Below are positions 1-64,000 of a DNA stretch of 64,000 nt, in pieces (within the stretch, counting starts at the first letter, position 1; the number at the start of each line of letters is the position of its first letter). Made by a program: the position numbers and the translations under genes. Below the pieces are notes generated by a model. That model saw nothing but the letters and a program-made list of their open reading frames with translations, ran no database searches and was not told where the DNA came from. The stretch lies in contig CANJVU010000002.1 in the NCBI GenBank assembly GCA_947478525.1, positions 24,873 through 88,872 on the forward strand, given 5' to 3'. The stretch is from Thiotrichales bacterium (GTDB lineage: Bacteria > Pseudomonadota > Gammaproteobacteria > Francisellales > CACEW01).

Positions 1-83
1 AAATCATCCAGCAGAATGAGATGATGATTGGGTTGTTGCGCCCATTGTAAAGTAGCTTCAGAACGGTACCACGGTGTTGTCAT
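1..83 (-). CDS. 5' end of a probable DNA-processing protein DprA (runs off the left edge)
   Basis: ATG at 83 reads MTTPWYRSEATLQWAQQPNHHLILLDD, resembling the W..QP.HH.I.L.D segment of DprA; only 27 codons are visible. Confidence 0.45.
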   Translation of the reverse strand, partial: MTTPWYRSEATLQWAQQPNHHLILLDD

Positions 84-102
84 AACGAAACAAATTTGAT
101 TT

Positions 103-1020
103 TTATTTGTTCATTGTATCATAAAAATTGGGTTTGCCACCAGGTTGACGTTTAAAGCGTTTGTAAGACCATTGATATTGTTCTGGAAACTGGCGAACGA
201 TGGCCTCCAGGTCTTTATTTAAGGCGATGGTTGCCTGTTCAACATCGTCTTGATAAATGTCGTCACTGGCCAGTTGAGTATGAATATCATAGCCCTTGCC
301 AATCGCATTGCGGGTTGCAAACGTAAAATAAACGCGGGCATTAGATTTTTTGGCCAGACGTACGGCCAGTGTCATGGTCCAAGCGTCTATACCGAAAAAC
401 GGTGCAAATACACCGCCACTTTCGCCGGGGTCTTGGTCTGGTAGAATTGCGACTACTTTGCGTTGATCTAATCCTTTAAACAATGCCTTTACGCCCGCTT
501 GAGAGGTTGGCACCATGGTCATGGTGACGCGTTCACGAGCGCGTCGAATGATGCCATCGAGAATAGCCTTTTTTGGGGGGCGATAAAGCGAAATGACCGG
601 GTAATATTGGCTGGCAAAAGTCGAGAACACCTCCCAGGCGCCAATGTGCGGCACTAAAAAGAGCAACCCTTGATTTTCCGGCAGGGGTGGCAAGCCTTCC
701 GGGCAATCAATCTGTTTGAGCGTAAACGAAGGTGGCTTCATCCAAATGGCGATCATTTCCATTCCGGACATCAGGGTATGCTGGATGCTTTTATTGACAA
801 GATATCGCTGTTTTTCTGCGGAGAGTTCTGGAAAACAATGCGCGATATTAATTTCAGTAATGCGTCGCGTTTCATTGGGAATCCAGCGCAGCAATACGCC
901 AACGCCTTGCCCTAAAAGATGTAGCCAAGAAATAGGAAAAAAGGCCACGGCCCTCAGTATCATCGATAATAAGCGTTGTTGAAAAGTAAGGTGTAATGGC
1001 ATTGGTGAATCTTTCATCAT
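103..1020 (-). CDS. lpxL: Lipid A late (lauroyl-type) acyltransferase, LpxL/HtrB family
   Basis: Motifs PHIGAWE, LPDQDP, APFFG and PEQYQWSYKRFK; N-terminal membrane anchor. Confidence 0.9.
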   Translation of the reverse strand: MMKDSPMPLHLTFQQRLLSMILRAVAFFPISWLHLLGQGVGVLLRWIPNETRRITEINIAHCFPELSAEKQRYLVNKSIQHTLMSGMEMIAIWMKPPSFTLKQIDCPEGLPPLPENQGLLFLVPHIGAWEVFSTFASQYYPVISLYRPPKKAILDGIIRRARERVTMTMVPTSQAGVKALFKGLDQRKVVAILPDQDPGESGGVFAPFFGIDAWTMTLAVRLAKKSNARVYFTFATRNAIGKGYDIHTQLASDDIYQDDVEQATIALNKDLEAIVRQFPEQYQWSYKRFKRQPGGKPNFYDTMNK

Positions 1021-1066
1021 TTTTGGTATAATCGGTTCATCATCCCTAGATCATAGCTGAAGAGTC

Positions 1067-1654
1067 GTGAACATACCAATAACAATTTTATCCCGCTGCG
1101 TTGTCCTGGTTATTTCGATGTTGATTAGTGTACACGTGCAGGCATTGACCGTTTATGAGTGGGTAAATGCTGCTGGCACAGTACAATATTCTGATCAACC
1201 TCATGTGGGTGCCAATAAAATCAATATTGACGAAAGTAAATGGCAGCAACCTATTTCGCCTTCGACCCAGCAAATGAGTCAAGAAGTCAGTCAAGTACAG
1301 CAGGAAGTGAGCCAGTTGGCCTCGACGGTAAGCACCATTGGCAAAGTGACCATTGTGGCGCCGTTGGATCAACATACTTTCCAAAACGTTGCCAACATAC
1401 ACATTCGTATTAACGTTTCGCCAGAGTTATTTCGGCAGAGTGGGGTTGTCAAATTATACATTGATGGCAAGTTATCCAGTGCTAAGTTAGCGCACAAAAC
1501 TCAGCAATTTGTATTGAGCAATGTGTCGCGTGGAACCCACACGCTGCAGGTTAAAACCCTTGATGCAAAAGGCAACCTCTGGGGTAGCAGTGCGTTGATC
1601 ACTATTTATGTGCATCGTACTCATGTCAACGCGCTCAATACGGCTAACAGTTGA
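1067..1654 (+). CDS. Secreted DUF4124-type protein with C-terminal Ig-like domain
   Basis: Signal peptide, VYEWVNAAGTVQYSDQP motif, and C-terminal LYIDG...NVSRGTHTLQV beta-rich pattern. Confidence 0.8.
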   Translation: MNIPITILSRCVVLVISMLISVHVQALTVYEWVNAAGTVQYSDQPHVGANKINIDESKWQQPISPSTQQMSQEVSQVQQEVSQLASTVSTIGKVTIVAPLDQHTFQNVANIHIRINVSPELFRQSGVVKLYIDGKLSSAKLAHKTQQFVLSNVSRGTHTLQVKTLDAKGNLWGSSALITIYVHRTHVNALNTANS

Positions 1655-2283
1655 GTGACAGAGTTGGCCTCAATCACGCCAGGCTGTGATAATACAGCAG
1701 TGCGGCGCGCATGTTGGGTAAAGGCAATAAAATGATCTGCTAAGCCTGCCTGGTAGACGTGATAATCGGTCATGCCATCACCAATCATTACGCCAGCGCT
1801 TTGCCATTTTTTTGATAATGGTCTTGCGCCATCTACTTTGGAGTGGCTAAAGGGATCGTGCTGGTCAATGCCAATAAACTGGCCATGATTGCCAAAACGC
1901 AATTGCACGCCATGAATCTGTGCCGCAGCAATATTCAGTGCCAACCCAACTGGCAAAATTAACTCACGTAAACCGCCGCTGATAATCCAAATATCCATCC
2001 CTTGATCTTGCAACGTCTTGATTAGCGCCGGCATTCCTGGGGTGAGGTATTGTGTGATGGTTTTGGCCAGCTGATCGATGCTTTGCTGCGTAGGTGCAGC
2101 AATTTGCAAGCGCTGCTGCAGTGACTCGGCAAAGGAAATGGTACCGTCCATCCCTTGTTGGGTAATTTCAGCAAGCAATGCTTGTTTTTCAGGATGGTTT
2201 GCCAATGGCGGTGCCAGTAACAGCTCCAGACTTTCTGCGGTGATCAAGGTAGAGTCAAAATCGAAGATGACGGTTTTAATCAT
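1621..2283 (-). CDS. HAD-IB phosphatase, phosphoserine phosphatase (SerB)-like
   Basis: FDFDSTL motif I, ISGG motif II, IGDGMTD motif IV, and FAESLQQRL. Confidence 0.85.
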   Translation of the reverse strand: MIKTVIFDFDSTLITAESLELLLAPPLANHPEKQALLAEITQQGMDGTISFAESLQQRLQIAAPTQQSIDQLAKTITQYLTPGMPALIKTLQDQGMDIWIISGGLRELILPVGLALNIAAAQIHGVQLRFGNHGQFIGIDQHDPFSHSKVDGARPLSKKWQSAGVMIGDGMTDYHVYQAGLADHFIAFTQHARRTAVLSQPGVIEANSVTQLLAVLSALT

Positions 2284-3125
2284 GGGGTTGTGGGCTGACG
2301 ACGAATCGGGATATCTGCAATACTAACACGAAACTCCCTACCCGATGAAGTGGTCTTGGGTTTTTCAGCGCCCCAGGCGTGGCCATAAATAATTTCAAAG
2401 GGAATGGGCAGTGCGTTATCGTTTTTTTGTTTGATCAATTTTTCAAGCATTTGTTGCCAACGCTTTTTGCCGGTCAGCGTTTTGCGGCGTGTACTCAATA
2501 ATTGGGTTTCGCCCATCGCGCGCAGGTCGTCAAACAGGCGTTGCGTGGTGGAATAATTGACGGTAATGTGTTCGGCGTCCATGACGGGATCGACGAAATG
2601 GTTTCTCAATAAACCATCACCAATATCATGCATGTCATAAAACGGCAAGACGTGTTGTGCCGTATCTTCACCAAATGCCTTGGTTAAAGGTAGTAGCGTA
2701 TCGGGACCCAGTGTAGAAAACATCAATAATCCCTGTGGTTTTAACACGCGGCTGATTTCGCCGAGCACTTTTTCCAGATCCAGAGTCCAGTGTAGTGCCA
2801 GGCTGGAAATAATCAAATCGATGCTGTGGTCAGCAAAGGGGAGTTGATGGGCATCTGCGCAAACTGATGTCATGTTACGGTTATCTAATCTCGATATGGC
2901 AAGGTCTAGGCCAACATAATGCGCAGTGGGATAAAGCGGTCGCAACGCGTTAAGCAATGTGCCATCGCCGCAGCCAATATCGACAATAATCGCAGGTTGG
3001 CATTTGATAAAACTCAGGCGGTCGACCAGCCGCTCTTGTACTTCGCGGGGGATAATCGCCGCATCGGCATAGCTGCCAGCGGTTTGATTGAGCTGTCGTT
3101 TTGCTTGAGCCAAGTCTATGTTCAT
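2280..3125 (-). CDS. bioC: Malonyl-ACP O-methyltransferase BioC
   Basis: SAM motif DIGCGDG, ADAHQLPFADHSIDLI, FSTLGPDTL, DMHDIGDGL and YGHAW; ATG at 3125 chosen because the longer ORF overlaps epmA. Confidence 0.85.
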   Translation of the reverse strand: MNIDLAQAKRQLNQTAGSYADAAIIPREVQERLVDRLSFIKCQPAIIVDIGCGDGTLLNALRPLYPTAHYVGLDLAISRLDNRNMTSVCADAHQLPFADHSIDLIISSLALHWTLDLEKVLGEISRVLKPQGLLMFSTLGPDTLLPLTKAFGEDTAQHVLPFYDMHDIGDGLLRNHFVDPVMDAEHITVNYSTTQRLFDDLRAMGETQLLSTRRKTLTGKKRWQQMLEKLIKQKNDNALPIPFEIIYGHAWGAEKPKTTSSGREFRVSIADIPIRRQPTTP

Positions 3126-3154
3126 GATAGCGTAATCTAAAACCGGAGTATTGC

Positions 3155-4063
3155 ATGCTGTATAACCCATTTTCGCCAGTAGATCAACAATTACGTGCAC
3201 AGGTGCTGCAAAAAATTCGGCAGTTTTTTGCCGAGCGTGGGGTATTGGAAGTCGATACGCCTTTAATGGCTGAGGCACCGGTTACTGACCCTTATTTGCA
3301 AGCGGTGCAAGCCAAGTGCATGGGTAAAACTTATTATCTGCAAACCTCACCAGAATATGCGATGAAGCGATTGCTCGCTGCGGGCAGTGGTTCGATTTAT
3401 CAAATCTGTAAAGCGTTTCGTGATGAAGAACAGGGCAGAATCCATCGTGCTGAATTTACTATGCTGGAATGGTATCGTGTAGGGTTGGATGATTGCCAAT
3501 TGATGGATGAGACCGATGCATTAATTCAATGGGTGACCGGATGGCCGCCGGCTAACCGTTTTAGCTATCAGGCATTATTTGAGCAGTACTTGCAGATCAA
3601 TCCGCATCAAGCCAGTTTTGAAACCTTGCAAACATTGGCGCGAAAACATATGGGCGACATCCCTGGATTGGTGCACGCCACGTCCGATGATTATTTACAT
3701 TTGTTGATGTCAGCCGTCATTGAACCGGAAATAGCCAAATTAGATGTGGTGATGATTTATGATTATCCCGCCTCACAAGCAGCATTAGCGCGCAAAAAAG
3801 AAGTGAATGGCAAGCTTGTTGCCAAGCGCTTCGAAGTCTATTGTCGTGGTGTGGAATTGGCCAATGCTTATGATGAATTAACCGATGTCAACGAACAGCG
3901 GCGGCGTTTTGAAGCCGATTTATTGCGTCGCCAGCAGTTGAACTTGCCGGCAGTGCCTGTAGATGAGGCGTTGCTGACGGCCATGGCGCAAGGCTTGCCG
4001 GATTGTGCTGGGATTGCGTTGGGACTAGATCGATTATTGCTGTTTGCTCGCCAATCCCATTAG
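3155..4063 (+). CDS. epmA: EF-P beta-lysine ligase EpmA (GenX/PoxA)
   Basis: LQTSPEYAMKRLLAAG, FRDEE.G..H..EFTMLEWY, ELANAYDEL and GIALGLDRL; no anticodon domain. Confidence 0.95.
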   Translation: MLYNPFSPVDQQLRAQVLQKIRQFFAERGVLEVDTPLMAEAPVTDPYLQAVQAKCMGKTYYLQTSPEYAMKRLLAAGSGSIYQICKAFRDEEQGRIHRAEFTMLEWYRVGLDDCQLMDETDALIQWVTGWPPANRFSYQALFEQYLQINPHQASFETLQTLARKHMGDIPGLVHATSDDYLHLLMSAVIEPEIAKLDVVMIYDYPASQAALARKKEVNGKLVAKRFEVYCRGVELANAYDELTDVNEQRRRFEADLLRRQQLNLPAVPVDEALLTAMAQGLPDCAGIALGLDRLLLFARQSH

Positions 4064-4894
4064 TTCGCCCATCTGGATCGCACGATTGGGTACAATGCCT
4101 GGCGCCCATTGCATGGCATCTTTGCCAAATAACACAATCACCGTTGAACCAAATTGAAAACGGCCAATTTCATCGCCGGTTTTATAAACATGATGGGCAT
4201 TTTGATAATCCCAGTGATAGGGTTTTTTATGGTGTGAAGGTGCTACCAAGCCATGCCATACTGTTTCCATGCTGGCGACAAAAAAAGCACCGACAAATAC
4301 TACGGCCATTGGGCCCATGTCGGTTTCAAATAAGCAGACCACGCGTTCATTACGTGCAAATAATTTGGGCACGGTTTCTGCCGTGCGTGGGTTGACCGAG
4401 AATAATTTTCCTGGCACATAGGTCATGCCAATGAGTTTGCCAGTGTAGGGCATATGCACACGATGGTAATCACGCGGAGATAAATATACCGTAATAAATT
4501 GACCATGATCAAAATGGTGATGCCAGTTAGTGGCGCCACCCAATAATTCTAGTGCGTTGAAACTATGGCCTTTGGCTTGGAAAATCCGGCCTTTTTGGAT
4601 TGGACCACATTGGCTGATGGCACCATCGGCGGGGCTGACAATCGCGTTTGATTGCGAGGGGAGGGGGCGCGCACCGGCTTTTAAGGCGCGAGTAAAAAAT
4701 GCATTGAAATGAATATAGGCATCTGGGTTGGATTCGATTGCCTCAGAAACATCAATATGGTATTTCTGAATGGCCAGGTTAATCAGTGCATTTTTGATGC
4801 CGCGCACTTGGCAGTTGGCCAATTTACCGAGTAATCTAGACAATAAATGTTGCGGTAACAGATATTGAGGTAGAGTCAGTAATCGATTGAGCAT
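4034..4894 (-). CDS. psd: Phosphatidylserine decarboxylase proenzyme
   Basis: SPADG, YLSPRDYHRVHMP, LFARNERV and the FGST cleavage motif. Confidence 0.95.
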   Translation of the reverse strand: MLNRLLTLPQYLLPQHLLSRLLGKLANCQVRGIKNALINLAIQKYHIDVSEAIESNPDAYIHFNAFFTRALKAGARPLPSQSNAIVSPADGAISQCGPIQKGRIFQAKGHSFNALELLGGATNWHHHFDHGQFITVYLSPRDYHRVHMPYTGKLIGMTYVPGKLFSVNPRTAETVPKLFARNERVVCLFETDMGPMAVVFVGAFFVASMETVWHGLVAPSHHKKPYHWDYQNAHHVYKTGDEIGRFQFGSTVIVLFGKDAMQWAPGIVPNRAIQMGELMGLASKQQ

Positions 4895-4943
4895 AATGGC
4901 GCCTTGATTTTAAAGATCAGAGCGCCATTCTACACGATTAACA

Positions 4944-5336
4944 TTAGCTGGCCAAACGCATATCATCAAAGCTGCCATAGCCGCGATAAAAAGAAAGCAC
5001 GGTCGCGCTTTCGTTGCTATCTTCGTCACCAAAAAAATCTTCATCAGCGGCTTGGCAAGAAGCTTTCTGGCGTTGTTCTTCCCTCAGCATTAATTCAATG
5101 GCCAACACGGCATTTTTGAATGAAGTGTTTTCTGCGTCAAACTCAGCAATGCCTTTCAACGCTTCGGTCAAATCCGCTGCGGTGATGTGTGTGTCATCAA
5201 GCAAGTCAATCATAAGATCAGCATCGATCAAATACCAGTTGTCCATATGGTTTTCCAACAGGGTTTTGATCTTTTTAACGTGATCACCGGAGACTTGGTT
5301 TAATAATTGTCTGTAGTTTTTAACTGAAATATTCAT
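4944..5336 (-). CDS. Acidic hypothetical protein
   Basis: 130-aa ORF with an AAGGA RBS, downstream of the Arc gene; no family recognised. Confidence 0.6.
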   Translation of the reverse strand: MNISVKNYRQLLNQVSGDHVKKIKTLLENHMDNWYLIDADLMIDLLDDTHITAADLTEALKGIAEFDAENTSFKNAVLAIELMLREEQRQKASCQAADEDFFGDEDSNESATVLSFYRGYGSFDDMRLAS

Positions 5337-5363
5337 TTTTTGAGTCCTTTATGTTATGGTTTT

Positions 5364-5390
5364 CTTAACGTTTTCTTAATGCTTTATTAA
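5364..5390. promoter_or_regulatory. Three tandem TTAA boxes at 11-bp period (PmrA/QseB-type site candidate)
   Basis: CTTAA-cgtttt-CTTAA-tgcttt-ATTAA starting at 5364, 5375 and 5386. Confidence 0.4.
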
Positions 5391-5396
5391 GCTTAT

Positions 5397-5618
5397 TTAT
5401 CGGTTGTTTGCAAAGTAACATTCTGCTGCCAACAGACGGTCATTTTCTTCCATCGCCAAATCTTTTTCCAAGCTTCTGGCTAAACGCATCATGATCTCAA
5501 TATTGATGTCACGACCATTCTCTGACGAGCGTTGTACCAGATCCTTGATCATATTCAACGGCAAGCGAATGGTTAATTCTGGGTTGCTAGGGTTCAGTTC
5601 AATGTTGTAGTGTTTCAT
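5397..5618 (-). CDS. Arc-family ribbon-helix-helix DNA-binding protein
   Basis: LTIRLP...L...S.ENGR..N.EIMMRL..SL pattern of Arc/AmrZ. Confidence 0.85.
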   Translation of the reverse strand: MKHYNIELNPSNPELTIRLPLNMIKDLVQRSSENGRDINIEIMMRLARSLEKDLAMEENDRLLAAECYFANNR

Positions 5619-5814
5619 ATGCGCTCCTTAAGAAATCTTTAATTTATTGCTTAGATATTTTCAAGGTGCCTATCAGACCATAGCCGTTCGCTCAAAGAAA
5701 TCACTATATTTGCCGGCTAATAATAGCGCAATATTTTGGGGGCGAAAAAAATACTCAAATTTTTTTTCTGGAGCCTAGCGCCGCTTCTTGCAATTTTCCC
5801 AACAGCGATTACAA

Positions 5815-5990
5815 TGACCGCCGTCAGTATCGAGAAACGGGAATTGGGTGCGTACCTTTGTACAAAGCCCAGACTGCCCCCGCAACGGTAAGTCAATTGG
5901 CGGTTAAGCCAATTTGAGAAGTGCCACTGTGTGAAAGCATGGGAAGGCCTCAGCGAAAGCGACAAGTCCGTAGACCGTCTTGATGCGTAG
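5815..5990 (+). ncRNA. Cobalamin (AdoCbl) riboswitch
   Basis: Ordered conserved blocks GGGAAttgggtg...aagcccagactgCCCCCGCAACGGTA...GCCACTG...GGGAAGG...AAGTCCGTAGACCG directly upstream of a TonB-dependent receptor; boundaries approximate. Confidence 0.92.
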
Positions 5991-6032
5991 ACTTCTTATT
6001 CACGGGTAGGTTTGTTAAGAAGGAATGATCTC

Positions 6033-8006
6033 ATGTCGCACCATTTATGGAGCGTGGCGCTTTTTGTGGCGCTGTCGCCGGTTATTTTTGCGGATAACAC
6101 CCGTTATCCCATCCCTGATATTTTTATCCCTGCCCCGTTGCCCATGTATGGTCAAAGCAGCGATAATCTGGGCAATCAAATTGTCTTATCTGCGGCTGAG
6201 ATTCAGCGAGAAGGTGTTACCTCATTGGCGGAACTGCTCGATCATGTTGCAGGCATGCGCTATGACTCGGGTGCGGGTGCCAATCCACAGTTATTTTTGC
6301 GCGGTAAACCCGCCTTAATCTTAATCAATGGTGTGCCCTTAACCACGTTTTCACAAGCGGCGCCTGATTTGAATGTGATTGATTTGCAGCAGGTGCAAAA
6401 AATTATCATCACGCCCGGTTCTGCCGGCGTTGCCTATGGCGATGCGGCGATTGGAGGCGTAGTTAATGTTATTACCACCGCGCCGACGTCGGCGCAGGCC
6501 AATGTCAATCTGTGGGGCGGTTGGCCGCAACAGGGTGGTGTGGATATTCAAGCTGCTAATGCTTTAGCCAATGGCTGGTCAGGCGATTTGGGTGGCGATA
6601 TCGACAAAACTGGTGGTTATCGTCAACACAGCAAATCGATCGAACAAAAGCTCAATGGTATGCTGCGTAAAGATTATGATAGGGGCTATGTGGAATGGCG
6701 TTGGCAGGGTAACCATCAGAACTTGGATTATCCGGGTGCATTAACCGCAGCGCAAATGGCGCAAGATCGTACGCAAAGCATTGCCAGTGGTCAGGGTTCC
6801 TTTCGTTATAATAGCATCGACAATGTGGTGCATTGGCACCAGGCGTTGGAACAGAATTGGATCTCAGATACCGTATTGCATCACAATCAACTATGGGGTG
6901 CGGCAGAATATTATCCTTTTGTATCTACTAGCAGTGAATTGGCGCGCACCATATCGATTGATCAATCATTTCAGCATCAAAATAATTGGTTCCACTTGCC
7001 GGTGAAATGGACCTTGGGGGTGAACACCACTCTTGATGATTATAGCTACACCGAGTCGATCAACTATGGTACCCGCCAGCAATATGCAGCGTATGCGTTA
7101 AGTGATTGGCAATTGCCGGATCAATGGGGTGTTGCCGTCGGAGGGCGTTATGTCTGGCTCGATACCAATGGCCAGTTTTATGAATACAACGGCGCCATGA
7201 CGGTGTTGCAACCACCGCAAACGCAAGTTCAATCCTTGTGGCTGAGTAGCATCGAGTTATATCGCACCTGGGGGGAAGATCTCAAAACCTACCTTCGTCG
7301 TGCACAAAGTTATCAATTGCCGCTGATTGACCAGTCGAGTTATTCACCCAATACTGCGCAATTTTTAACGGGATTTGGTTTGCAACCGCAAACCGCGACG
7401 TCTTATGAAACTGGTTTTACTTGGAGCCCCGCGCAGTGGCAGTGGAACGGTGAGCTGTACCTGATGAATGTGCGCAATGAAATTGGTTATGCAGTGGATC
7501 CCACTGTGCCGGGCAACCCGAGTGTCAATTTCAATTTGCCGCCGACGCGGCATATTGGCGCTTTATTGGGAACCCAATATTCGCCCACGCAGCGTTGGCA
7601 GATCGGTGGGCAGTTAAATGCCTCGCGGCAGTGGTTTACCCAAGGTGACAACGGCGGTAAGCAATTGCCCGATGCGCCGGAATGGATTGCCTCGATGAAC
7701 AGCCGTTACCAATTTGCCGAACATTGGTCGATGTATGGCTTGGCGCAATATACCGGCAGTAGTTTTGCCGACGGCGATTTCAGCAACAGTCTGGGCAAAA
7801 TCCCCGGGTATTGGTTGTTTAACACCGCGCTGAATTATCAAATCCAAGCGTGGACGCTCAGTGCGCGTATTGATAATTTGACCAATACCTATTACAACCT
7901 TTATACCACCACTGTTCCTACTGGATCGGGCAGTAATGAAATTGATTATTACCCGGCACCTGGGCGGACGTTTTTGTTGAGTGTGAATTACCATTTAGAA
8001 AATTAA
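6033..8006 (+). CDS. TonB-dependent receptor, probably BtuB-like cobalamin transporter
   Basis: Signal peptide, plug motifs (LILINGVP, YGDAAIGGVVNVIT), C-terminal IDNLTNTYY...PGRTF..SVNY; B12 riboswitch upstream. Confidence 0.9.
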   Translation: MSHHLWSVALFVALSPVIFADNTRYPIPDIFIPAPLPMYGQSSDNLGNQIVLSAAEIQREGVTSLAELLDHVAGMRYDSGAGANPQLFLRGKPALILINGVPLTTFSQAAPDLNVIDLQQVQKIIITPGSAGVAYGDAAIGGVVNVITTAPTSAQANVNLWGGWPQQGGVDIQAANALANGWSGDLGGDIDKTGGYRQHSKSIEQKLNGMLRKDYDRGYVEWRWQGNHQNLDYPGALTAAQMAQDRTQSIASGQGSFRYNSIDNVVHWHQALEQNWISDTVLHHNQLWGAAEYYPFVSTSSELARTISIDQSFQHQNNWFHLPVKWTLGVNTTLDDYSYTESINYGTRQQYAAYALSDWQLPDQWGVAVGGRYVWLDTNGQFYEYNGAMTVLQPPQTQVQSLWLSSIELYRTWGEDLKTYLRRAQSYQLPLIDQSSYSPNTAQFLTGFGLQPQTATSYETGFTWSPAQWQWNGELYLMNVRNEIGYAVDPTVPGNPSVNFNLPPTRHIGALLGTQYSPTQRWQIGGQLNASRQWFTQGDNGGKQLPDAPEWIASMNSRYQFAEHWSMYGLAQYTGSSFADGDFSNSLGKIPGYWLFNTALNYQIQAWTLSARIDNLTNTYYNLYTTTVPTGSGSNEIDYYPAPGRTFLLSVNYHLEN

Positions 8007-8020
8007 GTAATGGGTGAAAA

Positions 8021-8043
8021 AAGTATAAACATAGTATATACTT
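8021..8043 (+). promoter_or_regulatory. Palindromic operator for mazEF autoregulation
   Basis: AAGTATA-N9-TATACTT inverted repeat just upstream of mazE. Confidence 0.55.
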
Positions 8044-8071
8044 GGCAAAACAAACAGAGGAACAGAGTGTG

Positions 8072-8338
8072 ATGCAAGTGCATGCCAAAATTCAAAAATG
8101 GGGCAATGGCCTGGGATTGCGGGTATCGGGTATGATGCGCGATATTCCAAACTTTACTGAAGGTGCTGAGGTGGATGTTGATATCACTGAATTTGGACTC
8201 ACCATTCGTAAATCACAGCCTAAAAAACAAGTAGCGTTATGTTACACGGAGGCACAGTTGTTAGCAGGATTGACTGCTGAAATGGCGCATGCGGATTTAC
8301 TGGCAAAACCCTTGCGTGGTGAAATGGGAGCGGTATGA
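8072..8338 (+). CDS. mazE: AbrB/MazE-family antitoxin
   Basis: KIQKWGNGLGLRV motif; stop overlaps the toxin start (ATGA). Confidence 0.9.
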   Translation: MQVHAKIQKWGNGLGLRVSGMMRDIPNFTEGAEVDVDITEFGLTIRKSQPKKQVALCYTEAQLLAGLTAEMAHADLLAKPLRGEMGAV

Positions 8339-8679
8339 AACATTATATTCCCGAACGCAATGATATCGTATGGCTTGATTTTGAGCCCACCAAAGGTAAG
8401 GAAATTGGTAAATATCGTCCAGCCTTAGTGCTGTCGTCGCGTGGGTATAATGAAAAAACGGGATTGCTGATCTGTTGTCCCATTAGCACCAGTGTTCGCG
8501 GTGGTCTTACCGAAGTTCCGGTTAATAATCTGGATCAACCATCGGTGGTTGCAGCGAGTTTGATTCAAACCCTTTCCTGGGTCGACCGTAAAGTAAAATT
8601 TATTGCTCATGCTCAATCTGGCGTAATGCAGGAAGTGTTGATGCGCATTGTTCCTCTTATTGGTGCGGATATTTTATAA
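8335..8679 (+). CDS. mazF: MazF/PemK endoribonuclease toxin
   Basis: YIPERNDIVWLDFEPTKGKEIGKYRPALVLS..YN.KTGL..CCPIST. Confidence 0.92.
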   Translation: MKHYIPERNDIVWLDFEPTKGKEIGKYRPALVLSSRGYNEKTGLLICCPISTSVRGGLTEVPVNNLDQPSVVAASLIQTLSWVDRKVKFIAHAQSGVMQEVLMRIVPLIGADIL

Positions 8680-8805
8680 AAAATATAATACCAATTGCAC
8701 AGTATGACTGAAAACCTTAGTAAGCCTAAAAGAAGCATTCAGCAATTAGCGCGAGAAAAAACGAAAAAACACTTGGATTGATGGTAATCTTATTGTAAGA
8801 AGATA

Positions 8806-8840
8806 TTTGCAAAGTGTAAGTTGAATTGACAGTTTACAAA
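8806..8840 (+). promoter_or_regulatory. Imperfect palindrome upstream of NadM-Nudix (possible NrtR-type operator)
   Basis: TTTGCAAAGTGT-N11-ACAGTTTACAAA with 10 of 12 arm positions matching; contains GT-N7-AC. Confidence 0.3.
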
Positions 8841-8861
8841 CAGGATTAAAAGGTGGGTGTT

Positions 8862-9923
8862 ATGAAATATCACAAAGGCCTATTTATCGGCCGCTTCCAA
8901 CCGATTCATCACGGTCATGTCCATGTGATCAAAGCCGGGTTGGCACAATGCGAGCAGTTAATTTTATTGATTGGTTCGATTCGTCGTGCGCCGTCGGTGA
9001 AAAACCCGTTCAGTTATGAGCAGCGCGTAGCAATGATCCGCGAGGTGTTGGCGGAACATGATCAATTACACGGTACCGATTTGAGTAATCGCGTGATTTA
9101 CCGTGGCATTGAAGATCAAATGTATGATGATGCACAATGGTTTAGCGACATCCACCAGATCGTGCGTGAAGCCAGTCAAGCCAATGATCGCATTGCGGTG
9201 GTGGGGCATGATAAAGATGCCTCGACTTGGTATCTGTCGCGTTTTGAGCATTGGGATTTATTGCACGTTGAGAATTATCAGGCACTCAACGCTACACCCA
9301 TCCGTCATGCCTATTTTGCCGGGCAACTGGCAACGGTTGGCAATCAATTGTCAGCGGCCTGTTTCGCCTGGTTAACACAGTTTGCGCAAACGCCCGAATA
9401 TCAACGCCTGTGTGATGAGTATCAGATGATTCAACGCTTTAAAGACGAATGGTCGCATACGCCATATCCCTCGATTTTTGTCACCACCGATTCGGTTGTC
9501 ACCTGCCAAAATCACCTGTTACTGATTCGTCGGGGACGCAATCCAGGCAAAGGTTTGTGGGCATTGCCCGGTGGGTTTTTGGAGGCGGGAGAGTTGATCG
9601 AAAGCGGTCTGTTGCGCGAATTGCGCGAAGAAACGTCGATTGGCTTGTCTGATGAAACCTTGCGCTTAGCATTGAAAAAAATCAGGCCGTTTGATCACCC
9701 TGGTCGTGCGCAGTTGGGGCGGATTATTACCCACGCTGGCTGGTTTGAGTTGCCGGGAGAATTTCCCGAAGTTAAAGCGGCCGATGATGCGGCGGAGATT
9801 CAGTGGTATCCGTTGTGTGATCTTGGTCGAATTCAAGATCAACTGCATGATGACCACTACCATATTGTGAAGCATTATTTGACTGAAAATGTTAAAATGC
9901 TTTCAAACAGAGTCAATGTGTAA
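8862..9923 (+). CDS. nadM: Bifunctional NMN adenylyltransferase / ADP-ribose pyrophosphatase (NadM-Nudix)
   Basis: IGRFQPIHHGH, KNPFSYEQR, ATPIR, Nudix box LPGGF...LRELREET and AADDA. Confidence 0.93.
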   Translation: MKYHKGLFIGRFQPIHHGHVHVIKAGLAQCEQLILLIGSIRRAPSVKNPFSYEQRVAMIREVLAEHDQLHGTDLSNRVIYRGIEDQMYDDAQWFSDIHQIVREASQANDRIAVVGHDKDASTWYLSRFEHWDLLHVENYQALNATPIRHAYFAGQLATVGNQLSAACFAWLTQFAQTPEYQRLCDEYQMIQRFKDEWSHTPYPSIFVTTDSVVTCQNHLLLIRRGRNPGKGLWALPGGFLEAGELIESGLLRELREETSIGLSDETLRLALKKIRPFDHPGRAQLGRIITHAGWFELPGEFPEVKAADDAAEIQWYPLCDLGRIQDQLHDDHYHIVKHYLTENVKMLSNRVNV

Positions 9924-9927
9924 TGTT

Positions 9928-11187
9928 ATGAAAATTAATTACGCGGTTATCGTTGATGGTTATTCCAGTGGCGGTGAATTTGCACAGCAGCTTAAACAAG
10001 AGGGCATTGCCTGTATACATATTCAAAGTAACCTTGAGATACCACCGGTTTATAAAAGCACCTTTAAGCCAGAAGATTACGTGTTACGGCTGATTTATAA
10101 TTCTGCTGAAGGAATAGAGTGTTTAATGCATCAGTTGATGCCTTATCAACCTCTGTTTATTATTCCTGGTGCTGAACCTGGCATTGAGCTTGCGGATACG
10201 TTAAGTTATCGCTTTAATCTCGATTGCAATGAATATGCGCTGAGTCCAGCGCGTCGTGATAAGTATCTGATGCAGCAGCGAATAGCGGCCTTTGGGTTGG
10301 CTGCTATTCCACAGATTAAATCATCGAATTTAGCCGTGCTAAAGGAATGGGCGGTGCAACAATGCCGATGGCCATTGGTGGTAAAGCCTTTGAACAGTGC
10401 AGGAGGAGATGGCGTTGCCATATGCTATAACCTCACGGAACTGGCTGCTGCGTATTCTGCCATCATGTCGGAAGCAGTAAACATGTTATTGTTGCCCAAC
10501 ACCGAAGTGTTATTGCAACACTATATTGCGGGTGAAGAGTTTGTGGTGAATACTGTCAGTAAAAACGGTCGACATGTGTTGTGTGAGATCTGGAAATACA
10601 AACGATTTAAAAGTGCAACGGGCTATATTTATGATTCTGCTTCGCTATGTGAATATTGTCCTGAACAGCGCCAGAGCCTGATAACCTATGCATACCAAGT
10701 TGCGGATAGCTTGGGTATAAGATTTGGTGCTATGCATGCTGAAATTATCCTGAATGAGGGTAATCCTATTCTGGTGGAGGCCGCGGCCAGAGTGATGGGA
10801 GGTAACTTACCGATGGTATTGTTATCTGGCTGTTTAAAGGGGCGCAATCAGTCCACCATGAATTTATTGAGTTATGCACAACCGGAAAAATTTGACGCTC
10901 TGGCAAGTCAACCTTATCAATTGGCTAAGCACATGACGGCAGTTTTCTTGGTTGCGCATCAATCTGGCATTTTAAACTCCATTAATTATTTGCTAGAAAT
11001 TAAAGCACTACCGTCTTTTCAGGGCATCAAGTTACGGATAAAGCCAGGTGATGCAGTGGTTGCAACCGTTAATTATGAAACCAGTCCAGGTATGTTGTAT
11101 TTGGCGCATGAAAATGCTGACGTATTGGAGCGCGATATAAAAATAATTCGTGAATATGAAAAAAATGGCATGTATCAGCTACAATGA
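9928..11187 (+). CDS. ATP-grasp amino-acid ligase, DdaF/NikS-like
   Basis: IVDGYSSG, ARRDKYLMQ, WPLVVKPLNSAGGDGV, GEEFVVN, GAMHAE, EAAARVMGG and TSPG. Confidence 0.88.
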   Translation: MKINYAVIVDGYSSGGEFAQQLKQEGIACIHIQSNLEIPPVYKSTFKPEDYVLRLIYNSAEGIECLMHQLMPYQPLFIIPGAEPGIELADTLSYRFNLDCNEYALSPARRDKYLMQQRIAAFGLAAIPQIKSSNLAVLKEWAVQQCRWPLVVKPLNSAGGDGVAICYNLTELAAAYSAIMSEAVNMLLLPNTEVLLQHYIAGEEFVVNTVSKNGRHVLCEIWKYKRFKSATGYIYDSASLCEYCPEQRQSLITYAYQVADSLGIRFGAMHAEIILNEGNPILVEAAARVMGGNLPMVLLSGCLKGRNQSTMNLLSYAQPEKFDALASQPYQLAKHMTAVFLVAHQSGILNSINYLLEIKALPSFQGIKLRIKPGDAVVATVNYETSPGMLYLAHENADVLERDIKIIREYEKNGMYQLQ

Positions 11188-11219
11188 GGCTAATCAATAC
11201 AAAAAAACGGTGGTGACCA

Positions 11220-12329
11220 ATGGCGATTGTTGGATTATTTCGATCAACCAAGGAAGATGAACGGCGCATTCCGCTGCATCCAGAGCATTTGCTCGCGCTT
11301 GAGCCAGGCATCAGAAGCACCTTATATTTTGAGGCCGGGTATGGTCAAGACTTTCAAATAGCGGATGAATTTTTTATCAAACATTCCGCTGGAGTTGTGC
11401 CACGTGCTCAATTGTTGGCGATGTCTGACTTGGCGATTATCTTGAAGCCTACCCCGCGTGACTTGCTTGCCATGAGACCTTATGCCAGCTTATGCGGGTG
11501 GGTGCACTGTGTGCAACAAGTGGCAATGACACAGGTGGCTATTGATCAAAAGCTTTCGCTTATTGCCCTGGACCGAATGCATTATTGGGTGGGGGATACC
11601 CATACGCATGTATTTTATAAAAACAACGAAATTGCTGGTGAAATGGGGGTTTACGAGGCGCTGCGGTTGTGCGGTTTTTTACCTAATTATGGCAGCCCAA
11701 TGAGTGCTGCGGTGATTTCTTTTGGGGCAGTAGGGCGCGGTGCTGTCTATGCATTGAAGCGTCTCGGTGTGCATGACATTACGGTATATTCGCGGCGAGA
11801 AGCAGGACACATTGCTGATCAGCAACCCGGGGTAGCGTATTATCAAATTGCTAAGACTGCTCAGGGTGAAGTTCAGGTGGTGGGTGATGATTTGTTGTTT
11901 GAACACCTCAAGCAGAAAGACGTCATCGTAAATGCCATTGCACAGGATACCGATGCACCGTGGATGTTTATGTATAACCAACAGATCAACCAGCTCAAAG
12001 CCAGTAGTATGATTGTGGACATCAGTTGTGATGAGGGACTTGGGTTTGAGTTTGCACAGCCCACTTCATTTAAAGCGCCTATTTGTAAGGTGGGCAATGC
12101 TTTCTATTATTCCGTAGATCATATCCCCAGCTGCGTGTGGAAGAGTGCATCATATGAAGTTTCTAAAGCGCTGTTACCGTTTTTAAAAATATTGTTGGCG
12201 GGCGAGTCAGCATGGATAGAAAATAATACCATCCATAATGCTATTGATTTATCTCATGGCATAGTTGTTAACCCTGCTATCTTAGCTTATCAAAAACGCA
12301 GCAGCCAATATCCTCATGAGATTTCTTAA
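11220..12329 (+). CDS. N5-(carboxyethyl)ornithine synthase-family (AlaDH/PNT superfamily) reductive condensation enzyme
   Basis: ERRIPLHP, FEAGYG, GWVH, FYKNNEIAG, Rossmann SFGAVGRGA, IVDISCD, PTSFKAP and YYSVDHIPS. Confidence 0.85.
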   Translation: MAIVGLFRSTKEDERRIPLHPEHLLALEPGIRSTLYFEAGYGQDFQIADEFFIKHSAGVVPRAQLLAMSDLAIILKPTPRDLLAMRPYASLCGWVHCVQQVAMTQVAIDQKLSLIALDRMHYWVGDTHTHVFYKNNEIAGEMGVYEALRLCGFLPNYGSPMSAAVISFGAVGRGAVYALKRLGVHDITVYSRREAGHIADQQPGVAYYQIAKTAQGEVQVVGDDLLFEHLKQKDVIVNAIAQDTDAPWMFMYNQQINQLKASSMIVDISCDEGLGFEFAQPTSFKAPICKVGNAFYYSVDHIPSCVWKSASYEVSKALLPFLKILLAGESAWIENNTIHNAIDLSHGIVVNPAILAYQKRSSQYPHEIS

Positions 12330-13744
12330 TATTTTGCAAGGAACGTCCATTTTTTTGAGCTGAGAAACAGCACAATAGAGACTATGATGGGTAAAATGCC
12401 AAAGATCAAAAACATCGTACTATAGTGAGCATTCGATGTGATGGCTGAGGTGCTGGTTGAGTTGCGCGTGAGGCTTGCAGAAAAGAAACTGGCAATGCTG
12501 CCAGAAACCCCGAGGATCATGATCCAAAATCCCATCATAAAAGATTGATGCTTTTTCTCGATGAGCTGGCCCACAATAGACCAGCCAATGGGGCCAATGA
12601 ATAATTCTCCAATCGATTGAAAAATATAGCTTGAAATGATCCACCAGACATTAGACATCCCACTGATATTAGCAAAATGAATGCCAATGGGCAGAATAAT
12701 AAACCCAAGACCCATCATAAACAATGACAGACTAAATTTTGCAAAAATAGAAATTTGGATTCCTTTTTTTGCCAATATGGCAAAGCCATAAGCAAGCAAA
12801 GGGCTGCCAATAACAATCAAAAAGGTATTAATATTTTGCAGCCATTGTGGTGCAATATAAAACCCGAATAAATCTTTTGCAACGTTGTTTTGCACAAATA
12901 CCATCAGCCCCATCGGTGCCATCAAGTAGACTGACCAAAATACGGTGCCCATCAATACCATTAAGAGGAAAATAAGCGTGTTATGACGAGTAATGACATT
13001 CGGCTTTTTCACCGTAACCCAAACGGTGCCGCAGAACAGCAATAACCACAGCACAATGACCCCCAGATTAATGGTGTGTGCATACAGTAGCAGTAATCGA
13101 ATAATGGGAATGGCAATGATCAACAGGCAGGTGCCTAAGATAAAATGAGTATGTTGCGTATCGCCTTGCGCCAGTTTTTTCCAGTACACCAGAGTGACCA
13201 GTAAAGCCAGGATGCTCAGAATGGCCGTAATTAAAAAAACGTCGGCGTAATGATGAATGATGCCAAAATAGCCCGCTAAGGTATATCCTGCAAAATAGCC
13301 AACATTCATGCCAGAGTAACTGTACAGGAATATTTTTTCTCGACTCATTTTCTCTTGAAAACAGTTGGTGATCAACATGTTTAAGCTCATCGATGCAGTA
13401 ATACAACCGGCAAGGAAGAATGAAAGCGCCCAGTAAAAATAAACGGGTCCTGCAAAAAATAGCAGGCCAGAAATGGCTTGTAGTAAGATACCAAAGCACA
13501 GCGATAAGCGGTGGTTTAACAAGGTTCCACTGATTAGTCCACCAAGACAGGGCAATCCATAATTTAATGCTAGAAACCCACCCGTCACAAAAATAGCGGT
13601 ATCGTTGGAGATTTTAAGCTCGCTAACCATGTATAGCAGTAATGATGAATAGAGTACTGCAAAAGCAACAGATTCCAATACCCTCATCAGAAAGAAAATA
13701 ACGGTTAATTGCAACGTTGAGTTAGCGTGGTGTTGCGTTGTCAT
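12326..13744 (-). CDS. POT/PTR family proton-dependent oligopeptide transporter
   Basis: About 14 hydrophobic segments; FLYSYSGMNVGYF, WLQNINTFLI...P, KFSLSL and GELFIGPIG. Confidence 0.85.
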   Translation of the reverse strand: MTTQHHANSTLQLTVIFFLMRVLESVAFAVLYSSLLLYMVSELKISNDTAIFVTGGFLALNYGLPCLGGLISGTLLNHRLSLCFGILLQAISGLLFFAGPVYFYWALSFFLAGCITASMSLNMLITNCFQEKMSREKIFLYSYSGMNVGYFAGYTLAGYFGIIHHYADVFLITAILSILALLVTLVYWKKLAQGDTQHTHFILGTCLLIIAIPIIRLLLLYAHTINLGVIVLWLLLFCGTVWVTVKKPNVITRHNTLIFLLMVLMGTVFWSVYLMAPMGLMVFVQNNVAKDLFGFYIAPQWLQNINTFLIVIGSPLLAYGFAILAKKGIQISIFAKFSLSLFMMGLGFIILPIGIHFANISGMSNVWWIISSYIFQSIGELFIGPIGWSIVGQLIEKKHQSFMMGFWIMILGVSGSIASFFSASLTRNSTSTSAITSNAHYSTMFLIFGILPIIVSIVLFLSSKKWTFLAKY

Positions 13745-15080
13745 CTGGCTTCTTATCGCTTAGTTTTATGCAGCCGCGTACAAAGGTGCTGTGATCGGGA
13801 AAGGCTAACTGTTTGTCAGCAAATCGAGTGTCTTCAATTGGGATCATCGAAGCATCTTTAATCGGGTGATGAATTTCTGAGGGGGCATGGTGATAGTAGT
13901 CAAAACACAGAGAGGTGGCAATGTGATACAGTGAAGTAGATTGCGCAAGGCTATTTTTTTGAATACCATCCAGGTATTTATTTACCACGGTGGTTAAGTC
14001 ATCCAATGCGACAATAATGGTTTTAGCGTTTTTCAGGAAATACGGATCATTTTGCACCAGTGTGGGGTGGCTTAATGAGTAATAAACCGGTGCTTGATTC
14101 GCTTTAAACAATGCGGGTTCCATAATGATAGGAGTGGTGTTGATTTCGTAAGTCTCAAGATACGCTTTTTGAATCAAGTCTACTGGAGCGGATTCATTGT
14201 TTTGAGCAGGTCTATAACCCGGAAATGCACCTTCTGCAATGGCAAATAAATGCTTCGCTGTATCGAGAATATAAGCAGAAGATTTAATGTTTCGGCTTTG
14301 TTCAATGATATTAAAGGTAATTTCCCAACTTAAAATGTTACGCCAAAACTCGTAGGATAAACGGTTTTTGCGCAGCATGTAGGTGTATAACTTCAGCCAT
14401 GCCGGATCATTCAGTTGTTCAAACCAGTTATTTGAAAAAAATAAAAATTCAGAACGCCACTCGGCCTTGGTTTGCTTGGCAAGTTCCTTGAAGATAGGAA
14501 AATGATCTTCATAGCCATTGGGTTTTTCAACGCCCAGGCGATAGGCTTTTTTTAATTTAGTATGGCTGGCGTTATGCCCAATTTTTGGCAACATAAACAA
14601 AGAACGTGCACCTGAGGTCATGCGCCACATAAAGAGCGATGATCGGGGTGATTCTACATTGGCGTCTATTTTATCTAAGATCCGGTTGAAGCCAAAGGTA
14701 TCGCCAGGTGCAACCATAGAATAAGGTAGGATACGGTTTTCTATTTGCAGATAAAATTCAGAGCTCTTTTGTAGGACAATTCCCACTGGGTTACTGTTGT
14801 AGGGATTATAATTTAGCTGTTTGGCTAACGCTTTCGGTAGTGCTGGGTCATTAAAAGAGATTCCTTCGCCATTCGCAAGTGGCAGCAGAGATTCGGTTTC
14901 GCTGATGACTTCCATGCCGTAAGGATATTTGGCTTTATAAAGTGTAAATTGATCGCCTGGTGATAATTCGTCGATAATATTCACAAGCTCTTGATTAAGG
15001 GGGGCGATAAGTGTTCTCGCTTGTGCCCAGGTTAATTCTTCGATGTCGATTATTTTGCCATCTGTTGTGCTAAAGCTCAT
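13722..15080 (-). CDS. Uncharacterised 452-aa soluble protein with a possible degenerate cNMP-binding-like segment
   Basis: Long ORF overlapping the POT start; the segment GIVLQKSSEFY...YSMVAPGDTFG resembles a CRP-type beta-roll. Confidence 0.7.
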   Translation of the reverse strand: MSFSTTDGKIIDIEELTWAQARTLIAPLNQELVNIIDELSPGDQFTLYKAKYPYGMEVISETESLLPLANGEGISFNDPALPKALAKQLNYNPYNSNPVGIVLQKSSEFYLQIENRILPYSMVAPGDTFGFNRILDKIDANVESPRSSLFMWRMTSGARSLFMLPKIGHNASHTKLKKAYRLGVEKPNGYEDHFPIFKELAKQTKAEWRSEFLFFSNNWFEQLNDPAWLKLYTYMLRKNRLSYEFWRNILSWEITFNIIEQSRNIKSSAYILDTAKHLFAIAEGAFPGYRPAQNNESAPVDLIQKAYLETYEINTTPIIMEPALFKANQAPVYYSLSHPTLVQNDPYFLKNAKTIIVALDDLTTVVNKYLDGIQKNSLAQSTSLYHIATSLCFDYYHHAPSEIHHPIKDASMIPIEDTRFADKQLAFPDHSTFVRGCIKLSDKKPDDNATPR

Positions 15081-15086
15081 AACGGA

Positions 15087-15371
15087 TTATCTCTTTTCAT
15101 TGTAGAGTGAATGTTTCGCCAATGATGAATGATGAATCAACCAATACGCTACTAACACTAAAATCCCGCCCAGCAAGGTGGCCAGTGTCCACGCAAAACC
15201 AGGGATAAATTGGATCGGTAGGTAGTTGCGGTGGCGCTCACCGACATCGCGGGCGACACCCGCCGCGAAAATAATGTGTAAAATCACCGTGGCCAGCATG
15301 ATCAAGGCTTGAAAACTCATGATGGTTTGAGAATATTGGGACAACAACTCATCGAGCATGAATGTATTCAT
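15087..15371 (-). CDS. Small two-helix membrane protein
   Basis: Two hydrophobic stretches; co-oriented with the asnS run. Confidence 0.7.
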   Translation of the reverse strand: MNTFMLDELLSQYSQTIMSFQALIMLATVILHIIFAAGVARDVGERHRNYLPIQFIPGFAWTLATLLGGILVLVAYWLIHHSSLAKHSLYNEKR

Positions 15372-15441
15372 AGATACGAGTAATGGATTGCAGCATATGT
15401 TCTAAATAATCCTGTAAGCGAATGGTATCTTTTTTGCTCAT
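15349..15441 (-). pseudogene. Truncated HepT/DUF86 (HEPN) toxin remnant
   Basis: ATGA-coupled to the MNT gene; reads MSKKDTIRLQDYLEHMLQSITRIYEYIHAR*, the typical DUF86 N-terminus, and stops before the RX4H motif. Confidence 0.8.
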
Positions 15442-15734
15442 ACATTTATTGCCTCTGCGAGCACTTGCAGGCGAAAACGTTCTGGTAATGCTTTAGGGGT
15501 TAGTACATCAACCGTAATCCCTAATAATTTTTGTAAGTGATTTTGGATGCGTCCGATATCCAGTAGGGTTGTTTTTGGAGTAAGATCAATCAATAAATCA
15601 AGGTCGCTGGTATCGGTATCATCGCCGTGAATCACGGAACCAAAAACACGAGGATTGCTGCCATGGTTTTGTGCAACAATCTGCCGAATCATAACTCGGT
15701 TTTTTTGAAGTGCTTCAGAGGGTTTCATGAGCAT
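15438..15734 (-). CDS. Minimal nucleotidyltransferase (MntA-type antitoxin)
   Basis: RVFGSVIHGDDTDTSDLDLLI (GS-X10-DXD) and VDVLT; 98 aa. Confidence 0.9.
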   Translation of the reverse strand: MLMKPSEALQKNRVMIRQIVAQNHGSNPRVFGSVIHGDDTDTSDLDLLIDLTPKTTLLDIGRIQNHLQKLLGITVDVLTPKALPERFRLQVLAEAINV

Positions 15735-15740
15735 ACTCCT

Positions 15741-17138
15741 TTAAAAGCTCGCATTGCCCGGTGTTCTGGGGAATGGGTTGATGTCACGGATATTGTTCAC
15801 GCCCGTCAAATAGCCGACCAGTCGTTCAAAGCCTAACCCAAAGCCCGCATGCGGTACGCTGCCATAACGGCGTAGGTCGCGGTACCAGTGGTAATCTTCC
15901 ACTTTCATGCCACACTCGACAATGCGGCGATCGAGCACATCCAGGCGTTCTTCACGCTGGCTGCCGCCGATAATTTCGCCAATGCCAGGCACCAGTACAT
16001 CCATTGCCGCAACGGTTTTATTGTCGTCGTTTAGGCGCATGTAGAACGCTTTGATTTCTTTGGGGTAGTTCATCAAAATAATGGGGCCTTTTATGTGTTG
16101 TTCACACAGGTAACGCTCGTGTTCGGACTGTAAATCTAAGCCCCATTTAACTGGGTATTCAAATTTGTGTTTACTGGCCAATAAAATCTCGATGGCTTCA
16201 GAATATTCCATGCGCGTGAAAGGAGTGTTGAGTACTTGTTGTAAGCGCTCGAGGCAGGTTTTGTCGACCCATTCGTTAAAGAATTTCAGGTCGTCTTCCC
16301 GTTCGGAAAACACGGTTTTAATGACGTGTTTTAATAAATCTTCCGCCAGTTGCGCATCCTCTTTTAAATTGGCAAACGCGACTTCGGGTTCTAGCATCCA
16401 GAATTCAGCCAAATGGCGGCTGGTGTTGGAGTTCTCGGCGCGAAAGGTGGGGCCAAACGTATAAACTTTGGATAATCCCAAGGCATAAGTTTCTGCATTT
16501 AGCTGGCCAGAAACAGTGAGATAGGCTTCGCGACCAAAGAAATCTTGGCTGAAATCGACTTTGCCTTCTTTGGTTTTGGGTAGGTTCATTAAGTCCAGGG
16601 TTGAGACACGGAACAATTCTCCTGCGCCTTCGCAGTCGCTGGCGGTAATGATCGGCGTATTAACCCAAAAAAAACCTTGTTGATGGAAAAAATCATGAAT
16701 CGCATGTGCCACGCAATGGCGCATGCGTGACACCGCGCCCATCAAGTTTGTGCGCACGCGTAGGTGTGCATATTCACGCAAATGCTCGACGGTATGGCGT
16801 TTCGGCGACATTGGATAAGTTTCTGGGTCTTCAATCCAACCGAATACATTAATGTCGGTAGCTTGAATTTCTACCGATTGACCTTGGCCTTGTGAGGCGA
16901 TTAATTTCCCGGTCACTGCGATGGAGCAGTCTTTGGTAAGTTTTAATACTTCGCTGTCATAATTCGCCAACGTGCTCGGTACCACCGCTTGAATGGTTGC
17001 CATGCAGGAACCGTCAGAAATGGCGACAAACGAAATGCCGGCTTTGGAATCGCGGCGGGTGCGCACCCAGCCTTTGACCGTTACGGTTTGGTTAATGAGT
17101 GTGGCATCGGTTAACAGGGTATGAATACTGAAAGACAT
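15741..17138 (-). CDS. asnS: Asparagine--tRNA ligase
   Basis: [47 protein letters not shown] and [12 protein letters not shown]. Confidence 0.98.
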
Positions 17139-17159
17139 AAGCGGTATCAACCTCTCGCG

Positions 17160-17675
17160 CTAGTAAGACAAATAGACAACGTAGCCAAAGCAGAAAATAT
17201 ACAGCAACCCGAAAATAAATGGTAGGAATAATTCCATGCGGCGTAGGGGGTTGTAAGATTTGTCTTGGTTCAATGCTTTGGTTTCAGCAAAACCAATAGC
17301 TTTGCACGGTAAGCGTTTTTCTAATTCATTGATTACCAAGTTTTTGGCAGTGCTTAAGTGACGATAGTATTGCACCACACGCCACCAGGCGTAACACATG
17401 ACCAGAACGCCCAGCAGTGTAATCAACAGTAAGCCAAACTGGTTGACCACTGGCGCGCGGCTCAATGACAACCCTAGAATTCCTAAAATAGCGGTGTGCA
17501 AAGTCAGGAAAAACACATTGGCCAATACGCGACGGGCGTTGATCCGGTCATTCATTTCAACGTAAATTTTGTATTGTTCCATCAGTAAGTGATGAAAAGT
17601 CTCATTGCTGAATGATTCGGTATCGTTTTCGTTCCAAAGGACTTTGCTGATATCCGGTTCTGTGCCTCGAGCCAT
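17160..17675 (-). CDS. Three-helix membrane protein of the EQYK.YVE..DRI..RR..AN.FF family
   Basis: LLMEQYKIYVEMNDRINARRVLANVFFLTLH, W..VVQYYR.L..AK..VINELEKRLP and E..LP.IF. Confidence 0.75.
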   Translation of the reverse strand: MARGTEPDISKVLWNENDTESFSNETFHHLLMEQYKIYVEMNDRINARRVLANVFFLTLHTAILGILGLSLSRAPVVNQFGLLLITLLGVLVMCYAWWRVVQYYRHLSTAKNLVINELEKRLPCKAIGFAETKALNQDKSYNPLRRMELFLPFIFGLLYIFCFGYVVYLSY

Positions 17676-17715
17676 GGTGAGTTCCTATGCTGTGGTTAGG
17701 TTAAGGATCATCATA

Positions 17716-18639
17716 TCACAAAATTGATTCATTCGCCCAGTCTCGGATGGGTAAAAAATCTGTGTATAATTCCTGTTCGGGAGTTCCTGGCGCTGGTTGC
17801 CAGTTGTAACGCCAATTAACGATGGGTGGCAGCGACATTAAAATTGATTCAGTGCGGCCACCAGACTGTAATCCAAATAGGGTGCCGCGGTCATACACCA
17901 AGTTAAATTCGACATAGCGACCACGACGATACAGTTGAAAATCGCGTTCGCGCTGTGTATACGGTGTATTTTTGCGTTGTTGCATAATGGCGCAATAGGC
18001 TTTGCAATAGTGTGCACTGACGCTTTGTAGAAATGCCAGGGATTGCTCCAAGCCGAGTTCGTTAAAGTCATCAAAAAAAATGCCGCCAATGCCGCGGGCT
18101 TCTTGACGGTGTTTAAGGTAAAAATATTCATCACACCATTTTTTGAATTTGGGATGCAGCGCTTTGCCAAAAGGGTCGCAAGCCGCTTGTGCAGCCTTAT
18201 GCCAAGCGATACAGTCTTCATTAAACCCGTAGTAAGGGGTTAAGTCAAATCCACCACCACACCACCAGGTGCTGATTTCGCCGTTAGGTTTTTTGGCGAA
18301 GAATAAACGCACGTTGAAATGTGAGGTGGGCACGTAGGGGTTTTTTGGATGCATTACAATGGAAACGCCCATTGCTTCGAAGCCACAACCGGCGAGTTCT
18401 GGACGTTGCGCGGTGGCGCTGGCGGGTAATGATTTACCCATGACATGGGAAAAATTAACACCGCCTTGTTCGATCACGCTGCCGTTTTGCAGTAAGCGGG
18501 TAATACCGCCGCCACCATGATCATGTTGCCAGGTGTCGGTGACAAACTGACCGCTGCCATTTTCGGTTTCAATGGCTTGGCAGATCTGCCGTTGTAGATC
18601 GGTCAATGCTTGCTTGGCTTTGGCGTAAAAGAGTTGCAT
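17716..18639 (-). CDS. hemF: Oxygen-dependent coproporphyrinogen III oxidase
   Basis: [29 protein letters not shown] and [20 protein letters not shown]. Confidence 0.97.
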
Positions 18640-18650
18640 GGTTATATCTC

Positions 18651-19370
18651 TTAGGGGATGTAATACATGAAATTGGGGTATTTAAAAGTTTGCTCGCTAT
18701 ACCCGCCAGCCAGGTCGCTGTATTGGTCGCCGACATTTATCACAATGTCATAACCGGCGTCAGCAATTTTGCTGCGCATGCTACTCTTAAAGGGAATGGC
18801 TGAGGTGTGTAGAAATTTACCATCGCGTAAGAACAGCACACAAGTATTGCTGAACGTTTTATTTTCACAATTCTGTGTTGAATTTGCGGCGGTTGTGTAA
18901 CCGGCGTTGACCAGATTTTTTACGGTATAAGAACGCTGGTTTTCAGATCTACCGGAAATGAAAAATACGGTAACACCATGGTTAATGGCGTATTGATATA
19001 AATGTAAGGAGGGCTCTATCACCGGATCATGGGCTTTCGCTTGACCCACGACAAAATCAGCAGATGCGCCACCAAATCCTTCTGCGACCATGTCTTGGTA
19101 ATTAGAAAGTGCGGTTTCGTCAATGTCAAACACCATGGCGAGCTTTTTTTGCGGAGCCAGTTTTTGGTTTTGCTTGACCCGTTGTGCCAAATATTGTTGT
19201 GCGTTATTTTCTATTTTTTGAATATCATAAAGATAAGCGCCATCCTCATGGTATTTAACAATTTCAGCTTTCAAGGTGTCTAGATTCATAGGTGGGGTGA
19301 TATCATCTGCAAAAGCGGCAGTTGAAATAAATAATGCTGCTGCGATGGTGGTGGTGAGTAATTTTATCAT
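18651..19370 (-). CDS. Secreted HAD subfamily IIIB acid phosphatase
   Basis: Signal peptide; [25 protein letters not shown] and PNFMYY. Confidence 0.9.
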
Positions 19371-19461
19371 TCTGGTTTCTCCTGAGTCGTGGATAGATGA
19401 AAGCGTTGCAATAACTTGCTACAATGTTACCTGAATTCAAATCATTGTTCCAAGGGAATCC

Positions 19462-20079
19462 ATGACTAAAATCAAGATTTGTGGCATTACGCGTCCGCAA
19501 GATGCATTAGCTGTCGCTGCTGCCGGTGCGGATGCGATGGGGTTGGTATTCTACGCCAACAGTTCGCGTTATGTGTCGGTCGAACAAGCACAAGCAATCG
19601 TTCAAGTCTTGCCACCGTTTATCAGCAGCGTTGGATTGTTTGTTAATCCAGCCCCCGAATATGTTAAGCAAGTCTTAGCGCAAGTGCCATTGAGTTGTCT
19701 GCAGTTTCATGGCCAAGAAACCGATGAATTCTGTCAGCAATTTGGCAAGCCGTATCTGAAAGCGATTCATGTGCGCGAAGATTCTGATGTTGCCGCAATG
19801 ATCGCGCATTACCCCAAGTGTTGTGGTATCTTGCTCGACACGTATGTTGAAGGCTCAGCGGGGGGTAATGGGCTGAAGTTTAATTGGCATAAAATGCCGC
19901 AACAGTCTACCAAACCCATTATCTTGGCCGGTGGTTTAACATCGGAAAATGTAGCAGAAGCCATTGCTTTAACCAGGCCTTACGCGGTGGATGTCAGCAG
20001 CGGAGTGGAAAGCGCGCCGGGGATTAAATCCGTCGAAAAAATTAATGCATTTTGTCAGCAGGTAAAAACATGTCAGTAG
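19462..20079 (+). CDS. trpF: Phosphoribosylanthranilate isomerase
   Basis: KIKICGIT, QFHGQE, ILAGGL and DVSSGVE..PG.K. Confidence 0.95.
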   Translation: MTKIKICGITRPQDALAVAAAGADAMGLVFYANSSRYVSVEQAQAIVQVLPPFISSVGLFVNPAPEYVKQVLAQVPLSCLQFHGQETDEFCQQFGKPYLKAIHVREDSDVAAMIAHYPKCCGILLDTYVEGSAGGNGLKFNWHKMPQQSTKPIILAGGLTSENVAEAIALTRPYAVDVSSGVESAPGIKSVEKINAFCQQVKTCQ

Positions 20080-20951
20080 CAGCAGACCATATTCAACGTT
20101 TTATGTTTGATAACCATGCCGTACGCGGGCAGATTGTGCGCTTGTCGCATAGCTTTCAGCAAATTATGGAGCAGCATCATTATCCCAAAGAAATTCATCG
20201 TTTGTTGGGAGAATCGTTATTGGCAGTAACGTTATTGCATGGTATGTCTAAAACTCCGGGGCGCTTGACCTTACAATTCCAAGGCGATGGTGATTTGCAA
20301 TTGTTGTCAGTGCGTTGTACCCATGACTTCACCATTCGGGGGGTTGCGAAATGGACCGGCATTTTGCCCAGTACGCAGAAATTATCAGACGCCTTAGGTC
20401 AAGGCCATTTAGTGATTACCTTTGAACCAGAGCATCAAGGTCAGCGCTATCAAAGTATTATCGCGGCAGAAAGTGGTTCAATTGCTGAAACGCTAGAGTC
20501 GTATTTTGCACAATCCGAGCAATTGCCGACGCGATTGATTTTCGCCATTGACGATTCCTCTGCGGTTGGTATGATGCTGCAAGTATTGCCCGATAACCAA
20601 GAACAGCGTGATTTGAGTTGGGATCATGTGGTTGCGCTGGCCAATACGCTGAAACCCGAAGAATTACTAACCACCGATAATGCAACTCTGTTGCATCGGT
20701 TATATCATCAAGAGGACGTGCGTGTGTTTGAAGAAAGTCAGATTCGGTTTGGTTGTGGCTGCTCGGTTGAAAAAATGGAAAATGCTATTGCCCTGTCAGA
20801 TCGTGAAGAAATTGAATCGTTGCTCGATGAAAATGCCTATGTCGAAGTCATCTGTGATTTCTGTGGTAATCAATATCGCTTTGATGAAGAAGAAGTGGAT
20901 GATATTTTGGGTCGCGGTGAATCAGGCTTTGGGTCTAATGCCATTCATTAA
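20070..20951 (+). CDS. hslO: Redox-regulated chaperone Hsp33
   Basis: YFAQSEQLPT, L.RLYHQE and C-terminal CGCS...CDFC zinc motif. Confidence 0.95.
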   Translation: MSVAADHIQRFMFDNHAVRGQIVRLSHSFQQIMEQHHYPKEIHRLLGESLLAVTLLHGMSKTPGRLTLQFQGDGDLQLLSVRCTHDFTIRGVAKWTGILPSTQKLSDALGQGHLVITFEPEHQGQRYQSIIAAESGSIAETLESYFAQSEQLPTRLIFAIDDSSAVGMMLQVLPDNQEQRDLSWDHVVALANTLKPEELLTTDNATLLHRLYHQEDVRVFEESQIRFGCGCSVEKMENAIALSDREEIESLLDENAYVEVICDFCGNQYRFDEEEVDDILGRGESGFGSNAIH

Positions 20952-22151
20952 TGCTAATATTGCCACGCTCACAAAAATCCAGGGGATCCACCCTAGGCCA
21001 CTCAAATAAGCGACGGTGTTAAGTGCGTGGTTGTGTTGATAGCCGACTTCTACCAAATAACCAATGGCGGTATGGGTAATCGCGACAATACCCATAATGA
21101 CCATATTTGTTGCAGCAATGCCAACGCCGCTTAAATTCGGTGGGCAGAGTGTATTAAATTGTTTCCATACCATGACTTGTGCGCTGGAGCATAAACCAAA
21201 TAACAAGGCAGCAATAAATAAGCCGTGCTGTAGCCAGGTGCTGTCAAGCAGCATCAGTGCCGAAATTCCTGCCGCAAGTATTGCAGGCAGTGCTGTTAGT
21301 AAGCGAGTGTGGTGTAATCGACCACCAAAAAAACCAATCATTGGAGCGCCAATTGCCCAGCCTAAAAAAATCAAGAAAATGACGCTGGAAGCCTGTGGCG
21401 TCGAGAGGTGATAGCTGCTTTTGAAAAACGAAATACCCCAGACGGCAGTAAGCAGCGAAGTGGGTAAATAAAATAAACCCCCAATTACGCCATTCATTAA
21501 AAAACGCCAGCGTAACAGCAATTGCAGCAGTTGTTTGATGAGTGTCCAATAGGAGTGGCGTTGATACAATAGGGGGCGATGTGTCGATAATTGACTGGGC
21601 ATCATTAGTAACAAACCCGCAACGATAAATCCCCAAATGCTGAACAAACCAATCACGGTTTGCCAGGAAAGCCATTGAATCAGCCAGGCATTGAGGGTTT
21701 GAATAATCGATGCTGCCAAGGTACCGGCTGCAATGGTAATGCCAGAGACCATGCTGAACCATTTATCATCCAAGTACATGCGCGCAATGTACAACACCGC
21801 AATAAATGAACAGGCGGAAGTGGCGCCCAAGATAAAGCGTAGCAAGATACCCAGCCAAAATTGATCGGCAATAATAAACCCCAAAAATGATAAGGTGCAT
21901 AATGTTATCAAAATAATAACCGGGTATTTAATTTCATGTCGGTCGAGCAATACGCCACAGGGGAGTTGAAATATCACGTAACCTATGTAAAACACCGATG
22001 CGAATAAACCGATGCCCATTGGGTCAGTATGGTACTGCGCCATCAACTGCGGCAAAATCAAGCTGGGGCTGATGCGAAAGAAATAGTCGAGGCAATAAAA
22101 CCCGATGGTGAGCAATAAAGTGAAATAAATAATGAAGCGTTGATAAGTCAT
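20922..22151 (-). CDS. MFS transporter
   Basis: About 12 hydrophobic helices; QLPCGVLLDRH loop motif and LRFILG. Confidence 0.9.
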   Translation of the reverse strand: MTYQRFIIYFTLLLTIGFYCLDYFFRISPSLILPQLMAQYHTDPMGIGLFASVFYIGYVIFQLPCGVLLDRHEIKYPVIILITLCTLSFLGFIIADQFWLGILLRFILGATSACSFIAVLYIARMYLDDKWFSMVSGITIAAGTLAASIIQTLNAWLIQWLSWQTVIGLFSIWGFIVAGLLLMMPSQLSTHRPLLYQRHSYWTLIKQLLQLLLRWRFLMNGVIGGLFYLPTSLLTAVWGISFFKSSYHLSTPQASSVIFLIFLGWAIGAPMIGFFGGRLHHTRLLTALPAILAAGISALMLLDSTWLQHGLFIAALLFGLCSSAQVMVWKQFNTLCPPNLSGVGIAATNMVIMGIVAITHTAIGYLVEVGYQHNHALNTVAYLSGLGWIPWIFVSVAILALMNGIRPKA

Positions 22152-22313
22152 AAAGTCTCTGCCATCTGCTTTTGATAACACCTTATCAGGGCTAAGCAAA
22201 AAAGCAAATATTCTTTGCTGCGAAAAAACTTAAATATATAAAAATGTTTTATAATTTTATATCTATTGTGTATGATTGTATGTAATATTTAATTTTTATT
22301 GAGGAGTGGGGTG

Positions 22314-22607
22314 ATGATGTCCGGAAGTGGGCGTTTAGAAATGACTTATGCAAAATGGAGCGAAGAAGGTAAGCCTTGCGAAACACCAATGCAAAAGCAA
22401 CGGGTTGGTTTATTAATGATTTTGGCGATTGATGCTGGAAATAATAATATCATTGCAGATGTTGTTGAAGCAGATCCTAGCGTTTTAGAGCGGCCAACCA
22501 GTATCTATTGGTGTACGCCTTTTGAATATGCTGGGCGCCAGGGTAAGCAAGATCAGCAGCAATTGTTGGTTTCATATCGAACCACTGTGCCAGCGCCTGC
22601 TGGATAA
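22314..22607 (+). CDS. Small protein with two degenerate ankyrin-like repeats
   Basis: GAGGAG RBS; LAIDAGNNNIIADVV and TPFEYAGRQGK...LLV. Confidence 0.6.
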   Translation: MMSGSGRLEMTYAKWSEEGKPCETPMQKQRVGLLMILAIDAGNNNIIADVVEADPSVLERPTSIYWCTPFEYAGRQGKQDQQQLLVSYRTTVPAPAG

Positions 22608-22693
22608 AAAATTTCTTGAACGCTTAACCAGTATCCACTTGGCATTTTCATTCAATTGCAGTACGCTATGCTGGCCTTTTACAGGAGTTTTTT

Positions 22694-23776
22694 ATGGCAC
22701 AGCGTACGGCTTTATATCAACAACATCTGGATGCTCAGGCTAAAATCGTCGATTTTGCCGGCTGGGACATGCCCTTGCATTATGGTTCTCAGTTAAATGA
22801 ACATCATATCGTACGCACATCCGCAGGCATGTTTGATGTGTCGCATATGGTCGTGGTTGATGTTGAAGGCGCGCAGGCACAAGCGTTTCTTTGCTATTTA
22901 TTGGCAAATGATGTGAGCAAGCTTAAATTAGGCCAGGCCTTGTACGGTTGTATGCTTAAGCCTGATGGTGGCATTATCGATGATTTAATTACCTATTTTT
23001 GCGCCGAAAACCGTTATCGTGTGGTGGTGAATGCCGGCACCCGTGACAAAGATTTAGCGTGGATTAATCAGCATGCTAAAGCCTTTGAGGTCAAGATTAC
23101 TCAGCGTAGTGATTTGTCGATTGTGGCAGTACAAGGTCCTGAGGCGCGAGCCAAAGTTGCTGCGCTGTTGCCTGCAGAATGTCGTGATGCTGCACTCGCA
23201 TTGAAGCCCTTTTACGCCGTGGCACACCAGGATTATTTTATCGGTCGTACGGGATATACCGGCGAAGATGGATTTGAAATCATAGTGCCACATGCGGTTG
23301 CATTAACCTTGTGGGAAAAACTACTCGAGCAGGGCGTTAAACCCTGCGGCTTGGGTGCGCGCGATACCCTGCGTTTGGAGGCCGGTATGAATTTGTACGG
23401 CACTGATATGGATGAATCGATATCCCCATTAGAGTGTGGGTTAACGTGGACCGTTGATTTTAAAAATCCATCCCGCGATTTTATCGGCCGCAAAGCATTG
23501 GAGCAACAATTGGCTAATGGCTTAAAATGGCAGATGGTTGGCTTGGTAATGACCGAAAAAGGTGTGTTGCGCGGCCATCAAACCGTGATGACTAACCAAG
23601 GCGAAGGCATCACCACCAGCGGTACGTTTTCACCGACGTTGGGTTATGCGGTTGCCTTGGCGAAAATTCCCGTAAATGTCAGCGGTGATGTTACCGTCGA
23701 TATTCGCGGCAAAGCGATGCCGGTGAAGATCGTCAAACCACCGTTTGTGCGTCACGGCAAAAAAGTATTTGAATAA
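22694..23776 (+). CDS. gcvT: Glycine cleavage system T protein
   Basis: [26 protein letters not shown] and [13 protein letters not shown]. Confidence 0.97.
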
Positions 23777-23796
23777 CAGTTAATAAAGGAGATCCC

Positions 23797-24180
23797 ATGA
23801 GCGAAGTCAATCAAACCGTTAAATATCTACCCAGCCACGAATGGGCGCGCCAAGAAGGCAACCTGATCGTCGTCGGCATTTCCGATCACGCCCAAAGCTT
23901 ATTGGGTGATTTGGTCTATGTTGAATTACCGGCGGTTGGCAAAAAAGTCACCAAAGGCGGGGAAGTCAGCGTTGTCGAGTCCGTTAAAGCCGCATCTGAT
24001 GTCTATTCACCCGTGACTGGCGAAGTGGTTGAAGTGAATAAAGCCTTAGAAGGCTCACCAGAATTGGTCAACGCTGAACCTTATGGCCAAGGCTGGATTT
24101 GCAAAATTAAACCGAGTGATGTTACAGAATTGGCGACGTTGTTAACACCAGCACAGTATCAAAAAGAAATCGACGGCTAG
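23797..24180 (+). CDS. gcvH: Glycine cleavage system H protein
   Basis: VESVKAASD lipoyl-lysine motif. Confidence 0.97.
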   Translation: MSEVNQTVKYLPSHEWARQEGNLIVVGISDHAQSLLGDLVYVELPAVGKKVTKGGEVSVVESVKAASDVYSPVTGEVVEVNKALEGSPELVNAEPYGQGWICKIKPSDVTELATLLTPAQYQKEIDG

Positions 24181-24189
24181 GAGTCTTTC

Positions 24190-25542
24190 ATGTCATTCAC
24201 CCCGCACACCCAAACCGAAATCAAAGCGATGCTCGACACCATCGGCGTGAGTTCTGTCGATCAACTGTTTGAAGAAATCCCTGCCAATGTCCGCGCCAAA
24301 GAGATGACGGGCATTCCTCAAGGTATCAACGAAGCCGCGATGAGTCGTTTGATGCAAGCCCTGGCGAAACAAGATGAAGTGAAGTTAAACTTTATCGGCG
24401 CCGGGTGTTATCAGCATCATATCCCTGCGGCGGTGTGGGACGTGGTCAGCCGTGGTGAATTTATGACGGCCTATACGCCTTATCAAGCCGAAGCCAGTCA
24501 GGGTACGCTGCAGTTGATTTATGAATATCAAACCATGATGACCAGCTTGATGTCGATGGATGTGTCCAATGCGTCGCTGTATGAAGGCGCCAGCAGTTTG
24601 GCCGAAGCCGTACTGATGGCGGTGCGGGCGAACAAAGATTCACAGTCTAAGCGCGTATTGATCGCCGGTGAAATATCGCCGGTGTATGTGGACACGGTTA
24701 ATACCATTGTCAAAAATCAAGGTGTAACGTTGGAGTCTGTGCGTTTTGGTATGACCTCTGATGAGGCGTGTCTGAAAAAATTTTCTGTCTATGATGGGCA
24801 AGATTTTGCGGCAGTGATTATCGCCCAACCCAATTTCTTGGGGCGTATTCAAACCGTCGACGCGTTGACCGACTGGGCGCATCAACAAAAAGCCCTGGTG
24901 ATTGGTCTGGTCAATCCGATGGCAATGGCATTATTAAAACCGCCAGGTCAATGGGGTGCGAAGGGCGCAGATATTGCCTGTGGTGAAGGGCAACCGTTGG
25001 GCATTCCGATGGCTTCCGGTGGTCCCTATTTTGGCTTTATGTGTTGCAAACAAGAAATTGTGCGCCAAATGCCCGGTCGGATTATTGGTCGCACGGTGGA
25101 TCAAGACGGCAAAACCGGATTTTGCTTGACGCTGCAAGCGCGTGAGCAGCATATTCGCCGTGCCAAAGCGACCTCTAATATTTGCACCAATCAAGGCCTG
25201 TTGGCTACCGCGGCAACCATTTACATGAGCTTGATGGGGCCTGAAGGGTTGAAAAGGGTGGCGGCACAGTCTCATGCCAATACGCGTTTATTGGCGCAAA
25301 AATTGGCCAAAATCAGTGGCGTGAAAGTATTATCAACCCAGCCGTATTTTCATGAAATCGTGGTGCAGCTGTCCAAACCTGTATCAACGGTATTAGATAA
25401 ACTTGCGGAACAAGGCATTCAAGCGGGGTATGATTTGACGACAAGATTTCCTGAGTTGGATAATGCGTTATTAATCTGCGCAACAGAAATTCACACCGAA
25501 GAAGATATGGATCAATTGGTACAAGGATTGGCATCATGTTAA
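24190..25542 (+). CDS. gcvPA: Glycine dehydrogenase subunit 1
   Basis: [11 protein letters not shown] and [18 protein letters not shown]. Confidence 0.97.
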
Positions 25543-26984
25543 TTTTCGAAAAATCTCACGCTGGTTGTTATGCTTTTGCGCAAGCGCCACAAACCATGGC
25601 AGATGTCAGCGACTTGCCCGCAGCGCAGTTACGTCAAGACAAACCGTTGTTGCCCGAAGTGTCTGAGCTCGAAGTGATTCGTCACTACACGCGACTGTCG
25701 CAAAAGAATTTTTCGATCGATACCCATTTTTATCCGCTGGGCTCTTGTACCATGAAGTATAATCCACGCGGAGCGCATCGGTTGGCGTCATTGCCAGGGT
25801 TGCTTCAGCGTCATCCGTACGCGCATATTCGTAACAGCCAAGGGTTTTTGCATTGCCTGTATGAGTTGCAAGAATTAATCAAACATTTGACAGGGATGCG
25901 TGGCGTCTCTCTTTCTCCGATGGCGGGCGCGCAAGGCGAATTTGCCGGTGTGGCAATGATTCGTGCGTACCATCAGGCGCGGGGCGATCATGAGCGTACT
26001 GAAATCATTGCCCCCGATGCGGCGCATGGCACCAACCCGGCCACTGCCGCAATGTGTGGCTGTACGGTAAAAGAAATTCCCACCAAACCCGATGGTGATA
26101 TCGATATGGACGCGTTAAAGGCCGCATTAGGCCCCAAAACGGCGGGCATTATGTTGACCAACCCCTGTACGCTGGGTGTGTTTGAGCGCAACATCAAAGT
26201 GGTTGCGGATATGGTGCATGAAGCGGGTGGCTTATTGTATTACGACGGTGCAAATTTAAATGCCATTATGGGCAAAGCGCGTCCGGGTGATATGGGTTTT
26301 GATGTGTTGCATATGAATTTGCATAAAACCTTCGCCACGCCGCATGGTGGCGGTGGGCCTGGTGCAGGGCCAGTGGCAGTAGGCGAGCGCCTGTTGCCTT
26401 ATTTGCCGGTACCGTTTGTGCAACAGCACAATAACCAATATCAGTGGGTCACTGAAAAAGAATTGCCCACGACAATGGGGCGCTTGTCAGCCTTTATGGG
26501 CAACGCGGGTATCCTGGTGCGCGCGTTTATTTATGGTCGCATGCTCGGTCGTCAAGGTTTGGTTAATGCCTCCGAAATGGCGGTTCTTAATGCCAACTAT
26601 TTGATGAAGCGCTTGGAAAAAGTAGGGTATAGCTTAGCCATTCCCAGTCGCCGCGCCAGTCACGAATTTATTGTGACGTTGAAAAAAGAACATCATGATT
26701 ACCATATCAGTGCGTTAGACGTGGCCAAGTCTTTGTTGGATTATGGTATTCACGCGCCGACCATGTACTTCCCGCTGATCGTGCCAGAGTGTTTGCTGAT
26801 TGAGCCCACTGAAACAGAGTCCAAACAAACGTTGGATCATTTTGTTGAAGTGATGGCAAAGATTTTGGAAACCGCAAAAACAGATCCTGCTCAATTAAAA
26901 GCAGCGCCAGTGACCATGCCGGTGAAGCGATTGGACGACGTCAAAGCCGCGCGGGATTTGGATTTAAAGTATAAAATGGGTTAG
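25536..26984 (+). CDS. gcvPB: Glycine dehydrogenase subunit 2
   Basis: [11 protein letters not shown] and [18 protein letters not shown] (PLP lysine). Confidence 0.97.
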
Positions 26985-27457
26985 GATTTTACCGGGATCA
27001 TCATGTCTGCGTTTTGCACTTTGTCCGACACGGTGTCTGATTTTTTAGTCACTGCTGGCTGTGCGGGAGTGCCTGGGATAGAGCTGACTACGACGGTTTT
27101 GGTTTGACCAGGCGCGGTTTCCCAGGCGCGGCTATAGGTTAGTTGCACGGAAGTTTGTTGTGGTGCCGCAAACATGGAAGGGTTGGCGGTAAATACAAAT
27201 ATCGCCACACCAGGAGCGCCCATCAATTTAGGGTTGCCGGGTTGAAAGTGGTAATTCACCAATTGCAGCAATTGATGGTCGTATTGAGTTACATACCATT
27301 GATATCCGGTGGTAGGGTTGCTGGGTAATTGAATGGTGAATTGGGGTTCGTTGGCAGACAAAATTACCACCGAGGGGTCTTTGGCTTTGTCGGCAAAGCC
27401 ACTGGTGGAAAGGCCAATCAGACCGATCGATAGTAGGGTAGATAATAATAGTTTCAT
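26981..27457 (-). CDS. Secreted chagasin/ICP (I42) cysteine protease inhibitor
   Basis: Signal peptide; [12 protein letters not shown] and YSRAWE loops. Confidence 0.9.
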
Positions 27458-27596
27458 GAGTATGTTCCTCTTGGGTTAGGTCATTAGTATAGGTCACTTT
27501 TTGCTAAGCGACTAGAGGGGTTAGGCAATTTTTCAAAAATCAGCTATACTCCTTCCGTTGCTTGGGTAAGCAACACTAACCAAAGGAGATTTTAAT

Positions 27597-27866
27597 ATGA
27601 AATGCGTTTCTAAAGTGCTGTGCCCGGTATTCGCTGCTATTGGTATTTTTATCGGAACGATGTACATTCACGGTGCAACGGCTGATACCACTGCTAATTG
27701 GTTAATCTTGGCTTATGGCTTGATTGGCTTTGCGGTTGGTGCGGTTATTGCTGGCATTATCAGAAATTGTTGCAAGGGCAAATGTCCTGCCAGCAAATGT
27801 GATGATGCGAGCAAAAATTGTGACACCAAAAAAGGCTGTGACGATAATAAAGGTGCCTGCCATTAA
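27597..27866 (+). CDS. Small two-helix membrane protein with Cys/Lys/Asp-rich tail
   Basis: AGGAGA RBS; tail CCKGKCPASKCDDASKNCDTKKGCDDNKGACH. Confidence 0.75.
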   Translation: MKCVSKVLCPVFAAIGIFIGTMYIHGATADTTANWLILAYGLIGFAVGAVIAGIIRNCCKGKCPASKCDDASKNCDTKKGCDDNKGACH

Positions 27867-27899
27867 TTGTACTGCTTGATTTAATCGCAGTAATTGCAT

Positions 27900-27937
27900 A
27901 AACTCCTGTTGCGTTTCTTAACAACAGGAGTTTTTTT
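27900..27937 (+). terminator. Terminator-like hairpin that contains the cyclophilin RBS
   Basis: Perfect 12-bp stem AAACTCCTGTTG/CAACAGGAGTTT, T-run, then ATG at 27938. Confidence 0.55.
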
Positions 27938-28444
27938 ATGTCTGATATTATTGCTACTCTGCATACCAGCAAAGGCGACATTCGCGTTACCTTGTTTGCA
28001 GATAAAACCCCCTACACCGTTGCCAACTTCATTAACCTAGCACAACAGGGGTTCTATAAAAACAATCAATTTCATCGCGTGATTAATGATTTTATGATTC
28101 AAGGTGGTTGCCCACTAGGCACTGGAACCGGTGGCCCTGGTTATCGTTTTGCCGATGAGTTTCACCCAGAATTAACACACAGCAAAGCTGGGATTCTCTC
28201 GATGGCCAATGCTGGTAAAAATACTAACGGCAGTCAGTTTTTTATTACGCATGGCCCTACGCCGCATTTAAACAATGCACACACGGTGTTCGGTGAAGTC
28301 GTTGATGCCAAAGACTTGGCCGTGGTTAATGCCATTAAAAAAGGCGATAAAATTACGGATATTACGGTGACGGGTGATACCAAAACCTTATTTGCCGAAA
28401 CTGCCGATGCGATTGCGGAGTGGAATAAGTTTTTGAAGAAGTAG
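27938..28444 (+). CDS. Cyclophilin-type peptidyl-prolyl isomerase
   Basis: [31 protein letters not shown] and HTVFG. Confidence 0.96.
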
Positions 28445-28474
28445 CGATCAAGTTTTCTTTTGAGAGAAGAAATT

Positions 28475-28511
28475 CCCTCCTCCCTTGCGGAGGAGGGTTA
28501 GGGTGGAGGGT
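28475..28511. repeat. REP-like short palindromic element between convergent genes
   Basis: CCCTCCTCC-cttgc-GGAGGAGGG hairpin followed by TTAGGGTGGAGGG; may also act as a terminator. Confidence 0.6.
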
Positions 28512-28513
28512 AA

Positions 28514-29530
28514 TTACCCCAACGTCTTATGCGGCAAGCTTTCAATTCTGGAAGCTGCCGTAACACGCGTATAGTTCAACTTGCGTTGTAGTTCGCGAAT
28601 CGTCGCTGAACCGCCATAGGTCAAACCAGAGCGTAAGCCACCGATAATATCTGCGATCAGTGCTTCCTCGTCTTCACGATAAGGCACTTCAGTAGAAACA
28701 CCTTCAGAGGTTTTCCAGCCGGGCATTTCGCCCATAAAGTCTGCTTGTGCCTCTTGGCTCGCCATGCCACGATATGCTTTGACTCTTCGACCGTCGGGTT
28801 TGGTAATGACTTCACCTGGCGTAGGACGGGTGCCAGCAAACATACCGCCGAGCATGACAAAGTCGGCACCGAAGGCAATGGCTTTTACGATATCCCCTGG
28901 GTTGCGCATGCCACCATCTGCGACAATCGAGCGGTCTACTCGCGCACATTCTTGTATGGAAGTGAGGGTGGGTACGCCAAACCCGGTTTTAATCCGGGTG
29001 CTACACACTGAGCCGCCACCAATGCCTACCTTGAGGATATCAGCACCACAAGCTGCCAAAAAGTCAGCGCCAGCGTAGGTGGCAACGTTACCCGCCAAAA
29101 TACAATCTTCCGGCAACAGTTTGCGTAATTGTTTTAAGGTGCGTCCAACATATTTGGCGTGGGCATGAGCAACGTCGATGCAGAAGTACTGGGCGCCAGC
29201 ATCTTTTAACGCTTCGGCACGTTCTAATTCAGCATTGGAGCAGCCGATGGACACGAATACTTTATGTTTACATTTCTTATATTCAGCGATATTTTCTTCA
29301 ATACTTAAAAACCGATGTAACACGCCCATACCACCTTTGTCGCCGATAAAATTGGCCATGGCATGTTCGGTCACGGTGTCCATATTAGAAGTCAAAATCG
29401 GCAGCGTTAGCGTCAATTTGCCGCTGCGATCAGTGACCGTGGTGTCGACTAAACGACGGGATTCATAATGATTGTAGGAGGGGATTAATAACACATCATC
29501 AAAGGTAAAGGCTTCGTGGGAAAAACTCAT
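28514..29530 (-). CDS. guaC: GMP reductase (IMPDH/GMPR family, no CBS domain)
   Basis: IDVAH, KVGIGGGSVCSTR and ADGG; flap YRGMAS...SEG lacks the IMPDH RY dyad. Confidence 0.8.
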   Translation of the reverse strand: MSFSHEAFTFDDVLLIPSYNHYESRRLVDTTVTDRSGKLTLTLPILTSNMDTVTEHAMANFIGDKGGMGVLHRFLSIEENIAEYKKCKHKVFVSIGCSNAELERAEALKDAGAQYFCIDVAHAHAKYVGRTLKQLRKLLPEDCILAGNVATYAGADFLAACGADILKVGIGGGSVCSTRIKTGFGVPTLTSIQECARVDRSIVADGGMRNPGDIVKAIAFGADFVMLGGMFAGTRPTPGEVITKPDGRRVKAYRGMASQEAQADFMGEMPGWKTSEGVSTEVPYREDEEALIADIIGGLRSGLTYGGSATIRELQRKLNYTRVTAASRIESLPHKTLG

Positions 29531-29556
29531 AAATGCTCCTTGGTGTACAGTTGTCG

Positions 29557-30975
29557 TTACAAAATGTAGCGGCTTAGATCTTCATCCTTTGCCAGATCTT
29601 TGAGTGCTTTATCAACATAGGCTGCGTCGATCTCAACTGCATCCCCGCTGCGTTCGCTGGCTTCAAATGACAAGGTCTCCAGTAAGCGTTCAAGGACGGT
29701 GTGCAGCCGTCTGGCACCAATATTTTCCAAGCTTTCGTTGACCTGCCAGGCAATTTCTGCCAAGCGTTTGATGGCTTCTGGTTTAAACGAGAGGGTAACG
29801 CCTTCACTACCCAGCAGCGCGATATATTGCTCGGTGAGCGAGGCGTGTGGGTCGGTTAGAATTGCCATAAAGTCTTCAACGCTCAGCGCTTTTAATTCGA
29901 CGCGAATTGGTAAGCGGCCTTGTAACTCGGGCATCAAGTCTGATGGTTTGGTCATATGGAACGCACCGGAGGCAATAAATAAAATGTGGTCGGTTTTGAC
30001 CATGCCGTATTTGGTGGTGACGGTACAGCCTTCAATCAATGGCAACAAATCGCGTTGTACGCCTTCACGCGACACTTCGCCGCCACCGCCATGGCTATCG
30101 CTGCGTTTGCAGATTTTGTCGATCTCATCAAGAAACACGATGCCGTTTTGCTCGACATTTTCAATGGCGTTACGTTTGGTGTCTTCATCGCTGATGATGC
30201 GGCTGGCTTCTTCTTCTTGTAGGGTTTTTAGCGCTTCTTTGATGCGGACTTTACGCTTGGCGGTTTTAACTTTGCCAATGTGTTGGAACATTTCCTGCAA
30301 TTGGTGTGTCATGTCTTCCATGCCAGGAGGGCCCATGATTTCCATATTAATGCCGCTGGTGACCGGCACATCCATTTCGACTTCTTTGTCATCCAGCTCG
30401 CCAGCGCGTAGTTTTTTGCGATAATTTTTACGTGCGGTGGTGTCTTTAGGTCTTTCTTCAAGGGGTGCTTCAGGTGCGGGCAACTCAATGACCAAGGGGT
30501 TTTTTTCAGCAGTGGGTTCATTAGCAAAGCCAATGGGATTGGCTGCTTTTTCTTTCAGCGGTGGAGGCAATAAAATATCGAGCACGCGTTCTTCTGCGGC
30601 CTCTTTGGCGCGTTCTTGTACCTGCTCTTTGGCGGTTTGACGGGCCATTTTGACGGAAATTTCCACCAGATCGCGCACAATTGATTCTACATCACGGCCG
30701 ACATAACCGACTTCAGTAAATTTGGTCGCTTCGATTTTGATAAACGGCGCGTTTGCCAATTTCGCCAAACGGCGCGCGATTTCGGTTTTACCCACACCCG
30801 TCGGTCCAATCATCAGGATGTTTTTTGGCGTGACTTCGGCGCGCATGGCGTCATCCAGCTGCATGCGGCGCCAGCGGTTGCGCAGAGCAATGGCCACCGC
30901 GCGTTTGGCATCGTGCTGGCCAACGATGTGTTTATCGAGTTCTTTAACGATTTCGCGGGGAGTCATCTGTGACAT
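29557..30975 (-). CDS. hslU: ATP-dependent protease ATPase HslU
   Basis: [18 protein letters not shown] and GARRL. Confidence 0.98.
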
Positions 30976-30984
30976 AGTAAAACC

Positions 30985-31533
30985 TTATTTCTCTGAATCT
31001 AATTCTTGGTAAGTGACGTTGTGGTTGGTGTAAATGCAAATATCCGCAGCGATTTTCATGCTGCGTTCGGCGATTTGACGCGCACCCAGTTCGGTATTTT
31101 CCACCAACGCACGTGCGGCGGCTTTGGCAAAGGCGGAGCCAGAGCCAATGGACATAACGCCATTAGGGTCTTCGCCCATGACGTCGCCCGTGCCCGAGAT
31201 CAACAGGGTGGTATTTTTATCCGCGACCAGGAGCATTGCTTCAAGTTGTCGTAACATTTTGTCGGTGCGCCATTCGCGTACCAGCTCAACCGCAGCACGT
31301 TCCAGGTGGCCTTGGTATAAATCTAATTTGGCTTCGAAACGTTCGAATAAGGTAAAGGCATCAGCAGTGGCGCCTGCAAACCCGGCAATGATTTTGTCAT
31401 GATGGATTTTGCGTACTTTGCAGATGTTGTCTTTGGCGACCATATTGCCCATGGTAGCTTGACCGTCGCCGGCAATGATCACTTTGTTGTTGCGGCGCAC
31501 AGCCAGAATGGTGGTGCCAATAATGCTTTCCAT
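30985..31533 (-). CDS. hslV: ATP-dependent protease subunit HslV
   Basis: [24 protein letters not shown] and ICIYTN; ATG at 31533. Confidence 0.97.
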
Positions 31534-31572
31534 CACGGTATTCCTAAAGTATAAAAAGATGACTGGTGTAGC

Positions 31573-31600
31573 ATATGGGGTTTGTGGTGTTGATTTCAAG
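31573..31600 (-). promoter_or_regulatory. Sigma-32 heat-shock promoter of hslVU
   Basis: Minus strand CTTGAAA-N13-CCCCATAT, an exact RpoH consensus. Confidence 0.88.
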
Positions 31601-31683
31601 AGCAGAATGAAAGTTTTTGTGTTTTCTTGAGTGGAATCCGCTATGATATGGTCATGAGAATCAACCTGGGTGAGCCGTAGGCG

Positions 31684-32181
31684 ATGAAAAAAATTTCGTT
31701 AGAAGGACGTAAAAGAATTGGTGAGCTTGGTACCGTAGATGCAGTTTCTGAGAAAAAAGCGCAATTAATGGCGATGCAGCAAGAGCACCACAAGTATCAC
31801 GTTGAACCTGTGGTTCCTGTAAAATCACAACCCCTTGTGGTGCAGCAATCGGAATTGCCATTGCAGCAACCTACGCAGCATCCTATTCGTCAGGGTTTAA
31901 CCGTTGAATTTGTGGTTGCACAGTTGACCGCTATGCATCAAAAACTGGGTAAGCTGGGTACTCGTTCAACGCGTCATTATTCAGCGCAAATGGTATCGAA
32001 TCATCTGGTGAAAGAACTGCGCGAAGTGTTGCGCCAAAAGGCGAAAGAAGGCGTTGCTGTGCGGTTGTCTGATGTTGATAATATGGCAGCCTGTCAGGCG
32101 TTTATTGATGAGGTTACGGGGCAGTTACTACAGCGTGGAATTCGCTTGAATCATCTGAGGGTGGTGCCGTTAAATTGCTGA
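31684..32181 (+). CDS. Hypothetical protein
   Basis: 165-aa ORF filling the gap between hslV and fnr; no family recognised. Confidence 0.6.
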
Positions 32182-32892
32182 TTCAATCAATTGTTGTAGT
32201 GCTTTTAACTCAATGATTTTGATTAATTTTCCTTCGGTTTTGATTCGTTTTTTATCCTGGAAATTTTTAAACAATCGGCTGACAGTTTCACTGGCCAAGT
32301 CTAAATAATCAGCAATGTCTTTGCGAGACATCGGTAATTGAAACTCATGAGCAGAGTAGCCGCGTTCACCATAATGTTTCGACAGGTCTAGTAAGAAAAT
32401 CGCCAGGCGTTGTTCTGCAGTGTGGTGCTGAGTGGGGCGTTGCAAGTCGTTAGAACAACGTTTGCTAACAATATCCATCAAGTAGCGTTGCAACGTGGGG
32501 ATCTTGCTGGACATTTTCATCAGTTCATCAAACGCTATCACACATACTGAACTGTCGATTAACGCTTGTGCGGTGGCTGGATGTTTCTCGTTGTGTACTG
32601 CATCCAAGCCAAAAAATTCACCGGGCAAATAAAATGCAATGATATGATTTTCTTGCCCTGGGGTGCTGTGAACGTATTTAAAGGCACCGGAGCGTACCAC
32701 ACAGAAACCGTTGAATTTATCACCTTGTTTGAACAGTTGTTCGTTGCGTTTGACGATTTTTTGTTGACTGATCAGCGCATCGAGTAACGATAATTCTTCT
32801 GGTGATAAACCCACCGGAAAACACAACTGACGCACACTGCAATGTTGGCAGGAGAATTTGAGGGTGTGCTTGCTGAAGGGCGAGGCGACCAT
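32170..32892 (-). CDS. fnr: FNR/Anr-type Crp-family regulator
   Basis: N-terminal CQHC...LC Fe-S cysteines, PGEFFG, SVC, and HTH MSRKDIADYLDLASETVSRLF. Confidence 0.9.
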   Translation of the reverse strand: MVASPFSKHTLKFSCQHCSVRQLCFPVGLSPEELSLLDALISQQKIVKRNEQLFKQGDKFNGFCVVRSGAFKYVHSTPGQENHIIAFYLPGEFFGLDAVHNEKHPATAQALIDSSVCVIAFDELMKMSSKIPTLQRYLMDIVSKRCSNDLQRPTQHHTAEQRLAIFLLDLSKHYGERGYSAHEFQLPMSRKDIADYLDLASETVSRLFKNFQDKKRIKTEGKLIKIIELKALQQLIESAI

Positions 32893-33067
32893 GGTTGATT
32901 TTGATTTTTGTTAAGGCGGGTCATCTTAAGCTATTTGTAAGTCCATAACAAGAAAATACTCAAGCGTAATCAAATCTTGCTGGTGATGAGTGTTGAATAG
33001 ATTTTCACGTTATTATTATAATATTTAATTAAATAAATTAATAAATTTATATTGAAATGCACAAGAA

Positions 33068-33400
33068 ATGAGTGTACAGTTTTTCGGGATAGGCGGGAGA
33101 AGAAATGTTAAGTCCAGATCCATTGGTTTTTGAGAAAAAAGATACTATAGGCTTTTCTCTGACATTAAAGCCTCTCAGTTGAGGGTGTTTTTTTCGGACG
33201 CTGAGACCACGTTGGAAAAACTTGCAGAGGAAGGCGTTTTTTTTGAGAACCTGCAAGAATTATGTAAACATTTGCATGATGAAAGAGCGAAATCCGATGC
33301 TTTCGTGCCTGCATGTATTGTGCAAATAGAAGAAAATGAATCTGTACCAAAAGGATTTATCTATCGTATTTATTCGGATGTGGTAGAAATTTTATTTTAA
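33068..33400 (+). pseudogene. Probable disrupted 5' portion of the 33425-34852 gene
   Basis: ATG 33068, ORF 33179-33400 and ORF 33425-34852 share one frame, broken only by TGA 33131 and TAA 33398. Confidence 0.45.
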
Positions 33401-33424
33401 CGCCTTTACGCCTCTTACGCATGT

Positions 33425-34852
33425 TTGCGTGATTGGGTCGATGATCATTACCCACTTAAAGATTTAATTGGTTTTCTGAAAGCACAGCCAGAGGAAGTTC
33501 CTTTTTACAGTGAACGAGAGCGAATTGAATTTTTAGCGCAATTAACCAGAGAGTTTGAAGATACTGAAGTAGTGACTATTTTAGCGCTTACTCTTTTGAA
33601 AATAGAAGCAATAAAGCTCTCGGACGATCCTTTTAAACAAATGAAAGTGGACTTGCTCACTCAAATTCAAAACTACCTTGGAGTTTTTGAAAACCGGCAG
33701 GAACGTGTGAGACTTGATTATAAAGATACAAAGTTGACGCCAGGAAAAATGTATCGAGATTCGGAGACTTCTTGTTTATATGTGCAGTCTGACTTAAATG
33801 CGGTTCCATTGATTCGAGTAGATGTTCAAGAGGATGTCTCGAGTTATGCGCTTACCTGCTTTATCCCCTTTGAGGATGGTGCGGGCTCAGCAATGATTCC
33901 ATTCCGGATTGAAAAAATCAGTGATTTATTAGACTATTTTTTGAAAAAAGTACAGGAAGGTGCATGGACCGGTAGTAAACGAAATCCCCTTGCCGAGGCG
34001 ATAACAAATATTATAGGTGTTATCTTAAAAAGGGATGCCGATCGATTGCCGTATCGTGATAATGAATTAAAGGTGCTGCTGGATTTGTGGACAGTCGTAT
34101 CGGTTCTGTCGCACGGTATTCTTAAGTATCGAGAAACATCTTCAGATGATGAATTTAGCTTGAGCGCTATTTCTGATGCATTGTTGTGGCAGTTGGAAAA
34201 TGCAGAGCAAACCTTTCTTCAGGGCATTCAAGCATTGCGCGATCGGGTGAGTGATGTTGCTGCTGCTCTCAATCGTTTGACAGTAGTGATAGAAGCACAA
34301 AAGGAATTTGGGGATAATTTTTTTGTTGGGGTTGATCGTGGTGATTTATCAGTTAGTGATTTATTGAATGCATTAATAACGCAAGTTTGGCAGCTACAAC
34401 CGGAGTGGTATGATCGATATGGACCCTTTATGGAAACTTTTGAGTTAGAGGTGGTGCGAGCAGGAAGCGAACGGGTATTAAGGCACAGAGAAGATTACGA
34501 TGTAGACTGGGTGTTAAATCCCTTAGATGCTAGGCGTAAGCAGTTATATCAACTTCATGTGGTCACTTCAGCTTTAAGCAGATCTTCTCGGCCATCAACA
34601 CCTGGTGCCTATTCTGCCGGTACTAGAACGCCCTGTATTTTTAAAGATACAGCGCCTTCCTCTTTGAGGCATGTTCCAGGGATTTTTCCAGCGCCTGGTC
34701 TATATGTCGACACGAGCGCGCCACGAGATAGGACGGCTGTTTGTGCAAATTCTCTTAAAACTCCAGCGGTTTCACCGATTTTAGCCGCTCTGGGGGGTGG
34801 GTATAGAAGCGGTCTTTCGCATACTGTTCCCAGTCGAAATTTAAGTCCGTAA
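33425..34852 (+). CDS. Orphan helical protein with Ser/Pro/Thr-rich tail (candidate effector, possibly truncated)
   Basis: 475-aa ORF with TTG start and no clear RBS; no family recognised. Confidence 0.6.
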   Translation: MRDWVDDHYPLKDLIGFLKAQPEEVPFYSERERIEFLAQLTREFEDTEVVTILALTLLKIEAIKLSDDPFKQMKVDLLTQIQNYLGVFENRQERVRLDYKDTKLTPGKMYRDSETSCLYVQSDLNAVPLIRVDVQEDVSSYALTCFIPFEDGAGSAMIPFRIEKISDLLDYFLKKVQEGAWTGSKRNPLAEAITNIIGVILKRDADRLPYRDNELKVLLDLWTVVSVLSHGILKYRETSSDDEFSLSAISDALLWQLENAEQTFLQGIQALRDRVSDVAAALNRLTVVIEAQKEFGDNFFVGVDRGDLSVSDLLNALITQVWQLQPEWYDRYGPFMETFELEVVRAGSERVLRHREDYDVDWVLNPLDARRKQLYQLHVVTSALSRSSRPSTPGAYSAGTRTPCIFKDTAPSSLRHVPGIFPAPGLYVDTSAPRDRTAVCANSLKTPAVSPILAALGGGYRSGLSHTVPSRNLSP

Positions 34853-34913
34853 GCTATTTATCAGAGTAAAAATATGGTATCGTGTCAGCCTCTGAAATGA
34901 CTGAGAGTCTGCC

Positions 34914-37900
34914 ATGCACCCTTTAAAAACATTACTCAAACAGCGCATCTTAATCATCGATGGCGCCATGGGTACCATGATTCAACGCGAAAAACTCGAT
35001 GAAGCAGCGTTTCGCGGTGAGCAATTTAAAAATCACACCCATGATTTAAAAGGCAATAATGACCTGTTGGTATTGACCCAACCGCATATTATCCAGAGGA
35101 TTCATGAGCAATTTTTAGCAGCCGGTGCGGATATTTTAGAAACCAACAGTTTTAATGCGAATCGTATTTCACAGGCGGATTATGCGCTGGAAGATCAGTC
35201 TTATGCACTCAACGTGGCAGCGGCCAAAGTGGCGCGCGCAGCGGCGCATAAATACACTAAGCTCACACCGGATAAGCCGCGTTTTGTGGCAGGTGTGCTT
35301 GGACCCACCAACCGTACCGCATCATTATCACCAGACGTGAATCGCCCTGGATTTCGAAATGTTGGGTTTGACCAGTTGGTAGAAGCCTATACTGAGGCGC
35401 TCAAAGGGTTGATTGATGGTGGGGTGGATTTGATTTTGGTGGAAACCATTTTTGATACCCTCAATGCCAAAGCGGCGTTATTTGCGATTGAGCGCTATTT
35501 TGAAACGCATAATATTTCTTTGCCCGTTTCCATTTCCGGTACCATTACCGATGCTTCAGGCAGAACTTTGTCGGGTCAAACGGCCGAAGCGTTTTGGTAT
35601 TCCGTGCGCCATGTCAAACCCTTGTCGATTGGGTTTAACTGTGCGCTCGGCGCCAAAGATTTGCGGCCACATTTGGCGGATATTGCTGCCATTGCCGAAT
35701 GTTATGTCAGTGTCTATCCCAATGCCGGCTTGCCTAATGCCTTTGGTGAATATGATGATACCCCTCGACAAATGTCAGAAGTATTACGTGAATTTGCTGA
35801 GTCAGGCTTGTTGAATATGGTCGGCGGTTGCTGCGGCACCACACCGGAGCATATTGCCGCGATTGCCAAAGCCATGGAAGGCGTGAAACCGCGTCAATCT
35901 AAACCTATGCCTAAACACTGTTGCTTAAGTGGTTTGGAGCCATTGGTGATTCGCCCAGAAAGTAATTTTATCAACGTCGGTGAGCGCACCAACGTCACGG
36001 GGTCGATTCGCTTTGCACGCTTGATTAAAGAAAAACAATACGAAGCAGCACTGGCAGTGGCGCGTGAGCAAGTGGAAAGTGGCGCACAGATCATTGACAT
36101 CAATATGGATGAAGGCATGCTCGATGCCGAGGCTGAGATGAAAATATTTTTAAATCTTATCGCCAGTGAGCCTGATATTGCTCGTGTGCCGGTGATGATC
36201 GACTCGTCAAAATGGTCGGTGATTGAAGCGGGGTTGAAATGCTTGCAAGGTAAAGGCATTGTCAATTCGATTAGTATGAAAGAAGGTGAGGCAGTATTTA
36301 TTGCCCATGCTAAGCGTGTATTGCAATACGGTGCGGCGGTGGTGGTGATGGCGTTTGATGAACAAGGTCAAGCCGACACTTGCGAACGTAAAGTAGCGAT
36401 CTGTCAACGTGCCTATAAAATTTTGACGGAACAAGTAGGGTTTCCGCCGCAAGACATTATTTTTGACCCGAATATTTTCGCGGTCGCTACGGGGATTGAA
36501 GAACATGCGCGTTATGGGTTGGATTTTATCGAAGCGGTGCGTGAGATCAAGCGCACCTGCCCGCATGTGATGATCAGTGGTGGTGTTAGCAACTTTTCGT
36601 TTTCATTCCGCGGCAATAACGCCGTGCGTGAAGCGATGCATTCGGTGTTTTTGTACCATGCCTGCCAAGCCGGCATGGATATGGGTATTGTCAACGCTGG
36701 CCAATTGGTGGTGTACGATGAAATTGCCAAACCCTTGCGTGATGCGATTGAAGATGTTTTGTTTAACCGCTCTGAAAGCGCCACCGAGCAATTATTGAAA
36801 CTCGCCAATGAATTTAAAGGCGAAGGCAAAGTTCAAGTGGAAGACCTTGAGTGGCGCAGCTGGCCAGTGCAAAAGCGTTTGGAGCATGCCTTGGTCAAAG
36901 GGATTGTTGAGTATATTGACGAAGACACCGAAGCCGCACGGCATTTGTTTACGAAAACCATTGAGGTCATTGAAGGGCCGTTGATGGATGGCATGAACGT
37001 CGTTGGCGATTTATTTGGCGCTGGCAAAATGTTTTTGCCACAGGTGGTGAAAAGCGCACGCGTGATGAAAAAAGCCGTGGCGTATTTGTTGCCGCACTTG
37101 GAAAAAGAAAAAGCTGCGGCAGCGGATAATCGCTCCAAAGGCAAAATTTTAATGGCAACGGTGAAGGGCGATGTGCATGACATTGGCAAAAACATTGTCG
37201 GTGTGGTGTTGCAATGTAATAACTATGACGTGATCGATTTGGGTGTGATGGTGTCCTGTCAGAAAATTTTGGAAGTGGCGATTGCAGAAAAGGTCGATAT
37301 TATTGGCTTGTCAGGGTTAATTACCCCCTCATTGGATGAAATGGTGCACGTTGCGCAAGAAATGCAGCGTCAAGGCTTTAAGATTCCCTTATTGATTGGT
37401 GGTGCGACTACTTCAAAGATGCATACGGCGGTGAAAATCGAACCGGCATATCATAACGGTCCAGTCATTCATGTGCTCGACGCTTCTCGCGCCGTCGGTG
37501 TGGTCGGTCGGTTGTTGAGTGATACGCTGGCAATGGCGTTAGTAGCGGAAACCAAGGCCGAATACGTACAGTTACGTGAGCGTCATGCCAATCGTCAACA
37601 ACAGGTTGAGTTTGTGTCGCTGGAAATGGCGCGGCAGAAAAAATATACCATCGATTGGAAAATGTATGCACCACCAAAACCGAAGGCATTAGGCATTCAG
37701 GTATTGAATAATTACGATTTGGCAACGTTAACAAGCTATATTGATTGGACACCATTTTTCCAAACTTGGGAAATGAAGGGCAGCTTCCCTAAAATTTTGC
37801 AAGATGTGCACGTCGGCGTTGAAGCTACGCGGGTATATGAAGACGCACAAGCGATGTTAAAACGTATTGTTGATGAAAAATTATTAACCGCGCGTGCCGT

Positions 37901-38585
37901 GTTTGGTTTGTTCCCGGCCAATAGTGTTGGTGATGATGATATTGAGATTTACAGCGATGAAGCCCGTACTCATGAAATTGCACGCTTCTGTAATTTGCGT
38001 CAACAAACGTTGCGTCCGGAGAATAACCCGTATACATCATTGGCAGATTTCGTTGCACCCAGAAGCAGTGGCGTGCATGATTATATCGGCGCGTTTGTGG
38101 TGACGACAGGCTTAAATATTGAACCGATTTTGAAGGAACTCGAAAAAGACCATAACGATTACTTATCCATTATGGTTAAAGCCCTGGCAGATCGCCTGGC
38201 TGAAGCGTTTGCCGAACACTTGCATGAAAAAATTCGCAAAGAATACTGGAGTTATGCGCCGACTGAGCGGTTGTCGAATGAACAATTGATTCGCTGCAAA
38301 TACCAGGGTATTCGCCCAGCTCATGGCTATCCAGCCTGCCCCGATCATACCGAAAAAACAATACTCTTTAATTTGCTCGATGCACAGAAAAATGCTGGTG
38401 TTGAGTTAACCGAAAGCATGGCGATGCTGCCAGCAGCGTCGGTCAGTGGTTTGTATTTTTCCCATCCCGAAGCGCATTATTTGGGGATTGGTAAAATCGA
38501 TGAAGATCAGCTACACGACTACGCCAAGCGCAAAGGCTTAGCGGTAGAAGTAATGCGTAAATGGCTGTCGCCGGTTATGGGGTAA
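34914..38585 (+). CDS. metH: Cobalamin-dependent methionine synthase
   Basis: [29 protein letters not shown] (B12-binding His) and GYPACPDH. Confidence 0.98.
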
Positions 38586-39531
38586 TTTGTTCTTTATTCA
38601 GCGCCTGCAATTTTTTGATGTCCAGTTTAATGGATGCCTGAAAGCCTCCTCCTTCGACGTTATTGAGCGTGATCTCACCTTTATGCAGCGCAACGATTTT
38701 TTTGACAATGGAAAGTCCCAGTCCCGTGCCACCAGTATTGCTGGAGCGGGCTTGGTCGACACGAAAATAAGGGATGCCCAAGAGGTGTAAAAATTTATCC
38801 GGTACGCCAGGGCCATTGTCTTCGAAGGTTAAGTAAACCGTCGCTTCATTCGGTTTATTGAGTGTGATAGTGCAGCGAGTGGCATATTTTTTGGCGTTTT
38901 CAATCAAATTGGTGACCATGCGTTTAAACAGTTCCAGCTCGATCGGTAAATCGCATTGCGCGATGTTGCTGCTAAAAGTTGTCACAAAGTCAGATCTCGT
39001 ATAATGCTCTACCAGTGATTCCAGTAAGGACACCACATCGACTTCGGTGGTTTTAATGCGATTAGGTTGTTTGGCGTAGGCCAATGAGCTGGTGACGATT
39101 TTATTGATTTTATTTAAATTATTGCGGATGGCTTCGCTGCCACTCTGGTCGTCCAGCAGTTCTACATTCAATAATGCTTCGGTGAGGGGGGTTTTAATAT
39201 CATGCGCCAATGCGCTGAGCATTAAATTTTTTTCATCAATATAGGTTTGTAATTGTTGTTGTAAGTGTTGAATGACTGGTTTTGAAGATTTTTCATCTGA
39301 GTTGAGTACGTCATTGAGCATTTTTTGTGGAAGGGTATGTCGGTAATAGATCAAGAGCGATGACCACAACATAATAATGACGATGGTGTTGTAAATGAGG
39401 TAACCGATTGTTCTGGCGTGGATTTCCTGGTAGTTATCAAAGAAACTCGCAATGGTTTCTAAAATCAACAGCGCCATGGATAAAATTAAAATATGTTTGA
39501 CACGTATTTTGGGTAGTTTAACTTTACGCAT
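38575..39531 (-). CDS. Orphan sensor histidine kinase (EnvZ/CpxA/RstB-like)
   Basis: Two TM helices; H-box [22 protein letters not shown] and [10 protein letters not shown]. Confidence 0.92.
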
Positions 39532-39894
39532 GAATTACCTGGTGGTGACCACTCTGTGGGTGAGATTGTAGTGCAATAGTGGCCTGATGTCGATTTTTCC
39601 GAGCAACCAACTGTGTAATAATCTTATTCATTCAAATGAGTCGATGGTTTTATTTAAGTTTATTTTTTATTAAATTAGTTATATTATATTGAGTTTTATT
39701 TATTTTTTTAGCATAAATTAACGGGGTTATTTGTAATATTTGTTACTATTTTTTTTTATATTTATCAGTATATTAAAATATTTTTAAAGGGTGAAAATCA
39801 CCGCTTGTTACATTTCATCTTTTGCATTATGAGCGAAAATTCGGTAAAATTGCTGCAGGTTTTGGTGTGATGTTAGATTTGGAAAGGGGGCGAC

Positions 39895-40536
39895 ATGCAG
39901 TCAGATTATGCTCATTATGCGCAGCAACTGCTGACAACCGCATTAGACCCTATCCTAACCACCATTACGATTGTTGCTCGTTTTATGGGCATTGGATTTG
40001 TGATTGTGGGCTTGACCAGGTTATATAAAATGGGGCATCAGGATATGATGCACAAAGTATCACCCATGTCGACCGTCATGTATCTGGTTGTAGGCGTTAT
40101 TTTTGCAGCGTATACCCCATTTTTAGCGGCATTGAGTACGGCGTTGTTTACCAGTAATGCTGGCGTGAGTCCATTGTCATCGTCAACCTATCTTGGATTT
40201 GGTGGTAGTACTAGCGTGTGCTCTAATTATCAGTCGGTGGCGCTTTACAATGACCCCAATCCATTATGTCCGATGATGGCGTATGCACAAAATATTGGCG
40301 CCGCGGGGGCGACGGCTAGTTACGGTTTTTTGGTGAGCACGGTCACCTATGCGTTGTTATTTGTGGTTGGGGTTATTGCATTTTTACGGGGCGTGTCATT
40401 ATTGATTAAGGTTGGTGACGGTGCTCAGCAAGGGACATTGCCTAAGGCGGCAACTCATATTATCGGCGGGTTGGTGGGGATTAATGCAGAAACCCTTTAT
40501 GATGTGGTTAGTGGTGTGGTTGATGGATTAAAATGA
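39895..40536 (+). CDS. icmC: Dot/Icm inner-membrane protein IcmC/DotE
   Basis: Four TM helices; VGVIAFLRG..LL...G...Q.GT..KA.THIIGG...IN. Confidence 0.8.
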   Translation: MQSDYAHYAQQLLTTALDPILTTITIVARFMGIGFVIVGLTRLYKMGHQDMMHKVSPMSTVMYLVVGVIFAAYTPFLAALSTALFTSNAGVSPLSSSTYLGFGGSTSVCSNYQSVALYNDPNPLCPMMAYAQNIGAAGATASYGFLVSTVTYALLFVVGVIAFLRGVSLLIKVGDGAQQGTLPKAATHIIGGLVGINAETLYDVVSGVVDGLK

Positions 40537-40569
40537 GTTAAGGTATGCTTAAGGATTAAGATGTATAAT
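40537..40569 (+). promoter_or_regulatory. PmrA-type promoter upstream of icmD
   Basis: GTTAA-N6-CTTAA-N11-TATAAT. Confidence 0.65.
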
Positions 40570-40630
40570 CTGAGGCGCTAAGTGTTAAATGTTAGTATAA
40601 AGTGTTAAGTATAAAAATAAGGAGTGAGTA

Positions 40631-41065
40631 ATGAATATTGTTAATATGTTAAAGAAAAAAGCGGTACAGAAAGTTGTTGTCGCTGGCGCGGCATTGCTGT
40701 CAATGGGTTTTGCAGGCACCGCATTGGCGGCTCCGGTTACCCTGACGCTTGCTGGTATGCAGGGTAATATTGCCAATACTTCCGGGTACATTTTGAAAAT
40801 CATTATGACCTTGATTACGTTGGCAGGCGTTATCCTGGTGATTAAAGGGATTGTGCATTTGAAACAAAACTACACCGGTACCGGGCAAGAGAAACATTTG
40901 TCAAAAGGCCTGGCGTGTTTAGGCTTTGGTGCTGCGTTGTTTATTGCCGTGCCGATTACCCATGTTTTGATCGGCGGCTTGATTGGCAGTGATACTACTG
41001 CTACTTCGGCTTATAATAGTTGGAGTTCAGTAGATAGCGCAGTCGATATTAACGTAAATAGCTGA
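40631..41065 (+). CDS. icmD: Dot/Icm pilin-like protein IcmD/DotP
   Basis: Signal peptide and two TM helices; LAG......I...KQ and GAALF..P pattern; next to icmC. Confidence 0.75.
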   Translation: MNIVNMLKKKAVQKVVVAGAALLSMGFAGTALAAPVTLTLAGMQGNIANTSGYILKIIMTLITLAGVILVIKGIVHLKQNYTGTGQEKHLSKGLACLGFGAALFIAVPITHVLIGGLIGSDTTATSAYNSWSSVDSAVDINVNS

Positions 41066-41147
41066 GGCTCATGATGGGTAATGAAACCATTGCGTGGAAT
41101 GCTCTGGTCGTGGTAATGAATAGATTAATCAAAATTGGTAGCAATTT

Positions 41148-41630
41148 ATGAATAAGGTTTTATTGAAAAGTGCGCTTTGTGTGATGGTCTTATGTTTGAC
41201 GGGGTGTAGTGCTCCCGTCGAGCCGAGCCAGCCTGATGCCCAAACCGCGGCAATTGAGACCAGCCTGAACCAGGCGGCGCAATCAGCAACGGTTTCTCTG
41301 GCACAGTTGTCAGCGATTCAAATGGCTCAGAACCCGGGTATGGATGGGTTGCCTTTTGCCAGTGTGCACGACAAAGCGTTGAGCCAGTTGATTTTTGTAA
41401 AATGGTATGGGCCTATTGAGCCGTTGCTGCAAATGGTCGCCGTGAAAGCCGGTTATCAATTGCAGGTATACGGTAAAGCGCCCTCATTGCCGGTTTTGGT
41501 GAATATCGATGATACCAATAGCCTGGTTCCTGCGTTGGATGTGGTGCGTAATGCCGCATTGCAGGCGGGTACCAAGGTGACCATTGAGATTTATGAAAAA
41601 CGTCATGTCATCAGTTTGAGGTATCGCTAA
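41148..41630 (+). CDS. dotD: Dot/Icm lipoprotein DotD
   Basis: Lipobox LTGC; WYGPIEPLL...A..AGY, G..P..PVLV.I and ISLRY. Confidence 0.92.
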   Translation: MNKVLLKSALCVMVLCLTGCSAPVEPSQPDAQTAAIETSLNQAAQSATVSLAQLSAIQMAQNPGMDGLPFASVHDKALSQLIFVKWYGPIEPLLQMVAVKAGYQLQVYGKAPSLPVLVNIDDTNSLVPALDVVRNAALQAGTKVTIEIYEKRHVISLRYR

Positions 41631-41631
41631 T

Positions 41632-42390
41632 ATGGCAGCGCCAGGGTATACCATTGCAGAGTTGCAGAACCTGCAAACCGATTCTGCGTATTATCAAGCA
41701 CATATTCCGAGTACCAATATTCGGCTTAAAGCGGTGCAAGAAGCCGCGGAACAGTTGGGTATGCAAACTGGTTTAGCCGATGAATCTGAAGTGATCGATC
41801 ATGTTTTGCAAATCCATGATGCACAATTGAATCAAATTTTTAATTTTCGCTTGTTGATGTATAAAGACAGCGTGTTGCCTCCGGTGATTATCTCGGCAAA
41901 TAATAGGTTGCATATCGATAACGCGGGCGATAATATCCGTATCGGTGGGCAAAGTTATCAGATTATTCAGCAGGTGCGTTTTGTGACGGCACCGCCAACG
42001 TGGCGCGATTATTTGTGGATGGACTATCCTTATCCAGCTTACCCGAATCAGGCGGTTTTGCCTAAAACTGCAGAGGAGCGTGCTGTCTGGAAAGAAGCGC
42101 TGTCCAAAGGGTGGGGCGAAGGGATTAAACAGGCTATCACCATTTATAACATTAATTTGGATCATCTCGGTCGCGATTTTAATGGCATGGTGTTATACAG
42201 TAAACTGTTGGCGCAAAATATGGTTAGTCCATTCTATGTGGTTAAACATGACGACGGTATTACCGGCGATGCCAACCATGTGACGTTGGATGATCAAACC
42301 TGGCAGATTACCGCACAACCGCAGTTGCAACTTCACAGCAAGTTATGGCAACCGGTGTTGATGTCGGGTCCGACGGAAGGGGGTAGTTAG
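41632..42390 (+). CDS. dotC: Dot/Icm core protein DotC
   Basis: G.Q.GLA, FNF..L, VLPPVI, RFVTAPPTWRDYLW and L.RDFNGMVLY..LL.QNMVS. Confidence 0.92.
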   Translation: MAAPGYTIAELQNLQTDSAYYQAHIPSTNIRLKAVQEAAEQLGMQTGLADESEVIDHVLQIHDAQLNQIFNFRLLMYKDSVLPPVIISANNRLHIDNAGDNIRIGGQSYQIIQQVRFVTAPPTWRDYLWMDYPYPAYPNQAVLPKTAEERAVWKEALSKGWGEGIKQAITIYNINLDHLGRDFNGMVLYSKLLAQNMVSPFYVVKHDDGITGDANHVTLDDQTWQITAQPQLQLHSKLWQPVLMSGPTEGGS

Positions 42391-42391
42391 T

Positions 42392-43501
42392 GTGTTATTT
42401 CCCAATGAGCCCACTTATTTCACCCCAGATTATTTAGATAAATTGCTGGTGTTTTGCCACCAGAATGGTGCTTCTGATATCAGCATTCAAAGTGGTGAAG
42501 AGGTATTTTGTGAAGTGGAAGGGCGTCAGTTGCGAGTGACGCGTCGCAAATTAACTTTGCAAGAAACGTCTGATCTCAGCAACCATGTTTATGGTCCTAA
42601 TGCGACTGCGATGATTTTTGGCGGTCATGACATTGACACCAATTATCGCGTTAAAGTGAGTGAAGATGAGCATTACCGCTATCGCGTCAATATTACCGCC
42701 TGCTATTTTGATGGCTACCAGGGCTTGCAATTAACCATGCGTACCATCTCCAGTGAGCCGCCGTTATTGGCGAATTTGCAGTTGGAGCAAAATCTGTTAG
42801 AGAATCTCAATATTCCTCAGGGAATTTTAGTCGTCAGTGGCGCCACTGGTTCTGGTAAAAGTACCTTGTTGGCGTCTATTGTCGCGGATTTAGCGAGTCA
42901 ACCCGACAGTCATTTAAAAATTTTAACGTATGAGTCACCGATTGAGTATGTGTACGATCAAGTTTCTAAACCCAGTGCCATCATCAGTCAGACTGAGATT
43001 CCGCGTTACTTGCCGACGTTTGCCGCTGGTGTGCGTAATGCCTTGCGTCGCAAACCCGGCTTGATTTTGGTAGGAGAGGCGCGCGACCGTGAAACCATCG
43101 AAGCCGTAATTGATGCAGCACTAACTGGGCATCCGGTGTATACTACGGTACATAGCAATGGGGTTGCCGATACGTTGCGGCGGATGGTGACCATTTTTCC
43201 GCAGGTTGAGCGTGATATGCGGATGTATGATTTGCTGGAAAGCGTGCGGGTTATTATTTGGCAGGCATTGGTTCCTACGGTGACCGGTAAGCGTACGGCG
43301 ATTCGTGAATATTTGGTGATGAATGCGACGGTGCGTGATGCGCTAGAAGCGACGCCAACGGAGCAAATGATCGCTAAAATTCGTGAACTATTGCCTGAGC
43401 ATGGACAACCGATTTATCGTGCGGCGCTGCAGAAATTTGAAGCTGGAATTATTTCGCAAGCGGTATTAGATCGGTTTAAAAAAATGGAGCAGATCACATG
43501 A
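42392..43501 (+). CDS. dotB: Dot/Icm PilT-like ATPase DotB
   Basis: GATGSGKST, YESPIEY, RNALRRKP.LILVGEARD and TGHPVYTTVH. Confidence 0.96.
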   Translation: MLFPNEPTYFTPDYLDKLLVFCHQNGASDISIQSGEEVFCEVEGRQLRVTRRKLTLQETSDLSNHVYGPNATAMIFGGHDIDTNYRVKVSEDEHYRYRVNITACYFDGYQGLQLTMRTISSEPPLLANLQLEQNLLENLNIPQGILVVSGATGSGKSTLLASIVADLASQPDSHLKILTYESPIEYVYDQVSKPSAIISQTEIPRYLPTFAAGVRNALRRKPGLILVGEARDRETIEAVIDAALTGHPVYTTVHSNGVADTLRRMVTIFPQVERDMRMYDLLESVRVIIWQALVPTVTGKRTAIREYLVMNATVRDALEATPTEQMIAKIRELLPEHGQPIYRAALQKFEAGIISQAVLDRFKKMEQIT

Positions 43502-43752
43502 AGCAGGATGACACAGGTGCCCATTGGCGTGACTCCGCTCATACGCCGAAATTTTTTGTGGTGGATGCCAGGGCAGCATTTGCGGTATTATTGGTATTGT
43601 TCCGGCCCCATTGGTGGACGTTGGGTGTTGCGGTTGCATTTGTTTGTTTTTTAATGTTTTTAAATTATTTGGGTTTGTCTATTTCAGTGGCGGGTAGAAT
43701 TGTCAGAAGTTGGATCTCGGGGCCTAAAAAAATGTTGGTGTATCGACGATGA
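43498..43752 (+). CDS. icmT: Dot/Icm protein IcmT
   Basis: AHWRDSA..PKFF..DARA. Confidence 0.92.
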   Translation: MKQDDTGAHWRDSAHTPKFFVVDARAAFAVLLVLFRPHWWTLGVAVAFVCFLMFLNYLGLSISVAGRIVRSWISGPKKMLVYRR

Positions 43753-46049
43753 GCAAATTATTTCGAGGGATTACAAAAGGTCAGGAAATTGCCCCCACAC
43801 AGGCGATGCGGGATATACGCCCGTTTTGGCAGCAAATTCGCGATTTGCTGCAGGGGCGCATTGGTGCCTCCATTGTTACCTTGACCTTTATGCTGTTTAT
43901 TTATTTATTTCCCTCAAGTTCTGATATTTGGTTTTTGTTTATTATATTGATCTTCTGGTATTCTTTTTTCTCCATGCATAAATTGCCGTTCAAGCTACCG
44001 GTGTTTTGTAATAAGCCAGATCCGAATAACCCATTGCCGGGCAACAATAAACCAGGGAAGGCTTCTGGCATTTATTTTTTTGGTAATGACATCGTCACCA
44101 AAGAGCATCTCTGGTTCAATGATTCCGATATGCGTACTCACGTTTTGATCTTTGGATCGACTGGTGCGGGTAAAACTGAGGCTCTATTATCCATTGCCTA
44201 CAATGCGCTGGCACAGGGTAGCGGTTTTATTTATGTTGATGGTAAGGGTGATAACTCTTTGTTTGCCAAGATATTTTCAATGGTTCGCACCAGCGGCCGT
44301 GAAGATGATCTGTTGTTGATTAACTTTATGACCGGTGCTGCCGATATTATTGGTCCACAAGAGCATATGCTGTCTAATACCATGAACCCCTTTGCTGCAG
44401 GTTCTTCAAGCATGTTGTCGCAGTTGGTGGTGAGTTTGATGGATTCCGGTGGTGGCCCCGGTGGTGGCGATGGTGATATGTGGAAGGGCCGAGCCATTTC
44501 CTTTGTGCAGGCGATTATGCCGCCGCTGGTGTGGTTGCGCGATAAAGGGTATCTGTTGTTGGATGCTGGTTTGATCCGTCGTTATTTCGTGTTGGATGTG
44601 TTAGAAGAATTACTCTATGACAACAAAATTGTCGATCAGGACAACAACACTAAAATTATTACCGAAAAAATGCCCTTTGACGTTTACGATCCGTTAGAAA
44701 ACTATCTGGCGACGTTGCCCGGTTACCAAAAAGCCGAAAAAGGCAAGCAAAGCGGTAAAGCCTATGAGCAGCATGGCTATATTACCATGCAGTTAACGCG
44801 TATTTTCGGTTCGTTAGCCAACGTATATAGCCATATTATTCGAACTAACCTGGCAGAAGTAGATTTTCGTGATGTGGTATTGAACCGTCGTATTTTGGTG
44901 GTGTTATTACCTGCGTTAGAAAAAGCGCCGGATGAATTGGCCAGCTTGGGTAAATTGATTATCGCCTCGTTGCGTGCCATGTTGGCGGAAGGCTTGGGCA
45001 GTAAGGTTGAGGGTGACTATGCGGATGTGATCGACACCAAGCCCACCAACTCCAAAACGCCATATTTATGCGTGCTCGATGAGTATGGATATTATGCCGT
45101 AAAAGGTTTTGCCGTAGTGCCCGCACAGGCCCGTTCGTTAGGGTTCTCCGTGGTGTTTGCGGGGCAGGATTTACCGGCGTTCCAAAAAGCGTCGAAAGAA
45201 GAAGCCGCGTCGATTTGCGCCAACACCAACATTAAAATTTGTATGAAACTCGAGGATCCAGTCGAAACCTGGGATTTCTTTAACAAAACCGCCGGTGAGG
45301 CCTATGTGTCGGTGACACGTAGTTTTTCTCGCGGCAGTGGTACCGGTGGATTGGATTATCGGGACTCGATGGAAGCGCAGTTTGATAAACGCAGTCGCTT
45401 GAGTTTGCTAGACTTGAAAGATCAGCGGGAAGGAGAAGCGCATATCTTCTTTAAATCAGCAATTATCCGCGCTTCGATGTTTTATGCCAGCCCAGCGAAA
45501 GTGAAAAAAATTAAGTTAAATCAATTTCTAAAAGTGAAGCCACCTTCGGATTCGGTTGTGGCTAATTTAACCAGGTTGCGCGGCGCCACCTTTACCGTAG
45601 CGACGTTCAAGCGCGATGAGCAAGCGGAAGCCTTGGCGAATCTATTCGCGCTGTTTAAAAGCGAAACCAGTAAAGAGCGGACGCCAGACATTATTAAATC
45701 GATCATCCATTTTGTCGATGGCCATGTTGATGAAGAAAAAGTCGACTTTGGCAGTCAGGCCAGTAACCCGTCAATTTTTATGCAAATCCCGATTGACCAG
45801 CGCCTGGCCAGTACTTATTTCGATGTCGAAATTTCCAGCTTGCAAGACAGTTTGCTGACTAAAGAAAAATTGTATGAAGTGGTTAAGAAGTTGAACATTT
45901 TAGAAGGTAAGAGTGAAAGTGTTTCCAAAAAAGAATCAATGGATATCATCACTCGTATTGAAAAAGAAACCAGTTATCAAGGCTGCTTGCCAAGCCGTCA
46001 AGGCAGTTTGGCAACGGTGATTGATACATTATTACAGAAGGTGGCGTAG
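43749..46049 (+). CDS. dotL: Type IV coupling protein IcmO/DotL
   Basis: RTHVLIFGSTGAGKTE, YVDGKGD, LDEYGYY and AQARSLGFS. Confidence 0.96.
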   Translation: MSKLFRGITKGQEIAPTQAMRDIRPFWQQIRDLLQGRIGASIVTLTFMLFIYLFPSSSDIWFLFIILIFWYSFFSMHKLPFKLPVFCNKPDPNNPLPGNNKPGKASGIYFFGNDIVTKEHLWFNDSDMRTHVLIFGSTGAGKTEALLSIAYNALAQGSGFIYVDGKGDNSLFAKIFSMVRTSGREDDLLLINFMTGAADIIGPQEHMLSNTMNPFAAGSSSMLSQLVVSLMDSGGGPGGGDGDMWKGRAISFVQAIMPPLVWLRDKGYLLLDAGLIRRYFVLDVLEELLYDNKIVDQDNNTKIITEKMPFDVYDPLENYLATLPGYQKAEKGKQSGKAYEQHGYITMQLTRIFGSLANVYSHIIRTNLAEVDFRDVVLNRRILVVLLPALEKAPDELASLGKLIIASLRAMLAEGLGSKVEGDYADVIDTKPTNSKTPYLCVLDEYGYYAVKGFAVVPAQARSLGFSVVFAGQDLPAFQKASKEEAASICANTNIKICMKLEDPVETWDFFNKTAGEAYVSVTRSFSRGSGTGGLDYRDSMEAQFDKRSRLSLLDLKDQREGEAHIFFKSAIIRASMFYASPAKVKKIKLNQFLKVKPPSDSVVANLTRLRGATFTVATFKRDEQAEALANLFALFKSETSKERTPDIIKSIIHFVDGHVDEEKVDFGSQASNPSIFMQIPIDQRLASTYFDVEISSLQDSLLTKEKLYEVVKKLNILEGKSESVSKKESMDIITRIEKETSYQGCLPSRQGSLATVIDTLLQKVA

Positions 46050-46052
46050 GTT

Positions 46053-46499
46053 ATGGTTGCAACAAAACAAAATACACAACGAGAAGAATTGGTTGGTACA
46101 AAGGAAATTCCTCATCCAGAGCTCAAGGCTTTGCTGGTTAGCGATTCCGCTAAGCAGTTGACTGGTGCAGAAGGTATGTTGTTGGAGCGAATGGCCAAGC
46201 GTGTGGAAAAATTTAGTCAGTTACCAGAGTACACGCAAAAATTATTAGACCAAAAGACAAAAGAACAATATGGAATGAATTATCTAGACCTGCAAGCCAG
46301 ATGCGCCAAAGAATTGATTGGTGGTGTTGCGGTTATTGCCAGTGAACAAACGGCAACGTGGAACATCAGCAGTGGCGATTTACCAGCAGCAGTGGTGAGA
46401 GCAGATACTGTCGCACAAGCATTAGGGCGTATGTTGGCGAGTCAAGAATTATTCCAGGGTGAAGAATTGTTAATGGAGTTTGAGGAAGATGCGGATTAG
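46053..46499 (+). CDS. Unassigned soluble protein within the dot/icm operon
   Basis: Starts 3 nt after the dotL stop; acidic C-terminus EELLMEFEEDAD. Confidence 0.75.
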   Translation: MVATKQNTQREELVGTKEIPHPELKALLVSDSAKQLTGAEGMLLERMAKRVEKFSQLPEYTQKLLDQKTKEQYGMNYLDLQARCAKELIGGVAVIASEQTATWNISSGDLPAAVVRADTVAQALGRMLASQELFQGEELLMEFEEDAD

Positions 46500-46513
46500 C
46501 AAAGGAAAAAAAG

Positions 46514-47287
46514 ATGTCTACAAAAGAACAAGAACCGGAAGAACCAATCGCCATTAAGTCAGTGGAGCGTGAGTCAGCGCCTCTGAGGTCAGAAGCATCA
46601 GGCATCACTAAGTCGATGGTGAATGACTCAGAGCCTTTGAGTTCAAGAACGCGGTCTATTGATTTAATGTACGCAATGCAGGGGCAGTTGCAGCCCTTTA
46701 GATCCAACCCTGTTGTGGCTCAAAGATTGCTAACAGTGGCGGTTCAATTGCAATCTTTAAAAGACCCCAATAAAAAAATAAGTGAACCAGCCGCTGAGCA
46801 GCTTGCCACTCGTTTGGAGCGGGAAACAAGCGAAATTGATCGTCTGATTGCTGCAGGCGTTTTTGCCGAGCGAACCATTACGCCTTCTGAGCGAGATGAC
46901 AGTAAAGTAAATGTGAGTTTAATGGGCGCCGTTTCTGCTGAAGTGATTCAGCAAATGATGCAGCAATATCAGCAAAACCAAACGCCCGATGTAAAGTTAA
47001 GTGTTGCTACACTTCCCAGGCAATCAAATCAAGATCCTAATGATCAGTTTTATAAAGTTGAGCTTCTTGGCAATCCTGATGGAGTCTCCGAAATGTTGGC
47101 TGGAGATAAATCGGCCATACGTGACCTTGAAATAGCGGGTGATAGCACTAGCTTGATTGGCACCGCTGCTGGCAATGCAATACAAGATGACTTAGATGAA
47201 TTGGCGACGAAACAGGGTGACGAGAAGGCGGCAGAAGCCATGAAGCAGCTGCAAGAGAGTGAAAGTTTTAGCCCAAGCCATCCTTAA
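46514..47287 (+). CDS. Unassigned soluble protein within the dot/icm operon
   Basis: AAGGA RBS; 257 aa, no TM helix or lipobox. Confidence 0.75.
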   Translation: MSTKEQEPEEPIAIKSVERESAPLRSEASGITKSMVNDSEPLSSRTRSIDLMYAMQGQLQPFRSNPVVAQRLLTVAVQLQSLKDPNKKISEPAAEQLATRLERETSEIDRLIAAGVFAERTITPSERDDSKVNVSLMGAVSAEVIQQMMQQYQQNQTPDVKLSVATLPRQSNQDPNDQFYKVELLGNPDGVSEMLAGDKSAIRDLEIAGDSTSLIGTAAGNAIQDDLDELATKQGDEKAAEAMKQLQESESFSPSHP

Positions 47288-47308
47288 AGATAACAGTGGA
47301 GTAACGGT

Positions 47309-47935
47309 ATGTCAGACGCACTAGAACGAGTGGTACTACGCAACGATTTTTACAAAGACGGGTTTCGCCGTATGGTGACGGTGTTGTTGATCAGTTTAGT
47401 GGTCAATGTCATCTTGCTCGGTTCATTGTTTTTTCTGGGCAGCCGACACCCGGATCCGGTTTACTTTGCCACCACGCAAGATGGCCAATTGATTCAATTG
47501 AACGGGGCGCAGCAGCCATTGCTGAATGATCAGGCGATTTTGGCCTGGGTTAACCGTAATATCCCTCAACTTTACCAGTTTGATTATGTGAATTATCGTA
47601 GCAGCTTGCAACGCAGCAGGCAGTACTTTACCTCGTCAGGTTGGCAGCAATTTATGCAAGAATTTGCGCCAGTGGTGAGTCAGGTAACCAATGGGGGGTT
47701 GGTGGTTTCGGCAGCATTGTATGATACCCCTGTCATTGTTAAATCGGGCGTTTTTGGCGGCATACCCAGTTGGGGTGTGCAAGTACCGTTGTTGGTCTCG
47801 TATCAAAAAGACGGTAAAGTGCAAACCCAACACATTATTATGCAGGTGTTGTTGCAAAAAGCAGATCCGAATGACAGCACGCAGTTGCTTAATATTACGC
47901 AAGTGATTGAGAAGAAAATGGATGACAGCCAATGA
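47309..47935 (+). CDS. dotI: Dot/Icm protein IcmL/DotI
   Basis: RNDFYKDG.R, one TM helix, P.YFAT..DG, DYVNYR..LQ...YFT..GW..F and W.VQ.P. Confidence 0.95.
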   Translation: MSDALERVVLRNDFYKDGFRRMVTVLLISLVVNVILLGSLFFLGSRHPDPVYFATTQDGQLIQLNGAQQPLLNDQAILAWVNRNIPQLYQFDYVNYRSSLQRSRQYFTSSGWQQFMQEFAPVVSQVTNGGLVVSAALYDTPVIVKSGVFGGIPSWGVQVPLLVSYQKDGKVQTQHIIMQVLLQKADPNDSTQLLNITQVIEKKMDDSQ

Positions 47936-48258
47936 GCATGAATATTTCGCAAATCTTGATAAAATTGGCAGCTTCGCATAACAAGAAAGTGATGCATCGC
48001 AACCAGGAAATCACGTTGGAAAAAACTTTTGCGTTGGATGGTGGTTTACCAATACTGGTCAGACGTGCGAATTTATTGTATGACTTTTTATTTGGTGAGA
48101 AATTACAAGTGTCGTTTCGCACCGATCCCGGTTCTTTGGCCGGTGAAGCGGTAGTGATTAACCCAGCACAGCAGAGTTTTATTCTGGTGATGATGCTGTA
48201 TGACGTTTTTGAAGAATTAGTGGTGAATGCAGGGAAGGGGAGTATTACCTTGTCGTAA
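47932..48258 (+). CDS. icmS: Dot/Icm adaptor IcmS (divergent)
   Basis: IS..L.KLAAS.N, F...G.LP...RRA..L, G.LAG..V and DV..EL follow the IcmS pattern; about 110 aa. Confidence 0.75.
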   Translation: MSMNISQILIKLAASHNKKVMHRNQEITLEKTFALDGGLPILVRRANLLYDFLFGEKLQVSFRTDPGSLAGEAVVINPAQQSFILVMMLYDVFEELVVNAGKGSITLS

Positions 48259-48276
48259 TCCACCCTACAATTAACG

Positions 48277-48711
48277 TTACCCACCTTCCTGCAACACCCT
48301 CAATACTTTTTCCATACGGTTGGTCGAAAAAATCCGTCCCAGCAGTTGTGATTTTTCAAACACCATGTTGCGTTGAAAGAATTTTTTCACTTCTGGCTCG
48401 GTTTCTTTATGTTTCTGGGCATAGGAAATAATTTTCATCACCAATTCAGAATTAAGGGTTTGTAACTTGTGTACCATAAACAACATATAAGCCGCAGGAA
48501 ATTGGTTTAATGTTTGGATGAATTCCAGTTCGTTGACTTTCGCGGTTTTCATGGTTTTACAGGCTTCCAAGAATTTTTCGATACTGGCATTTTCTGCTTC
48601 CGTCAGTTCTGGCAGCTCCTTTTCCAGCTTTTCCAGGTTGATCAAAATATCATTAATAAGGGGGTTTTTAAAAGATTGCCAATGGCGGACGATGTCATTT
48701 TTAATGGACAT
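48277..48711 (-). CDS. icmW: Dot/Icm adaptor IcmW
   Basis: FFQRNMVFEKSQLLGRIFS..R...VLR.L matches the IcmW C-terminus. Confidence 0.88.
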   Translation of the reverse strand: MSIKNDIVRHWQSFKNPLINDILINLEKLEKELPELTEAENASIEKFLEACKTMKTAKVNELEFIQTLNQFPAAYMLFMVHKLQTLNSELVMKIISYAQKHKETEPEVKKFFQRNMVFEKSQLLGRIFSTNRMEKVLRVLQEGG

Positions 48712-48959
48712 GGGAACCTCGCTATGTTTTATTTTATGTTACTTCACTGAGAAAATTTACACTTTTACTTAATGTTATTATACTATATTTTTGACCTAAT
48801 AAATTATTAATTTTTGTTTCTTTTTTTTGTTATAAAAATCATCCGGTTAGGTATTTTTATAAGTCTTATGTAACGTGGCGTTGCGATAATCAAATTTACA
48901 AGTAGCACATTACCCTTTAGAATGTATCCATATTTTTACCCTTTCCGGCAATCTTTAGG

Positions 48960-49835
48960 ATGACTATGAAACAGTATTCAATCATTAGGTTTTTGTTCGG
49001 TGCCGCCTGTCTTTCTATGTTAGCAGGATCGGTGGCGTTTGCACAAGATAATCCCGTGCGTCAGGCGGCTTTTAATAATGTAGTCAATAACGCATTTCCT
49101 ATGACGCCAGATGAAATTCAACAATTTAAAAATATTGCAGCGAAACAAGCAGAAGCCAATGCACAGCCACCGGGTGAAACCCCTCCGGTTGGAACTTCCA
49201 ATATTATTCCGGTGAGTTTGAAGCCGGGTGCGTTGATGCCGATTATTCGCGTGGGTCAGGGCATGATCACGTCAGTAGTGTTTACTGATGCGGCGGGTAA
49301 TGTGTGGCCAATTACTTCCTATAACATCGGCGATGCCAGTTCGTTTAACGTTAACTGGGACAAAAAAAGTGGTGTATTGATGATTCAAGGTCAAAAGCTT
49401 TATGCGCAGACCAATATAGGTGTTTTATTGGAAGGCATGGAAGTGCCCATTATGATCAATTTGTTGATTGGTCAAAATAAATGGGATTACCTGGATTATG
49501 TGCGGGTTTCTCAAAATGAATTGATGGGTAATGGTCAGGTGCAGCGGGTGGCAGAGGCGCCTTCATATCTCAATAACGTTTTGATGGGCATTGCTCCAGA
49601 GGGTAGTACGCTGTTGCAAACGTCGGGCGCAGACGCGCAAGTATGGTCTTATCAGGGTAATTATGTGTTGCTAACTCGAGCCACTTTGCTTTCGCCCGCC
49701 TGGAAGTCACAGATGTCTTCTGCAGGCAATGATCCTTATAATGCCTATGTATTGCCAAAAGCACCGGTGATTATTCTTTCTAACCAGGGCGTTGTTGAAA
49801 ATGTAAAAGTGTCCGAGGAGTCTGATAATGATTAA
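48960..49835 (+). CDS. dotH: Dot/Icm core protein IcmK/DotH
   Basis: Signal peptide; PMTPDEI, V.L.PG...P.IR...G..TS.VF.D..G..WPI and LLSPAW. Confidence 0.93.
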   Translation: MTMKQYSIIRFLFGAACLSMLAGSVAFAQDNPVRQAAFNNVVNNAFPMTPDEIQQFKNIAAKQAEANAQPPGETPPVGTSNIIPVSLKPGALMPIIRVGQGMITSVVFTDAAGNVWPITSYNIGDASSFNVNWDKKSGVLMIQGQKLYAQTNIGVLLEGMEVPIMINLLIGQNKWDYLDYVRVSQNELMGNGQVQRVAEAPSYLNNVLMGIAPEGSTLLQTSGADAQVWSYQGNYVLLTRATLLSPAWKSQMSSAGNDPYNAYVLPKAPVIILSNQGVVENVKVSEESDND

Positions 49836-51057
49836 AAAATGGTTAAATCTCTTATCACGTTATCCAAGATTGAGAGTGTTGTTGGTCGTCATTGTGGCGA
49901 TTGTCGTGTTGGTTGCGCTGGTGAATATGTTGTCCGGTAAATCTCAACCTGCCAAGCAAGGGATGGCGCCTCCTTCACAAATCGTTTCTGGGCGGGTTAA
50001 TCCTAATCAAGCAAGAACGGTTGGTACTGCACTTGCTGTAGATCAGGCAGCTACAACGGTACCTGCTGCGCCGGTTGCTACGCCTCCGCCTGCACCGGTG
50101 ACACCTCCTAACCAGTCGGGCTTTTTTTCTGGATTATTTGACAGCAAAGCACCTGCTCCCCCTGCATTGAATCAAAATCAAGCCTCTGCTGTAGTGCCTG
50201 CTGTAACAGGTCAATCATCAGATCTTGCCGTTGCTAATACCGCCTATGTGAATAATAGATCAACCTCTGAGGTAAAGGCTTCTGCTCCGGTATCCCAACC
50301 CTTAACCGCCAGCCAAATTGAAATGGCCAAGCAGTTGTCGAGCAGCATGCAATCTTCCTTGAGTGGCTCGACGGGGCAATGGTCACTACCAACGCAACAA
50401 ACGGTTGTTGGAAGTGGACCAAGTGCAAACTCAGCTGGAACTGGTGTAGGGCCTGGGGGTATTCAAGGGCCAATTTCGCTTAAAGCGGGTAGTATTTTGT
50501 TTGCCGTATTGGATGTGGGGCTGAACAGTGATCAACCGGGTACGCCCGTGTTGGCAGAGATTGCTGCGGGTAAATATAATGGCGCTAAGTTGATGGGGAC
50601 TTTTACCCTGGAAGGCGAAAAACTGGTGGTGAAATTCACCATGATGTCGATGCCAAAATGGCCCAGTACGGTTGCGATTAATGCCTATGGTATTGATCCG
50701 GATACCGGCGCTAATGCATTGGCCAGTGATGTAAATAATCATTACTTGGTACGTTATGGCAGCCTGTTGGCCGCAGGATTTTTGCAAGGGTACGGTAATG
50801 CGTACACAACGGCTTCTACCAGCAGTGGTTGTATTTCCGCCCCTGGGTTACCGCCTTGCGTGATCACCACCAGCAGTAATGGCACGGTACCTGTACCTAC
50901 GGCTAAATCCGCGATGTTCCAAGGCTTGGGACAAGTCGGTACTAATTTGGGTACGGCAGCAGCCAATAATTTTAATATGCCGCCGACCGTGACGTTGGAT
51001 CAAGGATCAGGGATGGGTATTTTATTTATGCAAGATACCACGCTTCCAAAAGTTTAA
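49828..51057 (+). CDS. dotG: Dot/Icm VirB10-like protein IcmE/DotG (short form)
   Basis: N-terminal TM, Pro/Ala linker, KAGSILFAVLD...NSD, VNNHYLVRYG and PPTV.LDQG.G.GILF. Confidence 0.92.
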   Translation: MIKKWLNLLSRYPRLRVLLVVIVAIVVLVALVNMLSGKSQPAKQGMAPPSQIVSGRVNPNQARTVGTALAVDQAATTVPAAPVATPPPAPVTPPNQSGFFSGLFDSKAPAPPALNQNQASAVVPAVTGQSSDLAVANTAYVNNRSTSEVKASAPVSQPLTASQIEMAKQLSSSMQSSLSGSTGQWSLPTQQTVVGSGPSANSAGTGVGPGGIQGPISLKAGSILFAVLDVGLNSDQPGTPVLAEIAAGKYNGAKLMGTFTLEGEKLVVKFTMMSMPKWPSTVAINAYGIDPDTGANALASDVNNHYLVRYGSLLAAGFLQGYGNAYTTASTSSGCISAPGLPPCVITTSSNGTVPVPTAKSAMFQGLGQVGTNLGTAAANNFNMPPTVTLDQGSGMGILFMQDTTLPKV

Positions 51058-51075
51058 GTTCACTAAAAAAGGTAA

Positions 51076-64000: not shown

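Follow-up and report, generated by a model that had tools for sequence, protein, structure and literature searches.

An ATP-grasp ligase, an alanine dehydrogenase-superfamily enzyme and a divergent POT permease form a mobile three-gene cassette, a candidate for opine-type dipeptide chemistry

The window analysed in this study is a 64,000-nucleotide stretch of DNA from an uncultured freshwater bacterium. ORF calls on the window confirmed, at the same coordinates, the four genes at 9928-15080 that an earlier sequence-only reading had proposed as an opine-dipeptide pathway. These genes and their neighbors are as follows:

8042..8679, + strand: mazE-like and mazF toxin-antitoxin pair (PemK_toxin 1e-21), context only
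8853..9923, + strand: NadM-Nudix, bifunctional NMN adenylyltransferase/Nudix (PRK05379 models, 324 bits), context only
9928..11187, + strand: ATP-grasp protein of L-amino-acid-ligase type, 419 aa (ATP-grasp_4, PRK07206), cassette gene 1
11220..12329, + strand: AlaDH/PNT-superfamily NAD(P)-dependent dehydrogenase, 369 aa (AlaDh_PNT_N/_C), cassette gene 2
12326..13744, - strand: divergent POT-family (MFS) permease, 472 aa (PTR2, MFS_1), cassette gene 3, convergent
13722..15080, - strand: protein of a large undescribed family, 452 aa (no Pfam or NCBIfam match), directly upstream of the POT gene
15087-15371, - strand: 94-aa hydrophobic ORF (no family match), context only
15438-15734, - strand: MNT-type nucleotidyltransferase (Polbeta 1e-8; MntA 36 bits), context only

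The two gene pairs converge as that reading had described, with the + strand TAA (12327-12329) and the - strand TAA (12328-12326) sharing a TTAA at 12326-12329, and the 13722-15080 gene overlaps the start of the POT gene by 23 nt. The family calls also held, since ATP-grasp_4, AlaDh_PNT_N/_C and PTR2 were all matched and the fourth protein matched nothing. Because the NadM-Nudix gene stops only 4 nt before the ligase ATG, co-transcription of these two genes is possible. The NadM-Nudix gene (324 bits, under the PRK05379 cut-off of 409) was found in all 20 scored relatives, and the cassette was absent behind it in the 19 loci examined. The region had been placed between mazEF and a decayed MNT-HEPN module. 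MazF (8335-8679, overlapped by 4 nt by a 98-aa ORF on its 5' side that has no family match) and an MNT protein (36 bits against the MntA model, cut-off 60) are indeed present, but the NadM-Nudix gene intervenes and no HEPN remnant was detected near the MNT gene, the neighboring 94-aa ORF having no family match at E<=0.01. Neither the MNT protein nor this hydrophobic ORF was in any other fetched locus. The AT-richness noted by eye stands in part: the cassette region is mildly AT-rich (GC 0.426 versus 0.48-0.49 in flanking genes) but is no GC outlier, lying at the 13th percentile of same-size genome windows (mean 0.450, sd 0.025). Several contigs of an independent DNA run covered 30 of 30 267-base bins in 8000-16000 with zero differences from the window, and one of these contigs bridged the NadM, ATP-grasp and AlaDH-like genes. 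Contigs from one metatranscriptome library matched the NadM, ligase, dehydrogenase and unknown genes, at least 99% in nine of the ten contigs, and none fell on the POT gene. These contigs carry neither strand nor transcript proof and give a weak hint of expression.

The ligase matched ATP-grasp_4 in Pfam (4e-14), LAL_C2 weakly, and NCBIfam PRK07206 at 361.6 bits, above the cut-off of 302. Residues 2-414 align to PDB chain 30vh_A, 'L-amino acid ligase' (E 7e-66), and fold and subfamily are common to the L-amino acid ligases DdaF, BacD, TabS and RizA/RhiM. Positions invariant in an alignment of 19 sequences of the ligase clade include K153, E204, H270, E272, E284, R288 and N293, among which presumably lie ATP- or Mg-binding residues; to our knowledge, no member of this clade has a known product, substrate or activity. 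DdaF was the second-best NCBIfam model, yet the kinship to DdaF that had been suggested does not extend to orthology (225 bits against an equivalog cut-off of 840). The partner genes of the dapdiamide system are also different. In that pathway diaminopropionate is made by SbnA/SbnB-type enzymes, whereas the window ligase is paired with an AlaDH-superfamily enzyme.

The dehydrogenase matched AlaDh_PNT_C (7e-15) and AlaDh_PNT_N (7e-9). It is not an ordinary alanine dehydrogenase (59.5 bits for the alaDH equivalog TIGR00518, cut-off 391.85), and no saccharopine dehydrogenase was among its 16 PDB sequence matches; the sequence-only reading had named these two identities as fatal to its proposal. 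R16, K76, H96 and D271 occupy the catalytic positions of M. tuberculosis AlaDH and do not vary within a family of ~375-aa proteins; as read from this alignment, the catalytic Arg/Lys/His/Asp set of the AlaDH/PNT superfamily is intact. The NAD-specifying Asp is replaced by Ser-Arg-Arg. Assignment to a CEOS family is weakened, as for the ~375-aa family 'CEOS' is only a database label: sources call homologues with 45-54% identity either CEOS or alanine dehydrogenase, and homologues at 38-48% are labelled N5-(carboxyethyl)ornithine synthase. N5-(L-1-carboxyethyl)-L-ornithine synthase (EC 1.5.1.24) is an enzyme of Lactococcus lactis that has the superfamily and the Arg/Lys/His/Asp set in common with the window dehydrogenase. 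However, Lactobacillales CEOS-type proteins (312-314 aa, one so named in RefSeq) are 23-25% identical to the window protein, form a very long separate branch in a quick tree, and do not have the signature H-C-V-Q-Q / S-C-D / D-H of the ~375-aa family. We know of no assayed member of the latter family, nor of any product, substrate or activity for it. In the quick tree the window dehydrogenase and its best match (P0002) nest in the broad family and the dehydrogenases of metagenome loci L122-L124 form a separate long-branch clade. Because these do not group with the window's enzyme, the dehydrogenase partner may have been replaced, or the tree may be distorted. Across 80 genome loci the broad family showed no conserved neighbors: the largest shared neighbor group held 7 of 80, and the neighbors included no POT protein, no unknown-family protein and one weak ATP-grasp match. 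One family member lies within a polysaccharide gene cluster on an E. coli plasmid.

The permease matched PTR2 (3e-16; 59.7 bits, cut-off 27) and MFS_1 (1e-13), and its best NCBIfam models were DtpA and DtpB, with 130 bits against 728 for the DtpA equivalog. It belongs to the same PTR2/POT family as DtpA/DtpB and PepT, but the TM1 motif ExxERFxYY is missing from the permeases of the window, L123/124 and L192, where Arg stands for the first Glu. Three canonical POT paralogues in the window's genome retain the motif. The cassette permease is a dedicated, non-canonical POT without the canonical proton-coupling motif. POT/MFS carriers are abundant in the genome and the order (G000, 2.1 Mb, has 11 PTR2 and 58 MFS_1 matches), and single genomes of relatives have as many as 18 PTR2 matches.

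A scan of metagenomes with a ligase-clade profile returned 77 loci. The seven full-length ligase genes at 42% identity or above are all in L118-L124, and six of the seven have an AlaDH-like gene next, on the same strand and within about 60 nt; the L118 contig stops 62 nt past the ligase. More generally, an AlaDH-like gene comes next in each ligase relative at 42-54% identity whose sequence runs on. A convergent POT gene is also found in L122, L123/L124 (whose ligase proteins are identical and were counted as one lineage) and the decayed locus L192. The remaining 69 loci, with ligases at most 39% identical or fragmentary, had no AlaDH-like, POT or unknown-family match. In a class-level sample of 400 genomes, 14 matched the ligase profile at a threshold of 1e-70, and scores above 600 bits occurred only in the window's genome and G088. 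This distant genome of the same class carries two copies of a 5.5-kb block, 82.7% identical to each other and each with ligase, dehydrogenase and convergent POT genes, with an integrase and a group II intron reverse transcriptase nearby, and the 10 other loci of the sample had no dehydrogenase or convergent POT with the ligase. The POT genes linked to the cassette in L122, L123/124, L192 and both G088 copies encode orthologues 33-40% identical to the window permease. The best ligase match (P0222) and the best dehydrogenase match (P0002), both 54% identical, each lie on a single 4173-base contig, which is likely one shared contig. The genes flanking the cassette vary by contig (AcrB/CsrA, response regulator, GATase/PfkB, HTH plus ankyrin), and among the 59 relatives scored within the family or order, none had ligase and dehydrogenase side by side. 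The layout of ligase, dehydrogenase and POT recurs in about five other metagenome lineages. These three genes are a real recurring and horizontally mobile unit, and the cassette is rare and mobile, not part of the core genome. The sequence-only reading had staked its pathway on the genes co-occurring elsewhere; they do, with the same layout for three of them, although the fourth gene is not constant, and so the pathway idea survives.

The opine-dipeptide interpretation is partly supported by these data. In the reading preferred here, which is tentative and a shade short of an even chance, the mobile three-gene cassette makes an opine-type amino acid, ligates it through an amide bond and transports it. 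The dehydrogenase would join a 2-keto acid to an amino group by reductive condensation, giving a secondary-amine (opine-type, N-carboxyalkyl) amino acid, the ligase would use ATP to form an amide bond between this and a second amino acid, and the permease would move the product out, or precursor or product in, across the inner membrane. Which substrates are used, which enzyme acts first, what is made and which way the permease works are inferred. The cassette probably produces or acts on a modified dipeptide of an unusual kind, for which the sequence-only reading had offered metal chelation or peptidase inhibition as conjectural roles. A literature search found no paper that pairs the ligase and dehydrogenase of the cassette. 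Staphylopine and pseudopaline systems (CntKLM) use nicotianamine-synthase-like and octopine-dehydrogenase-family enzymes with an exporter and an importer. Such opine metallophore systems are like the proposed cassette in their small gene set, N-carboxyalkyl amino-acid product and own transporter, but their enzyme families were matched by none of the four window proteins, and they have no ATP-grasp step whereas the cassette does. POT carriers generally import, and this habit accords with uptake no less than with export.

The same enzymes could act in the opposite order, although this is unlikely. Ligation would come first, and the dehydrogenase would then oxidise the dipeptide amine or condense it with a keto acid, so that the product would be a cyclic imine, a keto-dipeptide or an N-carboxyalkyl dipeptide. 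This is the logic of PylC/PylD, in which an ATP-grasp amide ligase is followed by an NAD-dependent dehydrogenase that acts on the amino group of an amino-acid conjugate. The cassette has the same pairing, its gene pair is compatible with either reaction order, and the ligase gene precedes the dehydrogenase in every instance. However, the ligase scored 14.9 bits against the PylC model (cut-off 248.3), PylD was not among the dehydrogenase's model matches at E<=0.01, and the dehydrogenase keeps the Arg and Lys that bind the keto-acid carboxylate in AlaDH, which suits a free keto acid. Pyrrolysine biosynthesis also has a PylB-type radical SAM gene, and there is none in the cassette. Still less probable is a nutritional module, in which the POT would import host or prey peptides or opine-like compounds, an oxidative dehydrogenase would free an amino acid and a keto acid, and the ligase would store or trap the amino acid as a dipeptide. 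The wealth of POT/MFS carriers in the genome and order is in keeping with this, as is the general knowledge that POTs are usually importers and that AlaDH/PNT-superfamily reactions are reversible. An ATP-consuming ligase has no obvious catabolic place in such a module, though, and the cassette is rare, mobile and outside the core genome, with a POT that lacks the ExxERFxYY of the canonical importers in the same genome. It is very unlikely that the product is a decoration, with the opine-type amino acid attached through an amide bond to a macromolecule or a component of the cell envelope and no free dipeptide formed. The dehydrogenase-family member in the E. coli plasmid polysaccharide cluster points this way, and PMC10609480 describes carboxyethyl-lysine amides of uronic acids in O-antigens, with N-epsilon-(1-carboxyethyl)lysine amide-linked to galacturonic acid in Providencia O14, a carboxyethyl amino acid in an amide bond like that of the proposed cassette product. 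The plasmid gene and the Providencia amide are also an independent lead that favors the opine chemistry of the preferred reading. Opine-amidated polysaccharides have a sugar context, whereas no glycosyltransferase or polysaccharide gene is beside any cassette copy examined, PRK07206 and the PDB match mark the ligase as one of L-amino-acid-ligase type, and the constant third partner is a peptide-type permease.

The protein encoded at 13722-15080 belongs to a family with 12 copies in the window's genome, presence in 38 of 61 related genomes, and 1670 cluster representatives at E<=1e-3. Its AF2 model (pLDDT 94.8) has a cyclic-nucleotide-binding-like barrel followed by a C-terminal domain without a structural match. 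All 50 best VIA-align matches were CNB-domain proteins (best Z 11.1, rmsd 2.5, 126 residues), and the C-terminal 208 residues, although modelled well on their own (pLDDT 91.1), reached only VIA Z 4.4 and Foldseek E 0.54 at best. In the alignment a conserved G-A-R-S appears to occupy the phosphate-binding-cassette position of CNB (CAP/CRP effector) domains. However, PF00027 matched 1 of 82 family members (E 0.096), which gives no sequence membership, and the protein differs from CAP/CRP proteins by large insertions, with no winged helix detected in it. Of the 82 members, 81 retain H397 and D417, and 76 retain C437. Because of its conserved Glu/Arg/Ser/Tyr/His/Asp/Cys set and neutral charge, the protein looks more like an enzyme than like a DNA-binding regulator, and it may process the cassette's small molecule. 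It is probably not the case, though far from fanciful, that the gene is unrelated to the ligase and dehydrogenase and is present because its family adjoins POT/MFS genes here: 6 of the 12 copies in the genome adjoin a POT or MFS gene, and the cassettes of G088 (two copies), L192 and L122 are without it. On the other hand, in L123/L124 the gene for the closest relative with readable context (51% identical) immediately precedes the ligase gene and shares its strand, a homologue of the fourth protein (P0123, 56% identical) and one of the ligase (P0237) are each on a single 8365-base contig, and of 20 family members in four other genera only one adjoins a POT gene, so POT adjacency is no general family habit. 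The gene is beside the cassette only in the window and one other lineage, and is a lineage-specific add-on, dispensable to the cassette elsewhere. There, the slot upstream of the POT gene holds genes for an HTH protein and an ankyrin-repeat protein.

The four genes of the cassette region proposed by the sequence-only reading were all found intact, and the convergent stops do overlap, with a TTAA common to both at 12326-12329. The features are as follows.

9928-11187, plus strand: ATP-grasp ligase (ATP-grasp_4, 4e-14; PRK07206, 361.6 bits)
11220-12329, plus strand: AlaDH/PNT-superfamily dehydrogenase (both AlaDH/PNT Pfam domains)
12326-13744, minus strand: POT/MFS permease (PTR2, 3e-16)
13722-15080, minus strand: fourth gene (no Pfam or NCBIfam model matches)

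The ligase gene starts 4 nt behind a NadM-Nudix gene, and the start of the POT gene overlaps the fourth gene by 23 nt. Positions 8000-16000 were wholly covered by several contigs of an independent DNA run, with zero differences from the window. Scans of the same 8 kb for promoters (22 sites vs 17.6 expected) and terminators (10 vs 7.6 expected) stayed at chance level. In one metatranscriptome library, contigs matched NadM, the ligase, the dehydrogenase and the fourth gene at 99% or more (9 of 10 contigs), though such contigs give neither strand nor transcript; none fell on the POT gene, which says nothing on its expression.

The main finding of this analysis is that the ligase, dehydrogenase and POT genes recur together in one layout. 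This was not apparent among the 59 genomes scored within the window's family and order, where the dehydrogenase was matched in nine (0/17 in the window's own family, 8/25 in a single genus from the sister family) and the ligase in 15, and the two stood side by side in none. The best 80 genome loci of the dehydrogenase family likewise held no POT match, no fourth-protein match and one weak ATP-grasp match, and the family has no conserved neighbour, the largest neighbour group being present at 7 of the 80 loci. Run with the ligase protein alone, a metagenome scan returned 200 pattern matches, none confirmed as a relative, and a scan with a profile of the ligase clade returned 77 loci. These contained seven full-length ligase genes of at least 42% identity, all in metagenome loci L118-L124. 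An AlaDH-like gene directly follows the ligase on the same strand in six of the seven, and the seventh contig stops 62 nt past the ligase. In L122 and in L123/L124 a convergent POT gene comes next, as in the window. L123 and L124 have identical ligases and were counted once, whereas L119, L120 and L121 differ by 37-43% pairwise. A further metagenome locus, L192, carries a decayed cassette (900-4400) in which a ligase fragment (residues 5-110) is fused to or abuts a dehydrogenase fragment (residues 239-364), with POT, ankyrin-repeat and HTH/S24 genes intact beside the remnant. The other 69 of the 77 loci had none of the three partners (AlaDH-like, POT, fourth-protein family), and ligase relatives there adjoin aldehyde dehydrogenase and methyltransferase genes.

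In a class-level sample, 14 of 400 genomes matched the ligase profile at 1e-70, and only the window's genome and G088, a distant genome of the same class, exceeded 600 bits. G088 carries the ligase, the dehydrogenase and the convergent POT gene twice (L250 and L251), in a 5.5-kb block with 82.7% nucleotide identity between the copies. The block has five genes, with ankyrin-repeat and HTH_3 proteins added upstream of the POT gene, and the order HTH, ankyrin, POT is common to this block and L192. Both copies lie near a group II intron reverse transcriptase gene, identical in the two, and one lies near a phage-type integrase; beyond the three genes, the flanks vary from case to case. At 10 other loci of the class-level sample the partners were absent. 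Among database proteins, the best matches of the ligase (P0222) and of the dehydrogenase (P0002) are both 54% identical to the window's proteins and each is on one contig of 4173 bases, so the two are probably neighbours. The sequence-only reading had treated all four genes as one set. This holds for three of them, which recur in L122, in L123/L124 and twice in G088, and in decayed form in L192; the fourth is missing from G088, L192 and L122. We conclude that the ligase, dehydrogenase and permease genes form a conserved, mobile cassette, and for these three genes the finding is firmer than the earlier reading could know. The cassette is rare among the sampled genomes (2/400 in the class, counting that of the window). 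A LuxR-type response regulator was also seen near each of the two G088 copies.

The ligase belongs to the ATP-grasp superfamily, as seen from the ATP-grasp_4 match (4e-14) and the conserved residues. Over residues 5-418 it passes the cut-off of 302 bits for NCBIfam PRK07206, an L-amino acid ligase subfamily, and PDB 30vh_A, named 'L-amino acid ligase', aligns to residues 2-414 (E 7e-66). The id 30vh appears in the accessible text of no relevant paper, and the RhiM/RhiC paper gives other ids. The second-best model was DdaF (dapdiamide A synthase, NF041595), and orthology to it was rejected at 225.3 bits vs a cut-off of 840. The pyrrolysine pair PylC/PylD was not matched either: the ligase scores 14.9 bits vs the PylC cut-off of 248.3, and PylD gave no match at E<=0.01 in NCBIfam. 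Eighteen database relatives, 41-54% identical to the ligase, form a clade, beyond which identity is at most 38%. In a 19-sequence alignment of the clade, K153, E204, H270, E272, E284, R288 and N293 are invariant, and the Lys, Glu, Arg and Asn residues among them are putative functional positions of the ATP-grasp domain.

The dehydrogenase is a member of the AlaDH/PNT superfamily (PF05222, 36.6 bits; PF01262, 55.4 bits). An ordinary alanine dehydrogenase was considered, as homologues are named either 'alanine dehydrogenase' or 'N(5)-(carboxyethyl)ornithine synthase' in the databases, and was rejected because the protein scores 59.5 bits vs the cut-off of 391.85 of the equivalog model TIGR00518. 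Its active site is intact at the level of alignment: R16, K76, H96 and D271 pair with active-site residues of M. tuberculosis alanine dehydrogenase and are invariant in the alignment of the dehydrogenase family. They are also kept in P0002, in L119-L122 and in the Lactobacillales proteins; L123 and L124 have Arg at position 76. Ser-Arg-Arg stands where NAD-specific enzymes carry Asp, a hint that the enzyme may use NADP(H).

The earlier placement of this protein in the CEOS family was weakened. The comparators were two Lactobacillales plasmid proteins, of which the Vagococcus one is named CEOS in RefSeq, and identity was 22.9% to the Vagococcus protein (314 aa) and 24.8% to that of E. gilvus (312 aa), so orthology to the Lactobacillales type was not supported. 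This short type of 312-314 aa, which we take to be the one studied in Lactococcus, forms a separate long branch in a quick tree. Because of the 23-25% identity and the separate long branch, the CEOS label serves as a lead to opine-type chemistry and does not establish that the protein is a member. That tree places the window's dehydrogenase and P0002 inside a broad family of proteins of about 375 aa, and the cassette-linked dehydrogenases of L122-L124 form a long branch of their own, which may reflect either fast evolution or an exchanged cassette partner. One genome scan for the dehydrogenase family confirmed 595 of 600 candidate stretches from hundreds of species, a family for which the cassette could give a first function. 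In one sister genus, five of seven homologues (L014-L018, in genomes G053, G050, G028, G027 and G041) have other residues in place of three catalytic ones (A or T for K76, N for H96, N for D271) but retain Arg16 and the glycines that bind the nucleotide, so these may be pseudo-enzymes or have an altered function.

A different kind of pointer comes from an E. coli plasmid (L195; NZ_AP027746.1, 171106-172221), where a 38%-identical relative of the dehydrogenase lies inside a polysaccharide gene cluster, with a flippase gene on one side and on the other an unannotated 322-aa ORF that has no Pfam match. Known decorations of O-antigens include carboxyethyl-lysine joined to galacturonic acid by an amide bond, as described in the accessible text of PMC10609480. 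The plasmid gene may take part in decorating a glycan with a carboxyethyl amino acid, and together with the known decoration it may be read as a hint, independent of the cassette, of N-carboxyalkyl chemistry.

The permease belongs to the POT/PTR2 family (PF00854, 59.7 bits vs a gathering threshold of 27) and is not a DtpA equivalog (130 bits vs 728). The motif ExxERFxYY couples POT transport to protons. This TM1 motif (E-x-x-E-R-F-x-Y-Y) is absent in the cassette-linked POT proteins of the window, L123/L124 and L192, where Arg replaces the first Glu, and is kept by three POT paralogues of the window's genome. The cassette permease offers a natural case of a POT carrier without the proton-coupling motif. 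The transporter load of this genome is very high for 2.1 Mb (58 MFS_1 and 11 PTR2 matches), and genomes of the sister family have up to 18 PTR2 matches each.

For the cassette, the analysis demonstrates family assignments at superfamily level, intact active-site residues, repeated occurrence in a single layout, and mobility. The best-supported route has three steps, for which the substrates, step order, product and transport direction are what we infer. The dehydrogenase would join a keto acid and an amine into a secondary-amine amino acid, the ligase would couple this to another amino acid, and the permease would move the product or a precursor. The roles as metal chelator or zinc-peptidase inhibitor that the sequence-only reading had suggested for the product are speculative. 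Several dipeptide antibiotics are made by NRPS-independent L-amino acid ligases, such as bacilysin, dapdiamide, tabtoxin and rhizocticin. We know of none of those pathways in which an AlaDH-superfamily 'opine' dehydrogenase and a POT carrier accompany the ligase, and no paper pairing the two enzymes was found in the main text of the open full-text literature. The system also differs from the opine metallophore (Cnt) systems, as their nicotianamine-synthase-like and octopine-dehydrogenase families are absent among the Pfam and NCBIfam matches of the four proteins. The cassette appears to be a new version of the known ligase-based dipeptide pathways, with a predicted product. As it is small (3.8 kb, three genes), mobile and conserved, it offers a directly testable route to a new metabolite.

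The surroundings of the cassette agree in part with the earlier description of an AT-rich region between mazEF and a decayed MNT-HEPN module. The GC content is 0.426 vs 0.48-0.49 for the flanking genes; however, this falls no lower than the 13th percentile among windows of equal size across the 2.12-Mb genome, so the region is mildly AT-rich. MazF was confirmed and the MNT gene is present, but no HEPN remnant was detected with Pfam or NCBIfam. Among the loci of 19 relatives, two (G006 and G012) have nadM immediately after a TonB-dependent receptor gene, and the mazEF pair (8042-8679) therefore looks like an insertion between these two genes in the window's genome. Downstream of nadM, nothing in the 19 relatives' loci matches the window's genes. 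At the other end, the gene for the MNT-type nucleotidyltransferase, which has no detectable HEPN partner, is followed by a hydrophobic ORF of 94 aa (both within 15087-15734), and the two are packed on the minus strand between asnS and the fourth gene with gaps of 6-66 nt. Both are absent from all other fetched loci.

The tie of the fourth protein to the cassette is partial. A relative of 51% identity, the closest among loci with readable context, lies directly upstream of the ligase in L123/L124, and a 56%-identical homologue (P0123) and a ligase homologue (P0237) are each on one 8365-base contig. The family has 12 copies in the window's genome and is present in 38 of 61 related genomes. Six of the 12 copies are next to a POT/MFS gene, vs about 0.65 expected from 58 MFS matches if about 2000 genes are assumed. 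A general rule that the family sits by transporters was rejected, as in four other genera just 1 of 20 copies adjoins such a gene. In those genera 6 of 20 copies are followed by a convergent SAM-dependent methyltransferase gene of about 235 aa, as are 2 of 12 in the window's genome (L220, L221, L225, L232 and L235; C1:53648-54412 and C25:34743-35462 in the window's genome), and an AdoHcy-hydrolase-like NAD protein lies beside 2 of the 20. The methyltransferase shows a weak likeness to N-terminal Xaa-Pro-Lys methyltransferases.

The family is unnamed in every source searched, and 1670 cluster representatives match its profile at E<=1e-3 (931 at <=1e-30), with sizes of about 430-470 aa in all 150 matches listed. 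Pfam gave nothing consistent over 82 members, and the cyclic-nucleotide-binding model PF00027 matched 0 of 82 at E<=0.01 and one at E 0.096. An AlphaFold model from these 82 sequences is confident (pLDDT 94.8, pTM 0.93), and its first ~250 residues resemble cyclic-nucleotide-binding domains, which make up all of the top 50 VIA-align rows (best Z 11.1, rmsd 2.5, 126 residues). In the model this likeness is at fold level only. A Foldseek search with the whole model returned only weak CRP-type rows (TM by query about 0.22). The C-terminal 208 residues, modelled alone at pLDDT 91.1, gave no structural match (best VIA Z 4.4; none at E<=0.001 in Foldseek, where the best E was 0.54) and no clear match to a wHTH of the CRP/FNR type; both domains are near neutral, with a median pI of about 7.7-7.9. 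Residues E108, R159, S160, Y311, Y333, Y334, S335, H397 and D417 each occur in 77-82 of the 82 members, and C437 occurs in 76. We read the protein as a putative enzyme whose barrel would bind a ligand, and less probably as a regulator that binds DNA. The ESM Atlas gave no usable lead for this protein (best feature score 0.80, best TM 0.25). With this gene comes a family of about 1670 sequence clusters, for which the model is confident and half of the protein has no structural match.

A wider proposal, possible but rather unlikely in our judgement, is that the cassette makes a new class of small opine-containing dipeptide, which host-associated or predatory freshwater bacteria would direct at a partner cell or employ to capture metal, and which would be exported by a POT-derived carrier without proton-coupled import. 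The companion protein would then be a new enzyme family, with a cyclic-nucleotide-binding-type barrel, a new fold and a His-Asp-Cys active site, that tailors or hydrolyses such peptides. Separately, two copies of the fourth family in the window's genome lie near Hcp (type VI secretion) genes, and one copy is two genes from a TIR-domain protein (C3:445-1014, C4:35131-35616; C4:40972-41676).
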